This document shows, piece by piece, positions 1 to 64,000 of a stretch of DNA of 64,000 nt. The DNA is from Eledone cirrhosa (taxonomy: Eukaryota). The DNA is taken from NCBI GenBank assembly GCA_964016885.1, contig OZ024740.1, positions 379,502,001 to 379,566,000 of the forward strand. The letters are read 5' to 3'. The translations under genes were made by a program, and so were the position numbers. The notes below the pieces were generated by a model, which was given only the letters and a program-made list of their open reading frames with translations, was not told the origin of the DNA and searched no databases. Numbering within the stretch: position 1 is the stretch's first letter; each line of letters begins with the position of its first letter.

Positions 1-194
1 CAAATGATCACTATTCAAAGTCTGTTTGCATGAGTGTTTGTGTGTGTGTGTGTGTGAGTGTGTGTGTATGTGTGTGTGGAGCGGCAGTTGTTAGTGATAT
101 AAGGTATACTTAGAGGCCTGTGTTTTTTAGCAAGCACATTTTAGCTACGCTGTCATGAATAGATACTGCGGTAAAAGCAGTTGCATTATTAATA

Positions 195-380
195 TTTGTT
201 TCTACTTTTGGCACAAGACCAGCAGTTATCCCAGTGTATTACTGGTACTTTATTCTATCGACTCCGTAAGGATGAAAGGCAAAGATAACCTCGGTGGGAT
301 TTGAACTCAGACCATAAAGGGCCGTAACTCTTTGCTGCAAAGCATGGCGTCCGACCCTCTACCGATACTGCCAATCCATT
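195..380 (-). mobile_element. tRNA-derived SINE (Meta/MESC-type core)
   Basis: Reverse complement has a B-box GAGTTCAAATCCC followed by the core CTTTGCCTTTCATCCTTACGG.GTCGATA...AAGTACCAG and a ...GTAGAAAC tail; many copies in the window. Confidence 0.75.
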
Positions 381-525
381 TATTAATATTGATGTCTCAT
401 TGGTGCAAATAATATCCATGGATCTCCTCCCCAGACCAGTCAACTCTCCCCGTCCGACAGGGAGATCTCCCACTCACTTTGGTGTGGATGAGAGATGTCT
501 CCTCTTGTGAAAATAGGTATAGTTT

Positions 526-2621
526 TATAGCGAGGATACTGGGTGAAATGGGTAGTAACAAAACGAGACATGGTTTGTGTGTATAATATTTAATTAACGG
601 TAGATAGAATACTTGACATGTCAAAGATAGATGTTAGAATGAAACAAAGTTAGTAGTTACCGTTTTGATTGCCAGGCAAACGCGGCTGGCAGAGGGCGCC
701 TGGCTAAGGCCAGGCGCCTGTTGGCCAAATTAATGGCAGAGCCAAATGAGAAGACTCTTGACCTGGTGCCGAAAAGGCAAAGAGAGAAAGGAAGCTTAAA
801 GTTATTAGTTTTATAGGGCTCTGACCGGAAGTCGCAGAAAGGGTTCCACCTCCCGTCTAGATCCCAATCAAAACAAGGGAGACAACCGCTACATAACCTC
901 CCGCCAGAATTTTAGTGTATAAAAATCGAAATGAAAATATGTAGCAAGTTGGCGAGAATGTTGTAACAGGCATGAAAATTACGACAAAAGAATGTTTGGA
1001 AAAATCAATGATAGATATCAAGGTAGCCAACCGCTCTTGGCCAGAGAACGACTGGACATCCATCTATCCATCACCCAAAGATACAATGTAATAAAGTAAA
1101 AGTAATAGAAGAGCTCAAAGTTCAAAATATAGTTCACAGGTGTGCAATCACATGACAGCAGGAAAGAAAGTGTGTTCCAGAGAATGAATGCAGGTGGTTT
1201 CTGTTCTGTGGTATATCGTGAAATTTCCAACCTCCGAATGGATTTTCTCACAGGAAGAGTGCTGCAAAAATGAATTCTCTGGCTTTGGTGAAGCTGTATT
1301 GATGTATTGCTGTTGCTGCTGCTGTTGTCTCGCTGAGTGAGCGTATTCGGTGTTTAAATTCACAGTAAAAAAAATTTATTTAGAAAAAATGAGTTGCGCA
1401 AAGTGCTAGAAATAGCAGCCGAAGTTGATGGTCGATGTTGAGAATGCGTTGACCTGGAAGGGTCAAGAGGCCAGCGACCAGAGAAATAAGCATTCTTAAT
1501 AAATGCGCGGTTATCAACTGTAAATTTACATTGTAAATTTATAAACCGGCAAATAGAAGAATATAGCTTAAGGCTGAAGAATCCCTGGTGATAAATGGCG
1601 TGCGGCTGTCTGTGAGTAGAGACATCTCTGTGAATCGAGAATTTGTGCTGCCTACACGTGCCAATACAAGGTTGAAAAAAAATAATATTTCTAACGCGCG
1701 AGAAAAATATAGTGCAATGTTGAAAGTGACAATGATGAAAAAGAAAGGCTTCAATCAGCATAATTATTGGTGTGAACTTTGGGGGAAAAAAAAAAAAAAA
1801 AAAAATTGAACGATGAAGAAAACGATGAACAAAAAGGCAATGGTTCATCGAAAATAAATGTTCCTGTTGAAATGTTATTTAAAGAATATCAAATTTCTTT
1901 TTTTTTTTGTGTTTTGAAAGAGTTCGTTGTAAGAAACGAGAAACATATATATATATATATCGTGAAATGTTTTTTTTTGTTTTGAAAGTGTTCGTTGTAA
2001 GAAACGAGAAACATATATATATATATTGGTGAAATGCGACAGTTAATTGATGCGTGAGAGAAAAAGTATGTCTGTGCGAATTCCACATGTGCGTGTGTGC
2101 GTGTCCTTGAGTAGTTTCATTGTTTGTCGCTAAATTTGCTGTGTATTCGTAATGTTACTCACAAAACCAGATGTGCTATTTTTTTCTTTTGGGGGGGGGT
2201 GACCACTTATAGCGATGAACGGCTGCGTGTTCGTATCACGTCAGGGTTACCAATATAGCGAGGATACTGGGTGAAATGGGTAGTAACAAAACGAGACATG
2301 GTTTGTGTGTATAATATTTAATTAACGGTAGATAGAATACTTGACATGTCAAAGATAGATGTTAGAATGAAACAAAGTTAGTAGTTACCGTTTTGATTGC
2401 CAGGCAAACGCGGCTGGCAGAGGGCGCCTGGCTAAGGCCAGGCGCCTGTTGGCCAAATTAATGGCAGAGCCAAATGAGAAGACTCTTGACCTGGTGCCGA
2501 AAAGGCAAAGAGAGAAAGGAAGCTTAAAGTTGTTAGTTTTATAGGGCTCTGACCGGAAGTCGCAGAAAGGGTTCCACCTCCCGTCTAGATCCCAATCAAA
2601 ACAAGGGAGACAACCGCTACA
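526..2621 (-). mobile_element. Non-autonomous LTR retrotransposon (Ty3/gypsy-like)
   Basis: Two 368-bp direct repeats (526-893, 2254-2621), one mismatch seen. Termini on the minus strand are TGTAGCG...CGCTATA. 4-bp TSD GTTT (522-525, 2622-2625), tRNA-Trp-like PBS at 2221-2252, PPT GGCGGGAGG next to the 3' LTR, no intact internal ORF. Confidence 0.9.
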
Positions 2622-3216
2622 GTTTTCATTATGTAAAATCTCCCTATTTTGCTCCGTTTCTCCCCGTTTGGGTTTTTAGAGGTTGGCAGGTCTGCCTCCC
2701 GTACCAGTCTATACACAATTCTTAGTACAGTTTTATTTTCTAATGTTAACTGTAAGTCGAATCTTATGTACATCACAGAATCCAGGGGCACAAACAGCTC
2801 ATAAAATTAACATTACAATATCATACACAGCTAAAATGCGTTTATATAGTTTCATGTGATTGAATTGAAACGTTGGAAAAATAACAAGAGAATTCGAAAA
2901 GAAAACATTTAAGAACTACATAACAAATTGAAGTACATGATGTAGAAATGATTAAGCTTTTATCTTGTATATCACGTTTTGTTGAAAACACATTTGACGA
3001 TTCTAAATAAATACCATTGAAAATTATACTGTTTTATATCTTTAATAAAGAGTGTGTATATAGGGTCTATTTTCATTAACTATACAGTTAGAATAAACAC
3101 TGTTATATCCTAAATTAAATTAATTTAATAACAAAATTGATTTATACAAACAATCAATGCTAAAAATGTTTGATTCATTATTGGCACAAGCTTTATGTAT
3201 CTGTAAGTATATGTTT

Positions 3217-3715
<499 letters not shown>

Positions 3716-3760
3716 ATATGTTTATATGTGTGCGTGTGCATGTATGTATATATCTATAAC

Positions 3761-3976
<216 letters not shown>

Positions 3977-4119
3977 TTCACATACATATTTATACATCAG
4001 GCATAAACACATATATGAGTGGTGTCCACCTTCAGCTGGATTTTTTTTTATGAATGAATGAATTAAATAAATAATCAATTAATCAGAACTCTATAAAATT
4101 ATAACAAACAGACAAAATA

Positions 4120-5630
4120 CGTATCTCCAAGTCAGTCGAGATAGAGAAGCGAAGGGACAAGTCCAGTGCCGCTGGAAGTGACCAGCAACGAAAGCCAAAT
4201 ATTTAGACGAGTAGTCATCTACGGCAGAGGTGAGATGGCAGGTGCCTTTTAGTGTCTAGAGGGCTTTCGAGAAACGTTCCTCTCTTTAGTATTTGTCGGA
4301 CATTGGAACACCATCTTGGATGTACGCTGGAACTGTGGGAAGCTACTCGAAAGAAGACGGAATGCAAAAGTATCGAAACCATACTCTAACATTTCCAGGC
4401 ATCTAACAGGTACCGACGGGATACCTCGAATGTACCAATGTGAACATGACAAACCGCATCGGGTCATCTATATCGTTTCTAGGTAGAGTATTATCTAGGC
4501 CAGTGAATAGAGATGGCGTAGGTTGAACACAATTAAAAATTCCTCGGCTACACAGATACAAATTTGTCATCTGTTCTGTCGGACTAGATAGTTTTCCTAA
4601 GCAGGAACCCAGATGCTGGTAACTGAATGCGTCGTTCTAGGCGCTCAAAGCTCGCAGTGAATAAACTAGAAAATTATTCAAGCGAGCAACAAATGATGCT
4701 TCGTTCTGAAAAGTGATTAGCGGGAGTAGCGTTTGAGAAAACTAGATTGTGGGGAGATCTAGTTAATACAGAAGAAGTGAGTAGGAAAGAGATCGCGACC
4801 GGCGAGTTACGGAGATGTTAGCTTCGATCAATTTTTCAACGTGAAGCACGACAACTGTGGTTTCATAGCTAAGGTGCCTTCTCATAGGCGTGAAAGAACG
4901 AAAGCTGTTCAATAGGCCCGTGTGGCAGAAGTGCAACCTGACAACAAAGTCACAATTCATTTTGGGAGGCTCATGATGAGTACATTTTATTCGATTTCAA
5001 GCAGATGTGTGTGGCTTTTTCCAACAGCACTTCACTCAACTATTTGGGTTGAGTGGTAAGCCGCATTGTAGGATGGACGTCAATAACTATATCGTCATCC
5101 TGCCATGACTCACAGCAACTGATAACAGTCACAGAGATTACGAGAAACTAAGAATGGGGCAGGTGAGGGTGATTGGGATCTGGGCCTAGAGCGCGGCTGT
5201 AATGGGGCTGCGCCCCGCGGACAGGACCGCAAAAGCATACCCGCAGACAATGGCCAGAGACACCCGTTGCAACAGCCACACCATCTCGCGGGGATCTTTC
5301 CTCAGACGGGCCGCCGCGGCGGAGTTCGGCAGTACAGGGTCCAAGTACGCCTGAGGTCTCGACGGCAACTGATGGGAAGACAAAGCGACCAGACATTCCC
5401 GGTATTTGTTTATTTTCCTTTCCTTTGCATAGCGAGCCGTGATATCAGGGTTTGTGGCCGAAGCAACTAATTTGGAAGCGGAAAACGTGTCACAACAAGT
5501 GGTGGCCCAGATGAGGGATCTACCTCCTTCGAATGGGAAGAGGGTGATTACATCGGGGTGCTTGCCGTCTCCACGGTCAAGGCCCGCTGGCTCTAGTTGT
5601 GATGGGAAGCTAGCTGCTGCTTGATGAAGC
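4120..5630 (-). mobile_element. Degenerate CRE-clade (RLE-type) non-LTR retrotransposon fragments
   Basis: 5150-5630 translates piecewise to GLDRGDGKHPD...LIWATTCCDTF...KY...FPSVAVETSGVLGP...DPREMVWLLQRVSLAI, a typical CRE C-terminal endonuclease region. 4120-5000 has only weak RT-like remnants. Confidence 0.55.
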
Positions 5631-6505
5631 TGGTGGTCATTGGTTTCATAGATATGTATTCCACCGGTGAATCGAATTACGTTTTTACGACCGCTTATAT
5701 TTTCTTATTTTATCAATCTACATATTTGAAAGAAGAATGTATATAGATAATCTATTACGGGATAAAGTTAATCGAAATAAATACAAGGTTTTCGCTGTAT
5801 ATCATTTTAGCTAAAACTTGATATTAGCCAACGAACTTGAGGCATTTATGAAGTTAAGTTGAGAAAGCGACAGCTTAGACGGGTCAAATTCCGTGGTGCA
5901 TTTGAACGGGTTGATAATTTCTTTATCAGAGCTCATCATCAATATTCTTCTGTGACCCTAGAGCCCTTGCCTTTCGCTTTCTTTTTTTCTTTCTTTTTGA
6001 ATATTAATTAATATGAATTAAAATATAACAACATGAATTTTTCTAAAGATCTTGAGTTTGTTTTAAAGCAAACTTAAAACTGCTACATTACGTGAATTCA
6101 CTAATATGTATACAGATCAGCTTTGTTACTTAAGCAACTAAAATCACTAACTCAAAAAACATTCTATTGCTTCTCTTTCTCACTTCTTTTGTACTACTAT
6201 GAGCTCTCTGCAGAATTAGCCAACTGCATACATCTTCCACCCAGATTCACTTCAGAGAGAGAGGGTGCTTTCTATTAAGAATTGCTATCGTCTGGAATTT
6301 CCTCGCCTTCCACAGACATTGAGCTACAGATGATTAAATTAAACAAACTTTCTGCACTGACAAATTAATAAAAGAAAGTTAGAAAAATAACTTCAAATAA
6401 AAACCGAAATTAGGTAAAAATGACTTGTCGGTGTAGATACGTAAAGCGCTTGCGTTATCTCACAAGGGAAATAACTCACCTTTACTTATTTACTTATTAT
6501 TTCCC

Positions 6506-6860
6506 GGTGATGATTTGGCAGTATCGGTAGAGGTTAACTTTGATTTGGCAGTATCGGTAGAGGTTAACTTTGCCTTTCATCCTTACGGGATCGATAAAAT
6601 AAAGTACCTGTAATACACTTAGATAATTGCTGGCTTTGTACCAAAAGTAGAAACAATTATTTCCCTTAGGGCGGTGGATTGGCAGTATCGGTAGAGGGTC
6701 GGACGCCATGCTTTGACGAATAGAGTTACGTCCCTTGCCATTCTGAGTTCAAATCCCGACGAGGTTAACTTTGCCTTTCATCCTTACGGGGTCGATAAAA
6801 TAAAGTACCAGTAATACACTGAGTTTTTGCTGACCTTGTGCCAAAAGTAGAAACAATTAT
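6506..6860 (+). mobile_element. Meta-type SINE (full copy 6669-6860) preceded by an internally deleted/duplicated copy
   Basis: A-box-like TGGCAGTATCGG, B-box GAGTTCAAATCCC, Meta core; TTATTTCCCTTA repeated on both sides of the full copy. Confidence 0.8.
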
Positions 6861-7259
6861 TTCCCTTAGTTTATTTTTTATTTTTTTATTTGTTTTCTTA
6901 TTTGACTTCAGGTCAACCCTCATCTTTTAGTACATTTACCAGGTCAGTAGTCATCTTTTTGTGTATATACTAAGGGATACATTGGCGAATGTATTCATTC
7001 AAGATGGTAGGGTGATTTAAAAGAGATGTGGTTGCTGCTTCTAGCAGGTCGAACGACCACCGAAGTGGCTTTTTTTGTTAATTTCTAGCTGTCGTTGTTG
7101 ATGATATTGCTGTTATCGTTGTTGTTTATCCCTGTCATTTCTGATGAGGCCGCACTTTCAAAAAATGCGTCTCAGTGATACCCCCCCCCCCCCCACACAC
7201 ACACACCCAATAATTATATTTTTCTTCCCAATTGATGTACATATTATGAAGAGACAGAT

Positions 7260-7512
7260 GGGAGAGATAGATATAGATAGAGAGGGGGAGTGTTTGGTGA
7301 TAATTGATATAGAGAGGGAGGTTGTGAGAGTGTGTTGTATATTAGATATACAGAGGGGGAGATATTGATGTTTATTGATATAGAGAGAGGAATTTGAAGA
7401 GAGTTCCGTGTAGTGGATATACAGAGAATATATAGTGGATATACAGAGGAGGGTAGTTTGGCGTTAATTGATATAGAGAGGGATATTGGAAGAGAGTTCC
7501 GAATAGTAGATA
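7260..7512. repeat. Degenerate GATATAGAGAGGG minisatellite, continuing at 13246-13415
   Basis: The recurring motif gatatagagaggg flanks the Tx1 element on both sides. Confidence 0.6.
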
Positions 7513-7755
7513 TAAATTTCTATTTATTTGCCACCAGGGCATCAAAGATTGGGACAAATACAAAGGGGGGAGTTTACATACATTTAAAAAGACGTGTAAA
7601 AAACATATAACAAATTAAATTTAACAATCGATGTCCTCAATAGGGAGGGGCGTTGACATGGGTCACACACACCCCCGAAAAAATGTGCAACCCTCCTCTT
7701 CAGGAGCACAAAGAGCGGGTGCTTCCTTCCTCTTCTCATTCTTCTCCTCTCTCAC

Positions 7756-10700
7756 CTACAGGCTGATATAGAGAGAAGGCCCATTCACTCGGGCCATTCT
7801 CGCTACTTTCACCCACCTTTCATAAAACTTGCTGGGGTAGAGCACCTCTCTCTCCATTCTGATCCTTCTTCTAAAGTGGTACTTGATAAAAAAGACCAGT
7901 TGTTGGCCGGAGAGAAAGGTGTCTGACCTCAGCCATTTCAACCTTGTCCACCATACAACTTCTTTCGCCATAGCTATCACACAGAAGAAAACCGCCTCAC
8001 ATTCGTTTTTGAAAGGGGGAGGCGGTTTGATCGTGACAATGTTCTCGGTGGTCAACCGGATTGGTCCCACCCGCGACAGTAGTCGTTCCAGATAGCCCCA
8101 CAGGTCAGCAACGCCCGGGCAGTGTACGAATGCGTGTGCGACGGTTTCCTCGTCACGCACGCATCTTGGACAGATCTTCTTCGAGGGGTCCCTACCCGGG
8201 CGCCCGTGTCTGTAGAGCTTGTCCCGAACGGGTAGAGCTCCTCGGTAACATTGCCAAGCCAGGGACTTTTGGAAGTTGTCCATCGGTCCCGAGCCAAACG
8301 TCCTACCGAACAGACTGGCCAGCTCATCTTCCTCCAAGCCCAGAGCCTCTCCGAGAGCGTCGTCGCATTTACTGCGCACCAATCCTCTATAGAATGTTGA
8401 GGTTGAGTCTCCACTGATTGCCGGATCCGCTTGCCAGAGGGCCGTGAGCGCCTGGGCACATTCAATGTGCCAGTCGCCCACTTTTCTTGGTCTTTGCTTG
8501 ACCCAGGATTGCAGCTCGGTGAGTGAGACGAGTCTCGGAAAGGCTCGCCTCACAAACAGGGCCCACACCGGCTGACCGGTGAGGAATACCTGGAGGTGCC
8601 GTAGCCTTAATGCGTGTCTACGCATCGTCAGCCACGGCATCCCCAGCCCTCCGTTCGAAGGGTGTTGACAGCAGATGGATCTTCTCACCAAGGGAGCCCG
8701 CTTCTTCCAAAGAAATCGGAAGAGCGCGCGCTCCATTTTGGCGAGTGTTTTCTCTGGGCAAGGCACGACGGTCAAGCGGTAGTAGATGACGGACGCTATA
8801 TAAGCGTTCGCCACCTCCACTCGACCTTTCAGGGATAGTTTGCACTCGGCCCACTTCTGGGCGAGTGCAAACACCTTGCCCGTTACCTCGTCCCAGTTTT
8901 TCTCCACCTGGAGGTCCGGTCCGAACCAGACCCCGAGCAGCTTCACCGGTCCCTCCATCCAGCGTCCGACGATGCCGTCGGAGGGCATCGTTTTGCCCCT
9001 CCACGTCTCGAGTAGCAAACCGACGGACTTGTCCCGGTTCAGCTTGGCTCCTGTGAACCTTTCATATTCCTCCAGTAAGGTGCCGATCTGCCCGATTTCC
9101 GAGGCGCACGACACCATTACTGTCACGTCATCGGCGACACTGCTTTCCGCAATCCCGGTTCCAAGGGGATGCTCTGCAACAGCTCCAGCTTCTGCAGTAG
9201 TGGCTCGAGAGCCAGCACATACAGGAGGGAGGAGAGAGGGCATCCCTGTCGGATGGATCGCGTGATTTGGGACGGCTCCGACAGGTAGCCGTTCACCTTG
9301 ACCCTCGAGCAGGTGTTGCTGCTGTGCATTGCAGCAATCCAGCCCCTGAAAACGGGTCCGAAGCCTGCCGCCGCGAGCACCGCATCCAGGTACCGATGGT
9401 CAACCCTATCGAACGCCTTAGATTGATCCAAGTTGATCAGGGCCCCACCAAAGCCGGGTTCGTTCCCTACCCTCTCTACGATGTATCGCATGAGGTGGAG
9501 GTTGTCGTGTATGGACCTGGACGGGATTGCGCATGTCTGCGCTTCTCCCACCAGGTTCCCGACGACAAGCGCCAACCTCTTCTCGAACACCCTGGCCAAA
9601 ATCTTTAACTCTGTGTTTAGCAGAGTTATGGGCCTAAAGTTATCTATGTCATCCCCCTTGTTCTCGTCCTTCCTCACCAGCGTGACTACGCCCTTGGTCA
9701 CAGAACTGGGAATTCTCCCGTTCTGTTGCCAGTTGCAGTAGACCGCCTCGAGGAGACCGGAGAACAAGCCCGGCATCGCTACATAAAGTTCGTATGGTAG
9801 ACCATCGAGACCCGGATATTTGCGTTTGCCGCATTGGCTCAGCGCTTCCCCTATTTCAGCGGATGAAATCGGCCTCTCGCAGGACTTCGCCTCCCCGTCC
9901 TAGAGCCGCGCCAGACTGTCGAGGTATGGACCGAAATCCATGGCCCCACCCAGCCCGCCGCCCCTCCCGAACAGTCGTGCAAAGCGCCGTTGAAAGGCCG
10001 CGCTCATCCGCTCAGGTTCAAGGATCACGCGTCCATCCTGGTCCTTCAAAGACCGAATCGTGGACTTGTTCCACTTTTTGCCTCTGTCACTCGGGCCCAG
10101 CTAACAGCTTTGGCTCCCTCGTTACCCAGAGCACGTATTTTACTCCTGACAACGCAGCCCTCGTGCTTCGCATCAAAGAACTGGTCTAGGGCCGTTCTTG
10201 ATGCCAGCACGCCGGCCATGTTGCCACTCCTAATCGCCTCTTCTATTCTATTTGTTAATTCCCTTTTAGTTCTATTCCTATCTGATGCTAATTCCCGACT
10301 AAAACCTATCGATTCTATTCTAATTTCTCTCTTGAGAGAGCCCCACCACCTGCTGTTGACAATTGCCCCCGTCAAACGCTGCTTAACTAGTCTGCTAATC
10401 CGCTTACTGTAAGCTTTGTTTGTCGGTAAAGACAAGTTTAGCTTCCAGTAGCCGCGTCCCTGTCTATGAGTTCTATCGAGGTTGACCACTCCGGTCACCA
10501 ACTTGTGATCCGAATAGTCAACCATGAACATTCGTGGACAGCTTAATATGTCCCTATCCTTATTTCTAACTAGGAACCTATCTAGGTACGACCTAGATGT
10601 TCCGCTACGATTAGTCTACGTCCACAGTGGCACAGTCGGAAAATCTAGTCAATATCTATCGGCCAGATCAAATCGGCCGATTAATCGTTTGAGGCTGTTA

Positions 10701-11185
10701 CACCCCCCTCTATCGGGACATGCCCCTACATAGTCCCAACGTGCATCCAGGATACCATTCCAGTCCCCCACTAAAAGCAAGGAGCGAGACGTTCCCAGGA
10801 AATTCTCCAGGCGTCGGAAGAAGTCCGGTCGCCGTGTCCCAGATGGGGCATACGCTGCCACCAGCCTGAAAGCTCAACCTTCACCACTGCCGACGTCTAA
10901 AACCACCAGTCGACCCTCCGGGTCCAGGTGTACCTTCTGTGTGGCAAGACCTAGGTATTTTCGCAGCAGAACGACAACCCCACCCCCACCCCTCGGCTGA
11001 CAGAGAGATGCGTAGATCTCAAAGTCGTCGAAGATGGGGGCCAGTTGGCGCTCGCTGCTGATCCTGGACTCGCAAATAACCATTACATCCACTCTGTGCG
11101 ATCTGAGGTCATTTAAGAGTTTGCCCTGTTTCCAGTACATCCCCAAGCCGCGTGCATTCACACATCCCACTCTTATATTGGCCAT
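7756..11185 (-). pseudogene. Tx1 ORF2 (APE endonuclease + reverse transcriptase + zf-RVT), frameshifted
   Basis: Motifs NIRVGCVNARGL, AAYAP, LLVGDWN, SDHK, FRPITLLNTELKIL, DQSKAFDRVDH, RQGCPLS, CPRC..EETVAHAFVHC are spread over several frames; the YADD motif is damaged (..SVADD). Confidence 0.9.
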
Positions 11186-11227
11186 GTTGGTGCTGAAGAG
11201 TTAAAAAGGAAGAGGAAAGGAAATTAC

Positions 11228-11954
11228 TTACCTCTTCGTCTCCTGGGGACCAGGCTGCATAATTTCCATGGGGGTGTTGGAAGGGTTGTTTGGTGGGGTG
11301 GTGGTTTGTGGTGGGGTGAGGACATCAGTGTGTGGTGGGATTAGGGTGTTTGGTGGGGTGTGGGTGTCTGGTGTGGGGGTGGGGAAACATCTCAATAGGA
11401 CGTGGTTAAGTGGTTTGGTGCAGTTGGTCCCCCACATGCATTGGATGGTTCTTTTTCAAAGTTACATAGGTTTCCGTTGGGACCCTAATCATCATTAGGT
11501 GCGGTTTGCTCGCTGCGTAGGTGAAAGTGATCCCTTCGGTGGAAACCGAAGGGTTATTTTCTATTGCTTTCATCAACGTTTTATTGTTCTTGTTAATGTA
11601 TGTATAGAGTTTTTGTTGTGTTGTGTTTGTTTTTGTTTGTGCGTGTTTGCGTTTTGTAGTATGTGTTATGTTTTGGGGAGGGGTGGGTTTTTTTGTTTGT
11701 GATGTTTGTTGTTTGTGCTGGTGGTTGTGTGTTTGTAGCATTTTTGTTGATGTGGTGCCTTTTTTTTTCCTTTTCACCTGTTGAAAGGGTTCTCCCTCGT
11801 CGTCACTGGGTGACGTTGATACGGAGTTCTCTTCCGTGTTGTTGGGGAGGGTTATATTTTGGGGTTTTGTTGTGGTTGCTTTTGTATTTGTTTTAGGTGG
11901 GGAGGGGTTGGGTGGAACAGTGTTTTGTGTTGTTATTTTTCCGTGTTGTTGTGG

Positions 11955-11994
<40 letters not shown>

Positions 11995-12940
11995 GGTGGT
12001 GGTGGTGGTGGTGGTGGCTGTGTTGTTGTGTTCGGGGTTGGCAGAAGAGCCTTTTTTTTTACTCGTTAATTGAGGACAGGCAGCCCTCAGGTGACCCCTG
12101 CTTAAGCAGTGGTAACATGACGGCCGCCTTCCCTCCACTGAAATGTTTATATAAGTTAGCCCGTCCAGAGGCACGCGTTGTGGGATATTCGCTATTCGTT
12201 CTGGGCTCATTTGCACCAGAACTTCTACGCTGGTCCCACCAAATACACCTCCGGAGGACTTTCCTATTGAAATTATCTTGTCTTCATCAAAGTCAATGAT
12301 TCCACATAATATCCACCAAATATTTACATTTGGTGTGATACTCATTATTTTTATTCTTTGTGTCCTTTTTCCCCTGTATGTGGGGAAAAGGTGAAGCGGG
12401 GGGACACAATGGGTGATACCGAGTACTTTTGTGCTGTTGACTGGTTGTTCATTAGCACCGAAATGCTACCAAACAGTTTACCTTTTTGTGTGAAGGTTAT
12501 GTCCTTCATTGCATCTTTTAGAACCAGCTCAATTTCATTTTGTGATAATTGAGCTGCTTTTCTTGTTTCGTTCGATATTGTACTGAAAACTGTGGTTTTC
12601 AGGACAGCCTATCTACGTAATTCCTGTGGAGAATTGATGCTAAAAGCACCGGTTTCGCCAAAAGTCACGAATTGTTTTGCGTCTTGTAGTAGTTGTTTAG
12701 CATTTGTTATGTCTATTGGCGTGTATAGTTCGTTTTTTTTTAGTCTGTGCGAATGTTGTTTTGGTGTTGTGTCTTTTTTGTAGCTGCTGTTGTTGTCATT
12801 GTTGGTAATATTGTTCATGTTTTCCTTGGTGTTGCTATTGTTGCAGTTGTTGGTTGTGGTGTTATTGTCATTGTTCTTGTTGTTGGTGCTGGTATTATTT
12901 ACCGGGTTTGGTTTCGTTGTTTCAATATTTTCAACGTTTT
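11228..12940 (-). pseudogene. Tx1 ORF1 (gag-like zinc knuckle), frameshifted
   Basis: VEGRRPSCYHCLSRGHLRAAC CCHC knuckle and a low-complexity T/N-rich tail upstream of ORF2; boundaries approximate. Confidence 0.7.
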
Positions 12941-14032
12941 TCGATAATGCGAGGGGGGGAAGGCTGCAAAATTTGTACTCCTACCTTCCCTCCACCACTT
13001 TTATTAGTGGGCGTGGCACTCACGGCAGTGTGCGAGGTGGAAATGGCATCCATTGCTGACTACCAAGTCTACAAAGTTTTGAGATGAAAATGAAAATTTC
13101 GCCCCAGAAAGGGGCGAAAATTAGTTGACTCAACGTCTGAAGGCCCAGGCAAGGGGTTAAACTAAACAATGCTATTAAATTGAGCAATGAACTCACAGTT
13201 TTTTTTACAATAATCCGTAAAAGTCCGGAGCGAAGTAATTCACGTCTATATCAAGTGGTAATTGATATAGAGAGAGGAAAGGGGAGAGAGTGTTGTATGG
13301 TTGATGTAGAGAGGGGAAGAGTTTGGTAGTAATGAATAGAGTTAGAGGATTGATAGAGATAGATATTGATAGATATAGAGAAGAGTTCAGCGACGAAAAA
13401 CTCCCGTTTAGATATACTAATAATGAAAAGAAACACAAAAGTAGAAACTGATATATATTACAAAAATACCTCCACCCGACAATACCTCCTTTTTATATCA
13501 GCTCATCCAAAAGAGACCCGGTCCATTCAATTTAACTAAGTGGACATATACAATAGTTTCAAACCTAACAGCAAGAGACCGCAGACTAGAAGAGATGAAA
13601 ATAAAGCTCATCAAGAGGAAATGTCCTCTGAATTTAATCAATAATACTATACAAAAACCAAAGCAAATTGACATCTAAGAACTCCGAGAAACAAAGAAAA
13701 AAAATATTTCTACTTTTAACCCAAAGAATGCCGAAATCTTTACACACATCCAATTAAATTTACCGATTCTACTAAGGGACTAAAACATGAGAAACAACTT
13801 ATATATTTACACATACTTGCATACATACATACATACAAAAAAAAAAATCCTGAAAGAAAAACGGTGTTCAACTTCAGTTAGCACTGTAATATATTAAAAT
13901 GGCTTGTGGAAAATTGTTTTCAAACCTTCTCAAAAGTACAATTAAATGTTTATTGTTTTCATAGTCATAGTCTCGGTGTAAATTGTATAGCAATTGTGTT
14001 ACTCAATTCCATTAAGGTGTTTGTTATACGAG

Positions 14033-14312
14033 TGGAAGCACGTGGCCTAGTGGTAAGAGTGTTGGACTTACGATCGTAATGTCGTAGGTTCGATTCTTGG
14101 GCTGTGTGTTGTGGTATTGAGCAAAACACTTCATTTCACGTTACTCCCGTACACTCAGCTGAAAATGAGTACCAGCAATAGCTGGAGGTTTAACCCTGCG
14201 ATGGACTGGTGTCCTGTCCAGGGGGAAGTCTTGTATCTCAGTCGCTTCACGCTATGAAACCGGGATAAGCACCGGCCAAATGAGCCTTCTGGCTTAAGAC
14301 AGACTTTAGACT
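14033..14312 (+). mobile_element. tRNA-derived SINE, second family (CORE/V-like domains)
   Basis: A-box TGGCCTAGTGG, B-box GGTTCGATTC, TTGAGCAA..CACTT core and CCCTGCGATGGACTGG.GTCCTGTCCAGGG; partial relative at 33305-33455. Confidence 0.7.
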
Positions 14313-14929
14313 TTCTTTTTAGTTTGTTATAGGTAATCTAACCCTAATAACAATGGATAAAAAATGACAAGCAAAAAATTCTGCTGTTAATTCGTGTCTA
14401 AAGCTTGTATTCGAAGAAATAGGCAACAAATGTTGATGAATAAATGACCACAACAAACGAATGAAATGAACACAAAATTATTTGATACTATGTTTCGCGA
14501 ATTGGAAAAGTTCAAGGAATTAATGATGGATCATTGAACAGAACAACGAAGTTTGGCGACACTTGAACAAATACCTTTACTTCTACAGGCAGATATATTC
14601 AGAGAAAAAGAAATAAAAAGATAAAAATACTGTTTCAATAACTCTCAATAAGTATTTTTAAAAGAAATATATTCGTAAAAATATATTATTTTACCCAAAT
14701 TTTATTTCTATTTTTTATGTATACTAGAATGAAAGGTACTCTGTATTCCTGTATGTCGTTAGAAACGATCAAAAGAGTTAGCAACAGGAGGGGCAGCCGG
14801 TCGTCAAGGGGAAATGGTATTACAACGTTTGCTGCTGTTGGTGAACACTACAATGAAGTATAATGTTTCACTTCTTACAAAGTATTGAATAGTATCCTTT
14901 ACTGAAACCTAAATACCTTTCATTACATT

Positions 14930-15048
14930 ATTCTGAGTTCAAATCCCGCCGAGGTTGACTTTGCCTTTCATCCTTACGGGGTCGATAAAATAAAGTACCA
15001 GTAATGCACTGAGTAATTGCTGGCCTTGTGCCTAAAGTAGAAACAATT
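14930..15048 (+). mobile_element. 5'-truncated Meta-type SINE
   Basis: B-box and Meta core; ATTACATTATTCTGA duplicated at both ends. Confidence 0.75.
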
Positions 15049-15139
15049 ACATTATTCTGAAAAATGAGGCGAGGAATCATTTAGGTGTTTTGAAAGTTCT
15101 TTACTTTATTTCTTATATATTACTGTTCAATTCCACACA

Positions 15140-15185
15140 GTGTGTGTGTGTGTGTCGTGTGTGTGTGTGTGTGTGTGAGTGTGTG

Positions 15186-15261
<76 letters not shown>

Positions 15262-15310
15262 TGTGTGTGTGTGTGTGTGTGTGTGTTTGTGTGTGTTTGT
15301 GTGTGTGCAC
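15140..15310. repeat. (TG)n/(CGTG)n microsatellite
   Basis: Directly visible. Confidence 0.95.
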
Positions 15311-15459
15311 ATATGTTGGAATTGCTCACAGAGTACATGGAAAAAGTATTTTTTAGATATTTGATATCTAATATTCGATAAGATTGTTATTTCACTCCAA
15401 ATATTTAATGTAACAATTATAAAATTATTCATTCTGTCGGATTAAAGAAAAAATAATTT

Positions 15460-15735
15460 TAAGATATACTTGTACACACAAATTCAAAGAGATTTTACAA
15501 TCACCAAACATCAAACACCTTTCAGAAAATACAACGACCTTGGTAATTCACAGCTGGAACTTGAAAGAGAAAAACCGTTGGCTACAGAATTAAATGAAAG
15601 GTGTTGAACAAATATTGACCATACACAAATGGATCTAAAAATGTATGCTTTGTGTAACTGAGAGGATAAATATTATCCACAGACTGAAATCATTGGCAAG
15701 TGTCCTCACGGGGATAGATTCTTACTTAGGCTTTT
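15460..15735 (+). mobile_element. Decayed Penelope-like GIY-YIG C-terminal remnant
   Basis: Fragments HKFKE, TTLVIHSWNLKEK, KCMLCVTE, EIIGKCPH resemble PLE endonuclease tails; weak. Confidence 0.4.
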
Positions 15736-16059
15736 GAAAAATATCACCACCTCCATATTAACAACTGAGCAGATTTATAATGTAACAACTCTCCACATAC
15801 GGAAATAACAAAGCAAAAAACACAGTACAATGAAGAAATATATCAGTTTAACGCTTGATATAGTAGGGAAAGAGTATTTACGCGCAGTCCTTCATCAGAA
15901 AATAGAATGAGAATTAAAAGATGAAATAGAAAGATAGAGGGTGGGAAGAGGGAGAAACGGAGAACAATGTTCGTGTATATCCAGCCAGCCATTTGGGATA
16001 TGTGTGTTTGTGTTTGTGCGCATGTGTGGGTGTGGCTGGCTATACATTCAACCGAATTT

Positions 16060-16720
16060 GCGTGCAGCTGCTAAACGAGAAAAGTTTTGAGCTAATCCAC
16101 TTTAAATTATTCTCTTCTTTTGGGAGATCTCCCTGTGATATCACATAATATCAGAGACTTAGGTGTAATTGTCGATAACAGCCTAATCTTGAGCACCCAC
16201 AACAACAACAATATTGATATGACTCGCAGGATGTGCTCTTGAAATCTTAGAATTTTCCTGTTTAGAGATCCAGATGCCTTTTCTACTCTTTTCTGCTTTT
16301 GCTCAGTCCCACCTTAAATACGTTTGTCCGTTGTAGCTTCCCTATACAAAACATATGAGAACTGAAGCTCCTCAGACGTCAATTACAAAAATAATCAATG
16401 ATATAACAGGCCTCAATACTGGGATCTGCTGGAAAAGTTAAAGCCATACTGTCTTTGATACCGTCGTCAATGCTACATTTGTACGATGATTCCATCAATA
16501 TTGTTCAAATGAAGTTAGCATCAAGTTTTAAAATACCCCGCTTCAAAACCTTGCTCATATTATATAACAACATAACTATTTCTCCTCAACTGGCCCTGCT
16601 TTAATCAACATTATAGAGAAACAAATGAAGGAAGAAAATAATACCACAACCTTCAAATGGCACCAGTATAAATTCCTTCCAGAAATTCTAGATAAACCAC
16701 CTTCACTATTGGCTTAGCTA
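16060..16720 (+). mobile_element. Decayed CR1-like LINE 3' remnant
   Basis: IRDLGVIVDNSL, YWDLLEKLK and LDKFL-like motifs with stops and frameshifts. Confidence 0.55.
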
Positions 16721-16984
16721 GCAGAGAAGCAAGAGATACAACCACTCCTCTTGAACTAATTTTTCAGAAGTGACAACCTGTTCAATAAATTATTTAAAAG
16801 CTTGTGCTATTAAGTTAGACATATACTGAATGAATTCAGTCAAAAATCTATCAAAGTTATATTTACCGACCTATCCATCTACGTATGTATGTAGATGCAC
16901 GTATTATACTTATCAAATCTCTGTGTCTCACTGTCTTTATGCCATTCTTGTATTTACCCGTCTATCTATCTATCTATCTATCTA

Positions 16985-17328
16985 TTTTTATGAAAGATAG
17001 GTGAAAGTGGCGAGAATGGCCCGTGTGAATGGGCCTTCACTCTACATCAGACTATAGGTGAGGAAGATGAAAGACCAAGGGAGCACCCCCTCTCTGTGCT
17101 CCTGGGGAGAAGGGTTGCACACTTTTTTTCGGGGGGGGGGGCGACCCCCCAAGGCGCCTCCTCCCTATTGAGGATTTTGTTACAAAATTTATTTTATTAT
17201 ATTTTATTTTATTTTTATACTTTTATATCTTGTTATTGCCTCCTCCATATTCAGGACGCCTTTGCATGTAAACTCCCTCCTTTGTACTTGTCCCACTTTT
17301 GATGCCCTGGTGGCAAATAAAAAGAAAG
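16985..17328 (+). mobile_element. Tx1-type LINE 3' end, truncated copy A
   Basis: FYER*VKVARMARVNGPSLYI followed by the 3' UTR; bounded by (TCTA)n on both sides. Confidence 0.85.
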
Positions 17329-17347
17329 TTATCTATCTATCTATCTA

Positions 17348-18830
17348 TGGCGTCGTCGGACGCTGGACGGAGGGCCCGGTGAAGTTGCTCGGGGTCTGGT
17401 TCGGACCGGACCTCCAGGTGGAGAAAAACTGGGCGGAGGTTACGAACAGGGTGTTTGCACTGACCCAGAAGTGGGCCAGTTGCAAACTATCCCTGAAAGG
17501 TCGGGCGGAGGTGGCGAACACCTACATAGCGTCCGTCATCTACTACCGCCTGACCGTAGTGCCCTGCCCAAGGGAAACCCTCACCAAGATGGAGCGCGCG
17601 CTCTTCCAATTCCTTTGGAAGAGGCGGGCTCCTATGGTGAGGAGATCCATCTGCTGTCAACACCCTTCGAAAGGGGGGCTGGGGATGCCGTGGCTAATGA
17701 TGCGTAAACACGCATTAAGGCTACGGCACCTCTACGTATTCCTCACCGGACAACCGGTGTGGGCCTCGTTTGTGAGACGAACCTTTCCCAGACTCGTCTC
17801 ACTCACCGAGCTGCAATCCTGGGTCAAGCAAAGACCGAGAAAACTGGGCGCCTGGCACACTGAGTGTGCCCAGGCGCTCACCGCCCTCTGGCAGGCGGAT
17901 CCGGTTATCAGTGGAGACTCCACCGCAACATTCTATAGAGGGCTGGTACGCAGCAGGTGCGACGACGCCCTCGGAGAAGCCCTAGACATGGAGGAGGACG
18001 AACTGGCCGGCCTGTTCGGTAGGACATTCAGCCCGGGACCTATGGACAACTTCCAGAAGTCCCTGGCCTGGCAGTGCTACCGAGGAGCTTTACCCGTTCG
18101 AGAAAGGCTCTACAGACACGGGCGCCCGGGTAAGGACCCCGCCAAAAAGATCTGTCCCAGATGCGTGTGCGACGAGGAAACCGTTGCACACGCATTGGTA
18201 CACTGCTCGGGCGTAGCCGATCTGTGGGGCTATGTCGAACAACTGCTGTCAAAGGTGGGACCGATCCGGTTGACCACCGAGTCTATTGTGATGATCAAGC
18301 CGCCTCCCCCCTTCAAAGATGAAGCAGAGGCGGTGTTTCTGTGCGTAATAGCCATGGCGAAAGAGGTTGTATGGTGGACGCGTCTGAAAGGACTGAGGTC
18401 AGGCACCTTTCTCTCTGGCCAACAACTGGTCCGTTTCTTCCGATATCATTTCGGAAGAAGGATCAGGATGGAGAGAGAGGTGCTGCACCCCAGTCGTTTT
18501 TATGAAAGGTGGGTGAAAGTGGCGAGAATGGCCCGTGTGAATGGGCCTTCTCTTTACATAAGCCTGTAGGTGGAAAAGAGGAAGGAACGAGGGAGCACCC
18601 CCTCTCTGTGCTCCTGAGGAAAAGGGTTGCACACTTTTTTCGGGGGTGTGTGCGACCCCCCAAGGCGCCTCCTCTCTATTGAGGATTTTGTTATAATTCT
18701 ATTTTTTGTTATATTTTATTTTATTTTTATATATTGTTATTGCCTCCTCCCTATTGAGGACGCCTTGTTTTGTAAACTCCCTCCATTGTACTTGTCCCAC
18801 TTTTGATGCCCTTGTGGCAAATAAAAGAAA
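17348..18830 (+). mobile_element. Tx1-type LINE, 5'-truncated copy B (ORF2 C-terminal part open to 18569)
   Basis: Protein nearly collinear with the 7756-9000 ORF; same 3' UTR; flanked by (TCTA)n. Confidence 0.9.
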
Positions 18831-18832
18831 CA

Positions 18833-18897
<65 letters not shown>

Positions 18898-18908
18898 GTC
18901 TGTCTATA

Positions 18909-19727
18909 ACACCCTTGGAGAGTCGCTGGACATGGAAGAAGACGAACTGGCCAGCCTGTTCGGTAGGACTTTCGGCCAAGGACCAATGGACAACTTCCAG
19001 AAGTCACTGACCTGGCAGTGCTACCGGGGGGCTCTACCCGTTCGAGAGAGGCTCTACAGACACGGGCGCCCGGGCAGGGATCCCTCAAAAAAGATTTGCC
19101 CTAGATGCGTGCGTCACGAAGAAACCGTTGCGCACGCATTGGTGCAATGTCCGGGCGTGGCTGATCTGTGGGGCTACGCCGAACGACTGCTGTCGCGGGT
19201 GGCGCCGATTAAATTGACCGCCGAGTCCGTGATGACAATCAAACCGCCTCCCCTCTTCACAAAGGAAGCAAAGGCGGTTTTTCTGTGCGTAATAGCCATG
19301 TTGAAAGAGGTTGTTTGGTGGACACGATTGAAAGGTCTGAGGTCAGGCAACTTCCTCTCTGGCCATAGTCTGGTCTACTTCTTCCGATATCACTTCGGAA
19401 GAAAGATAAGAATGGAGAGAGAGGTGCTTGGCCACAGGCAGTTTTATGAAAGGTGGGTGATAGTGGCGAGAATGGCTCGTGTAAATGGGCCTTCTCTGTA
19501 TACCATCCTGTAGGTAAAGAAGTAAAGGAGAGGGGAGCACCTTCTCCATGTGCTCCCCGGGCAAAGGATTGCACACTTTTTCGGGGGTGTGTGCAACCCC
19601 CATCACGTCCCCTCCCTTTTGAGGTTATTTTCGATTATTTTCATGTTACACCCTTTTTACTCGATTATATGTAAACTCCCCCTTTGTATTTGTCCCTTCT
19701 TTTTATGCCTTTATGGTAAATAAAGAA
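18909..19727 (+). mobile_element. Tx1-type LINE, 5'-truncated copy C (diverged subfamily)
   Basis: zf-RVT region and 3' UTR; flanked by (TCTA)n. Confidence 0.9.
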
Positions 19728-19913
19728 ATCTATCTATCTATCTGTCTATCTATCTATCTATCTATCTAATTCTACAACTGTTTATATGCCCGTATATATG
19801 TGTGTATATACAAATAATAAATATTTATATCAATAGAATGTATAGAAGTAAACACGCTTTATATAAAAAGAAAGAGAAATACATGTATATTTACAAATAT
19901 TTAAACATATACG

Positions 19914-20020
<107 letters not shown>

Positions 20021-20255
20021 ATATATATATATATGTATATCTATATATGTATATATATATATTTCGTTTCTGAATTTGTTTAGCAAGATTCTTTATCTGA
20101 AATCGTGTGTTGAAACCGATATTGTTATACTTTGGGAGGGTCATGTTGCCAATAAGAAACACACGCACCAGTTGCTTTCACTTCAATTTATTATAATAAA
20201 TTTATAAATTTCTGGTTGGTTGGTTAGTTCCACAACCAGATAGTTGTTTATATAT

Positions 20256-20300
20256 AGTCATAGTTCTTTCGTCACACACTCTGTGACCTCTTCAGTGACT
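20256..20300 (-). ncRNA. Minimal type I hammerhead ribozyme in PLE pseudo-LTR
   Basis: Reverse complement of the 23841-23885 motif. Confidence 0.8.
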
Positions 20301-20451
20301 GGGGATTCCTTTCTTTGTTTCTGTGCCTCTCCTTTGTTCTGTCCTACGCCATTTTGTTTCTGTGTGTGTGTTGTGTGCTCAGTCTGCGCATGCGCCACAT
20401 CCGGGTGTCTGTGTGTGTTTATGTTCATTTATTTATTTGTTTATTTACATG

Positions 20452-22997
20452 TTACTGGTTGGTTGTTTGTTCTATGTGTGTGTGTGTTTTCATTTTGTAA
20501 GTTGTGATGTTGCTGTTCCACTCATATTTTCTATTTAATTTTGGTTGTAATTCTTTTATGTTTATTGCCTCTGTAATTTGTCTAAACATTGCGTCTTTTC
20601 TGTGTGTAGATTCTATTTTTATTTCTATGTTCTCTAATTTACTCTTGTGTTCTATTTTAGCATGTTGGTAGAGTACAGATGATTCTTTATTATCTTGAAG
20701 GTCTCGCCAGTGTTCATTTATCCGTTCCCCTACACTACGAGCTGTCTCACTTATGTACACTATATATTTGTCTCTACATTGTCCTTCAGTACATCTTATG
20801 CTATACACTACATTTCTAGTTTTACAGTTAATATGGGGGCTTATTTTACAGGTTATACATTTCTTATCTATACATGAGGGTCTTTGAAAAGGGTATGTCT
20901 TGCTAATAAGTGTTTTTACGGAGGTACCTGGTCTTTCTACTATCTTAATATTGAGTTTATGTTTATTTAGGGCCCTTCTAAATTTGTAAGCTAATTCACC
21001 TCTAGGGGTTGTATCGATGAACATTACACTCTGGTATTTATTGCTATCATACCATGAGTTTATTCTATTAGCCTTGTTCCTAGTTCTTTCTATTCTATTC
21101 CAAAATTTGCTCCTATACAAGGGGGAGGTCCCATTTATGTCATTATTTACCATTTTTTCCCATTTGGTTCTGGCTCCTCTATACACTCTGATTCTATCTC
21201 TCTGATTGTAGCCAGAGAACTGCATACGGTGGATGAAGTGTTGTATGTGTCTCTCTAGTTCTTCGGGGTTGCACATGCGGGACACATTTCTCATCACCCG
21301 TACCAAATCCGCAATCAGTATGTTGATTTTGGTATGGTCCGAAACGGCCGAGTTTCGGTGGATCAGATGTTTGGAAGTCATGGGTTTGGCATAATGGGAA
21401 TGGAGGATTTGTTTTTTGTTGTTAATGGTATCTAACCAGAGCTCTGTGTCTAGTACAGGTAATCGATGGTTGGGGTGTTTACTTGGGTAGTCTATAGTAA
21501 CTCTAATGCTCTGGTGGATGGAGTTTGCTATTTGCTGGATGCTTTCCATTGTGTTTTTCTCTAGTTCCTGACTGTTCTCTAGTGGGGGTGTCTTAACTAC
21601 GATGTTTATATCATCTACGTAGCGGGAGTACATTATCAGGGTTAAGGGGTCTTCTAATTGTTCTTTAAGTTTAAGTTTAAGTCTACTGTCCCACCATACC
21701 ATGAATAAGTTAGCTATGTCGCCTGCAATGCTAACACCAATGGCTGCTCCTTCCACTTGGGCATATGTTTTTCCATTAAATTTGAACATATGTTCCTTAA
21801 GGGTTAGTTTTATGCTGGCCCCTACCGCATGTGCAATCATTTTCTTCGGTTCATCGTGGTTTTCGGGTGTCCGTACGGCTCTGGTCCACCCGTTCCATCT
21901 ATCTGTGTGGGTTTTCTTGGCCATTGAGGTAATGGTAGGTGGTCTGCCTCTTGCTGGTCTTGTAGGGCACAGGTTGCTAAGGTCATATGTGTCTAGGTAA
22001 TTATTACTATAGGTAAGCTTAAGTAGGAGTCCCAGCTCACCGGTATCAATCCCACGGAACTCAACCTTGCTCTCACTGATCATTTCTACGCATTTCTCCA
22101 CAGCAAAATCCACGTCAATAGATGGATACAGGGACACAACATCCATACTGCCTATTATGCAGTTTGTTAGGTCCCCAGATCGGTTACTCACGCCGATTCT
22201 GCTGAGGAGGTCCTCCGTGCTGTCACATACATCTGGGGACATTTCAATGATGGGGCGTATGATCAGGGAGAGGAAGTAGGACAGCCTGTAGTTACTAGCA
22301 ATGTTAGCTCCACAGACTGGCCGTGTTGGTGGTCCCGCGACAGGGTCACAGCCCGTTTTATGGTCTTTTCGAAGCCCATACAACGCCGGCACGTCATTGT
22401 TCCAGGCCTGGAAGTTGTTGGCAGTCCTTTTGTTGGGCTGCATTATATTCGTCCACATCACCATATGGGCATTGAGGGCTTTTTCTCTATCCTCATGCTC
22501 CTGTGGTGTTACCTCTCTTGTGTTAGTGATGTGGGTTGCATTGCCTGGATGTAGTTTGGCAGGCTGTCAACCGACATTCTGCCAGACTTGTCTGTTGGAA
22601 AGCATGCTATCTCTCCATTACGTGAGCGCTGCATGAGCTTACGCAAGCCATTTGCAGATTTTTCTCCCAGTTGCTGGGCCTCCATTCTATTATGCTTCTT
22701 GCTATACTGTTCTATAATATTTCTAAGTTCGGATCTAGCTATACTAAATTGTGCTTCTGTTTGTTCATCGACCTGCGACGGCAATTGCGTGCGTTTGTTA
22801 AATGGTAAAGTCGTGGCGTGGAATCGTCGCAGGTCGAATGATTTATCGGAGGGATTATAAAACGTAGAGTTCCAGGCTGCTGCTTTATGTGTACTAGTGC
22901 TATTGTTATTGTTAGTTGTGTTGTTTCTATTTCTATTTCCACCAACAGCCTCATGGTTGTTTCTATGTCTCTCACAATTACTCCTATCTCTTTCCAC
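20452..22997 (-). pseudogene. PLE polyprotein: reverse transcriptase, Cys-rich linker, GIY-YIG endonuclease; 5'-truncated, one frameshift near 22535
   Basis: TDKSGR, LYGLRKDHK, TRPV, SMDVVSLYPSI, GAAIG, RYVDD, CIDKKCITC..C, VVYSIRC..YISETAR..ERINEH. Confidence 0.9.
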
Positions 22998-23840
22998 TGG
23001 CTCATTGTTGTTATCTACCCTATTTTGTGTGTCTGTGTGTTCGTCTTGGTTATTCTCTTAGGAACAAGGCTAATAGAATAAACTCATGGTATGATAGCAA
23101 TAAATACCAGAGTGTAATGTTCATCGATACAACCCCTAGAGGTGAATTAGCTTACAAATTTAGAAGGGCCCTAAATAAACATAAACTCAATATTAAGATA
23201 GTAGAAAGACCAGGTACCTCCGTAAAAACACTTATTAGCAAGACATACCCTTTTCAAAGACCCTCATGTATAGATAAGAAATGTATAACCTGTAAAATAA
23301 GCCCCCATATTAACTGTAAAACTAGAAATGTAGTGTATAGCATAAGATGTACTGAAGGACAATGTAGAGACAAAAATATAGTGTACATAGGTGAGACAGC
23401 TCGTAGTGTAGGGGAACGGATAAATGAACACTGGCGAGACCTTCAAGATAATAAAGAATCATCTGTACTCTACCAACATGCTAAAATAGAACACAAGAGT
23501 AAATTAGAGAACATAGAAATAAAAATAGAATCTACACACAGAAAAGACGCAATGTTTAGACAAATTACAGAGGCAATAAACATAAAATAATTACAACCAA
23601 AATTAAATAGAAAATATGAGTGGAACAGCAACATCACAACTTACAAAATGAAAACACACACACACATAGAACAAACAACCAACCAGTAACATGTAAATAA
23701 ACAAATAAATAAATGAACATAAACACACAAAGACACCCGGATGTGGCGCATGCGCAGACTGAGCACACAACACACACACAGAAACAAAATGGCGTAGGAC
23801 AGAACAAAGGAGAGGCACAGAAACAAAGAAAGGAATCCCC

Positions 23841-23885
23841 AGTCACTGAAGAGGTCACAGAGTGTGTGACGAAAGAACTATGACT
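23841..23885 (+). ncRNA. Minimal type I hammerhead ribozyme in PLE pseudo-LTR
   Basis: AGTCA-CTGAAGA-G-GTCACA gagtg TGTGAC-GAAA-GAAC-TA-TGACT: stem I AGTCA/TGACT, stem II GTCACA/TGTGAC, conserved core, very short stem III. Confidence 0.8.
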
Positions 23886-24039
23886 ATATATAAACAACTA
23901 TCTGGTTGTGGAACTAACCAACCAACCAGAAATTTATAAATTTATTATAATAAATTGAAGTGAAAGCAACTGGTGCGTGTGTTTCTTATTGGCAACATGA
24001 CCCTCCCAAAGTATAACAATATATATATATATATGCACG

Positions 24040-24170
<131 letters not shown>

Positions 24171-25039
24171 CGCACATAGTGAGATAAGTTTTTCTTTCAG
24201 CCATTCGACTCTGGTAACTTGGAAGAGAAGCATCACTTCAACCTGTTCAAGCAAGTAGCGAGATGTAGCGCTTAGCAAAAGTTTACGGCTCTGTCGACAA
24301 GGGTCCGACAGCAATTCTTCCATCGGCACTTCAACTACACACAGAGAATCATCTGTCTCTTGATATAGACAACCCAGCTCCCTTGCACTGCACGCTTACT
24401 ACTACCTGTGATGATAATGCTGACTGACTACAACTTGTCACCGGCTGATTGAGCATAGAATATTAAACAAAGACCCTGCAGCAAAATACAAAAGACTTTT
24501 CGAACATTGTATCATTTGTGCGTGCAACCATTAAAATTTATATTTTTATGATTCGAAGTAATCATATTCTTTTTCCTTTATAATTGAAGTGAAGTAAAGT
24601 TATATATCAAATCAAAATTATTGTATTTGTCGTGTTTATCATCCTCTTTCATAACAACTACATACTTCGCTTCATATATACCATTTATGTTAGATTGTTT
24701 ACCAATGGATAGACGTGGTGTTTCCGGTTGGTAAACGATGATGCAATAAATTAAAGCACTCGACTCTTTGCAAATCATCCATCGTAGGTGTTGTATCCCG
24801 TAGCTGGTGTAGGAAAGGAGTTACATATTCATTAAAAAACAGGAGGTCGGATTGGAAACTTTCTTTAGAATTTTAATTCCGCGAAAACATTCTGCATATT
24901 TCGATGAGCCAGCTTTATCATCCGATCATGATGCAAGGCGTATTCATCAGGTGTTATTTGTAGAATTAATTCCATAATATAACAGTATTACGGTGAACAC
25001 AAACAAAGAATAGAAACTAGAAAACAGAGGACCGATTTG

Positions 25040-26165
25040 ATTCGGGATGGCCTGCCAATTCAGTGATATTGTAACGGCAAACCATCAACGAATCCAAAAT
25101 CAATACGAGATCTGGGTATTGGCATGAGCAATGTTGTATCGTTTTCTGCACACATCACCAAAATTGACGGCAATCTGCAGTTGACTGTCGGGTTGAATTC
25201 TGAGGACTTTCAGGACAAAAGACCCGTCCTCAGCTGACTTGACTATTGCTCTCAGCTGTGGCAATCTTGAAGCAATCCATCGAAGCTACACCAAGAGGAT
25301 TGCCTCAATGAAAGAGATGAGCTACTTGGAGAAGCTGAAAGAACTAAAGCTTTACTCGCTGAAGCGAAGATGGAAGAGGTCGGCAGTGATATACGTATGG
25401 AAGATCCTGGAAGGGCTTACATCAAACTTTGGCATTGAAGGCAGGACAAGCCCAGGAACATGTCGCCACTGTGTAGTGTCGAAGATTCCATCCGTCGAAT
25501 CAAGAAGAAATACTGCAATGCTGCAATAGCCTGGGGTTCAAAGGACCCAGCTCTTTAATAAGCTGCCAAAAATCTGACAGATCTACACGATATGCATGTA
25601 GATGTTTTCAAGAAACATCTCGACAACCTGCTAACCAAGATCCCGGATGAACCCACAATATGAGGTGAATCACAAATAAGGGCTACAGCAACAAACTCCC
25701 ATTTGCATCAATGGCCAACCAAGGAAAGGTGCCTATAGAAAGTGTAGCGTCAATGGGGGTATAGCGAGATTACTGGTTGTATGAATGTAACAAAACGAGA
25801 CAATGTTTGTGTATATAATATTTAATTAACGGTAGATAGAATACTTGACATGTCAAAAATAGATGTTAGAATGAAACAAAGTTAGTAGTTACCGTTTTGA
25901 TTGCCAGGCAAACGCGGCTGGCAGAGGGCGCCTGGCTAAGGCCAGGCGCCTGTTGGCCAAATTAATGGCAGAGCCAAATGAGAAGACTCTTGACCTGGTG
26001 CCGAAAAGGCAAAGAGAGAAAGGAAGCTTAAAGTTGTTAGTTTTATAGGGCTCTGACCGGAAGTTGCAGAAAGGGTTCCACTTCCCGTCTAGATCCTAAT
26101 CAAAACAAGGGAGACAACCGCTACAGGGGTGTCCCAGCATGGCCTCAGGCTGTCGGCTGAAACAC
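25040..26165 (+). mobile_element. CR1-like LINE 3' remnant interrupted by a solo LTR
   Basis: IRDLGI, LEAIHRSYTKRI..MSYLEKLKELKLYSLKRR..IYVWKILEGL; the 3' UTR resumes after 26125. Confidence 0.7.
25760..26125 (-). mobile_element. Solo LTR of the family at 526-2621
   Basis: High identity to the LTRs at 526-893 and 2254-2621, same termini, 4-bp TSD GGGG. Confidence 0.92.
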
Positions 26166-26202
26166 GAAATAGAGAAATAGAGTAATATAGGTATATATAT
26201 AT

Positions 26203-26285
<83 letters not shown>

Positions 26286-26291
26286 ATAAAA

Positions 26292-26385
26292 AGTCGAGAC
26301 CCGACGGCTGAGCTCTTGCCGTTTCAATAGCTAGTTCCGGAACTAGCTATTGAAACGGCAAGAGCTCAGCCGTCGGGTCTCGACT
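26292..26385. repeat. Perfect 94-bp loopless palindrome
   Basis: AGTCGAGACCC...CTAGTTCC|GGAACTAG...GGGTCTCGACT; the 47-bp arms are exact reverse complements. Confidence 0.95.
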
Positions 26386-26483
26386 CTTTTTAGTATAGCC
26401 ATACTCTACTACCCCAAGTATCGAGTACTCTGCTGAGTAATGACCTAACTAGTGTGAAACTGGTTCTATCCTGATATATATAA

Positions 26484-26621
<138 letters not shown>

Positions 26622-26806
26622 GTATGCATACGTGCTAAGGCGAGAAATAAAATTCTAATTTTATTTTATATATATATATACACATACATGTAAGTCAGTG
26701 GGTCTATGTGAACATGCAATGGCAAAAATTTCGAAAGGCGACTGATATTTAACACACGCCTTTCTCCCTTTCAAATCAGTCCGGAAGCCACAAGTGTATA
26801 CTTGAA

Positions 26807-26897
26807 ATGGCGCGACGAAGAGATCTGCTTTGTTTTGCTCTATTGTTGGTTGTCAACTTTGCTGTAATCTCAACTAGAAATGTATTGGTTATTGTGG
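26807..26897 (+). CDS. SGSH: N-sulphoglucosamine sulphohydrolase (sulfamidase), exon 1
   Basis: Signal peptide MARRRDLLCFALLLVVNFAVIS followed by RNVLVIV-G; GT donor; phase 1 matches exon 2. Confidence 0.85.
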
Positions 26898-26956
26898 GTA
26901 TGTTAAAAGAAACAATTTTTATCTTTGTGCTAGTGGTTAAGAAGTCCGCTGCTTGT

Positions 26957-26987
<31 letters not shown>

Positions 26988-27529
26988 TAGTCCTTAATTA
27001 TGTGTGTGTGTGTGTGTGTGTGCATGTTTGTGTACGTGCGTAGGTATATCGGATTGTTTACAATCCGATTTACCTACGCACATATATGTATATATAGTTT
27101 ATTCGAAGTATCAATATAGAATCATTGTTTAGGCACATGTGACGCGGTTTCAATTATACCTTGAGCTGATCGATCGCGAAACGTGCGTCATATGTGGATA
27201 AACATAATGAATCTATATTGATACTTCGTTCCTGCTCATTATTATTATTAGTGGAAAAAAAAAAAAAAATTATCATCTCTCTCTCTTTATATATATATAT
27301 ATATATAATAAATGTAATCTGAGTTTTTCGAATATTAATAAGAACATTCGATTCGTTGCCAACACAAGAGCAAGAATGAAGTGATCATTCTATTGACATG
27401 GCTATAAAATTGAGGCTTGTTTGCATAATTGCAAACGAATCGAATGTTATTATTAATTCGAAAAAAGAAAATTTCGCTCTACATGACTGAATACAATAAA
27501 TGTAATCTGAGTTTTTCGAATATTAATAA

Positions 27530-27752
27530 TTGTTTATATTTTTAGGCACAAGGCCAGCATTTAACCAGTACATTACTGGTACTTTATTTTATCGACCCCG
27601 TAAGGATGAAAGGCAAAGTTAACCTCGGCGAGATTTGAACTCAGATCTTGAGTTCAAATCTCGCCGAGGTTAACTTTGCCTTTCGATAAAATAAGCACCA
27701 GTAATGCACTTGGATTATTGCTGGCCTTGTGCCAAAAAAGTAGAAACAATTA
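27530..27752. mobile_element. Inverted pair of 5'-truncated Meta-type SINEs forming a hairpin
   Basis: ...GATTTGAACTCA gatct TGAGTTCAAATC... at the centre; both SINE tails point outward. Confidence 0.8.
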
Positions 27753-27842
27753 TTATTATCACAAAATATCATCATTATTACTTTTCTATTAATATAATAA
27801 TATAATGCTTACAGAATGAAAATATAAACACAAATAAATAAT

Positions 27843-28045
27843 GTTTTCTGATTTAGGCACAAGGCCAACCATTTTAGGGAAGGGTAAAGTCGATTAAATT
27901 GGTTCCAGTGCATTACTGGTACTTTATTTTATCGACCCCGTAAGGATAAAAGGCAAAGTTAACCTCAGCAGGATTGGAACTTAGTACGTAAATGGCCGTA
28001 ACTATGCTACAAAGCAGGGTGTCCGACGCTCTACCGATACTGCCA
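27843..28045 (-). mobile_element. Meta-type SINE
   Basis: Same consensus as the other copies. Confidence 0.75.
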
Positions 28046-28498
28046 AACAATAAATTATTGCTAAGAACCTTATAAATATAATGCACAAAAAAATATAATG
28101 AAAGCGAGAGAAAAACAAAACAAAACAACAACAAAAAATCAATGCATTAACAAGTGTGTCAATCAGTCACACAACTCTCATGTCACTAATTTGTTTACAC
28201 TACGTAACTCACATGTCACTTCACAGCTATGTGTATTTGTTTACATAGTGTTGCTATATAACCAAACAGCTCACATGAGCTTATCTATCATAAGTCTGTG
28301 CGTGTTGGCTATGGCTAGCGTGGGAAGTTTGGAATTATAATATAGCTTTCTCTGCACAAATATTGGTGCCAACACTCTAATAACTGCGTAAAATCATAAC
28401 AATTAAAACCCTTAAAACCAAAAATTTACAAAATTACAAAGTCTAAGAAAAGCTCATTTGAAGTAGCACCATGCAGAATCATTACTCTTCTATGCGTT

Positions 28499-28680
28499 TA
28501 TTGGGGTGGCCAAAAAGTCCGTTCGTTTTTTTTTTTAAGCGAAAATAAGACAAGTTTCAAACACAAAGCGATCTATTCAATTATCGTTTTGTTCCAGTAT
28601 CTTCTGCCATCTTCTGGGCAAATCCATTATTCCCTGTTCAAAGAATTTACTGACTTTAACTGGCGAAAAACTCGATACAA
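28499..28680 (-). mobile_element. Tc1/mariner transposon remnant (TIR plus transposase C-terminus)
   Basis: TA-TTGGGGTGGCCAAAAAGT TIR-like end; the minus strand encodes FFEQGIMDLPRRWQKILEQ, typical of mariner C-termini. Confidence 0.7.
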
Positions 28681-29204
28681 GTTCGTGTCAAACTATGCTG
28701 AAATGTCAAGTATCTAACAAGTGCACATGCACAAAGGACAGACTGAAGATAGTTACTCATTACAGTGCTTAAAGTTAAGTGTTGACAAAAACCCAATAAA
28801 TATATTCTAAAAAATGTTAGAAAGATTCATCTTTTTATTATATATTCATTCACATCTAGGATGTATTACACTGATTTCTAATTTAGGTATAAGGCCAGCA
28901 AATTTGTAGGAAGGGCAAAGTTATTTAAATCAACCTCAGTAATTAACTGATACTTTATTTTATTGAACCCAGAAGGATGAAAGACAAAAATTAATCTTGG
29001 AGAGATTTGAACTCTACAAATACTGCAATAACATTCTATCCTAAGCTCTACCAGTTCTGCCCATCAACCATCCTTAAAAAGAGTCCTGCAGCAGCATAGG
29101 GCTGATACATTCTTTATTGTCTCAAAAAGACCTGTCCAACCAATACCAACATGGGAAAGCCAGTGTAAAGACAACGATGACAATGGCAATAATGGTAATG
29201 ATAA

Positions 29205-29395
29205 TAATTGTTTCTACTTTAGGCACAAGGCCAGCAATTACCCAGTGCATTACTGGTACTTTATTATATCGACCCCGTAAGGATGAAAGGCAAAGTCAAC
29301 CTCGGCGGGATTTGAACTCAGATTGTAAAGGGACGTAACTATGCTGGAAAGCATGGCATCCGACCCTCTACTGATACTGCCAATCCACCGCCCTT
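29205..29395 (-). mobile_element. Full-length Meta-type SINE
   Basis: A/B boxes, core and tail present; GGTAATGATAAT on both flanks. Confidence 0.8.
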
Positions 29396-30054
29396 GGTAA
29401 TGATAATGATGATGGTGAACATATTCCTAACAGTTAGGTGAACTGAGGTATATAGAATAAACTGTATTACACAAATAGGAAACAAAACTCCTAAATTGTT
29501 TTGTTCAAGATCTGATTATAAGGTGAGTGAGAGGGTTAAACATGATAATGAAGCATAAAAATTAGAGTAATTGGTGATTTTATGTGCATTTGTTTAGGAA
29601 ACATTCTGACGCCAGTAATAAGATCTCAGGTAACACCCTATCTCATTATAAACTAGTTAACTGTCAAGCCATGTGCTCACTCTCACACATACACTGTTAA
29701 TTAATGGAGTATTAAGCAACCTCTTACATCTCAAGTTGTGGGTGTTCCCTAAATCTGACTGTTTAAATGCTGGAAGAGACATGAATAATATTTTTAAAAA
29801 CTGCTATTTTTTCTCTGGTCATCTAGCTTTGAAGCTTCATATGAATACTATTGAAATGTTTTGGCTATTTGAATGTTAACACAGCTGTTTATGTCATACA
29901 CCAAGTATTTATAATGTTTGATAATTGCATAATACCCTTCTGTTCGTGTATTAAAGGACCACAAAATGAAATACAGTATTTCCTGTTTAGGTGGGAAGAT
30001 GAAGCATTTCTCTCTCTCTCTCTCTCGTTCTCCCTCTCTCTCTCTCTCGCTCTC

Positions 30055-30114
<60 letters not shown>

Positions 30115-32889
30115 TGTGTGTGCATTATCTTAATGTTTATTAAGAGTTACCATAGAAACAAGGAAAAGCTCTAGGGACCATTCAAGATAAAGCATCTAAA
30201 GAATGTTTCTGGGAAAATTTCACTGGAATGATTCCATAATTACTTTATCAAGGCTCATAGTATATTTATTTCAGAGCCACAAGCAAATGAAACACTACAT
30301 AAATCCAAAAATAAAAACATACATAATTTAGCTTAGTAGTGTCTTGTGTCTGTATGTAGATGTTGTGTATATAATGCATAACGGTAACAGTATGAACCAG
30401 TTGATGAAAGGTTGTCATCCCACCACTCACCCCTGTTCAATCACTCTGCCTCTCCAATGTGCAGAACCCTAGGCATATACCTCATCATGGTTCCAGACGG
30501 AATAGAGAAAGCATTACTCCAGAGGACAGCAAGAGTGATGTACTGAAAGAGCTTTTCCAATTAACAGAAATAATAAAGCAAACAAGATAGAACAATAAAG
30601 AAATATATTATTAGTTTTATGCTTGGTATAATAGGAAAAGAGTCTTAATGTTTCATATGTGAGTCCTTCATCAGAAAATAGAATGAGAAATTAAAGAAGA
30701 AATAGCAAGATTGTTGGCAAAAACGAAAAAAAGTATTTTTGGTAAAAAAAACAAGCCTTTCATGTTGCCATCTCTTGGAAAACTGTTGATCCTCATGTTT
30801 TGTTTTAAATGATCCCGTTTTAAAAGGTGGTGATTGAATGCATCTAGGTTACTATCTTTTGGAAAACTCGTTGATGCTGGCATTTTGTTTAAGATGATCT
30901 AGTTTTAAAAGGTGGTGATTGAACGCATGTAGGAAAAAAAATTGATTTGTAGATGTGTACATGTGTGTACGTGTGTGTTTCTTATTCGTTTGTACAAAGC
31001 TAAGAGGATATGCATGTGTATATGTAAGTTTAAGTGAGTGTGTAAGTGTGTGTGCATGTTTGTAAGTATGAAGCTGTGAGCATATATGAGTATATGTAAG
31101 GGTGTATATATATATATATATATATATATATGATAATAATGGAGCTGTGGCGCTGCAAATGGGTTACATATGAAAAAGTTTGTCCTCATCAGTGGCCATC
31201 CAACCGTCGTAGGCATTTCGTCGCATTAAAGGCCATATACCTCAGGTTGGTGCGAGCAACGGCTAAAAAAAAGTCGTTGGGACACGTAAATAAAGGGGAC
31301 GCTAGGGTAAACAAACAAAATGGTTTAAGCAGCAGAAAGAGAGGAAGAAGGAAACAAGTCCCAGATTTCTATGAATATAAATTCGGTGTAATCGTGAACG
31401 AGAGAATAAAGACCATCAAACCTGGTTGAAATGTGAGCAAGGAAGGAATTTCGCACAGGTCTAACAGGAGGAAGAAGGGGTCTGGTCTGCGAATTCGGTA
31501 AACATAAGTTCTGTGAAGTCGCAGACGAGAGAGAGAGAGAGAAAAAAATTCATACCGGCTTGGCAAAGTGCCCGCGAGAAAAGGATTGTGGACAGGTCAA
31601 ACGGGAAGAAAGGGGAGGAGGAGAGGTAGTGACAGAGAGTGAGTGAGTGAAAGGTGAGGAAGAGGCTAACAGAGAGAGAGAGACTGCTAGAAAGGGTAAA
31701 GACACAAAGAACGAAACAGACTGGTGGCAGCGGAGGAAAAAATATATGTGTAAATATGATAATAATGGAGCTGCGGCACTGCAAATGGGTTACATATGAA
31801 AAAGTTTGTCCTCATCAGTGGCCTTCCAACCGTCGTAGGCATTTCGTCGCATTAAAGGCCATAACCCATGCTAGCATGGAAGATGGACGTTAAACGATGA
31901 TGATGATGATATGTATATATCATTATCATTGTTTAACGTCTATATTCCATGGGGAGGACAGGTTGTCCCCTTTGTGAGAGATCAGGTTGGGGTACTGTGC
32001 TTCGCTCACACAGATCTGATTTTGGCTTGGTTTCTAAGGCTGGATGCCTTTCCTAATGCCAACCACATTTACAGTGTATGCTGGGTGCTTTTTCTCGTGA
32101 TGCCTACACAACCACTTTACAGTGTGAACTGAGTGCTTTTTGTCATGACGCTTACGCAACCACTTTACTGTGTGGAGTGGACATTTATATATATCCATCT
32201 GAACCACTTTAAATTTACAAATGCTACTTTTCTCAATGCTTACATTAACTCTTTTGATACCATCCTGCCTCTAGTTCTATGGAACAAAGCCACCCATTTT
32301 ATATATATAGTTCATATTTAAAGTAAAACCTTCCTACATATAAGAACCTTTTAAGTTATGCTCCAAATATGATCTCACCATCGTAATAATGAAATAATGA
32401 ATAATTTTAATAGATTTCTCCAAATCCCTCATAAATGAATTAAAATACTATGTATTCATTATGAATATGTCATCAAAAACAACGTAGCGATAAGAAACAT
32501 TGTAATTATGAGCATAACTCTTCATTATATGCTATCAGTAATGGGATATGAATTATGGACTTTATGATTTGCCACCTGATTTCTTTATGACTTCACCAGC
32601 TCAAATGCTTCTATTTTAATCCTTACATTAACACACTTCTAATAAATTACGCACTATTTCAATTAACTTATGAAGACTTATTAAGTATTTCATAACTAAG
32701 ATAGTAACTTAACATATGGTTCTTATATAAAATTATGTTTGAAGATTTTAATTTAAATAGGGACTCATTAAACTGGGTAGATTTGTTAAATATAACTGAA
32801 GCCAGTTTTGGATGGATTGGTATTAAAAGTGTTGAATTGATAACTGTAAATATTAGTGAGTTCTTAGTGGAATTGTAAGGAGATGCCAC

Positions 32890-33250
32890 TGCACCTTTTG
32901 AAATGAAATGAAAATTATTGTGTACAGTGCTCAGGTGCATTACCACTCATTAAAGGTATAGTACATAGAATAATGTACAAATGTCATGAAAGTGAACAGT
33001 GTATAAGTCATGATATACACACAGACACACACACATGCATGTGTGTGTATGGAGGGGAGTATTATGTGTAGTATTGGAGAATTTCGGGAAGCATGGAAGT
33101 TTTGAAGGATGCAGTGTCCTGACAGCTAACAACTGATAGAGGTAGTTTGTTCCATTCTTCAGCAACTCTGAGTGTGAAATAATCTTTCGAAAGTCATGGG
33201 GGCTGTACTGTTTTCTGATTTTGTAAGCATGTCCATGAGTGTTAGGCATA
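32890..33250 (-). mobile_element. CR1-like LINE 3' end
   Basis: NTHGHAYKIRKQ...TLRVAEEWNKLPLSVV...SFK motif. Confidence 0.7.
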
Positions 33251-33592
33251 TGTGAACTAATTCTTTACACTAACTAGTAATTAATCCAGTTGTATAAAAC
33301 CTTGAAGGCACATGGCTTAGTGGTTAAAGCATTGGGCTTGCAATCGAAAGGTTGTGAGTTCAATTCTCGGACCGGGTGATGTGTTGTTTCCTTGAGCAAG
33401 ACACTTTATTTCACGTTACTCCAGTTTACTCAGCTGTAGAAATGAGTACCAGCCTGCCCGCCCAGCCAGTGGGATGGCGTTATCTTATGGCTAAAACAGC
33501 ATGACGTGCTGTGACCAGCGGCGCCGACTGGTCGGTCAAGGTGATAAAACATTGAACACATGTTAATTATCATAATTAATATATTCTGACAG

Positions 33593-33725
33593 GAGATGAT
33601 GCTGGTTTTGAGAGCCAAATATATAACAACAAGATTTGTAAAACACCAAATCTTAACCAATTAGCAAAACGCAGTGTGGTCTTTAACAGAGCCTATGCTT
33701 CAGTCAGCAGTTGCTCTCCAAGTCG
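33593..33725 (+). CDS. SGSH: Sulfamidase exon 2 (not in the ORF track)
   Basis: AG/GT bounded; GDDAGFESQIYNNKICKTPNLNQLAKRSVVFNRAYASVSSCSPSR, containing the formylglycine CxPxR motif. Confidence 0.95.
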
Positions 33726-34100
33726 GTAAGTATATCTTAGTTTACTATATAAACTTTGATCTTTCAGCATCAGATTCCTTTTTTCAATTCTTTCAGTGCC
33801 AGATTCATTATTGCCTTTTCAATTTACATTTTGTACTCTGATATTTGATGAAATATTTGATCTTCAGCTAAAAAAAAAAGTATATATCTGTGTATGTGTG
33901 TGTAAATATTACTCTCTAACCACCCCCACCACCACCACCCCCACCTCCACCATCAACATCACTATTGTCACCTATCATAACGACCACTACTACATTTCCC
34001 TTTGACAGGAAGGCTACCTTTCTGCATAAACTCAGTGACCATTATGTCCTCTTAATTATATATATATTCTAAAGAATATTAAATTAATCAATTAAATATA

Positions 34101-37100
34101 ATTAAGTCAAAGATGTACATCCATATATGTATACTGAAATACTAGTATGTATATGAATACACACACGTATACATATGTAGATGTACCAAGTTTTTTTTCA
34201 CTGATCACTTTACTGTGAGTGGCCAGCTATTCTGTATGAAAAGAATAGCTGGCCACTCACAGTAAAGTGATCAGTGAAAAAAAACTTGGTACATCTACAT
34301 ATGTATACGTGTGTGTATTCATATACATACTAGTATTTCAGTATACATATATGGATGTACATCTTTGACTTAATTGTTTGAGCGTCAGTCATACAAAAGT
34401 GAGTTACAAACGAAACAAAATTTAATTTCGTTTCGTTATTTCTTTTTATCGTCTCCGTTGAACCGGTACTTACTCACACTCTATGCAAGTTGGTCTGCCC
34501 ACTACTAATTTTCATAGAAAAAGCATATAGCGATATGTGCTTTTACGATTCTCTAGAGAGGCCGGAAGATAGGTAAATATTGCTGATGAGTTGTAACAAC
34601 AACGAAACTAGTTCAATATTCCTTGTCTGGCTTTCTGGAGAATAGAGGAAAGGTGTTTCCTCAAAAACCAGTATGACTCTAAAAACCGGTTTGTCTGTGT
34701 GTTTACATACAGAATAGCTGGCCACTCACAGTAAAGTGATCAGTGAAAAAAAACTTGGTACATCTACATATGTATACGTGTGTGTATTCATATACATACT
34801 AGTATTTCAGTATACATATATGGATGTACATCTTTGACTTAATTGTTTGAGCGTCAGTCATACAAAAGTGAGTTACAAACGAAACAAAATTTAATTTCGT
34901 TTCGTTATTTCTTTTTATCGTCTCCGTTGAACCGGTACTTACTCACACTCTATGCAAGTTGGTCTGCCCACTACTAATTTTCATAGAAAAAGCATATAGC
35001 GATATGTGCTTTTACGATTCTCTAGAGAGGCCGGAAGATAGGTAAATATTGCTGATGAGTTGTAACAACAACGAAACTAGTTCAATATTCCTTGTCTGGC
35101 TTTCTGGAGAATAGAGGAAAGGTGTTTCCTCAAAAACCAGTATGACTCTAAAAACCGGTTTGTCTGTGTGTTTACATACAGAATAGCTGGCCACTCACAG
35201 TAAAGTGATCAGTGAAAAAAAGAAGAAAAAAAAACTTGGTACATCTACATATGTATACGTGTGTGTATTCATATACATACTAGTATTTCAGTATACATAT
35301 ATGGATGTACATCTTTGACTTAATTGTTTGAGCGTCAGTCATACAAAAGTGAGTTACAAACGAAACAAAATTTAATTTCGTTTCGTTATTTCTTTTTATC
35401 GTCTCCGTTGAACCGGTACTTACTCACACTCTATGCAAGTTGGTCTGCCCACTACTAATTTTCATAGAAAAAGCATATAGCGATATGTGCTTTTACGATT
35501 CTCTAGAGAGGCCGGAAGATAGGTAAATATTGCTGATGAGTTGTAACAACAACGAAACTAGTTCAATATTCCTTGTCTGGCTTTCTGGAGAATAGAGGAA
35601 AGGTGTTTCCTCAAAAACCAGTATGACTCTAAAAACCGGTTTGTCTGTGTGTTTACATACAGAATAGCTGGCCACTCACAGTAAAGTGATCAGTGAAAAA
35701 AAAACTTGGTACATCTACATATGTATACGTGTGTGTATTCATATACATACTAGTATTTCAGTATACATATATGGATGTACATCTTTGACTTAATTGTTTG
35801 AGCGTCAGTCATACAAAAGTGAGTTACAAACGAAACAAAATTTAATTTCGTTTCGTTATTTCTTTTTATCGTCTCCGTTGAACCGGTACTTACTCACACT
35901 CTATGCAAGTTGGTCTGCCCACTACTAATTTTCATAGAAAAAGCATATAGCGATATGTGCTTTTACGATTCTCTAGAGAGGCCGGAAGATAGGTAAATAT
36001 TGCTGATGAGTTGTAACAACAACGAAACTAGTTCAATATTCCTTGTCTGGCTTTCTGGAGAATAGAGGAAAGGTGTTTCCTCAAAAACCAGTATGACTCT
36101 AAAAACCGGTTTGTCTGTGTGTTTACATACAGAATAGCTGGCCACTCACAGTAAAGTGATCAGTGAAAAAAAAACTTGGTACATCTACATATGTATACGT
36201 GTGTGTATTCATATACATACTAGTATTTCAGTATACATATATGGATGTACATCTTTGACTTAATTGTTTGAGCGTCAGTCATACAAAAGTGAGTTACAAA
36301 CGAAACAAAATTTAATTTCGTTTCGTTATTTCTTTTTATCGTCTCCGTTGAACCGGTACTTACTCACACTCTATGCAAGTTGGTCTGCCCACTACTAATT
36401 TTCATAGAAAAAGCATATAGCGATATGTGCTTTTACGATTCTCTAGAGAGGCCGGAAGATAGGTAAATATTGCTGATGAGTTGTAACAACAACGAAACTA
36501 GTTCAATATTCCTTGTCTGGCTTTCTGGAGAATAGAGGAAAGGTGTTTCCTCAAAAACCAGTATGACTCTAAAAACCGGTTTGTCTGTGTGTTTACATAC
36601 AGAATAGCTGGCCACTCACAGTAAAGTGATCAGTGAAAAAAAACTTGGTACATCTACATATGTATACGTGTGTGTATTCATATACATACTAGTATTTCAG
36701 TATACATATATGGATGTACATCTTTGACTTAATTGTTTGAGCGTCAGTCATACAAAAGTGAGTTACAAACGAAACAAAATTTAATTTCGTTTCGTTATTT
36801 CTTTTTATCGTCTCCGTTGAACCGGTACTTACTCACACTCTATGCAAGTTGGTCTGCCCACTACTAATTTTCATAGAAAAAGCATATAGCGATATGTGCT
36901 TTTACGATTCTCTAGAGAGGCCGGAAGATAGGTAAATATTGCTGATGAGTTGTAACAACAACGAAACTAGTTCAATATTCCTTGTCTGGCTTTCTGGAGA
37001 ATAGAGGAAAGGTGTTTCCTCAAAAACCAGTATGACTCTAAAAACCGGTTTGTCTGTGTGTTTACATACAGAATAGCTGGCCACTCACAGTAAAGTGATC

Positions 37101-38210
37101 AGTGAAAAAAAACTTGGTACATCTACATATGTATACGTGTGTGTATTCATATACATACTAGTATTTCAGTATACATATATGGATGTACATCTTTGACTTA
37201 ATTGTTTGAGCGTCAGTCATACAAAAGTGAGTTACAAACGAAACAAAATTTAATTTCGTTTCGTTATTTCTTTTTATCGTCTCCGTTGAACCGGTACTTA
37301 CTCACACTCTATGCAAGTTGGTCTGCCCACTACTAATTTTCATAGAAAAAGCATATAGCGATATGTGCTTTTACGATTCTCTAGAGAGGCCGGAAGATAG
37401 GTAAATATTGCTGATGAGTTGTAACAACAACGAAACTAGTTCAATATTCCTTGTCTGGCTTTCTGGAGAATAGAGGAAAGGTGTTTCCTCAAAAACCAGT
37501 ATGACTCTAAAAACCGGTTTGTCTGTGTGTTTACATACAGAATAGCTGGCCACTCACAGTAAAGTGATCAGTGAAAAAAAACTTGGTACATCTACATATG
37601 TATACGTGTGTGTATTCATATACATACTAGTATTTCAGTATACATATATGGATGTACATCTTTGACTTAATTGTTTGAGCGTCAGTCATACAAAAGTGAG
37701 TTACAAACGAAACAAAATTTAATTTCGTTTCGTTATTTCTTTTTATCGTCTCCGTTGAACCGGTACTTACTCACACTCTATGCAAGTTGGTCTGCCCACT
37801 ACTAATTTTCATAGAAAAAGCATATAGCGATATGTGCTTTTACGATTCTCTAGAGAGGCCGGAAGATAGGTAAATATTGCTGATGAGTTGTAACAACAAC
37901 GAAACTAGTTCAATATTCCTTGTCTGGCTTTCTGGAGAATAGAGGAAAGGTGTTTCCTCAAAAACCAGTATGACTCTAAAAACCGGTTTGTCTGTGTGTT
38001 TACATACAGAATAGCTGGCCACTCACAGTAAAGTGATCAGTGAAAAAAAACTTGGTACATCTACATATGTATACGTGTGTGTATTCATATACATACTAGT
38101 ATTTCAGTATACATATATGGATGTACATCTTTGACTTAATTGTTTGAGCGTCAGTCATACAAAAGTGAGTTACAAACGAAACAAAATTTAATTTCGTTTC
38201 GTTATTTCTT
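34101..38210 (+). mobile_element. Tandem array of ~469-bp hammerhead-containing units (candidate non-LTR retrozyme) in SGSH intron 2
   Basis: Units start at 34242, 34711, 35180, 35661, 36131, 36601, 37070, 37539 and 38008 (last one partial); inverted 138-bp piece at 34101-34238; 13-bp TSD TCAATTAAATATA (34088-34100, 38211-38223). Confidence 0.88.
34571..34623 (+). ncRNA. Type I hammerhead ribozyme, unit 1 (copies start at 35040, 35521, 35991, 36461, 36930, 37399, 37868)
   Basis: AATATTG-CTGATGA-GTTGT aaca ACAAC-GAAA-CTAG-TT-CAATATT: 7-bp stem I, 5-bp stem II, intact CUGAUGA/GAAA core, palindromic short stem III; predicted cleavage after GUU at 34613. Confidence 0.9.
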
Positions 38211-38272
38211 TCAATTAAATATATTTTTGCTTCAAATCATGTTTTTTTTTTGTTTTTTCTTTTACCTTACAG

Positions 38273-38406
38273 TTCTACAATACTAACTGGGTTGCCACAA
38301 CACGAAAATGGCATGTATGGACTTCATCATAAGGTTCATCACTTCAACTCTTTTGACCATGTCAAAAGTTTACCCTTAATTTTACGGAAAGCTAATATAA
38401 GGACAG
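38273..38406 (+). CDS. SGSH: Sulfamidase exon 3
   Basis: [37 protein letters not shown]; AG/GT bounded, phases consistent. Confidence 0.95.
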
Positions 38407-38856
38407 GTGAGGAAATATTTATCATCATCATCATTTAACATACATTTCCCTGCAAAGGTAGCAGTTTGTACACAAATGGAGCCACAGACCTCCAGGTGGG
38501 CCTGACATACGATCACGACTGTACTTTATCAATTGGTCTGATGAGCCAGGGTCCCAACATGCTGTTTTGAACATACATAATTCGAAAATATTTTGTTTAA
38601 TACAAAAAAGTTGTAAAACATTTAAATGACCTTTTCACATAAAACTGCATCAGCTAATCTAAGGGAGACAATTCTACCCCCTACTGTTATTCATTTTCCT
38701 CAGTTTTCCCAACCTCCAGATAACTTGTAATACATCCTCGTAAACATCAATATATACAGGCACTTTTATATAATGGCCTTGAAGTTATTGAGGAACTCGT
38801 TTTCACCAGTATTTCTATATTACATAGTGATTCATAAAGATTTATTTAATATATAA

Positions 38857-39005
38857 GTAGACATGGGTGAATGGTTAAGAAGTTTACTTCAATCATGAGG
38901 TCCTGAGTTCAATTCCACTGACTAACATCTGAGCAAGTGTTTCTTACTATGGCCTTGAGTTGATCAAAGTTTTGTGGATATAAATGGGTAGATGGAAACC
39001 TGTTG
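38857..39005 (+). mobile_element. Decayed tRNA-derived SINE (third family)
   Basis: A-box-like TGGGTGAATGG, B-box GAGTTCAATTCC, TGAGCAAGTGTTTC core. Confidence 0.5.
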
Positions 39006-40040
39006 GTAGTTTTGAATAACATGGTGGTTTGGGGAACTAATTGAGTAAAATGTGTTTCTTGTATTAAATAAAGACAGCGATGGCTCCTCCATCGGTTTCA
39101 ACAATAGACAATCAGTTGTCCAATCAACTGAATGTCTTACTTGATAAATTCATGTGTAAGTAGCTGAGTATTCCACAGATATATGTGCACTTCTAATAAT
39201 TCTCAGGCAGATTCAGCAGTTGGACCTGTATGTTACAATTACAATCTGCCAACATGTTTCTACATAATTCCAAGATTGAAGGTGGCAAATTGGCAGAATC
39301 ATTAGAATGCTTTGTAATATTCTTTTGGGGTATCTGAGTTCAAATCTCACTGAGGTCAACTTCGCTTTTTATGCTTTTGAAGTTGGTAAAAATATGTGCC
39401 TGTCCAGTACTAGGTTGATTCTTCCACTATATCTATTTCTTATTTCCTCTCTCTCTTTCTCTTGAAGAAATTGGTTATGTTCAGACTTAGAGAGGGAATG
39501 GACTGTACCATGTTTAAAATGCTCAATACATGTCATATGTCATGACATTGCCCCTATGACTCCAAACAGAAGATACTTCAATCTTGACTAGTTGTTAACC
39601 CTCAACAATTCTCAAATGCGATTCATATTTTAGTAATTAGTTTATCTGGAACAGTACTTCTGCTACACAAACATGCATTTCTTACAGCATTAAAAATATC
39701 ATGTCTCTGATTGGTAGATTCCTTTACCAACATATTACAACCAATAGGCGACTTGATGAACTAGTTGCTCTTTCTCTTCTTTCTACCTCTGCTTATCTGA
39801 ATTAGTCAGCTAGACGCTTCCTCCACACAAGCCTACACAAAATACCAACGTGCAAGCTATTCATGGCCTCCACACAAAGCTACTTTGAAACATTCACTCA
39901 TTCATCTTTAACCGTTCTTAGTGTCTCTTCCTTAGACTCTGCTCTCTGCCAATCCACCGCCATACATACAAATAAATTTTGCATTTCCTCAATGTCATAG
40001 TGTTACAGATGAAAATCTTGTCTCTTTTTCTTTGTTACAG

Positions 40041-40191
40041 GAATCATTGGTAAAAAACATGTTGGGCCAGAATATGTTTATCCTTTTGACTATGCTAGAA
40101 CTGAAGAGAATGAATCGATTTTGCAAGTTGGTCGAAATATTACACATATGAAAGAACTTGTGAGGCAGTTTTTTAAAGAAACAGGATCCAA
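40041..40191 (+). CDS. SGSH: Sulfamidase exon 4 (not in the ORF track)
   Basis: [35 protein letters not shown]; AG/GT bounded. Confidence 0.95.
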
Positions 40192-40609
40192 GTAAGTATA
40201 CCTATATTTCTGTGTGTGTGTGTTATTGTTTGAAGAAATACTATAGAATCAGTGAAACCTCTAGGGAGTATTCAAGGTAAAATATCCCAAGAAACTTGCA
40301 GGGAAATTTTCTGGTGATTTCATGATTACTTTATCGAAGATCATAGGACTTTTATTTCATAGCCACACCACAAGCTATGTATTTATTTATTTAGTTTGTT
40401 TTTTTTAGAATTATCTATCTTTCATTGATTTTTCAAGACCAAGAATGTGCTTCTGTTCTTGTTTAACTCCAGCTAGACCGTGGTTGAAAAAACATGATCA
40501 AAGGCATTTCATTGTCCTCCTATGTTGTTGTTCTTTCTTTGCAGGTTTTAAATTCCTGTAGGAGCTTATAAAATGTATGTAAATTATATATATATGTATT
40601 TGTGAGTGA

Positions 40610-41870
40610 ATAATAATAATATTATAATAATATCATTAATATTCGGTTTGATAAATAGAAAAGAGGACAAAACTCTGATTCCGTCAGGGAAATGGCCATG
40701 TTTGATATGTAGAAAAGGAGCTGGCATAAATTCTATAAAATGTACACAATGCAGATCTTGGGTACACAAGAGAAGTAGAGCAAACTAACAAGTAGGGAAA
40801 ACTACGTATGCAGTAGATGTACAGGGAAATTTGACAGTAGAAGTCGCAGTGATAGACACATTTTTCAAATGCAGGTGGGTTCTATAGAAGTGGTTGATAG
40901 CTTCCAGTACCTAGGTGATCAGATTAGAATGGGAGGGGGTGTTCCAAGGCCATAGTATCTAGAATAAGGACGGGTTGGAAGAAGTTTAGGGAGCTGCTTC
41001 CTCTTTAGATAAAGAAGGGTTTCTCCCTGCGTATGAAAAGCCAATTATATGATGCCTGTATGAGATGCGTGATGCTGCATGGTAGTGAGACATGGGCAGC
41101 AACTGCAGAGGATATGCGATGACTGGAGAAAAATGAAGCAAGCAAGCTCCATTGGATGTACAATGTCAATGTGTATGAACGACCAAGCATAGATGAATTG
41201 AGAGAGAAACTGTGTATAAGAGGGATAAGTTGTAGTGTGTGGGAGAGAAGACTGCAAGGGTATGGACATGTGATGCACATAGAGGATGACTGCTGGGTAA
41301 AGAAGTGTCAAGAAATCCCAGTAGAAAGAAGACGCAGTAGAGGAAGACCACGAAAAACATGGGCAGAGGTGGTGAAAGCAGACCTCAGATCGCTGAAGCT
41401 CTCAGAGGAGATGACAAAGGACCATGACAAGTGGAGAGATGCTGTGCTGAATAGGACCCGTCCCACCCTTGCATGCAGGGAAAAGCGGACGTAAAATGAT
41501 GATGATGATAAATACGCCATGTTAGATGACCAACATCATCCTTTTGTTCCAGCGGTAACCGAGAGAAAACAATCGATAATTGTTTCGGAGTGTTTGCACC
41601 TTATCAAGAAAGTGTATTCTCATCACTGCTACCAACTGCTGAGAACACATAGTATTCTCAAATGTATACATCGGCTGATTAGCAGTTCCAGTGGGTAGCA
41701 CTGACAAGAATACACAATATTGATAAGGAGCAAACACTTCAAAACAATTGTTGATTGTTTTCTCTCAGTTACCACTAGAACAAAAGGATGATGTTGGTTA
41801 TCTAACACATGGTGTTTATGAGGCTGTTTGCTTGCAAACAAACCGAATATTAATAATATTATTATTTTTT
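40610..41870. mobile_element. Fold-back/MITE with long inverted arms, interrupted by an RTE fragment
   Basis: 41508-41640 is the reverse complement of 41689-41820 (imperfect); outer ends 40610-40650 vs 41838-41870. Confidence 0.7.
40658..41505 (+). mobile_element. 5'-truncated RTE-group LINE
   Basis: KWPCLICRKGAGINSIKC, MLHGSETW, RGRPRKTW, (ATG)n tail; TSD TGATAAATA (40649-40657, 41506-41514). Confidence 0.85.
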
Positions 41871-41934
41871 TTTTATTTTTGGCAAAGCCGGCTGTAAAAT
41901 CTCTCGGTATGCAAATGAGGCTAATCAGTTTATG

Positions 41935-42465
41935 TATACATTTGCCACTACATCTCTTGTGTACCCACAGTTTGCATTTGGGACACCAGATTGAGTTTCT
42001 GCCTATGCCTTTCCTGCATACTGAGCAGGACTATTTCCCAGAGGGGATCAGAGCTCTGTTTTCTTTTCTGCTCACTAGTATTTTGGTGTTTGCCAAGTTG
42101 ACTTTAAGGCCTTTTATTTCCAAATTGTGCCTGAAATTTTTTCTCTAATTCTGTCATAGAATCAGCTAAGAGAGTTAGGAGTTTCCATGAGCAATCTGTC
42201 TTAAATTCCTCTGTTATAGCCGGTAGGACAATAATGAAGAGGAGGGGCAAAGGACGAAACAGTGGTGAACTCCTACCTGTACACTGAATTCCTCACTGTA
42301 CTTATTGTTAATTTTAACTTTGATGGTAGTTTCCCTGTATATGGCTTGTACTACTCTCAAGAGTCACTCATTTACCCCTTGTTTTTTGGTTGAGGGACTC
42401 AGTCAAAAGCTTTCTATAAGTCCACAAATGCTAAGTAGAGTGGCTTGCTTCTAGCCAGGTATTTC
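41935..42465 (-). mobile_element. RTE-group LINE internal RT fragment
   Basis: Homologous to 45160-45725 (KPLYLAFVDL, EEFK, PHD-like segment), degenerate. Confidence 0.75.
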
Positions 42466-42764
42466 TGTATTTGACATTATATATATATTTGAAAGTAAGT
42501 TTTTTTTTTTAAATATTTCCCTCATGGGTAAAACATATAGGAAAAAGAAGTTGAAAATGCTATTGGAGTCATTAAGAAGGTTTATTTATGATAATTTATA
42601 ATTCTGCCGGCATAGCTATACATCCCTCCATCTCTCTTAACTTTTGAAGAAATCATGAAACTTGTGAAACCAATAAATAAGTTATTGAAAATAAGCCTTC
42701 TTAACGACTCCAATTGCAGTTTAAAATTCTTTTTCCCATATATATATATTGTTTTTTTTTATAG

Positions 42765-43006
42765 ACCATTTCTGTTATACATTGGTTTCCATGATCCTCA
42801 TCGCTGTGGCCATACCCATCCACAATTTGGTGCTTTCTGTGAAAAATTTGGAGATGGAATCACAAAAGGAACTGGGATTATCCCTGACTGGAAACCAATA
42901 CACTACGACCCTAGTAAAGTAATAGTTCCGTACTTTATACCAGATACACCTGCAGCCCGAGCTGATATTGCTGCACAATATACAACTATTAGCCGACTAG
43001 ATCAAG
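42765..43006 (+). CDS. SGSH: Sulfamidase exon 5
   Basis: [16 protein letters not shown]...[19 protein letters not shown]; AG/GT bounded. Confidence 0.95.
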
Positions 43007-43710
43007 GTAAAAAGACTTTTAATGTAATGAAAATGTTTGAAGGTTTTTGAATTTTAGAAAACACAAGCTACAATTTTACTTGGGCTTATATATTTACAAA
43101 AAATCTCTTGAGTATTTTGTTTGAATGTTGATAAAGATTGAAAGCTGGCTTGAGTGTCAATTATTCAGATTCTTTCAGAACACTGTGAAATTTCATCATC
43201 ATACTCACCAGCACCACCACCACCACCAATACCACTATAATCATCACCACTGTTTAACGTCTATTTTCAGGTTTGCATGGGTAAGAAAGGTTGTTGCATT
43301 ATGTAACTTGACAAATCAGGTGATCATGTTTGCTCATACATTCTATTTTTGGCTTGGTTTTCTATGGCTTTCCATTATCATAGTTTTAAATTTGTTTTCC
43401 ATGCTGTCATGCTTTGGACAGATTGTCAAAATCTGAGACTAGATAGGTGAAGTACCCACATCTTACACATATATTCCATTTTTTTGCCATGATTTCTACA
43501 GTTAGACAGTCTTCCTAATGCCAACCACTTTACAGAGTGTACAGCAGGCAGATAGATCAAATCACTTAACTCACAAATTGTTCTCACATTGCTGTAAATA
43601 AGTATTATGAGTAGGCACATGTCCACTGCATAAGAAGTGAAAGTATTGTGTAATTAATTTCTACAAAGACACTAGGCTACACATTTGGGGGATGGATACA
43701 ATCACTTTAT

Positions 43711-44057
43711 CAGAGGTTCTCAAAGTGGGCACTACCGCCTCCTGGGGGTGTTGAGAAGGTCCAGGGGGTGCTGGGGCCTGAGAGTGCAGTGGGGGAGGGG
43801 GCAGTAGAGATGATATAATAGTATATTAAATATCAAATGATACATATTATATATAAACATAGTAAAATAAAAAAATATATATTTATTTATACATAGTATA
43901 TATTATATTATTCACTATATATAAATTAACTACTTTATTTATTTTATATTATTTACAACTTGCATGTAGGCAGGTCTCTCTGGAAATCGGATGGGGATGT
44001 TGAGGGTATTACGTGGCTGTGAGGGGGACGGTAGCCCATAACGTTTGAAAACCTCTG
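43711..44057. mobile_element. hAT(Charlie)-like MITE
   Basis: TIRs CAGAGGTTCTCAAA / TTTGAAAACCTCTG; TSD not clear. Confidence 0.65.
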
Positions 44058-44143
44058 CTTAGATCAACACAGTACTTATTTCATTAACCTTAGAAGAATG
44101 AAAATCAAAATTGACCTTGGTAGGATTCAAAGTCAGATTATAA

Positions 44144-46358
44144 ATCATCATCATCATCATCATCACCGTTTTACGTCCGTTCTTCCACGCTAGCATGGGT
44201 TAGACGGGTTGTCCTGTTGTGGGCAGTGTCTGGTCGGCTGACCATGCCTTGCTCATACAGGAACTGATCTGGCTTGATTTCTACAGCTGGATGCCCTTCC
44301 TAACACCAACCTCATTTACAGTGAGTGCTGGGTGCTTTTTTGTGGCGCCTACACGTCCACTTTACAGTGTGGGCTGGGTGCTTTTTTGCCGTGGCACCTC
44401 CACGACCACCTTGCGGTGGGGGGGGGGGGGGCATATTGTTTATATGCTTCAGCATGTACCCATGGGAGGTCGGGTACCCTGTATTACTGCGTGACGCCAG
44501 AAGTCACGGTCGTGTGTCATTGACTTTGAGAGGTGTAGTTGGGTAAGGTCGGCTTTTATCACCTCATCCCAAGTCATCTTGGGTCTCCCCACTCCGCGGT
44601 TTCCATCAACTTCTAGTGCTCTGCACCTTTTTATGCAGCTGTCATCCTTCATACGCATCACATGTCCATACCAGCGTAACCGCCTCTCCTGCACGCAGCA
44701 TTTGATTCCTCTTATGCTCAGTCTCTCTCTCAATTCATTTATGCTTTGTCGTTCACGTATATTACTGTTACACATCCATCGGAGCATGCAGGCTTCGTTT
44801 CTCTCTAATCTACGTAAGTCTTCCACCTTCAGCACCCAGGTCCCACTACCATGCAACATCGCTGTTCGGATACACGCATCATACAGTCTGCCTTTCATTC
44901 TGAGGGAGAAGCCTTTTGCAGCTAGCAGTGGTAGTAGTTCCCTAAACTTCTTCCATCCCGTTCTTACCCTAGTTATTGTACTTTCTGAGCACCCACCTCC
45001 GTTGCTAATTCGGTCACCTAGGTAGCAGAAGCTGTCTACTGTTTCTACAGGGCCCTCCCAGAGATTGGTGGTACTTGTTTCCTGTGGCTGTTTGCTTGCT
45101 GTTTCAGCACAGCTGCTGCATGTGAATCCTACATTCTTAATTAAGCTTCCTGAGATCCCGCTACATCTCTTGTGTACCCATTGTTTGCATTTGGGGCAAA
45201 GAATGGAGTTCCTACCTACACCTTTCCTACATACTGAGCAAGGCCATTTCCCTGAGGGGATCTGGGTTCTGTTTTCTCGTCTACTTATAAGGACCTTAGT
45301 CTTTGTCATGTTGACTTTGAGGCCCTTTCTCTCTAGTCCCTGCTTCCAGGTTTGGAATTTATTCTCTAGTTCTACCATAGATTCAGCTATGAGTGCGAGG
45401 TCATCAGCATACAGGAGTTCCCATGGGCATCCGGTCTTAAACTCCTCCGTTATTGCCTGCAGGACTATGATGAACAGGAGAGGGCTAAGAACAGAGCCCT
45501 GGTGGACCCCAACCTGTACGCTAAATTCCTCGCTATACTCATTGCCAATCCTAACTTTGCTGACTGCTCCCCTATACATGGCTTGTACCGCTTTCACAAG
45601 CCATTCATCTACTCCTAGTTTTCTAAGAGCCCACCAGATTACTGCACGTGGAACTCTGTCAAAGGCTTTCTCAAGGTCGACAAATGCCAAGTAGAGTGGC
45701 TTACTTTTAGCTAGGTACTTTTCCTGTAATTGCCTCACAAGGAAGAGCGCATCAGTGGTGCCTTTCCCTGGTACAAACCCAAATTGCATCTCGTCTATAT
45801 TCACCCGGTCCCTAATCAGCTGTGCTATAACTCTTTCTGTTACTTTCATGACCTGGTCCATCAACTTTATACCTCTATAGTTTCCTCTATCTAGTGCATC
45901 GCCTTTACCTTTGTAGCAGTTGACAATGATGCTACTGCACCAATCTTTTGGTATGGCCCCCTCTAGTATTACCTGGTTAACGATACATGTGGTTATAGTG
46001 TGACCTACAGACCCAGATGCCTTCAGCATCTCGGCAGCTATACCCGATGGGCCGGTTGCCTTCCCTATCTTCATATCTCTGATTGCCTTACTTACTACGC
46101 TGCCGCTGACTTGTACTGCTGGTCCCTCTATAGGGTCTACGTGGGGTAGGGTCTCTTCTTCCCATGCATTCTCCTCATTTAGTAATCTATCATAATGACT
46201 CTTCCATGCATCTTTCTTCTCAGCACTTGTGAGGGCAAGCTCACCTTTATCATTCCGGATACACTTCTCTCCAATGACATCACAACTATCTCTGACACAC
46301 TGCCTCGCAATCTTGAATACCTCCTGTTTCTGGTCCTCACGTTGTAAAACATGCTTAA
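44144..46358 (-). mobile_element. 5'-truncated RTE-group LINE with an open RT frame (44449-46074 and upstream)
   Basis: NYRGIKLMD, AFVDLEKAFDRV, GVHQGSVLSPLLF, LYADD, an internal C4HC3 finger, 3' UTR and (ATG)n tail. Confidence 0.92.
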
Positions 46359-47262
46359 ATATACAGTGAAATTAACAAGTGTTTTATTAATTTTCAGCCC
46401 TAAATTCTAATCATCTCATGAATGAAAATTAAAGCTGGGCTTTGCTACATAAACTATATGAAGTCAAAATTTTCAAGTAGTTCCCATCATACTCAATTAG
46501 TTATGGGACATAAATAGATACACACAAGTTAATATAAAGCTCTATAAATGCTACTGTCATTATGGTGTTGTTGTTTTCAAGTAATGATTCAAGAGATTCA
46601 CTAGAAGAAACTGCCACTGTCTTTTCTTGTCCTTCGAATAATTTGAACTCAGCACTGAAATCTAAGGCAACATCATAATTCTACAGTGTGGTTGTACCAC
46701 ATAACCAACTATGGACTGCAAAATTCATGATAATTATTTTAAAGCTAGTGAGACTAGGCCGTCAAGAGTATATAATCTTCGTTTAGGACATAGCACAACC
46801 CTGATTACATCTTAGTGAAATCTGATGAAATCCATAAAGAAAAACTTCAAGTGATGTTTCTATAACTTACACATCATCATCACCATTTAAAATCCTTTTT
46901 CCATGTTTGTATGGGATAGATGAAAAGTCAAGTTCTGAGGCTAGACCAGTAAAATAACTACATTCCATTTTTGGCTTAGTTTGTATGGCTGGGCCAACCA
47001 CTTTACAGCATATATTGGGAGCATTTTACCATGACACCACCTTACAAGGTGGACTGAGTCTTTTTTTTATCATGGCACCAGCATTGCTATTTTACAGAGT
47101 GAGCAGGATGTGTTTTATCATGGCAACAATATGACCACTTTACAGAGTAAGTTGGGTGCATTTTATTGAGGAACCAACATACATTTAATTTCTAATGGAA
47201 CTGACTTGCATTTAGTTCATCAATTGTGTAAACAATAGAAATTTTCAAATAATGCAAATAAT

Positions 47263-47368
47263 TGTTTCTACTATTGGCACAAGGCCAGCAATTATCCAGT
47301 ACATTACTGGTACTTTATTTTATCGACCCCGTAAGGATGAAAGGCAAAGTTAACCTCGGCGGGATTTG
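47263..47368 (-). mobile_element. 5'-truncated Meta-type SINE next to the SGSH exon 6 acceptor
   Basis: 15-bp TSD AATAATGCAAATAAT at 47248-47262 and 47369-47383. Confidence 0.85.
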
Positions 47369-47402
47369 AATAATGCAAATAATGATTTATTTAAATATGC
47401 AG

Positions 47403-47578
47403 GTATTGGCCTAATAATTAAAGAATTGTCTGATGCTGGTCATCTTGATTCCACCCTTGTTTTATACACATCTGATAATGGCATTCCATTTCCTAATGGG
47501 AGAACAAACCTGTATGATCCTGGCATAGCAGAGCCATTTTTGATTTCTTCACCTTTATATCCTCAGAAATGGGGCCAA
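47403..47578 (+). CDS. SGSH: Sulfamidase exon 6
   Basis: GIGLIIKEL...[20 protein letters not shown]...WGQ; AG/GT bounded. Confidence 0.95.
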
Positions 47579-47707
47579 GTAAGTAGATAACAATAAAGTT
47601 TCCAATACTTAACCCTTTTGTGTCTATATATTTAATTGAAATATGCTGTATTCTAATTAATTTGGAAAAAATAAACAAGATTTTTTAAAGGATTTAGCGG
47701 TATAACT

Positions 47708-47926
47708 CAGGCATCTCAAACAAACGGCCCGCGGGCCACATGCGACCCTTTACAAGCACACCTGCGGCCTGTACAAAGGTTTTTACAGCATAAGCATGTT
47801 TTATCTTCGTAATATAACATTTTTAAAATGTGTTGTAATGTGCGCAATTAGTTGTCGTGTGTGGCCCTCAGACAACACATATGTGACACATGTGGCCCTT
47901 GGGGCACCCTCAGTTAGACATGCCTG
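47708..47926. mobile_element. hAT MITE
   Basis: TIR-like ends CAGGCATCTCAAAC / GTTAGACATGCCTG; 8-bp TSD GTATAACT. Confidence 0.85.
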
Positions 47927-49077
47927 GTATAACTAACTTTTATATGAGACTGATGTTTAGAACACAATGTAAAAAATGTTCTTATATACAATTAGTCTTT
48001 AAAGTGAGAGGTTATGTAGAATGGAAGTTTCAAATTAATTAAATATATTTAAATAAAGTTGATTATGAAATTTATATTTAGTAAAATGAATTATGCTTCA
48101 GTTCAAGGGAAAAGATAAAAGTCCAAATCTTATTCTGTATTTACATTTGTATTTGATACTGAAATAATACTATTTAAGTGGTAGGAATTAAAAGATTTCC
48201 CTGGGTTTTGAGAAACAGGGACTCTTTCTCTCTGAAGAATGCTTTATTGAAGATGTTTGTCGGAAGCATGCTGTTACATGCAAGTAAAACTGGGGGCAGT
48301 AAAGTCAAAGAACATACAAAATGGAAGAGGAATGAGTTAATTCAGCTACTCATTAGGTTTCATCTACTAAAATACAACAAACAGTTAAATATAATCTAAT
48401 GGGTTTACAATGTAAATTTGATAAATATTTCAAGTACCAAAGAGAATGAAAGAGAATTATAATAATATCTTTACTGAATGTGGATTTATGTCCTATGCTA
48501 GAGAAAAAATGGTGCAATAAGTTGATATTGAAAAGTACAAAGATAGAGCAAGAAAATTTGGAATAAAGTAGCGAGATTGGATGTTTAAAAATAAGTTCTT
48601 ACAAATAAGGTGCAGGATTGTGAGGAGGGGAAGGAGATTTATCTGATTATTGGTCCAAATAATTGTTTCTACTTTAGGTACAAGGCCAACATTTTTTTGG
48701 GGGGAGGTCGATTACATGTGCATTACAGGTACTTCATTTTACCGACACCGTAAAGATAAAAGGCAAAACTAAGCTTGGCGAGATTTGAACTCAGAACGTA
48801 ACTATGCAATGCAGCTATATTGCATCAATGTTCTCCTAGGGTATAGAACCAAGTTGCAAACTATTTCAATATCTCACATTATGAAAAGAATATTTTAATC
48901 AAATATTTTCTCTCATAATTCATACGAGACCCTCAAATTACAGAACTGATGAACCTATTCTTGTATATAGTAAATATTAAATATAAACTGCTATTCATAG
49001 TGCTGATGATGTTGGAGTGAGGGCAAATATCCCTAAATGTATTATTTTGTTTTCATATTTTATCTTTTCATTTTCAG

Positions 49078-49704
49078 AGAAGTGACTCATTTGTTTCCCT
49101 TTTGGATATAGTGCCTACTATATTGGATTGGTTCCAAATACCATATCCTCATTATAAGCTGTTCAGAAATCACATTAGATTGACTGGAAATTCTCTCTTA
49201 CCATTGTTACACTCTAAATCTGAAAATGATATTAATCAACTGTCAAAACAGGTATCAGCTGTGTATTCAAGTCACAACCTTCATGAAGTTACAATGTATT
49301 ACCCTATGAGATCTGTTCGTACATCAAATTATAAACTGATTCATAACCTCAATTACAAAATGCCATATCCTATTGATCAAGATTTCTATTTGTCTTCAAC
49401 CTTTCTTGACTTACTGAATCGTACCAGATCAAAATTACCAACTAAATGGTCAAAAACTCTGCACCAATATTATTACAGGGATCAATGGGAGCTTTATGAT
49501 ATCCACAATGATACAGCTGAACTCATTAATGTAGCATATAAACCTGAGTATAAAACTATATTAACATCTCTAAAGAATTTGTTACACCATTGGCAAAATG
49601 TGACAAATGATCCCTGGATCTGTGGTCCTGGTGCTGTACTTGAAAATAGTGGATATTATAAATTCAATCCCCATTGTATGGCATTGGATAATGAATTAAT
49701 GTAA
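49078..49704 (+). CDS. SGSH: Sulfamidase exon 7 (last coding exon)
   Basis: SLLDIVPTILDWF...HEVTMYYPMRS...PIDQDFY...DPWIC...DNELM*; the joined exons give 1554 nt in frame (517 aa); AATAAA signals follow. Confidence 0.95.
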   Translation, partial: RSDSFVSLLDIVPTILDWFQIPYPHYKLFRNHIRLTGNSLLPLLHSKSENDINQLSKQVSAVYSSHNLHEVTMYYPMRSVRTSNYKLIHNLNYKMPYPIDQDFYLSSTFLDLLNRTRSKLPTKWSKTLHQYYYRDQWELYDIHNDTAELINVAYKPEYKTILTSLKNLLHHWQNVTNDPWICGPGAVLENSGYYKFNPHCMALDNELM

Positions 49705-50165
49705 TAAAGAAAACATTATTTCACCCTTTTTTTTATGAACATATATATAAACTGCTTGCATATTTCAATTAACCTTGAAAATAATCATTATTTAGGAGGA
49801 ATTTATTCAGCTAGTGTTTGTAACATAACTTAAAAGATGTTGTTACATAATATATGTAACAACAGGAGGTTTTTGTGGAACAAAATTCAAGCAGATTCAA
49901 GCAGAAAGACAAGATTTCTATCAATTAATAACTATGTCATCAAATTATTGACAATATATGCAACAATGCTTTGATATTTTTACTATTTTAAAATTTTAAC
50001 TCTTCATTCTATGTTAAAGAATGAATAAAATAAAGTGATTAAACAACAGTCTACTCAGCAATAAATTTTCTTTTATCATTAAAGTATTGTTTAAATTTCT
50101 TTATAAGGGACATATTTTAGGGAAGAAGAGAGAATGCTCATGGCCTTTACAGGCCTTCTCAAATT

Positions 50166-50300
50166 AATTGTTTCTATTTTAGGCACAAGGCCAGCAATTA
50201 CCCAGTACATTACTGGTACTTTATTTTATCGACCCCGTAAGGATGAAAGGCAAAGTTAACCTCGGCGGGATTTGAACTCAGATCATAAAGGGACGTAACT
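50166..50300 (-). mobile_element. Truncated Meta-type SINE
   Basis: Family consensus; CTTCTCAAATTAATT on both flanks. Confidence 0.8.
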
Positions 50301-51432
50301 TCTCAAATTAATTACATTCATATGGTTCATGTTGAGTTTGAACATCTGTAGATTAATATCTGCATATAGTGTGGGTAGTGAGGTAATTCTAAAAAATGGA
50401 AGATAATCTATTGAAAGGTTTAGTAGATGCTTGAATGAAAGACAAAGAAGAGATTGGTGATAGCATGTAAATATCTATTTCAGAAAAACAAAGGTCATTT
50501 TAATATATAAAAAATAAGACAAGAGAAAAACCAGTGTGCTTGTGAGCTAGGGGTTAAGTTGTATTAGTGAGTGAAGGTTTGTATGCAATCCAGGATATTT
50601 GAGTGTATAATAGTAGTCCTGTATCGTATGAGTGAGAGGTACTCCAATTTGGTTGTTACTAGACCCTTCTTTAGGGTTAGGAACACATTTTTGGTCTTCC
50701 ACACCTTTGGTTTTCTTTTGTGACTTTTTTCTTCATTTTGCTTTCTGACAGAGAAAAACTGCCTGCACTTTCTGGTCTAAGGAATGTTGCAGGATGATCT
50801 TTACAGTAGATTCAACTTATAGGAGAACCCACCATAACAAGAGTAGGTGACAAAACTCTACAAGTAAGAAATGCTTGAATACTGAACAAGCACATACAAA
50901 ATGGTTTATCACTCTATGTACATCTTGACCAGACTTAATTGATGGCCCTTTTGTGCTTGTAGAGTTTACTTCTAACTGGTATTACCCCTTAATAACACTG
51001 TAAAAACAAGGGATTTATGAAAGTTATTCATAGTCCTTAGGCTGAAAGTTCTCTGAAATAGACAAACCAATGCCTAGTCTTTCTACAAGAACGTTGTTAG
51101 TCTTCCTTAACACTAATTCTCTGTGGAATGCTAATGTGGTAGTCCTATCAGCCTTTTTGCCAGACTGGTAGAAAGCTGAGAGTACCTAACAACATCCCTG
51201 GTGTTAGGTACCTAATTTTGGTCCTCACTTGACTCAATAGTGCATCTCTGTAAAAGAGATGAGCAAAGAAAAAAAACACACCTGCCAAAGAAAGATTGCA
51301 TGTATTCGCTGTTCAAGCATTTCTGCAGAAACCACCTGGCTCAAAGGCAAGCATTCGAACTAGGTATCCGGCCAAGGACAACTTCTTGCCAGTCTAGGTG
51401 CTGCTGAAAAAGCCATGGATGTTGTCATTATT

Positions 51433-51620
51433 GTGGATTGGCAGTATCGGTAGAGGGTCGGACGCCATGCTTTATAGCATAGTTACGTCCCTTTATGGTC
51501 TGAGTTCAAATCCCGCCGAGCTTAACTTTGTCTTTCATCTTTACGGGGTCGATAAAATAAAGTACCAGTAATACACTGATTTAATTGCTGGCCTTGTGCC
51601 AAAAATAGAAACAATTATTA
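51433..51620 (+). mobile_element. Meta-type SINE
   Basis: A/B boxes, core and tail. Confidence 0.8.
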
Positions 51621-52864
51621 AACTCACTCACTGTAGCAGTACTTTGTGCAAGGGAGATAACTTGCCAATGCTTTTCCTTAATTCAAATTTTTTCCAATAA
51701 TTTTTAAGAGCTGAAGTTACGAAAAACAGTGTCAAACATGTTTTTCTCTTGTGCGTAATGACCATATCCTATCTCAGCTGCCTATATCAATTCAAAATTA
51801 TTAGAAATTAATTTTGCTTTACCCATCAACAATTATTTACTTCATTTTCCATCCTGCGGAAAATTTGCCCTTCATAGCTGTGGTGGTTCAACACTAGTTT
51901 ATCTCAACTTATAATTGTTCAATCATAACGAATAAAACTATCTACATCCGTACTAAAGGTCTTACAGTATTTAGGTTCGTCTCTCTCCGACCTAATTTCA
52001 AATCTCCTGGGATTGATTTTACCTTTCATCCTTTCCAGGTCGATATAATAAGCGGCATTAATATATTTTATTTACACAAATTATCAAAAGATTTTTTAAA
52101 TGCCGAAAGAGATTATATATATATATAAAGGATGCACACCCAATTACAAATCACAAAGAGCGCTGGAGTTTCCCTCTAATAATTTTTGTGGCAAACACAC
52201 ATAGCATTGTTGTGGGTGATAGCAAAGGTGCTAAAGTAACCAGGTACCTGCACCTGATACGTCGGTAAGGCAAGACACTAAAAGTGATAAAAACCCCATT
52301 ATCAACGAACAACTCTCCCAAACGTCTCGATCGCCACAGGTTGAGGAAGATAATTTGCTGCTAATTCCTGGTATTTAGGGATTTTATTCCGTTTGGCTAC
52401 GGATGCGGTAACCTATTCTTCTGTCACAGCATCCATCATGTGAGAGGGAGTAAAAGAGTCGCTAACTGTGGTGTCTCAAATGACACATCTAGAACCTCTA
52501 ACCCACGAGCGAAAGGTAAGACCTTCTGCCCCTTTACCCAACAAACCTGGACAAACCGGCTGACTCAAGTATTGAGGGGAATATTGACTAGAGCCAGGGC
52601 CCGCATGATATATTTTGATTTCACCGAAAATTCTCTTGTCCTGCAAAAAAAAAAAAAAAAAAAGTTTATTTATTAAACTAAATTCAATTTAATTTTTAAC
52701 AAATTTTATTCTATGTCATTTTAAAACGGAGAACGGAGTGTTCAAGAAAAATCTTGCTTTTGCCTGATATTTTTTCCGGGTTGTAAATATAGTTTTTGTA
52801 TCATATACTTAATGTTGAAAATATATATACTTTTATTCACAGTTGTATAAAAATATAATAATAT

Positions 52865-53163
52865 AATTGTTTCTACATTAGGCACAAGGCCAGCAATTAC
52901 TCAGTGTATTACTGGTACTTTATTTTATCGACCCCGTAAGGATAAAAGGCAAAGTTAACCTCGGCGGGATTAATATAATAATATAATAATATAATAATAT
53001 AATAATATATTAATATAATAATATAATGCTTACATAATGAAAACACATAATTGTTTCTACTTTTGGCACAAGGCCAGCAAATAACTAGTACATTACTGGT
53101 ACTTTATTTTATCGACCTCGCAAGGGTGAAAGGCAAAGTTAACCTCGCCGGGATTTGAACTCA
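52865..53163 (-). mobile_element. Two truncated Meta-type SINEs in (ATATA)n-rich DNA
   Basis: Family consensus at 52865-52972 and 53049-53163. Confidence 0.75.
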
Positions 53164-53418
53164 TATCGTATAATGAAAACACATAATACCTAGAAATATA
53201 AATACGTAAAAGAGAGATAAAAAAAGAAGAAAATAAAAGGTGGGTGGCAATTCACCAATAAGTGCGACAATTGGTCTTTTATGTGTAGCATCTCCTCTGG
53301 ACGATAAAGTTTTGAAACGTTTACCTATTTTCATGAAATAAAATATAAACACGCTTATAGTTACTTCCCTTGAAAGAAATCTTTTGCAAAGAAAAATAAT
53401 TTATGTTGTTTAATGGTG

Positions 53419-53428
53419 TTGGCGGGAA
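53419..53428 (+). promoter_or_regulatory. Putative E2F binding site
   Basis: TTGGCGGGAA about 110 bp upstream of the ATG of a probable DNA replication gene. Confidence 0.5.
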
Positions 53429-53535
53429 TTTTCATCTTTACGAGAATCCCTATTTATACCCTTTAAAATTTACTTACCTCTCAGCTGTTTGCTTTTTATT
53501 GGATCTGATATAATTGTTAATATCAATAAGGAAAC

Positions 53536-53552
53536 ATGCAGGCGTTTATTAC
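53536..53552 (+). CDS. LIG1: Probable DNA ligase 1, first coding exon (17 nt)
   Basis: ATGCAGGCGTTTATTAC|GTATGT; spliced to 58216 it gives MQAFITSYF, an N-terminal PCNA PIP box like the LIG1 MQRSIMSFF. Confidence 0.6.
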
Positions 53553-54069
53553 GTATGTATATTTATATATGTAATATATATTGTAATCACCAACATAATG
53601 TTTTAATGCGATGCTTTTATTTAACACTTGTAAATATTAGTTTTATATATTAAAATTGATTTTTTTAAAAATATAAAACTAAAATTATACATTATATTAT
53701 TTAAAAAAATGAAAATTCTCTTGAGAAAATTGTTATCAAATAAAAATGTATGATTGTCATTGATTTTAGACGAAATATGTATATTTCCAGACAAACCTTT
53801 CAATGAAGCGTTTTTGTTTGATTCACAAACAGATATATCGATAGATATCTTATAAATGTTACTAACCCCTAAATAAATTATTTGTACTGATTGATATATC
53901 TTGATTTTATCACCTATTATTCTTAACACATACCATAGCCTTTTGAAAACTTCGATATGAGTTATTTTTCTTTAATGTTCCGCTCCTTCACTCGGCGATG
54001 TTGTATAGGTATTTGAATATCAAACCTACAATTTGTATTTGAATATCAAACCTACAAAATGTCTCATCT

Positions 54070-54387
54070 GAGACCTCACAGCCAGTGGCTTTTGCTCGTT
54101 CCCACATCCAGGATGCTGCGGTAAAAGTGGTTTCATTGCTTCCATAGCCGAACGGAATAAAATTCTAAAATACCCGGAATTACCGGCAAACTATTTTCCA
54201 GTCTGTGGTGTTCGTGACCTTTGGAGGAGCTGGGCCGCTGACAACGAAGTTCTTGTCATCGCTGGCGGCTCGCCTTACCGAGGTGTCAGGTGGTGATGGT
54301 GAAGTTGCTTGGTTGTTCCAGCGCTTTAGCCACGCCAGCACACGCGGTAATACGGCGAGTGTGTTGATTTACCTCGAAAAGTATTGA
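54070..54387 (+). mobile_element. CRE-clade non-LTR retrotransposon 3' remnant
   Basis: AERNKILKY...TFGGAGP..KFLSSLAARL..GDGEVAWLFQRFS...RGNTASVL. Confidence 0.65.
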
Positions 54388-57372
54388 GATAGGCTCTGGC
54401 ACACTTTGTGAGCGATTGACTTCGTACTTTCATTTTGAAATTATATTTTTTCAGGCGAAATATTTTATGTAATATATTGCATATATTTGTGTGTGTATAG
54501 AATCCCAAACGGCTTCCCCGAATAAGCACCACATCAAGAATATTTTGAGTGTAGTTCTTTGTTTATTGAGACCTTAGTTGAACGACTACCACTGACAATT
54601 TAATGTTTTCGGACAAGATAACTAGATGGGAAATAACTTTCAAAGCTATATTGGCTAATTGAAAGAGCACCAATAATAATAATTTCCTACACAGTTACAA
54701 GCCAAATATTTGATGCCGGGAGGGAACAGTCGATTAAATCGACCCTAGTTGTTGACTGGTGCTTTATTTTACCGTCCCCATAAGGATGAGAAGCAACGTT
54801 GACCTCAGCAGGTTGAAACTTCAAATGTCAAGAGCCAGAACAAATATTTAAAAATAATTTATTCGTTATCAGCTGTTTGTTCTTCATTTATGTAACATTT
54901 CATTTATAAGGAAATAAGAATTGCAACAAGTTGTTTCACTACTGTACCCAAAATATTTGTTCAGTACTTAGTCCATGCATTTAGATGAGATGAGATCATG
55001 TAGACAAAAAACTTATTAGGATAGGGTATGGTTCTATAAAAAAAGTGTTAGATGAAGATGCTAAGAACTGGGTTGATGGAGTGAAGCTATAAGAAATGAG
55101 AGGCGTTAGTTTTCAGGTTTACATGGGCAGTGACCGTTTTCGTTATATTAATGAATCACGTGGAGGGTTTTTTTCTTTTTTTTTGATAGTGTACAATATA
55201 TGTATATGTGTAACATCTCTACTGTACCGGCTATAATCTACTTGTTCAGATGGTTTTAGTTAATATGTAATATTCTGGTTGATCATGTACTAAATATCTA
55301 TTTACCAGTTAGATTCTGCACTAAATTATTGTCCAGGACAACAATATCAACACCACAAGAGGAAACTTCTGCGCTGTGGCTCGACCTGCTAGAAGTAGCA
55401 GTCAAATCTTCCACAAAGCCTACTTTACACTCTTTTTAAAAATGACAAATTGTCTAAATGTAAACAAAATTATCAAAACTGGCAGTGCAATCAAGGTTGA
55501 CCTCGGGGCTGAAAAACATCTTCCCTGCTTGCTATTTTTAGATTGTCAACATCCCATAAGGGAATTTTTGTCTACCTATTGCCTGGATAATCGTAGTAGA
55601 CAGCATTTTTTAAAACTATATTACACTAGATCGCATATATGGGCTCTATCATAAGAAACATATCATATTTATAGTTAGTTTGCAGAACGTTAACCTAAAA
55701 TCTTCTCAGTGATATTGTTGGTGAAAGAAAACATAAAATATTGATCTAGATTATTGTATTTGTTATGAAAAGGGTATTTAAAAATTTTTGGGTGTGTATT
55801 ACGCTTAAGTTGTAAAACACAATATCATTTGATATTAGCAAAGTATTTGACAAGTGTTGCATACAAACTCCCTTTGGATTATTTCAGAAACAATATTTTC
55901 ACTGTTAATATTATAACCATTTGTATTATTGGTGCTCTTTTGATTAATCTTTCACTCCATCAACTCTACAATTTTCCCCATAGACCATCTACTTATTTCT
56001 CTTTCTCTTCACTAATAACTATTTAATTACTCATCATAATCTTAGCTCTCCTGTAAATGATACAATTCTCTATTTTTCTGTTTCCTAAAAACCTAACATC
56101 TTGTTTCTTATTATCACCATCTTCTGCTACCATCGACCTCATCCCTCACAAATATTTCAAGAAACGATCGTTTGGTTAGCATTCCTGGCTAAATGCCATA
56201 TAGTATTTAGTTATCTCCCTTCACATTTTGAGTTCAAATTCCATTGAAGTTGATCTTACCTTCTCTTCTTCAGGAGTTGATAAGTAGTATCATTCAAATA
56301 GTGGTGTCAGTTAAATTGATTATAATTCTGACTCTAATTTGTAGCTTTGTGCCAGGCATTCAAAACCCTCTATTAATTAAGCATTCGATAGAGTAGGAGT
56401 GGTGATGGCATTGGGTGTACACTCCCTTTTAGCAGACTTTCAGGTTAGTGTATACAGATAATACTCCCAAATTATTGACCTGGTAGTGTTGCTGTTAGTT
56501 TGAGTATACTGTAAAGGTATGGCAATGATATTAGTTGGACATGTCAAGATGGGGAGAACAACAAAACTGTTCTCCATTTAGTGTTGGTGAATTTTTAACC
56601 AGTTGCCATTTGTAGTAAGACAGATCTGGATTTCATCTGAGTTTATGATGAACATTTCCCTGCTGCATTCCTTTAGCATGGTGGGCCAGACAGTTTTTCT
56701 TTGATATGCAGGACTGTATGTAGGTGAGATGCAAGTTCCCCTGGTCCTTCTGAGAGGGCAGTAGCTCTGCTTAAGTACGGACTCAGTCGGTGAAGACCCA
56801 TCCAACCCTTGCTAACTGGGAAGATGCATCCTAATTGATGATGCTGATATTGGCTATAGTGAAAAAGCTTTAATTAGACAAAATTAAAAGGGCTAAAGAC
56901 AAACCCCTTTCTGTCCTACTACTTTAAATACTACTGAAAGGTGAAAGTGGTAAGGAAAGTATTTTTTCCAATAAATTTTATGAAAAGTAGGTGGGAATGA
57001 CAAGTTTGGTGTGGAGGAAAATATTGACTCTTAAGTGTCGAATGATGAATGCTGAAATGAAAGTAGAAGGTGGTTAAGATTTTGGTGTGCCTTGATCTCC
57101 TGTTATTGGCTGTTCATTTTTCTTTTTGTTTGTTTATAATTCTAATGTTTCTTTTTAGCAAAATAAGAACATTGTTATTATTTGAGCACTGAATATTTTA
57201 TTAAGATTTTAGAGAAAGGGCGGAGAATGCAGGACCCCAGCTTGTCGGAGCACTCGGTAGAGTGTGGGAATGTATGTAGGTGAGATGCAAGCTCCCCTGA
57301 TCCTTCTGAGTCTATTAGATAACAAGAGAGGAAAACTGCAATTAAGCTGTGCAAAAGGTGAAATTCAAATTG

Positions 57373-57590
57373 TTATGTTGCAAAAGATGTGTTAGTTGTG
57401 TCCTGGGAAATGAAATCCAGCTGCATTTCTCTAGGAGATCGTCTATCTGGTTTTGAATGAATGGCATTGGTTAGTGGCTTATGATTAATTAATATGAAGA
57501 ATTCTCTGCTTTCTAGATGATGATAGAAATGTCTATGAGTGTATATACAATTTCTGCACAGTGATGTCAGTAGAGGTTGAGTTCCCAAAA
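57373..57590 (-). mobile_element. Ty3/gypsy RNase H remnant
   Basis: RHFYHHLESREFFILINHKPL..AIHSKPDRRSPREM.QLDFISQ matches the gypsy F.I.TDHKPL motif. Confidence 0.7.
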
Positions 57591-58215
57591 TTCTTGAAGC
57601 TTCCTTAAAGACATATGTAGTAGAGTGGGATTTGAGAGTGATTTGGCTGCTATTTTTAACAGGGAGAATGGTAAAAAAGATGGCTTATTTATTAGTTGGA
57701 TCCATGAATTACTGTGTTTGTAATTTTAGATGGTAAAGTCTCATTTTGAAATCATTAATATCACTTTAAAGTCACATATAGTGAACAGGAGGCAAGAAAC
57801 TAAGAGAGGGCACTTTTGAGACCTTTGTTAAAACCGGTTTTCTCCTGAATTACTCTAGGTGTTGTTTTTCTCCTCTATTGGGGTCTCTTATATGTTGAGA
57901 TTTATTATCTAATTTTATTGAATTTGCTTTCTTTGTACTTCATATAAACCCCATAGTATTGTTTTTCATCTTTGTTCTGTTCCCAATGTCTTACTTAGGC
58001 TTTTGTGCTAATATAATAAATTAGAATTTGTATTTTTCACTATCTTTATTATAAGCTTTCACTGCAACTGAGTATTTTGTTTTATTTTTTCTTTTCTTTT
58101 GCAAGTAATCTGTAATATGTGTGAAATGCCTAGTAATGTGATTTTCTATATATTATGTATATGTCTTGTAACACTGTTGCTAAGGTTTCCACATTTTCTT
58201 ACATTATTGTTGTAG

Positions 58216-58317
58216 GTCCTATTTCAACTCATCTCAAAACGTTCTACGTGCATCTGATACTGAGAACATTGAAACAAGCAGTACAGATGTAACAAAAAAA
58301 GAAAGTAATTCCAAAAA
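58216..58317 (+). CDS. LIG1: Probable DNA ligase 1, coding exon 2
   Basis: AG/GT bounded, phase 2-2, SYFNSSQNVLRASDTENIETSSTDVTKKESNSK. Confidence 0.6.
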
Positions 58318-59115
58318 GTAAGATTATATAATTTATTAAAAAAATGTTTTTTTTTCTATTATGCTTAACATCCTGTAATTTAGTGTGAAGGGTGTGCATG
58401 GGTTGGATGGGGAAGGTGAATCAGAAGCTTCACCCTAGCTTTCCACACTGCCATGGTTTGGATGCGGATGTGGGGTGCAATTTAATGTAGTAGAATTGAG
58501 AATATACTGGCAGCCAGGGTAGACTTTTACAGTCTATTACTCTCTTGATTCACTACTTGAAGTGATCCAACCTCCCTCTAGTTTGTTCTTGTTATTTAGT
58601 CCCAGATCAGCTCTGATTGAGAAAATCTATAATCAAAAGCATTCCAGCTCTGATTATTTCATCTTTTTTTTTTCCAGATGTAGGTGTACTTAATAGCTTT
58701 TTTTTTTAAGGTAATAGAGTGTGTGATTTGAGGGTGATTTGGCTGCTAGTTTTAATAGGTAGAGTGACTGCAAAGAGGCTGCCCTGTTGGATTGATCCTT
58801 ATTTGTTTATGTATATGTGTAGTAGCTAACAAAGGAGCCTCTACATGGTCTTTCAGCCTACTAGGAATAGCAATCAAATATCCCTAAAATCAGACCCTAC
58901 TGTCTTAAAAAGGGAAGGACACATTGCACAATGTAGTCCTAGATATAAGATATACTAAAAGACAAGGTTATGGCTGGACTGCCTTTTATCAAAGGTCTGC
59001 TTAGTCAGAGGTGATTTGCGTTTAAGCATGTATATGTACATTTGCACTGAAGTAGATATGTATGTGTTTATGTGTGTATGTAGTTTTTAATTCATTAAGG
59101 TCCTGATTATTGCAG

Positions 59116-59350
59116 GAAAGTTAAAAAAGAAGTGCCAACAGTTAATAAGTGCTCAGACAGTCCTGTCCAAAAGAAGAAGAAGAGAAGTAAATGTATCATT
59201 GAGAGTGATGACGAAGAAACTGGCAATGACAGTGAAAATGAATCCCACAAGAAAGTGGATGACAATGGTAAAGATGATGTTGATAAAGGAAGATCTGATA
59301 GTGATAAGTCAGAAGCTGGAGGATCAGAGAATGAAGAACTGAAAGAAGAG
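59116..59350 (+). CDS. LIG1: Probable DNA ligase 1, coding exon 3 (gene continues beyond the window)
   Basis: AG/GT bounded and in frame; DSPVQKKKKRSKCIIESDDEE resembles the LIG1 N-terminal CDK site/NLS/acidic region. The catalytic domain is not in the window. Confidence 0.6.
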
Positions 59351-61029
59351 GTAATAGATGACTTTATTATTATTAAAATAAAGAAATCATTATTATTATT
59401 ATATATAGTATTTAATCCTTTCCTTACCAAATTTCTAATGTAAAACTGCCTGTGGTTTTCAAATAATTTTGAAAATAATCAAGAATTTAGAGGTGTTTAG
59501 TAATATAACTAATTTTCTTCTGGTGTTTGAAGCATGGAAAAAATGACCTTGATAAGATACTGCCTGAGGTTTTCAAATTAAATTTGAAATCCAGAATTTA
59601 GAAGGATTTAATAATAAAACTAACTTATTATTAAACTAGTGTTTGAAACCTAACTTAATGGTTCTTACATAAAATTATGGTGGAAGGTTTTTTAGATAAA
59701 TATAAACATTTTTTAATAAACAACTTTATATTGTAGATCTAGGAGCATTTTGGTATCAAAATGGTTAATAGTATATTAGTATTTAATTTTATCTTTTCGT
59801 TTTTCGTTTTCAAATTTTGTCATGGTTGACTTTTCCTGTGACTTCTTGTGGCACCAATTAACCCTTTAGCATTAAAACCGGCTGTATCCAGTCAACATTC
59901 TCTCACCTCTTTCTGTTTAAACTTGCCATAACCAGCCGCTTATACCAATGTTAAGGTATTGTTCTCAAAATGAATAATATCAAAATCTCAGATTTGATAT
60001 TATGCGAGGTAAAGCCTTTACTGCAAAAATATAATACTATATATAGAGTAATGTAAATGCTAAAGAGTTAAATGTATTTTTCTGAAATAGAAAAATGTTA
60101 ATCTTCATAATTTTTAGGGGAATATATTGACAATACTCTCCTCTCTCTCATTTGATTTTGACAAACTTATATACACACTTGCAGTATTTAGTTATGGATT
60201 TAGTAAGTCAATAAATCAAAATTATTAGAAATTGGTACCAAATCATTTAGCAATATTATCTAAGGCAATGATTCTATTCAGGAGTTGAGTGTCAGTGATA
60301 CAATAGTTAACATGATTGGCATTCAAATCAGAAACCATCATACTATTCAGGGGGAGATTATCGATCATGAAATTGGGAACTAAAACTGTCACAAACTTTC
60401 GTCTATATTACTCTCCAACAAGGATTAAAGAATATCTCATTTAATCAGGAAGCTTTGCTACATATATTTATAAACAAGACAACAATAGAATTTTGTTATT
60501 AATGTTTTATTTAAATGTTAGGTTGTAGGTTCTATATGTCTGATTATGTATGGTTGCAAAACAAGGGAAATGTATTAGTGTGATGGCTAGAGAAGTACTA
60601 GAAGCTGAGCTTGACCACTTGCATGTATTAGAGATTATTCTACTTACGTTTTGAATTTTTCATGGCATAAAAGAGAAAGGGAAAACCCACGATTGTTTAC
60701 ACTGGGCCTTAGATTGGTGGACAAAAATAGAAGAAACTATTCTCAGACCAGAGGTCTGGTATTAGTACTATCAGTACAGTGTGGCCCATATAACTTATAT
60801 GACAATATCAGGGTAGCTGTCTATTGTTTATTTCTTATCACATTTTGGGAGCATTATTGGTTGTATGTTTTTTCTGGTTCACTGCATTTACGATGCCATG
60901 ACTTACAAAAGAGCATCTCTGCAACTTGGGTGGAAGAGATACCACATGGTGTTTTTGTTCAAATGAACTAGTTTATCAGTTCTCTCCCTAATGTTTACAT
61001 TTTTCAATATTCTGGATTGTAAGGCAGTG

Positions 61030-62320
61030 TGCTAGGGAAAATCAAGATGCCTTTGGGGAAAAGTGTGTTAAAACGACTGTGGTGCACATATTCTCATTCA
61101 TGCTGAAAAGAAGGAAATGTACAAGTGTCATTATGAGAGACTATTAAATAAGGATACTAGGATGGAAGAAGAAGGGGCTATCCCATATAGATGCAACAGA
61201 GGAATTGGTCATCCAAGTTAATAGCTGTATGGTGGATAAGGTAATTATGGATATGAAGACAGGCAAACCAGCTGGAACATCATGGATAGTTGCAGAGATG
61301 CTGAACATATTTGTTATGGCAAGCCACATGCTAGTCACATAGATAGTAAATTAGGTAATACAGGATGACATCTTAACTAATGAGTGGAATAGCATGAACA
61401 TTATTAACTGCTACATTATTAACACGAACATTATTAACTGCAAAGGGGATATGCTAGATATAAAAAAAACATAGAGACACCGTCCTCCACTCCTATCAAT
61501 GCTTTTCTTAGACAGGTTGAGGACATAACAAATGCACTAGTGTTGTTAAGACCATGATAAAATGGACTCAATTCACCCTGTAAGGTGATAGTGCTGGTGC
61601 CACAAAAAATGCTCCCAGAACACAGCAAAGTGGTTGGCATTAGGAAAGGCATCCAGCTGTTGAAACCATGTCAAAATGGAACATATGAGAAAGATATGGT
61701 CATGTGACCTGTTTAGTATAAGAACTTGATAACCTATCTAACCTATGCAATCATGGAAAATAGATGTGAAATTGATGATGACATATACATATATATTCAC
61801 CTTATGAACCTCCCTCCATGCCAGAGGATGAGCTGTGAGTCATCACTTTCTTCCTATCCACAGCAAAAAACACTTCATCTCAATCTCTTTTTCCCCAACA
61901 TATAATGTCTATTGCCACGCATCCCACATAGCCTCTTTCACCATGCTCTCACTCCCCCTCCCAATACTGCTGATGTCTGTTCAGCTGAGACAATTGCCTG
62001 AATATTGCTGTCATGATAAAATGCACGCATTCCACTCTGTAATGTGGTAGTGCTGGTGCCATAATAAAATGCATCCAGTAGAGTGCTGGTGCCATGATAA
62101 ATACCACTCGGTCTATTCAGTAACGTAGTGCTGGTAAGACGATAAAATGCACCCAGTACATGTAGTAAAATGATTGGTATTAGGAATGGCATCCAGCTAT
62201 AGAGACCATCATGCCAAAATAAAACATGAGCAAAACACAGTCACCAAACCTGTCTAACATAACAATCCATGAAACACATACCAACATGGAAAACGGGTGT
62301 AAAATGGTGATGATGATGAT
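61030..62320 (+). mobile_element. Old RTE-group LINE fragments and 3' UTRs with (ATG)n tails
   Basis: MKTGKPAGTSWIVAEML remnant; UTR repeats (GTGCTGGTGCC...AAAATGCAC) shared with 44230-44400. Confidence 0.55.
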
Positions 62321-62344
62321 GGCTCATTATTGAAAGATATACAC

Positions 62345-64000
62345 ATGCAATAACTTACTAAAGGCAACGGATGAGATCTGTGGCTGGAGTAAGACCACAG
62401 GCAGGAGGAGAGTGACTTGGTGGTGGAACAATAAGGTAGATGAGGCAGTTAAGGCCAAGAGACAGGCATGGAAAGAATGGAAGAACGAAGAAAGCAGGGT
62501 ACATTACATAGAGACCAGGAGGGAAGCTAGGCGACAAGTATACTTAGCTAGGAGGGAAGCTGAGGATGGAAAATTCAAGCATGTTTTGCAACGTGAGGAC
62601 CATAAACAGGAGGTGTTCAAGATTGCAAGGCAGTGTGTCAGAGATAGTTGTGATGTCATTGGAGAGAAGTGTATCCGGAAGGATAAAGGTGAGCTTGCCC
62701 TCACAAGTGCTGAGAAGAAAGATGCATGGAAGAGTCATTATGATAGATTACTAAATGAGGAGAATGCATAGGAAGAAGAGACCCTACCCCAAGTAGACCC
62801 TATAGAGGGGCCAGCAATACAAGTCAGCATCAGTGTAGTAAGTAAGGCAATCAAAGATATGAAAACGGGGAAGGTCAATCGGGTATAGCTGCCGAGATGC
62901 TGAAGGCATCTGGGTCGGTAGGTCACACCATAACCACACGTATTGTTAACCAGGTAATACTAGAAGGTGTCATGCCAAAAGATTGGTGCAGTAGCATCAA
63001 TGTCAAGTGCTAAAAAGGTAAAGGTGATGCACTAGATAGAGGAAACTATAGAGGTATAAAGTTGATGGACCAGGTCATGAAAGTAACAGAAAGAGTTATA
63101 GCACAGTTGATTAGGGACTGGGTGAAACTAGATGAGATGCAATTAGGGTTTGTGCCAGGAAGAGGCACCACTGATGCCCTCTTCCTTGTGAGGCAGTTAC
63201 AAGAAAAGTACCTAGCTAAAAGTAAGCCGCTCTACTAGGCATTCGTTGATCTCGAGAAAGCATTTGACAGAGTTCCCCATGCTATAAGCTGATGGGCTCT
63301 TAGAAAACTAGGAATAGATGAATGGTTTGTGAAAGCTGTACAAGCCATTTATAGGGGAGCAGTCAGCAAAGTTAGGATTAGCAATGACTATAGCGAGGAA
63401 TTTAGCGTACAGGTCGGTGTCCACCAGGGCTCTGTTCTTAGCCCTCTCCTGTTCATCATAGTTCTGCAGGCAATAAGGGAGGAGTTTAAGACCGGATGCC
63501 CATGGGAACTCCTGTATACAGATGACCTCGCACTTATAGCTGAATCTATGGTAGAACTAGAGAAGAAATTCCAAACTTGGAAGCAGGGACTAGATAGAAA
63601 GGGTCTCAGGGTCAACCTGACAAAGACTAAGGTCCTTGTAAGTAGACGAGAAAACAGAACCCAGATCCCCTCAGGGAAATGGCCTTGCTCAGTATGTAGG
63701 GAAGGTGTAGGTAGGAACTCCATTCTCTGCCCCAAATGCAAACAATGGGTACACAAGAGATGTAGTGGGATCTCAGGAAGCTTAACTAAGAATGTAGGCT
63801 TCACATGTAGCAGCTGTGCTGGGACAGCAAGCAGCAAACAGCCACAGGAAACAAGTACCACCAAACTCTGGGAGGGCTCTGTAGAAACAGTAGACAACTT
63901 CTGCTACGTAGGTGACCAAATTAGCAGCGGGGGTGGGTGTTCGGAAAGTACAATAACTAGGGTAAGAACGGGATGGAAGAAGTTCAGGGAGCTACTGCCA
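62345..64000 (+). mobile_element. RTE-group LINE pseudo-copy (runs off the window)
   Basis: TWWWNNKVDEAVKAKR, RT motifs and PHD-like finger closely similar to 44449-46350, with several stop codons. Confidence 0.9.

Follow-up and report, generated by a model that had tools for sequence, protein, structure and literature searches.

The vertebrate intronic hammerheads HH9 and HH10 (Rfam RF02275) are conserved and single-copy. For metazoan non-LTR retrozymes a circular intermediate and a PLE partner have been proposed (PMC7229834). In the sources considered, movement via circles with PLE enzymes has been proposed and not shown, and the tandem and inverted structure of PLEs is called undefined (PMC7229834; bioRxiv 10.64898/2026.07.22.740005). 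PLEs cleave and extend both strands, with reverse transcription from two internal sites leading to a 'tail' (PMC11167929), and inverted 5' copies with a one-sided tail are given as their hallmarks (PMC3846280; bioRxiv 10.1101/2021.04.23.441226). Here we explore a hammerhead-bearing tandem array in an intron of SGSH. We consider it likely, as one joint reading, that the array arose by one very recent insertion, still polymorphic, of a retrozyme family without coding capacity, that a PLE-type enzyme inserted it from circular RNA on both strands of an AT-rich target, and that SGSH carries it as a passenger and is not regulated by it.

The window, by which we mean the whole stretch of 64,000 nt analysed and to which all positions refer, contains SGSH in a continuous reading frame across four exons, with GT-AG introns. 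Exon 2 matches human SGSH 4mhx with an E-value of 4.5e-9 and the last exon matches Pfam SGSH_C with an E-value of 1.8e-13. Intron 2 is so numbered by counting from the first coding exon; an upstream non-coding exon is possible. The gene and the array are laid out as follows.

26807..26897, + strand: first coding exon of SGSH, signal peptide, ...RNVLVIVG
33593..33725, + strand: SGSH exon 2, with its 3' end in CSPS-R, after CG
33726..38272, + strand: GT-AG intron, 4547 nt with the insertion and 424 nt in the empty allele
34088..34100, + strand: left TSD copy, 11-13 nt, with a 1-nt ambiguity at either end
34100..34238, - strand: short inverted arm, unit 465 to 134, terminating at fixed site B and without a ribozyme
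34242..38211, + strand: forward arm of 8 full 469-nt units plus 204 nt, terminating at fixed site A
38211..38223, + strand: right TSD copy
38273..38406, + strand: SGSH exon 3
49021..49704, + strand: open frame containing the last SGSH coding exon (SGSH_C)

The tandem array (34242-38211) has a period of 469, 8.4 copies and 99% matches, and its GC content is 0.33-0.36. A single A-run is the sole difference between the units, with 0 substitutions across 9 units, and the array stops at unit position 204, the local equivalent of site A (about 208 in the family). A perfect inverted arm of 134 nt precedes it, 34100-34233 pairing with 34242-34375. Neither this arm nor the 11-13-nt TSD appears in the first-pass annotation. 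The intron 33726-38272 holds no ORF of at least 150 aa and the array no RT and GIY-YIG ORF; it is not an autonomous PLE. Features of metazoan non-LTR retrozymes that the SGSH array shares are tandem units some hundreds of nt long with one type I hammerhead apiece, the lack of a long ORF, a GC content under 45-50%, dispersal as a mobile family and a TSD longer than 4 bp. The variant pair 176A+201C is carried by 9/9 units. It has 8 full genome matches, all within the SGSH array, and none elsewhere in one haploid assembly among the best 40 candidates scored. Because the pair was found nowhere else, the SGSH copy would have left no assembled daughter, which, the copy being young, is weak evidence against the significance claimed for it in the first-pass annotation.

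An 824-nt contig of public run X1 matches 33498-34100 joined to 38211-38444 with 0 differences, and thus represents an empty allele with a 424-nt intron and a single-copy target site. Runs X1 and X3 both give the empty path at this intron, and the insertion junction was seen in none of the public runs examined. Since an empty allele occurs in a public run the insertion is polymorphic, and the intron is older than the array, being present without it. The same observations could be explained by an assembly artefact in which a repeat was misplaced into the SGSH intron, as the junction is absent from the runs examined and X1 and X3 follow the empty path. However, the TSD is clean, the insertion ends at the canonical sites A and B, its variant pair is unique to the locus, and while its copy number could be off, its existence could not; we regard such an artefact as highly improbable. 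The first-pass annotation had the intron growing from about 0.42 to 4.5 kb, the array ending about 60 nt before the exon 3 acceptor and the intron falling within the Arg codon of CSPSR. These figures hold: 424 nt against 4547 nt, 61 nt from the 3' end of the array to the acceptor, and an Arg codon split as CG-T. The last 61 intron bases are host sequence identical to the empty allele, and the splice signals of the array-bearing intron are host sequence as well.

Eight hammerheads are predicted in the forward arm.

34576..34620, + strand: hammerhead 1, core start 34583, predicted cut after 34613
35045..35089, + strand: hammerhead 2, core start 35052, predicted cut after 35082
35526..35570, + strand: hammerhead 3, core start 35533, predicted cut after 35563
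35996..36040, + strand: hammerhead 4, core start 36003, predicted cut after 36033
36466..36510, + strand: hammerhead 5, core start 36473, predicted cut after 36503
36935..36979, + strand: hammerhead 6, core start 36942, predicted cut after 36972
37404..37448, + strand: hammerhead 7, core start 37411, predicted cut after 37441
37873..37917, + strand: hammerhead 8, core start 37880, predicted cut after 37910, 362 nt upstream of the acceptor

Their cores are mutually identical and all lie on the + strand, which is the sense strand of SGSH, as the first-pass annotation had recognized; the GUU triplet it named is likewise confirmed, as is a 2-bp palindromic stem III. The motif has the CUGANGA and GAAA cores, the NUH triplet (GUU), helices I-III and the open helix I of type I, with a stem I of 7 bp and a stem II of 5 bp, for which pair probabilities of 0.63-0.99 are predicted. 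GUU hammerheads cleave more slowly than GUC hammerheads. GUU is counted among the active NUH sites (PMC3138052). Folding and profile scores argue that the motif is not due to chance, because the unit has a folding z of -8.6, the Rfam HH9 model matches with an E-value of 6.7e-8 (37.7 bits, gathering 52) and a reversed-pattern control for the core had 0 matches in the genome. An Rfam scan of the hammerheads at gathering score returned no match, and a metagenome scan using the motif gave 0 matches. Rfam matches to miRNA and sRNA families on an AT/GT hairpin were dismissed, lying far below gathering scores. Among the matches listed, stem II shows a compensatory U-A/A-U swap between subfamilies, at one pair only. 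Run X4, which was treated as RNA-like solely because one contig joins exons, contains pieces of the retrozyme family as well as a spliced-type SGSH contig that covers exon 2 alone; its contigs reveal neither RNA ends nor circles.

Genome-wide the family counts 9,146 intact cores, 4,673 on the + and 4,473 on the - strand, divided into a GUU (6,028) and a GUC (3,118) subfamily; the exact 36-mer of the core has 4,972 copies. Distant relatives of the unit, at 60-70%, occur at three loci. Insertions were studied in two sets: 34 loci closely resembling the window unit, and the first 27 exact-core loci of contig C1, unselected for likeness elsewhere. Loci with two arms of at least 40 nt each were scored as two-armed. 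These form the majority in both sets (23/34 and 17/27), the remainder including one-armed loci or loci with only a tiny or complex second arm (8/34 and 10/27). Since the cores are strand-balanced and the insertions mostly two-armed, ribozymes in sense orientation would be expected in many intronic copies. The sense orientation that the first-pass annotation had singled out is hence the default for the family, and the SGSH locus is not special among its insertions.

The arms end at fixed positions. One end at site A and the other at site B was found in 22/22 resolved two-armed loci of the close-unit set, the 23rd abutting an N gap (p 5e-7 under independent choice), and in 15/17 of the C1 set (p 0.002), where L117 (B+B) and L095 are the exceptions among the 17 unbiased two-armed loci. 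At L047 a short inverted piece ends at neither usual site. Sites A (about 208) and B (about 134) are 74 nt apart, and such pairing at two fixed sites corresponds to the Penelope 'tail' signature. An (AT)n flank is present at 43/46 two-armed loci and, outside pure AT, 9/10 TSDs measure 9-13 nt. The family thereby displays the inverted 5' arm, the one-end tail, the AT-rich target and the TSD of about 8-13 nt of PLE-type insertions. A young autonomous PLE family in the same genome likewise targets (AT)n and shares this two-end layout. The 74-nt tail, against 30-40 nt in published PLEs, was counted against a PLE reading. When one PLE family (30 copies) was compared with the unit, no autonomous partner and no pLTR homology were found. 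The PLE in the window was rejected as direct parent, sharing only simple AT/GT repeat with the unit.

From this anatomy we infer cleavage, circles and a partner enzyme in the following order. A source array would be transcribed, and its dimer-dependent hammerheads would cut the transcript to 469-nt monomers, to be ligated into circles. A PLE RT/GIY-YIG protein would then cut the target with a stagger of about 12 nt, and the two target 3' ends would prime reverse transcription at the fixed internal sites A (about 208) and B (about 134). Each cDNA would run around its circular template; at SGSH the one started at A would have made 8.4 turns and the one started at B 0.3 turn. The last step would be a head-to-head junction of the two cDNAs, at a point that varies.

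Hyper-editing, seen as A>G on the sense strand, marks three older copies (L127, L141 and L142). All 6 pieces of both arms at L142 share 16 such changes wherever these are covered, and the pattern matches 100% at L142 alone, with 89% for the next best among the best 40 candidates. L141 corresponds to precisely one turn of 469 nt whose opening lies at site A, and of its changes 61 are A>G and 4 are of other kinds; 52/61 edits are preceded by U or A, against a background of 96/146 (p 2e-5). The edited monomer of L127, with 25-27 A>G, no T>C and two G>A changes, is private to the locus among the best 40 candidates; it repeats in both arms in the same order with a period near 5, which 2/13 forward monomers break, and every border between edited and unedited sequence falls inside a 135-nt window containing the predicted cut site. 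The three copies are members of the older GUC subfamily, unlike the SGSH array. Hyper-editing was met in 1/66 loci scanned, which is not a random pick; L141 and L142 were found with an edited query. Private variants were sought in one haploid assembly, with the best 40 candidates scored per DNA search. Among variants confined to one unit A>G is not in excess (10 A>G vs 17 T>C); among multi-unit variants it is (23 vs 5), almost wholly owing to L127. Five diagnostic sites of the youngest subfamily also read A>G, a post hoc observation not counted as evidence.

The edited genomic copies imply a putative sense RNA template, and shared private variants together with A>G edits suggest that a single edited RNA circle was copied in rolling-circle fashion from both target strands. 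We lean, with little more than even confidence, towards ADAR edits acting as per-molecule barcodes, by which a single hammerhead-made circle can be traced as having been reverse-transcribed rolling-circle from both strands of a Penelope cut with two fixed starts. The two arms concur at 212/236 non-reference sites. Some variants are confined to few units with periods of 2-4 (period 2 at L035, L039 and L051), and at L025, L029 and L049 one unit has the same private variant in both arms; judging from these sequences, both would need mixed multimer templates or later conversion.

Heterogeneous units common to both arms at L025, L029 and L049 would also suit a PLE-primed insertion whose template was a long linear multimer left uncut, transcribed from a source array outside the assembly, with no circle and with the ribozymes bypassed. 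The anole PLE indeed uses uncut RNA as its main substrate, and its hammerhead mutants insert normally (PMC11167929). Yet three private patterns (the SGSH pair, L127 and L142) are without a source copy among the best 40 candidates, identical per-molecule edits in every unit still require a single-unit template one step earlier, and the L127 borders cluster around the cut site. This route seems quite unlikely to us. Li et al. 2026 put forward a satellite route of in-place amplification (bioRxiv 10.64898/2026.07.22.740005), under which a monomer or short copy would be inserted, then expanded by unequal crossing-over or slippage, while gene conversion spread variants between the arms. Such growth would likewise fix a private variant in every unit, and the local periodic variants (L035, L039, L051) and the two period breaks of L127 fit later rearrangement. 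But the SGSH allele is polymorphic and, without a substitution in 9 units, already 8.4 units long; arrays of 10-20 units are frequent at loci of 0.1% divergence; the 16 edits of L142 would need transfer to all 6 pieces across the inversion, and L141 is one exact permuted turn. We therefore hold in-place growth to be decidedly unlikely and retain insertion by a PLE-type enzyme from a circle as the probable route.

What the array does to SGSH is a separate matter. The first-pass annotation supposed that the eight hammerheads, cutting during transcription, compete with the joining of exons 2 and 3 and lower SGSH output, and that SGSH transcription feeds retrozyme RNA, a reading compatible with a PLE/circle origin that differs in claiming a real effect on the gene. 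Stems I and II are predicted to form, and eight tandem copies supply dimer partners; in axolotl, cleavage is far more efficient in dimers than in monomers (PMC7229834). Splicing is aborted by fast intronic ribozymes, and the CPEB3 ribozyme modulates the mRNA of its host gene (PMC10919898). Slow ribozymes reportedly were without effect. According to work cited in PMC2995048, splicing of a hammerhead-cut intron was as efficient as that of an uncut one and was aborted by a fast ribozyme only. PLE-type hammerheads are, moreover, weak or protein-dependent in vitro. In Xenopus, retrozymes are fewer in introns than expected after size correction, but introns still overlap 42-44% of copies, and 8/9 dimers failed to cleave, by the figures given in bioRxiv 10.64898/2026.07.22.740005. 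Against an effect we also count that the allele is polymorphic, its variant is without an assembled daughter copy and its splice signals are host sequence. We would expect slow cleavage relative to splicing, and hence at most a modest effect on SGSH mRNA; a real regulatory effect appears unlikely.

Of the first-pass claim the anatomy stands, in that the array is real and any pre-mRNA of the allele would contain the eight motifs, while the significance attached to it is unsupported. That a catalytic motif is split is incidental, since an array-free form of the intron exists and, when the intron is retained, the frame hits a stop directly after the Arg codon, so any splicing failure would be null whatever the motif. 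The array is not a conserved regulatory intronic ribozyme of the CPEB3 type, because an empty allele exists and the family has 9,146 cores; it is neither fixed nor single-copy nor conserved.

As a ribozyme switch on SGSH the array is a weak finding, one polymorphic copy of many. If the proposed route is true, the genome itself would directly attest the circular intermediate and the PLE machinery that have been suggested for animal retrozymes, and rolling-circle copying would account for the inverted-arm and tail structure of PLEs. With its thousands of young copies, the family allows the route to be tested from assemblies alone, through the pairing of A and B ends and the edit barcodes. The segregating SGSH allele would be a natural test of the effect of eight intronic ribozymes on splicing, and its present and absent forms allow exon tethering to be tested allele by allele on natural ribozymes. 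Through the writing back of edited RNA into the genome, A-to-I editing would also have a route to changing DNA. Searches of a largely open-access literature on retrozyme editing by ADAR, hyper-edited retrotransposed copies and cephalopod edited copies listed no paper whose title or opening of the abstract deals with such write-back, which is no proof of novelty.

Among described systems, the retrozymes of coral, mussel and axolotl (Cervera and de la Pena 2020, PMC7229834) are alike in their low-GC tandem repeats with one type I hammerhead per unit, in lacking an ORF, in a TSD of more than 4 bp and in dispersed copies, as far as that account describes them. Their units measure 150-450 nt, against 469 nt here. 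The word 'inverted' is absent from that paper, whose passages on structure mention no pairing of fixed ends, no second long arm and no marks of editing; circles and cleavage, on the other hand, were shown there at the bench, where we infer them. The animal retrozymes that Li, Clavereau and Pollet (bioRxiv 10.64898/2026.07.22.740005) regard as derived from PLEs share tandem type I arrays, co-occurrence with PLEs and many intronic copies. That preprint, in its main outline, argues for pLTR homology and local amplification, whereas the SGSH family has no pLTR homologue in the family tested, a PLE-like footprint and multimers apparently present at insertion. Endonuclease-bearing PLEs (PMC11167929; PMC3846280; bioRxiv 10.1101/2021.04.23.441226) resemble it, in the features these sources detail, by a head-to-head inverted 5' arm, a one-end tail, an AT-rich or microsatellite target and a hammerhead with a palindromic helix III. 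Their TSDs are 8-10 bp in print against 9-13 here, and unlike them the retrozyme family has no RT/endonuclease ORF, a tail of 74 nt and two arms that can both reach many units. Finally, the intronic regulatory ribozymes CPEB3 (PMC10919898) and vertebrate HH9/HH10 (Rfam RF02275) likewise place a sense-strand self-cleaving motif in an intron; the CPEB3 ribozyme is, on the published description, single-copy and conserved, whereas the SGSH array is a polymorphic member of a mobile family of 9,146 cores.

The host gene SGSH lies on the + strand: exon 2 matches 4mhx, the last exon matches SGSH_C, and a reading frame runs across four exons through CSPSR with GT-AG introns. This four-exon reading places the following intron where the first-pass annotation had put it.

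33726-38272, + strand: SGSH intron carrying the array, interrupting the Arg codon of CSPSR

Within it, 34242-38211 is a tandem array in which a 469-nt unit is repeated 8.4 times. Its nine units show zero substitutions, the sole variation being one A-run (+1, +1, +12 nt), and every full unit holds an identical type I hammerhead on the + strand (stem I of 7 bp, CUGAUGA, stem II of 5 bp, GAAA, a palindrome-closed 2-bp stem III). The earlier claim of eight hammerheads on the SGSH pre-mRNA strand stands, array and gene both being on +, as does the GUU triplet, found in each full unit. In the predicted fold, stems I and II form. An Rfam scan of the array gave nothing at gathering score; the HH9 match to the hammerhead (E 6.7e-8) falls below it. 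The left end of the insertion is a perfect 134-nt inverted arm and the target-site duplication (TSD) measures 11-13 nt; arm and TSD, absent from the first-pass annotation, define the insertion event.

The insertion is polymorphic. Sequencing run X1 yielded a single 824-nt contig in which 1-603 equals 33498-34100 and 591-824 equals 38211-38444 with zero differences. This is the empty site, with the target present once and an intron of 424 nt, which bears out the ~0.42 kb proposed earlier. Run X3, from the same sample, also gave an 824-nt contig, with 2 differences over the left part, the part compared. Filled and empty alleles both exist, whether or not this sample is the assembled animal. Since a 1,922-nt contig from run X4 skips the intron and runs from exon 2 through exon 3 into the beginning of the exon after it, the exon 2-3 junction is spliced; the contig may stem from either allele. 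Directly 5' of the first coding exon a pyrimidine tract plus CAG (26760-26806) suggests that a non-coding exon lies further upstream, in which case the introns would be numbered differently. A very abundant repeat, probably a SINE, lies in intron 1; its tRNA-like head is at 33313-33520 and scores 29.8 bits with the Rfam tRNA model.

Insertion ends were compared in two locus sets. The first (n=34) consisted of 33 loci from the best matches listed for the unit plus the window locus. Both arms were at least 40 nt in 23 of the 34, and all 22 that were resolved have one end at unit position 204-211 (site A) and the other at 129-138 (site B); the remainder were three loci with a tiny second arm (two A+B, one not) and eight one-armed loci. 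The second set (n=27), taken in order along contig C1 with the exact core as the only criterion, held 17 two-armed loci: 15 A+B, one B+B and one other. Outer ends are fixed and the inner arm junction is variable; of the TSDs that can be read outside pure AT, 9 of 10 measure 9-13 nt. An inverted 5' copy, a one-ended tail and a short TSD make up the footprint of Penelope-like elements (PLEs) (bioRxiv 10.1101/2021.04.23.441226; PMC3846280), and the A/B-ended insertions show this footprint. At AT-rich DNA, the protein of the anole PLE cuts both strands and extends them, and reverse transcription starts at two internal sites, which delimit the tail (PMC11167929). The tail of the retrozyme family, from A to B, is 74 nt.

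The same layout, with a 56-nt tail and an (AT)n target, is seen in a young autonomous PLE family of the genome, one copy of which lies near SGSH.

20063-24022, - strand: PLE copy 5' of SGSH, in a (TG)n/(AT)n tract, with an inverted arm of ~1 kb and a 56-nt tail
20452-22566: PLE ORF of 704 aa with RT and GIY-YIG-like parts, separated from a frame upstream of it
20295 (-) and 23846 (+): hammerhead of the PLE terminal repeat

Pfam returned only a weak RVT_1 match for the frame, and its GIY-YIG label is putative. The family is very large and young, with 34,451 candidates and, among them, 150 scored copies of at least 96%. No real sequence similarity was found between it and the 469-nt unit; it is a candidate partner of the retrozyme. 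Other long frames, at 7756-12465, 17172-19513, 44449-46371 and 63388-63903, presumably represent LINE-like reverse transcriptases and their 3' parts; that at 44449-46371 lies within SGSH, antisense.

Private variants bear on the template. All nine SGSH units carry the pair 176A+201C, a pattern with eight full genome matches, all at SGSH (the ninth unit is cut short). By itself, 201C turns up at 7 other single places and 176A 295 times. A new variant in each unit fits a single unit copied 8.4 times. Three further loci carry A>G edits, two of which (L141, L142) were found by searching with an edited query.

L142, C11:6433527-6435719, B+A: older GUC-type two-armed array, six pieces
L141, C28:60890502-60890970: exactly one unit, permuted, starting and ending at site A, older GUC type
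L127 (L130/L131), C2:95687874-95695158, B+A: older-subfamily array with a hyper-edited monomer

L142 has 16 sense A>G changes common to both arms wherever covered, and this pattern matched at 100% at L142 only, the next being 89% (best 40 of 83 candidates). In L141, A>G accounts for 61 changes and all other types together for 4, with U or A as 5' neighbour in 52 of the 61 (p 2e-5), the neighbours that ADAR prefers. The edited monomer of L127 (25-27 A>G, zero T>C) is private to the locus, forms forward-arm monomers 1, 3, 6, 8 and 13 and other-arm monomers 1 and 3 from the outer ends, returning in both arms near period 5, and its borders fall inside a 135-nt stretch containing the cut site. Hyper-editing occurred in one of 66 scanned loci, that locus not being a random pick.

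Because editing acts per molecule, identical edits in all units and both arms point to one sense RNA, which would have been read repeatedly, starting from both target ends; edits common to units and arms would be explained most simply by a circular template. It is possible that a source array absent from this haploid assembly supplied variants and edits. Limits on this reading are the period breaks and partial variants, signs of later conversion or of mixed templates, and the strand symmetry of single-unit variants. Variants that recur within one arm with a period of 4 or 3 (three times each) or of 2 (L121, L114+115, L110, L035, L039, L051) may stem from multimeric circles or from the duplication of blocks.

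Genome-wide there are 4,972 copies of the exact 36-nt core; with stem II left free there are 6,028 GUU and 3,118 GUC cores, strands even, and reversed-pattern controls gave 0. As the first 100 exact matches group into about 27 loci, ~1,300 loci are suggested for the exact motif alone. The subfamily of the window unit is very young, given 108 substitutions in 114 kb across the 34 nearest loci. The SGSH locus is ordinary for its family; a short second arm and a site outside an (AT)n tract (3/46) are the only atypical traits of its copy. Since most insertions are two head-to-head arms, sense ribozymes would be present in many of the intronic copies, in either orientation. At unit position 372 the cut triplet is GUC in older and GUU in younger subfamilies. 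GUU cores exceed GUC about 2:1: GUU, presumably the slower triplet, was no bar to spread. Positions 126, 139, 248, 251 and 289 mark the youngest subfamily with G, mostly A in sister subfamilies; editing may drive subfamily change. Stretches of 60-70% identity to the unit (L025:947-1063, L123:1864-2101, L099:2082-2332) are distant relatives of it, candidates for older families of retrozymes or for the terminal repeats of a partner. All three runs with other organism labels that were compared against 33300-34241 or 37743-38700 (X5, X6, X8) contain the unit without the SGSH sequence on either side of it. In X5 a 503-nt contig aligns over 139 nt with no substitution and 3 gap letters, and the tRNA-like repeat of the host has no depth in that run; in X6 and X8 the unit is present as several variants at about 92-100%. 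These may reflect contamination, a relationship between the species or horizontal transfer.

With the array in sense in the intron, the inserted-allele pre-mRNA contains hammerhead motifs; a measurable ribozyme-driven effect on SGSH is improbable. Several points speak against a large one: a monomer would need a longer helix III (PMC4209133), the anole PLE ribozyme needed protein and left no read ends in RNA-seq (PMC11167929), and 8 of 9 Xenopus dimers showed no cleavage (bioRxiv 10.64898/2026.07.22.740005). A hammerhead-cut intron was spliced normally, splicing being aborted only by a fast ribozyme (Dye 2006 and Fong 2009, as cited in PMC2995048 and PMC10919898). For some effect speak the efficient cleavage of axolotl dimers (PMC7229834), the possible tuning of host mRNA by the CPEB3 ribozyme (PMC10919898) and the eight predicted cleavage sites. 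The perfect 134-bp hairpin carried by the inserted-allele pre-mRNA at 34100-34375 (folding energy -235 kcal/mol) is a possible ADAR or Dicer substrate, and a donor-like GTGAG, a consensus match only, occurs in sense at unit position 158 in 9/9 units; both are candidate routes to transcript disturbance. A simple-pattern search of the units found neither a polypyrimidine acceptor nor a poly(A) hexamer. While the array, its sense hammerheads and the Arg-codon intron were correctly described by the first-pass annotation, the significance it gave to the CSPSR position falls away: the intron is older than the array, and a retained intron hits a stop directly after the Arg codon. A regulatory reading of the array is unlikely.

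No paired start sites or edit barcodes in retrozymes were found in a search of non-subscription literature by title or abstract start, and as evidence of mechanism both go beyond the papers compared. The value of the locus rests on this family mechanism and on the natural present/absent allele pair. The SGSH array is neither an autonomous PLE nor a conserved regulatory ribozyme; at the level of sequence, its family has the features described for metazoan non-LTR retrozymes (PMC7229834), and we regard it as a new family of this known kind.

Follow-up and report, generated by a model that had tools for sequence, protein, structure and literature searches.

Insertion at the locus and its host gene

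The window, meaning the whole stretch of 64,000 nucleotides that was analysed, contains a 4.1 kb insertion at 34101-38210, bounded by both copies of a 13-nt target duplication. The copies, at 34088-34100 and 38211-38223, are identical (TCAATTAAATATA) and flank the array, for which the preliminary description had named a TSD. The chance of such an agreement is about 4e-5, a rough figure taken over 100 edge placements, and the same 13-mer was found once more in the window, on the minus strand.

The insertion is formed by two arms with both 3' ends pointing outward. The short arm (34101-34238, minus strand) covers unit positions 465-469 and then 1-133/134, and its 3' end lies leftward at the short (S) end of the family. 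The 134 nt at 34100-34233 are, at 100% identity, the reverse complement of the array start at 34242-34375, while the last 5 nt of the unit are found in reverse complement at 34234-34238. The inverted copy of the start of unit 1 reported earlier for 34101-34238 was thereby recovered as the template-derived arm, and it is followed by three extra A (34239-34241) between the arms, which have no explanation from the unit. The long arm (34242-38210, plus strand) is an array of eight head-to-tail units of 469, 469, 481, 470, 470, 469, 469 and 469 nt and a further 203 nt, its 3' end being the long (L) end. A 69-nt 'tail' (38142-38210, plus strand; unit 135-203) is present at the long end only, and includes a predicted 12-13-bp hairpin also kept in a sister family of 420-nt units. 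The units are identical except for the length of one A-run. The variant C at unit position 201 is present in 9/9 passes of the long arm; in the same 22-nt context it has 19 matches in the genome, nine in the window array and ten lone, and it occurs in no other multi-unit array of the assembly. The longest ATG frames of the 469-nt unit are 19 and 23 aa on the two strands, LTRs are absent from the repeat, and the insertion ends fall within the unit.

Exon prediction places the array within a sense-strand intron of a sulfamidase-like (SGSH-like) gene. The predicted exon upstream of the insertion (33593-33725, plus strand) has AG/GT edges and matches positions 10-52 of the Pfam Sulfatase profile with an E-value of 2e-4, below the cut-off, and the next predicted exon (38273-38406, plus strand), 62 nt past the array end and in frame with the previous one, matches profile positions 55-94 (E 0.019). 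A downstream exon at 49075-49701 was recognised from a match to PDB 4mhx (E 5e-60). Upstream of the first predicted exon, a tRNA-like head at 33313-33370 (plus strand; Rfam 29.8 bits) is probably part of a SINE. Minus the insertion, the intron is 424 nt long, and the predicted pre-mRNA gains a 134-bp perfect hairpin from the insertion. In another sample, three runs have a single-copy contig that corresponds to 33730-34100 with 0-1 differences, matches right up to the end of the left duplication copy at 34100 and then continues with 221 unlike letters. The array seems to be absent from that sample, as with an empty allele. With eight predicted sense-strand hammerheads in a short intron and an apparently polymorphic insertion, the locus is a natural test of the effect on the host transcript.

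Predicted hammerhead and other features of the unit

A type I hammerhead was predicted in unit 1 at 34565-34636 (plus strand), with the cut at GUU after 34613, i.e. after unit position 372. Its match to Rfam HH9 (E-value 5e-8, 37.7 bits) falls short of the gathering score of 52, and its fold has a z-score of -4.9. A pattern search located the hammerhead core at 34583, 35052, 35533, 36003, 36473, 36942, 37411 and 37880, thus in eight of the eight full units, and the core is kept also in the 420-nt sister family. The ribozyme had been described as a minimal hammerhead; its type I class stands, while the predicted structure is HH9-like, with an extended and bulged stem I and a palindromic stem III of 2 bp. 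The earlier observations that the array ends do not coincide with the cut site and that a poly(A) tail is lacking at the array were both confirmed. The circular fold of the unit is predicted to be 66% paired. We infer that the 469-nt monomer is transcribed, self-cleaved and circularised.

An octamer-like word was noticed at 34481-34488, where the sister family has the exact ATGCAAAT, and a possible proximal-element-like word lies at 34256-34275. An snRNA-type promoter is known from newt satellite 2, and such words may belong to one.

Family census and end pairing

The 469-nt non-coding repeat has at least about 2,000 insertions in the genome of 3.0 Gb. A genome search gave 568 candidates, of which 35 were scored and 33 such loci besides the window were examined. 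Exact patterns found 1,980 matches when the long end was required to have TA directly after it, and 46 for the short end, covering the window subfamily only; reversed controls found none. Of the first 100 listed long-end matches on contig 1, 92 were also examined, as were 28 of the 46 matches to the short end. The tabulation of genomic copies that had been proposed in the preliminary description was in this way made for 157 clusters at 154 loci (numbered with the prefix L below), with 86-100% identity to the window unit.

Two arms were present in 108 clusters, and as claimed earlier for the window locus, the 3' ends pointed outward on both arms in 108/108. Nine of these clusters extend past the examined DNA and end pairing was judged on the remaining 99. 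A short and a long end were combined in 94/99 insertions (one being a local duplicate), the short ends lying mostly at 133-138 and the long ends at 203-211, and no long+long or short+short pair was found among the 99. The five others comprise a locus with an assembly gap, a locus at which BLAST extended the short end too far, and three loci with another end. Among insertions sampled irrespective of end type, the short+long combination was found in 21/23 and in 21/21 of those with both ends placed (p-value 5e-7 under independent ends). The corresponding counts were 24/25 and 33/35 in the sets selected by long ends, one insertion being a local duplicate, and 16/16 in the set selected by short ends. 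Altogether 248 of the 254 placed 3' ends were inside the two end windows. The family termini are accordingly at about unit 134 (short) and 208 (long), about 70 nt apart. A single-armed appearance was shown by 49 clusters, the stray L261 included, several of them having mini-arms of 10-25 nt.

Contigs of a public run had TA runs joined at unit 134, 138 and 208, which indicates that the ends are not an assembly artefact. A self-joined contig of the unit in one run of another organism was left out of account, since a tandem array would give the same. Loci L286 and L179 were rejected as hybrids, both representing mere adjacency within one TA tract.

Fixed ends in other copies, with terminal inverted repeats (TIRs), Helitron termini or LINE-type tails, had been named as the finding that would point to a different mobiliser. 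Fixed outer ends were indeed found, yet they are asymmetric, and the short/long difference is the tail signature of Penelope-like elements (PLEs), not that of TIR, Helitron or LINE elements. The family has no poly(A) or simple-repeat 3' tail of the SINE/LINE type, having two internal ends instead, and lacks the symmetric termini of a TIR DNA transposon (Foldback or MITE), as the ends differ by about 70 nt and the junctions vary by locus.

Target sites

TATATA was found within 14 nt of 50 of the 55 ends in the sample taken irrespective of end type, with the window locus among the exceptions. The target duplication of the window is readable because this locus is one of the few with a non-microsatellite target. 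A proxy for duplication length had its mode at 12 nt (23/93 loci), and it was at least 11 nt in 86/93 loci as against 69% of shuffled flank pairs. The TA tracts flanking L070, L060-L061, L038 and L065 are often interrupted at regular intervals, a pattern suggestive of repeated copying of the duplicated target.

Inner junctions and template

Microhomology at the inner junctions was scored on 40 loci with at least 95% identity and a usable unit of their own. It was at least 1 nt in 25 of the 28 insert-free junctions, compared with 47% by chance, and inserts were present at 12/40 junctions. Between the arms of L280 (694-758) there is a 65-nt GC-rich foreign insert, for which no Rfam match was found. 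Apart from one local duplicate and a hot spot in a hairpin, the inner junctions differ between loci. Fold-back had been suggested from the window locus; as a general rule it failed, only 17 of 107 junctions, the window locus included, being near mirror-symmetric (5.7 expected), with arms reaching 14 units on either side. Six of these 17 sit in the one hairpin at unit 160-177. In 7/93 loci neither arm contains the sequence of the other, which shows that one arm was not copied from the other there, and the longer arm was the short-end arm in 41/93 loci. Both arms may be long together.

The 5' ends were at the predicted cut site in 7/245 cases, compared with 5.7 expected, and thus show no pile-up. 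As the arms also cross this site up to 14 times, a linear monomer cut at this site was not the template. Where a long-end arm stops early, it does so inside the tail in 14/17 cases, as against 4/13 of the short-end arms (p-value 0.006, post hoc), which would agree with occupation of the short site.

No insertion combined arms of different subfamilies: divergence between the arms was at most 1.43% in 24/24 true pairs and in 9% of 543 cross pairs, a test that may be weakened if subfamilies were active at different times. Among the variants fixed in one arm, 418/422 were present also in the other and four were arm-specific, and all seven locus-private fixed variants covered by both arms were present in both. 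Private variants were confined to a single unit in 112/158 cases, which argues against later homogenisation, and 14/158, in some older arrays, were common to a few neighbouring units.

Penelope-like elements and the sister family

The PLE of the window, here PLE-A, has the same geometry as the array, as had been noted for 20063-24021, and extends to 24022. Its long arm (20063-23058, minus strand) carries a 5'-truncated and frameshifted RT and GIY-YIG ORF, recognised from weak Pfam RVT_1 and GIY-YIG matches below the cut-off, and a pseudo-LTR (pLTR) with a hammerhead. The short arm (23059-24022, plus strand) is a 964-nt inverted copy of 20119-21082 at 100% identity, and the extra tail of 56 nt (20063-20118) is on the left side only. 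No ordinary target-site duplication is readable at PLE-A because its flanks are mirror-image microsatellites (19907-20064 and 24009-24166, 86% over 158 nt). At L177 (780-850) a 38-nt stretch of neighbouring DNA has been copied inverted into the junction. Considering these flanks and L177, flanking DNA may be copied by (TA)n target ends that fold back.

The same end rule was found in another PLE, PLE-B, which is very young (40/40 scored matches 100% identical). Its copies end at ORF +24-26 or +69-84, with one end of each kind in 11/11 two-armed loci, in (TA)n. PLE-B (L045:725-4770, L081-L140) has a tandem period of about 4.1 kb, and its ORF has an extended asparagine-rich region like that described for rotifer PLEs in the available text of PMC3846280. 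The third element, PLE-C, is young and Neptune-like and likewise ends at two positions, separated by about 38 nt; the clade names of the PLEs are based on motifs only.

The preliminary description had proposed to find an autonomous partner by aligning the unit to PLE pseudo-LTRs. In the six elements compared, namely PLE-A, -B and -C and three other PLE neighbours, this gave no homology beyond TA-like stretches. The hammerhead stem III and the U-rich long end of PLE-C are nearer to both retrozyme families than are those of PLE-A and -B, a weak hint that the helper could be Neptune-like.

No clean PLE-retrozyme hybrid was present among the 154 loci. The candidate at L045, with a PLE-B arm and a retrozyme arm, is one of three segmental duplicates. 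Two of the duplicates have private PLE variants in common but differ in their junctions, while the third consists of PLE sequence only, its ends being a normal short+long pair. The hybrid itself is short+short. A later insertion plus deletion is the simpler reading. The candidate at L177 was rejected as well, the PLE piece being an inverted copy of the adjoining PLE-B insertion with the same junction and thus copied from target DNA. The segmental duplication at L045 also includes, at 7756-9156 (plus strand), an uninterrupted frame of 466 aa that by eye resembles tryptophanase or tyrosine phenol-lyase.

The sister family of 420-nt units, with 2,082 candidates, aligns along the whole 469-nt unit (L057:1690-2330, L187-L216), with about 71% identity in the core. 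It ends at positions homologous to the short and long ends, and nine among 30 loci combine the two; one locus, L212, appears to have two long ends, across a 246-nt gap. L207 and L208 contain many tandem 83-nt sub-repeats of this family.

Proposed mechanism and alternatives

The outward arms, the short/long pairing, the (TA)n targets, the duplication of 12-13 nt, the variable microhomology junctions and the identical rule in PLEs make a borrowed PLE enzyme likely. In the proposed sequence of events, the 469-nt RNA would be transcribed, self-cleaved and circularised, and a PLE protein would bind it. The PLE endonuclease/reverse transcriptase would then nick AT-rich DNA on both strands, with about 12 nt between the nicks, which would prime about 70 nt apart on the same RNA molecule. 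Rolling-circle, strand-displacing synthesis could produce the multi-unit arms, and the two cDNA ends would finally be joined by microhomology repair. As a whole, with a borrowed enzyme, two nicks, two internal priming sites and one RNA that is probably a circle, this explanation is considered probable. Its parts differ in strength: that a PLE enzyme was responsible is very likely, that there were two priming events rather than a self-copy can be held with equally high confidence, and that the template was a circular monomer and not an uncut multimer is fairly likely. Points against the explanation are the lack of homology between the unit and the six PLEs compared, the lack of clean hybrids among the 154 loci, the five two-armed loci outside the pairing, the 48 single-armed clusters besides L261, the apparent two long ends at L212, the four arm-specific variants and the hammerhead score below the Rfam threshold. 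The preliminary description had put forward integration in trans by a PLE enzyme with a circle or a multimer as its template, and this fits every test run. The PLE of the window, a candidate helper at most, shares its geometry with the unit, and no sequence beyond TA-like stretches.

With the same enzyme and double priming, the template could have been a linear transcript of a parent array, long and uncut. The anole PLE does accept unprocessed RNA in vitro, its ribozyme being dispensable (available text of PMC11167929), and this makes a circle less necessary. The cleavage in vitro of only 1/9 Xenopus retrozymes (bioRxiv 10.64898/2026.07.22.740005, available text) and the unequal length of the A-run between units point in the same direction. 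A linear template is nevertheless regarded as unlikely: locus-private variants common to both arms, together with arms running through up to 14 cut sites, favour one circular template, as does the absence of a parent array with C201 from the assembly, even if the parent may be in another individual. Linear copying should moreover shorten the arrays in each generation, yet arms were repeatedly found to reach lengths of up to 14 units, and an insertion may have two long arms.

A single cDNA that folds back and copies itself, the endonuclease cutting the second end afterwards, has been suggested for rotifer PLEs (PMC3846280, in its available text). Palindromes at PLE junctions have been published, and the near mirror-symmetric junctions, with the window locus among them, agree with such self-priming. 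The other 90 of the 107 junctions do not, the short-end arm is often the longer one, and the six near-mirror cases in the hairpin at unit 160-177 lie where two cDNA ends would anneal anyway. The seven non-nested loci exclude self-priming as the general route; it may have a minority role, and as an explanation of the family it is improbable. A third alternative is a DNA-level element of the Foldback or MITE type, or LINE (L1) twin priming, with the arrays grown later by unequal exchange. Foldback elements too have inverted arms of tandem repeats together with a target-site duplication, and variants common to neighbouring units in some older arrays fit such growth. This explanation is the least probable of those considered and is highly doubtful: the ends are asymmetric, the junctions locus-specific and poly(A) is lacking, both arms overlap the same 3' region, and most private variants are in one unit only.

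Going back to the borrowed PLE enzyme, a more specific version is that it is a dimer, which would copy one RNA circle from both nicks at once at sites 70 nt apart, for up to 14 rounds each, recognising the shape of the RNA and not its sequence. This version is tentative, being somewhat doubtful as it stands. If true, it would account for the inverted-plus-tail structure of all PLEs, which has long been puzzling, and a circular RNA would have been written into an animal genome.

Comparison with known systems

By its sequence, the 469-nt repeat belongs to the animal non-LTR retrozymes. In the available text of Cervera and de la Peña (2020; PMC7229834), these are AT-rich, occur as dispersed tandem units with a single type I hammerhead in each, lack an ORF and have a target-site duplication of more than 4 bp, and PLEs are proposed as the helper and circles as the template. 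Non-LTR retrozymes are also defined by self-cleavage and by expression as linear and circular monomer RNA, which are predictions for the present repeat. The unit is longer (469 nt compared with about 170-400 nt), and the two-armed layout with fixed short and long ends is found here and is not described in the available text of that paper. In a preprint (bioRxiv 10.64898/2026.07.22.740005), vertebrate retrozymes were concluded to use PLE machinery on the basis of co-occurrence and pLTR homology, the latter in 24/57 Xenopus families, and local amplification into tandems was favoured. Its available text includes no analysis of insertion structure and no mention of a 'tail'; here the evidence is the insertion footprint, and pLTR homology was not found. 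In the openly accessible main texts searched, no description of two-armed retrozyme insertions was found. A PLE helper and a circular template for retrozymes are known as proposals, and the new element is mechanistic evidence based on footprints, of which none was found in print.

The inverted copy, the tail and the (TA)n bias are the marks of PLEs (PMC8557442, available text). In the experiments of PMC11167929 (available text), AT-rich DNA was nicked and extended on both strands by a purified PLE, which began synthesis at two sites within the RNA, as far apart as the genomic tail is long. Endonuclease-positive PLEs share with the retrozyme an inverted 5'-truncated second copy, a tail at one end, the (TA)n bias, a hammerhead and two internal priming sites. 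Unlike them, the retrozyme has no protein, its tail is about 70 nt instead of 30-40 nt, and its arms are multi-unit concatemers. The non-autonomous head-to-tail multi-copy PLE derivatives of Chlamys resemble their helper at the 3' end in the published account available, and no such resemblance of the 469-nt unit to the six PLEs compared was found. The strict pairing of one long and one short end, which was counted here and is not stated for PLEs in the available texts of PMC8557442 and PMC11167929, constrains how PLEs form inverted insertions, and the two exact priming sites proposed on the 469-nt RNA allow a direct test by the published in vitro PLE assay. In the papers found, the spread of retrozymes has been argued from co-occurrence and homology, to which this family adds a countable footprint. 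With its inverted second copy, one-sided tail and AT-rich or (TA)n target, the 469-nt repeat works like a non-autonomous PLE.
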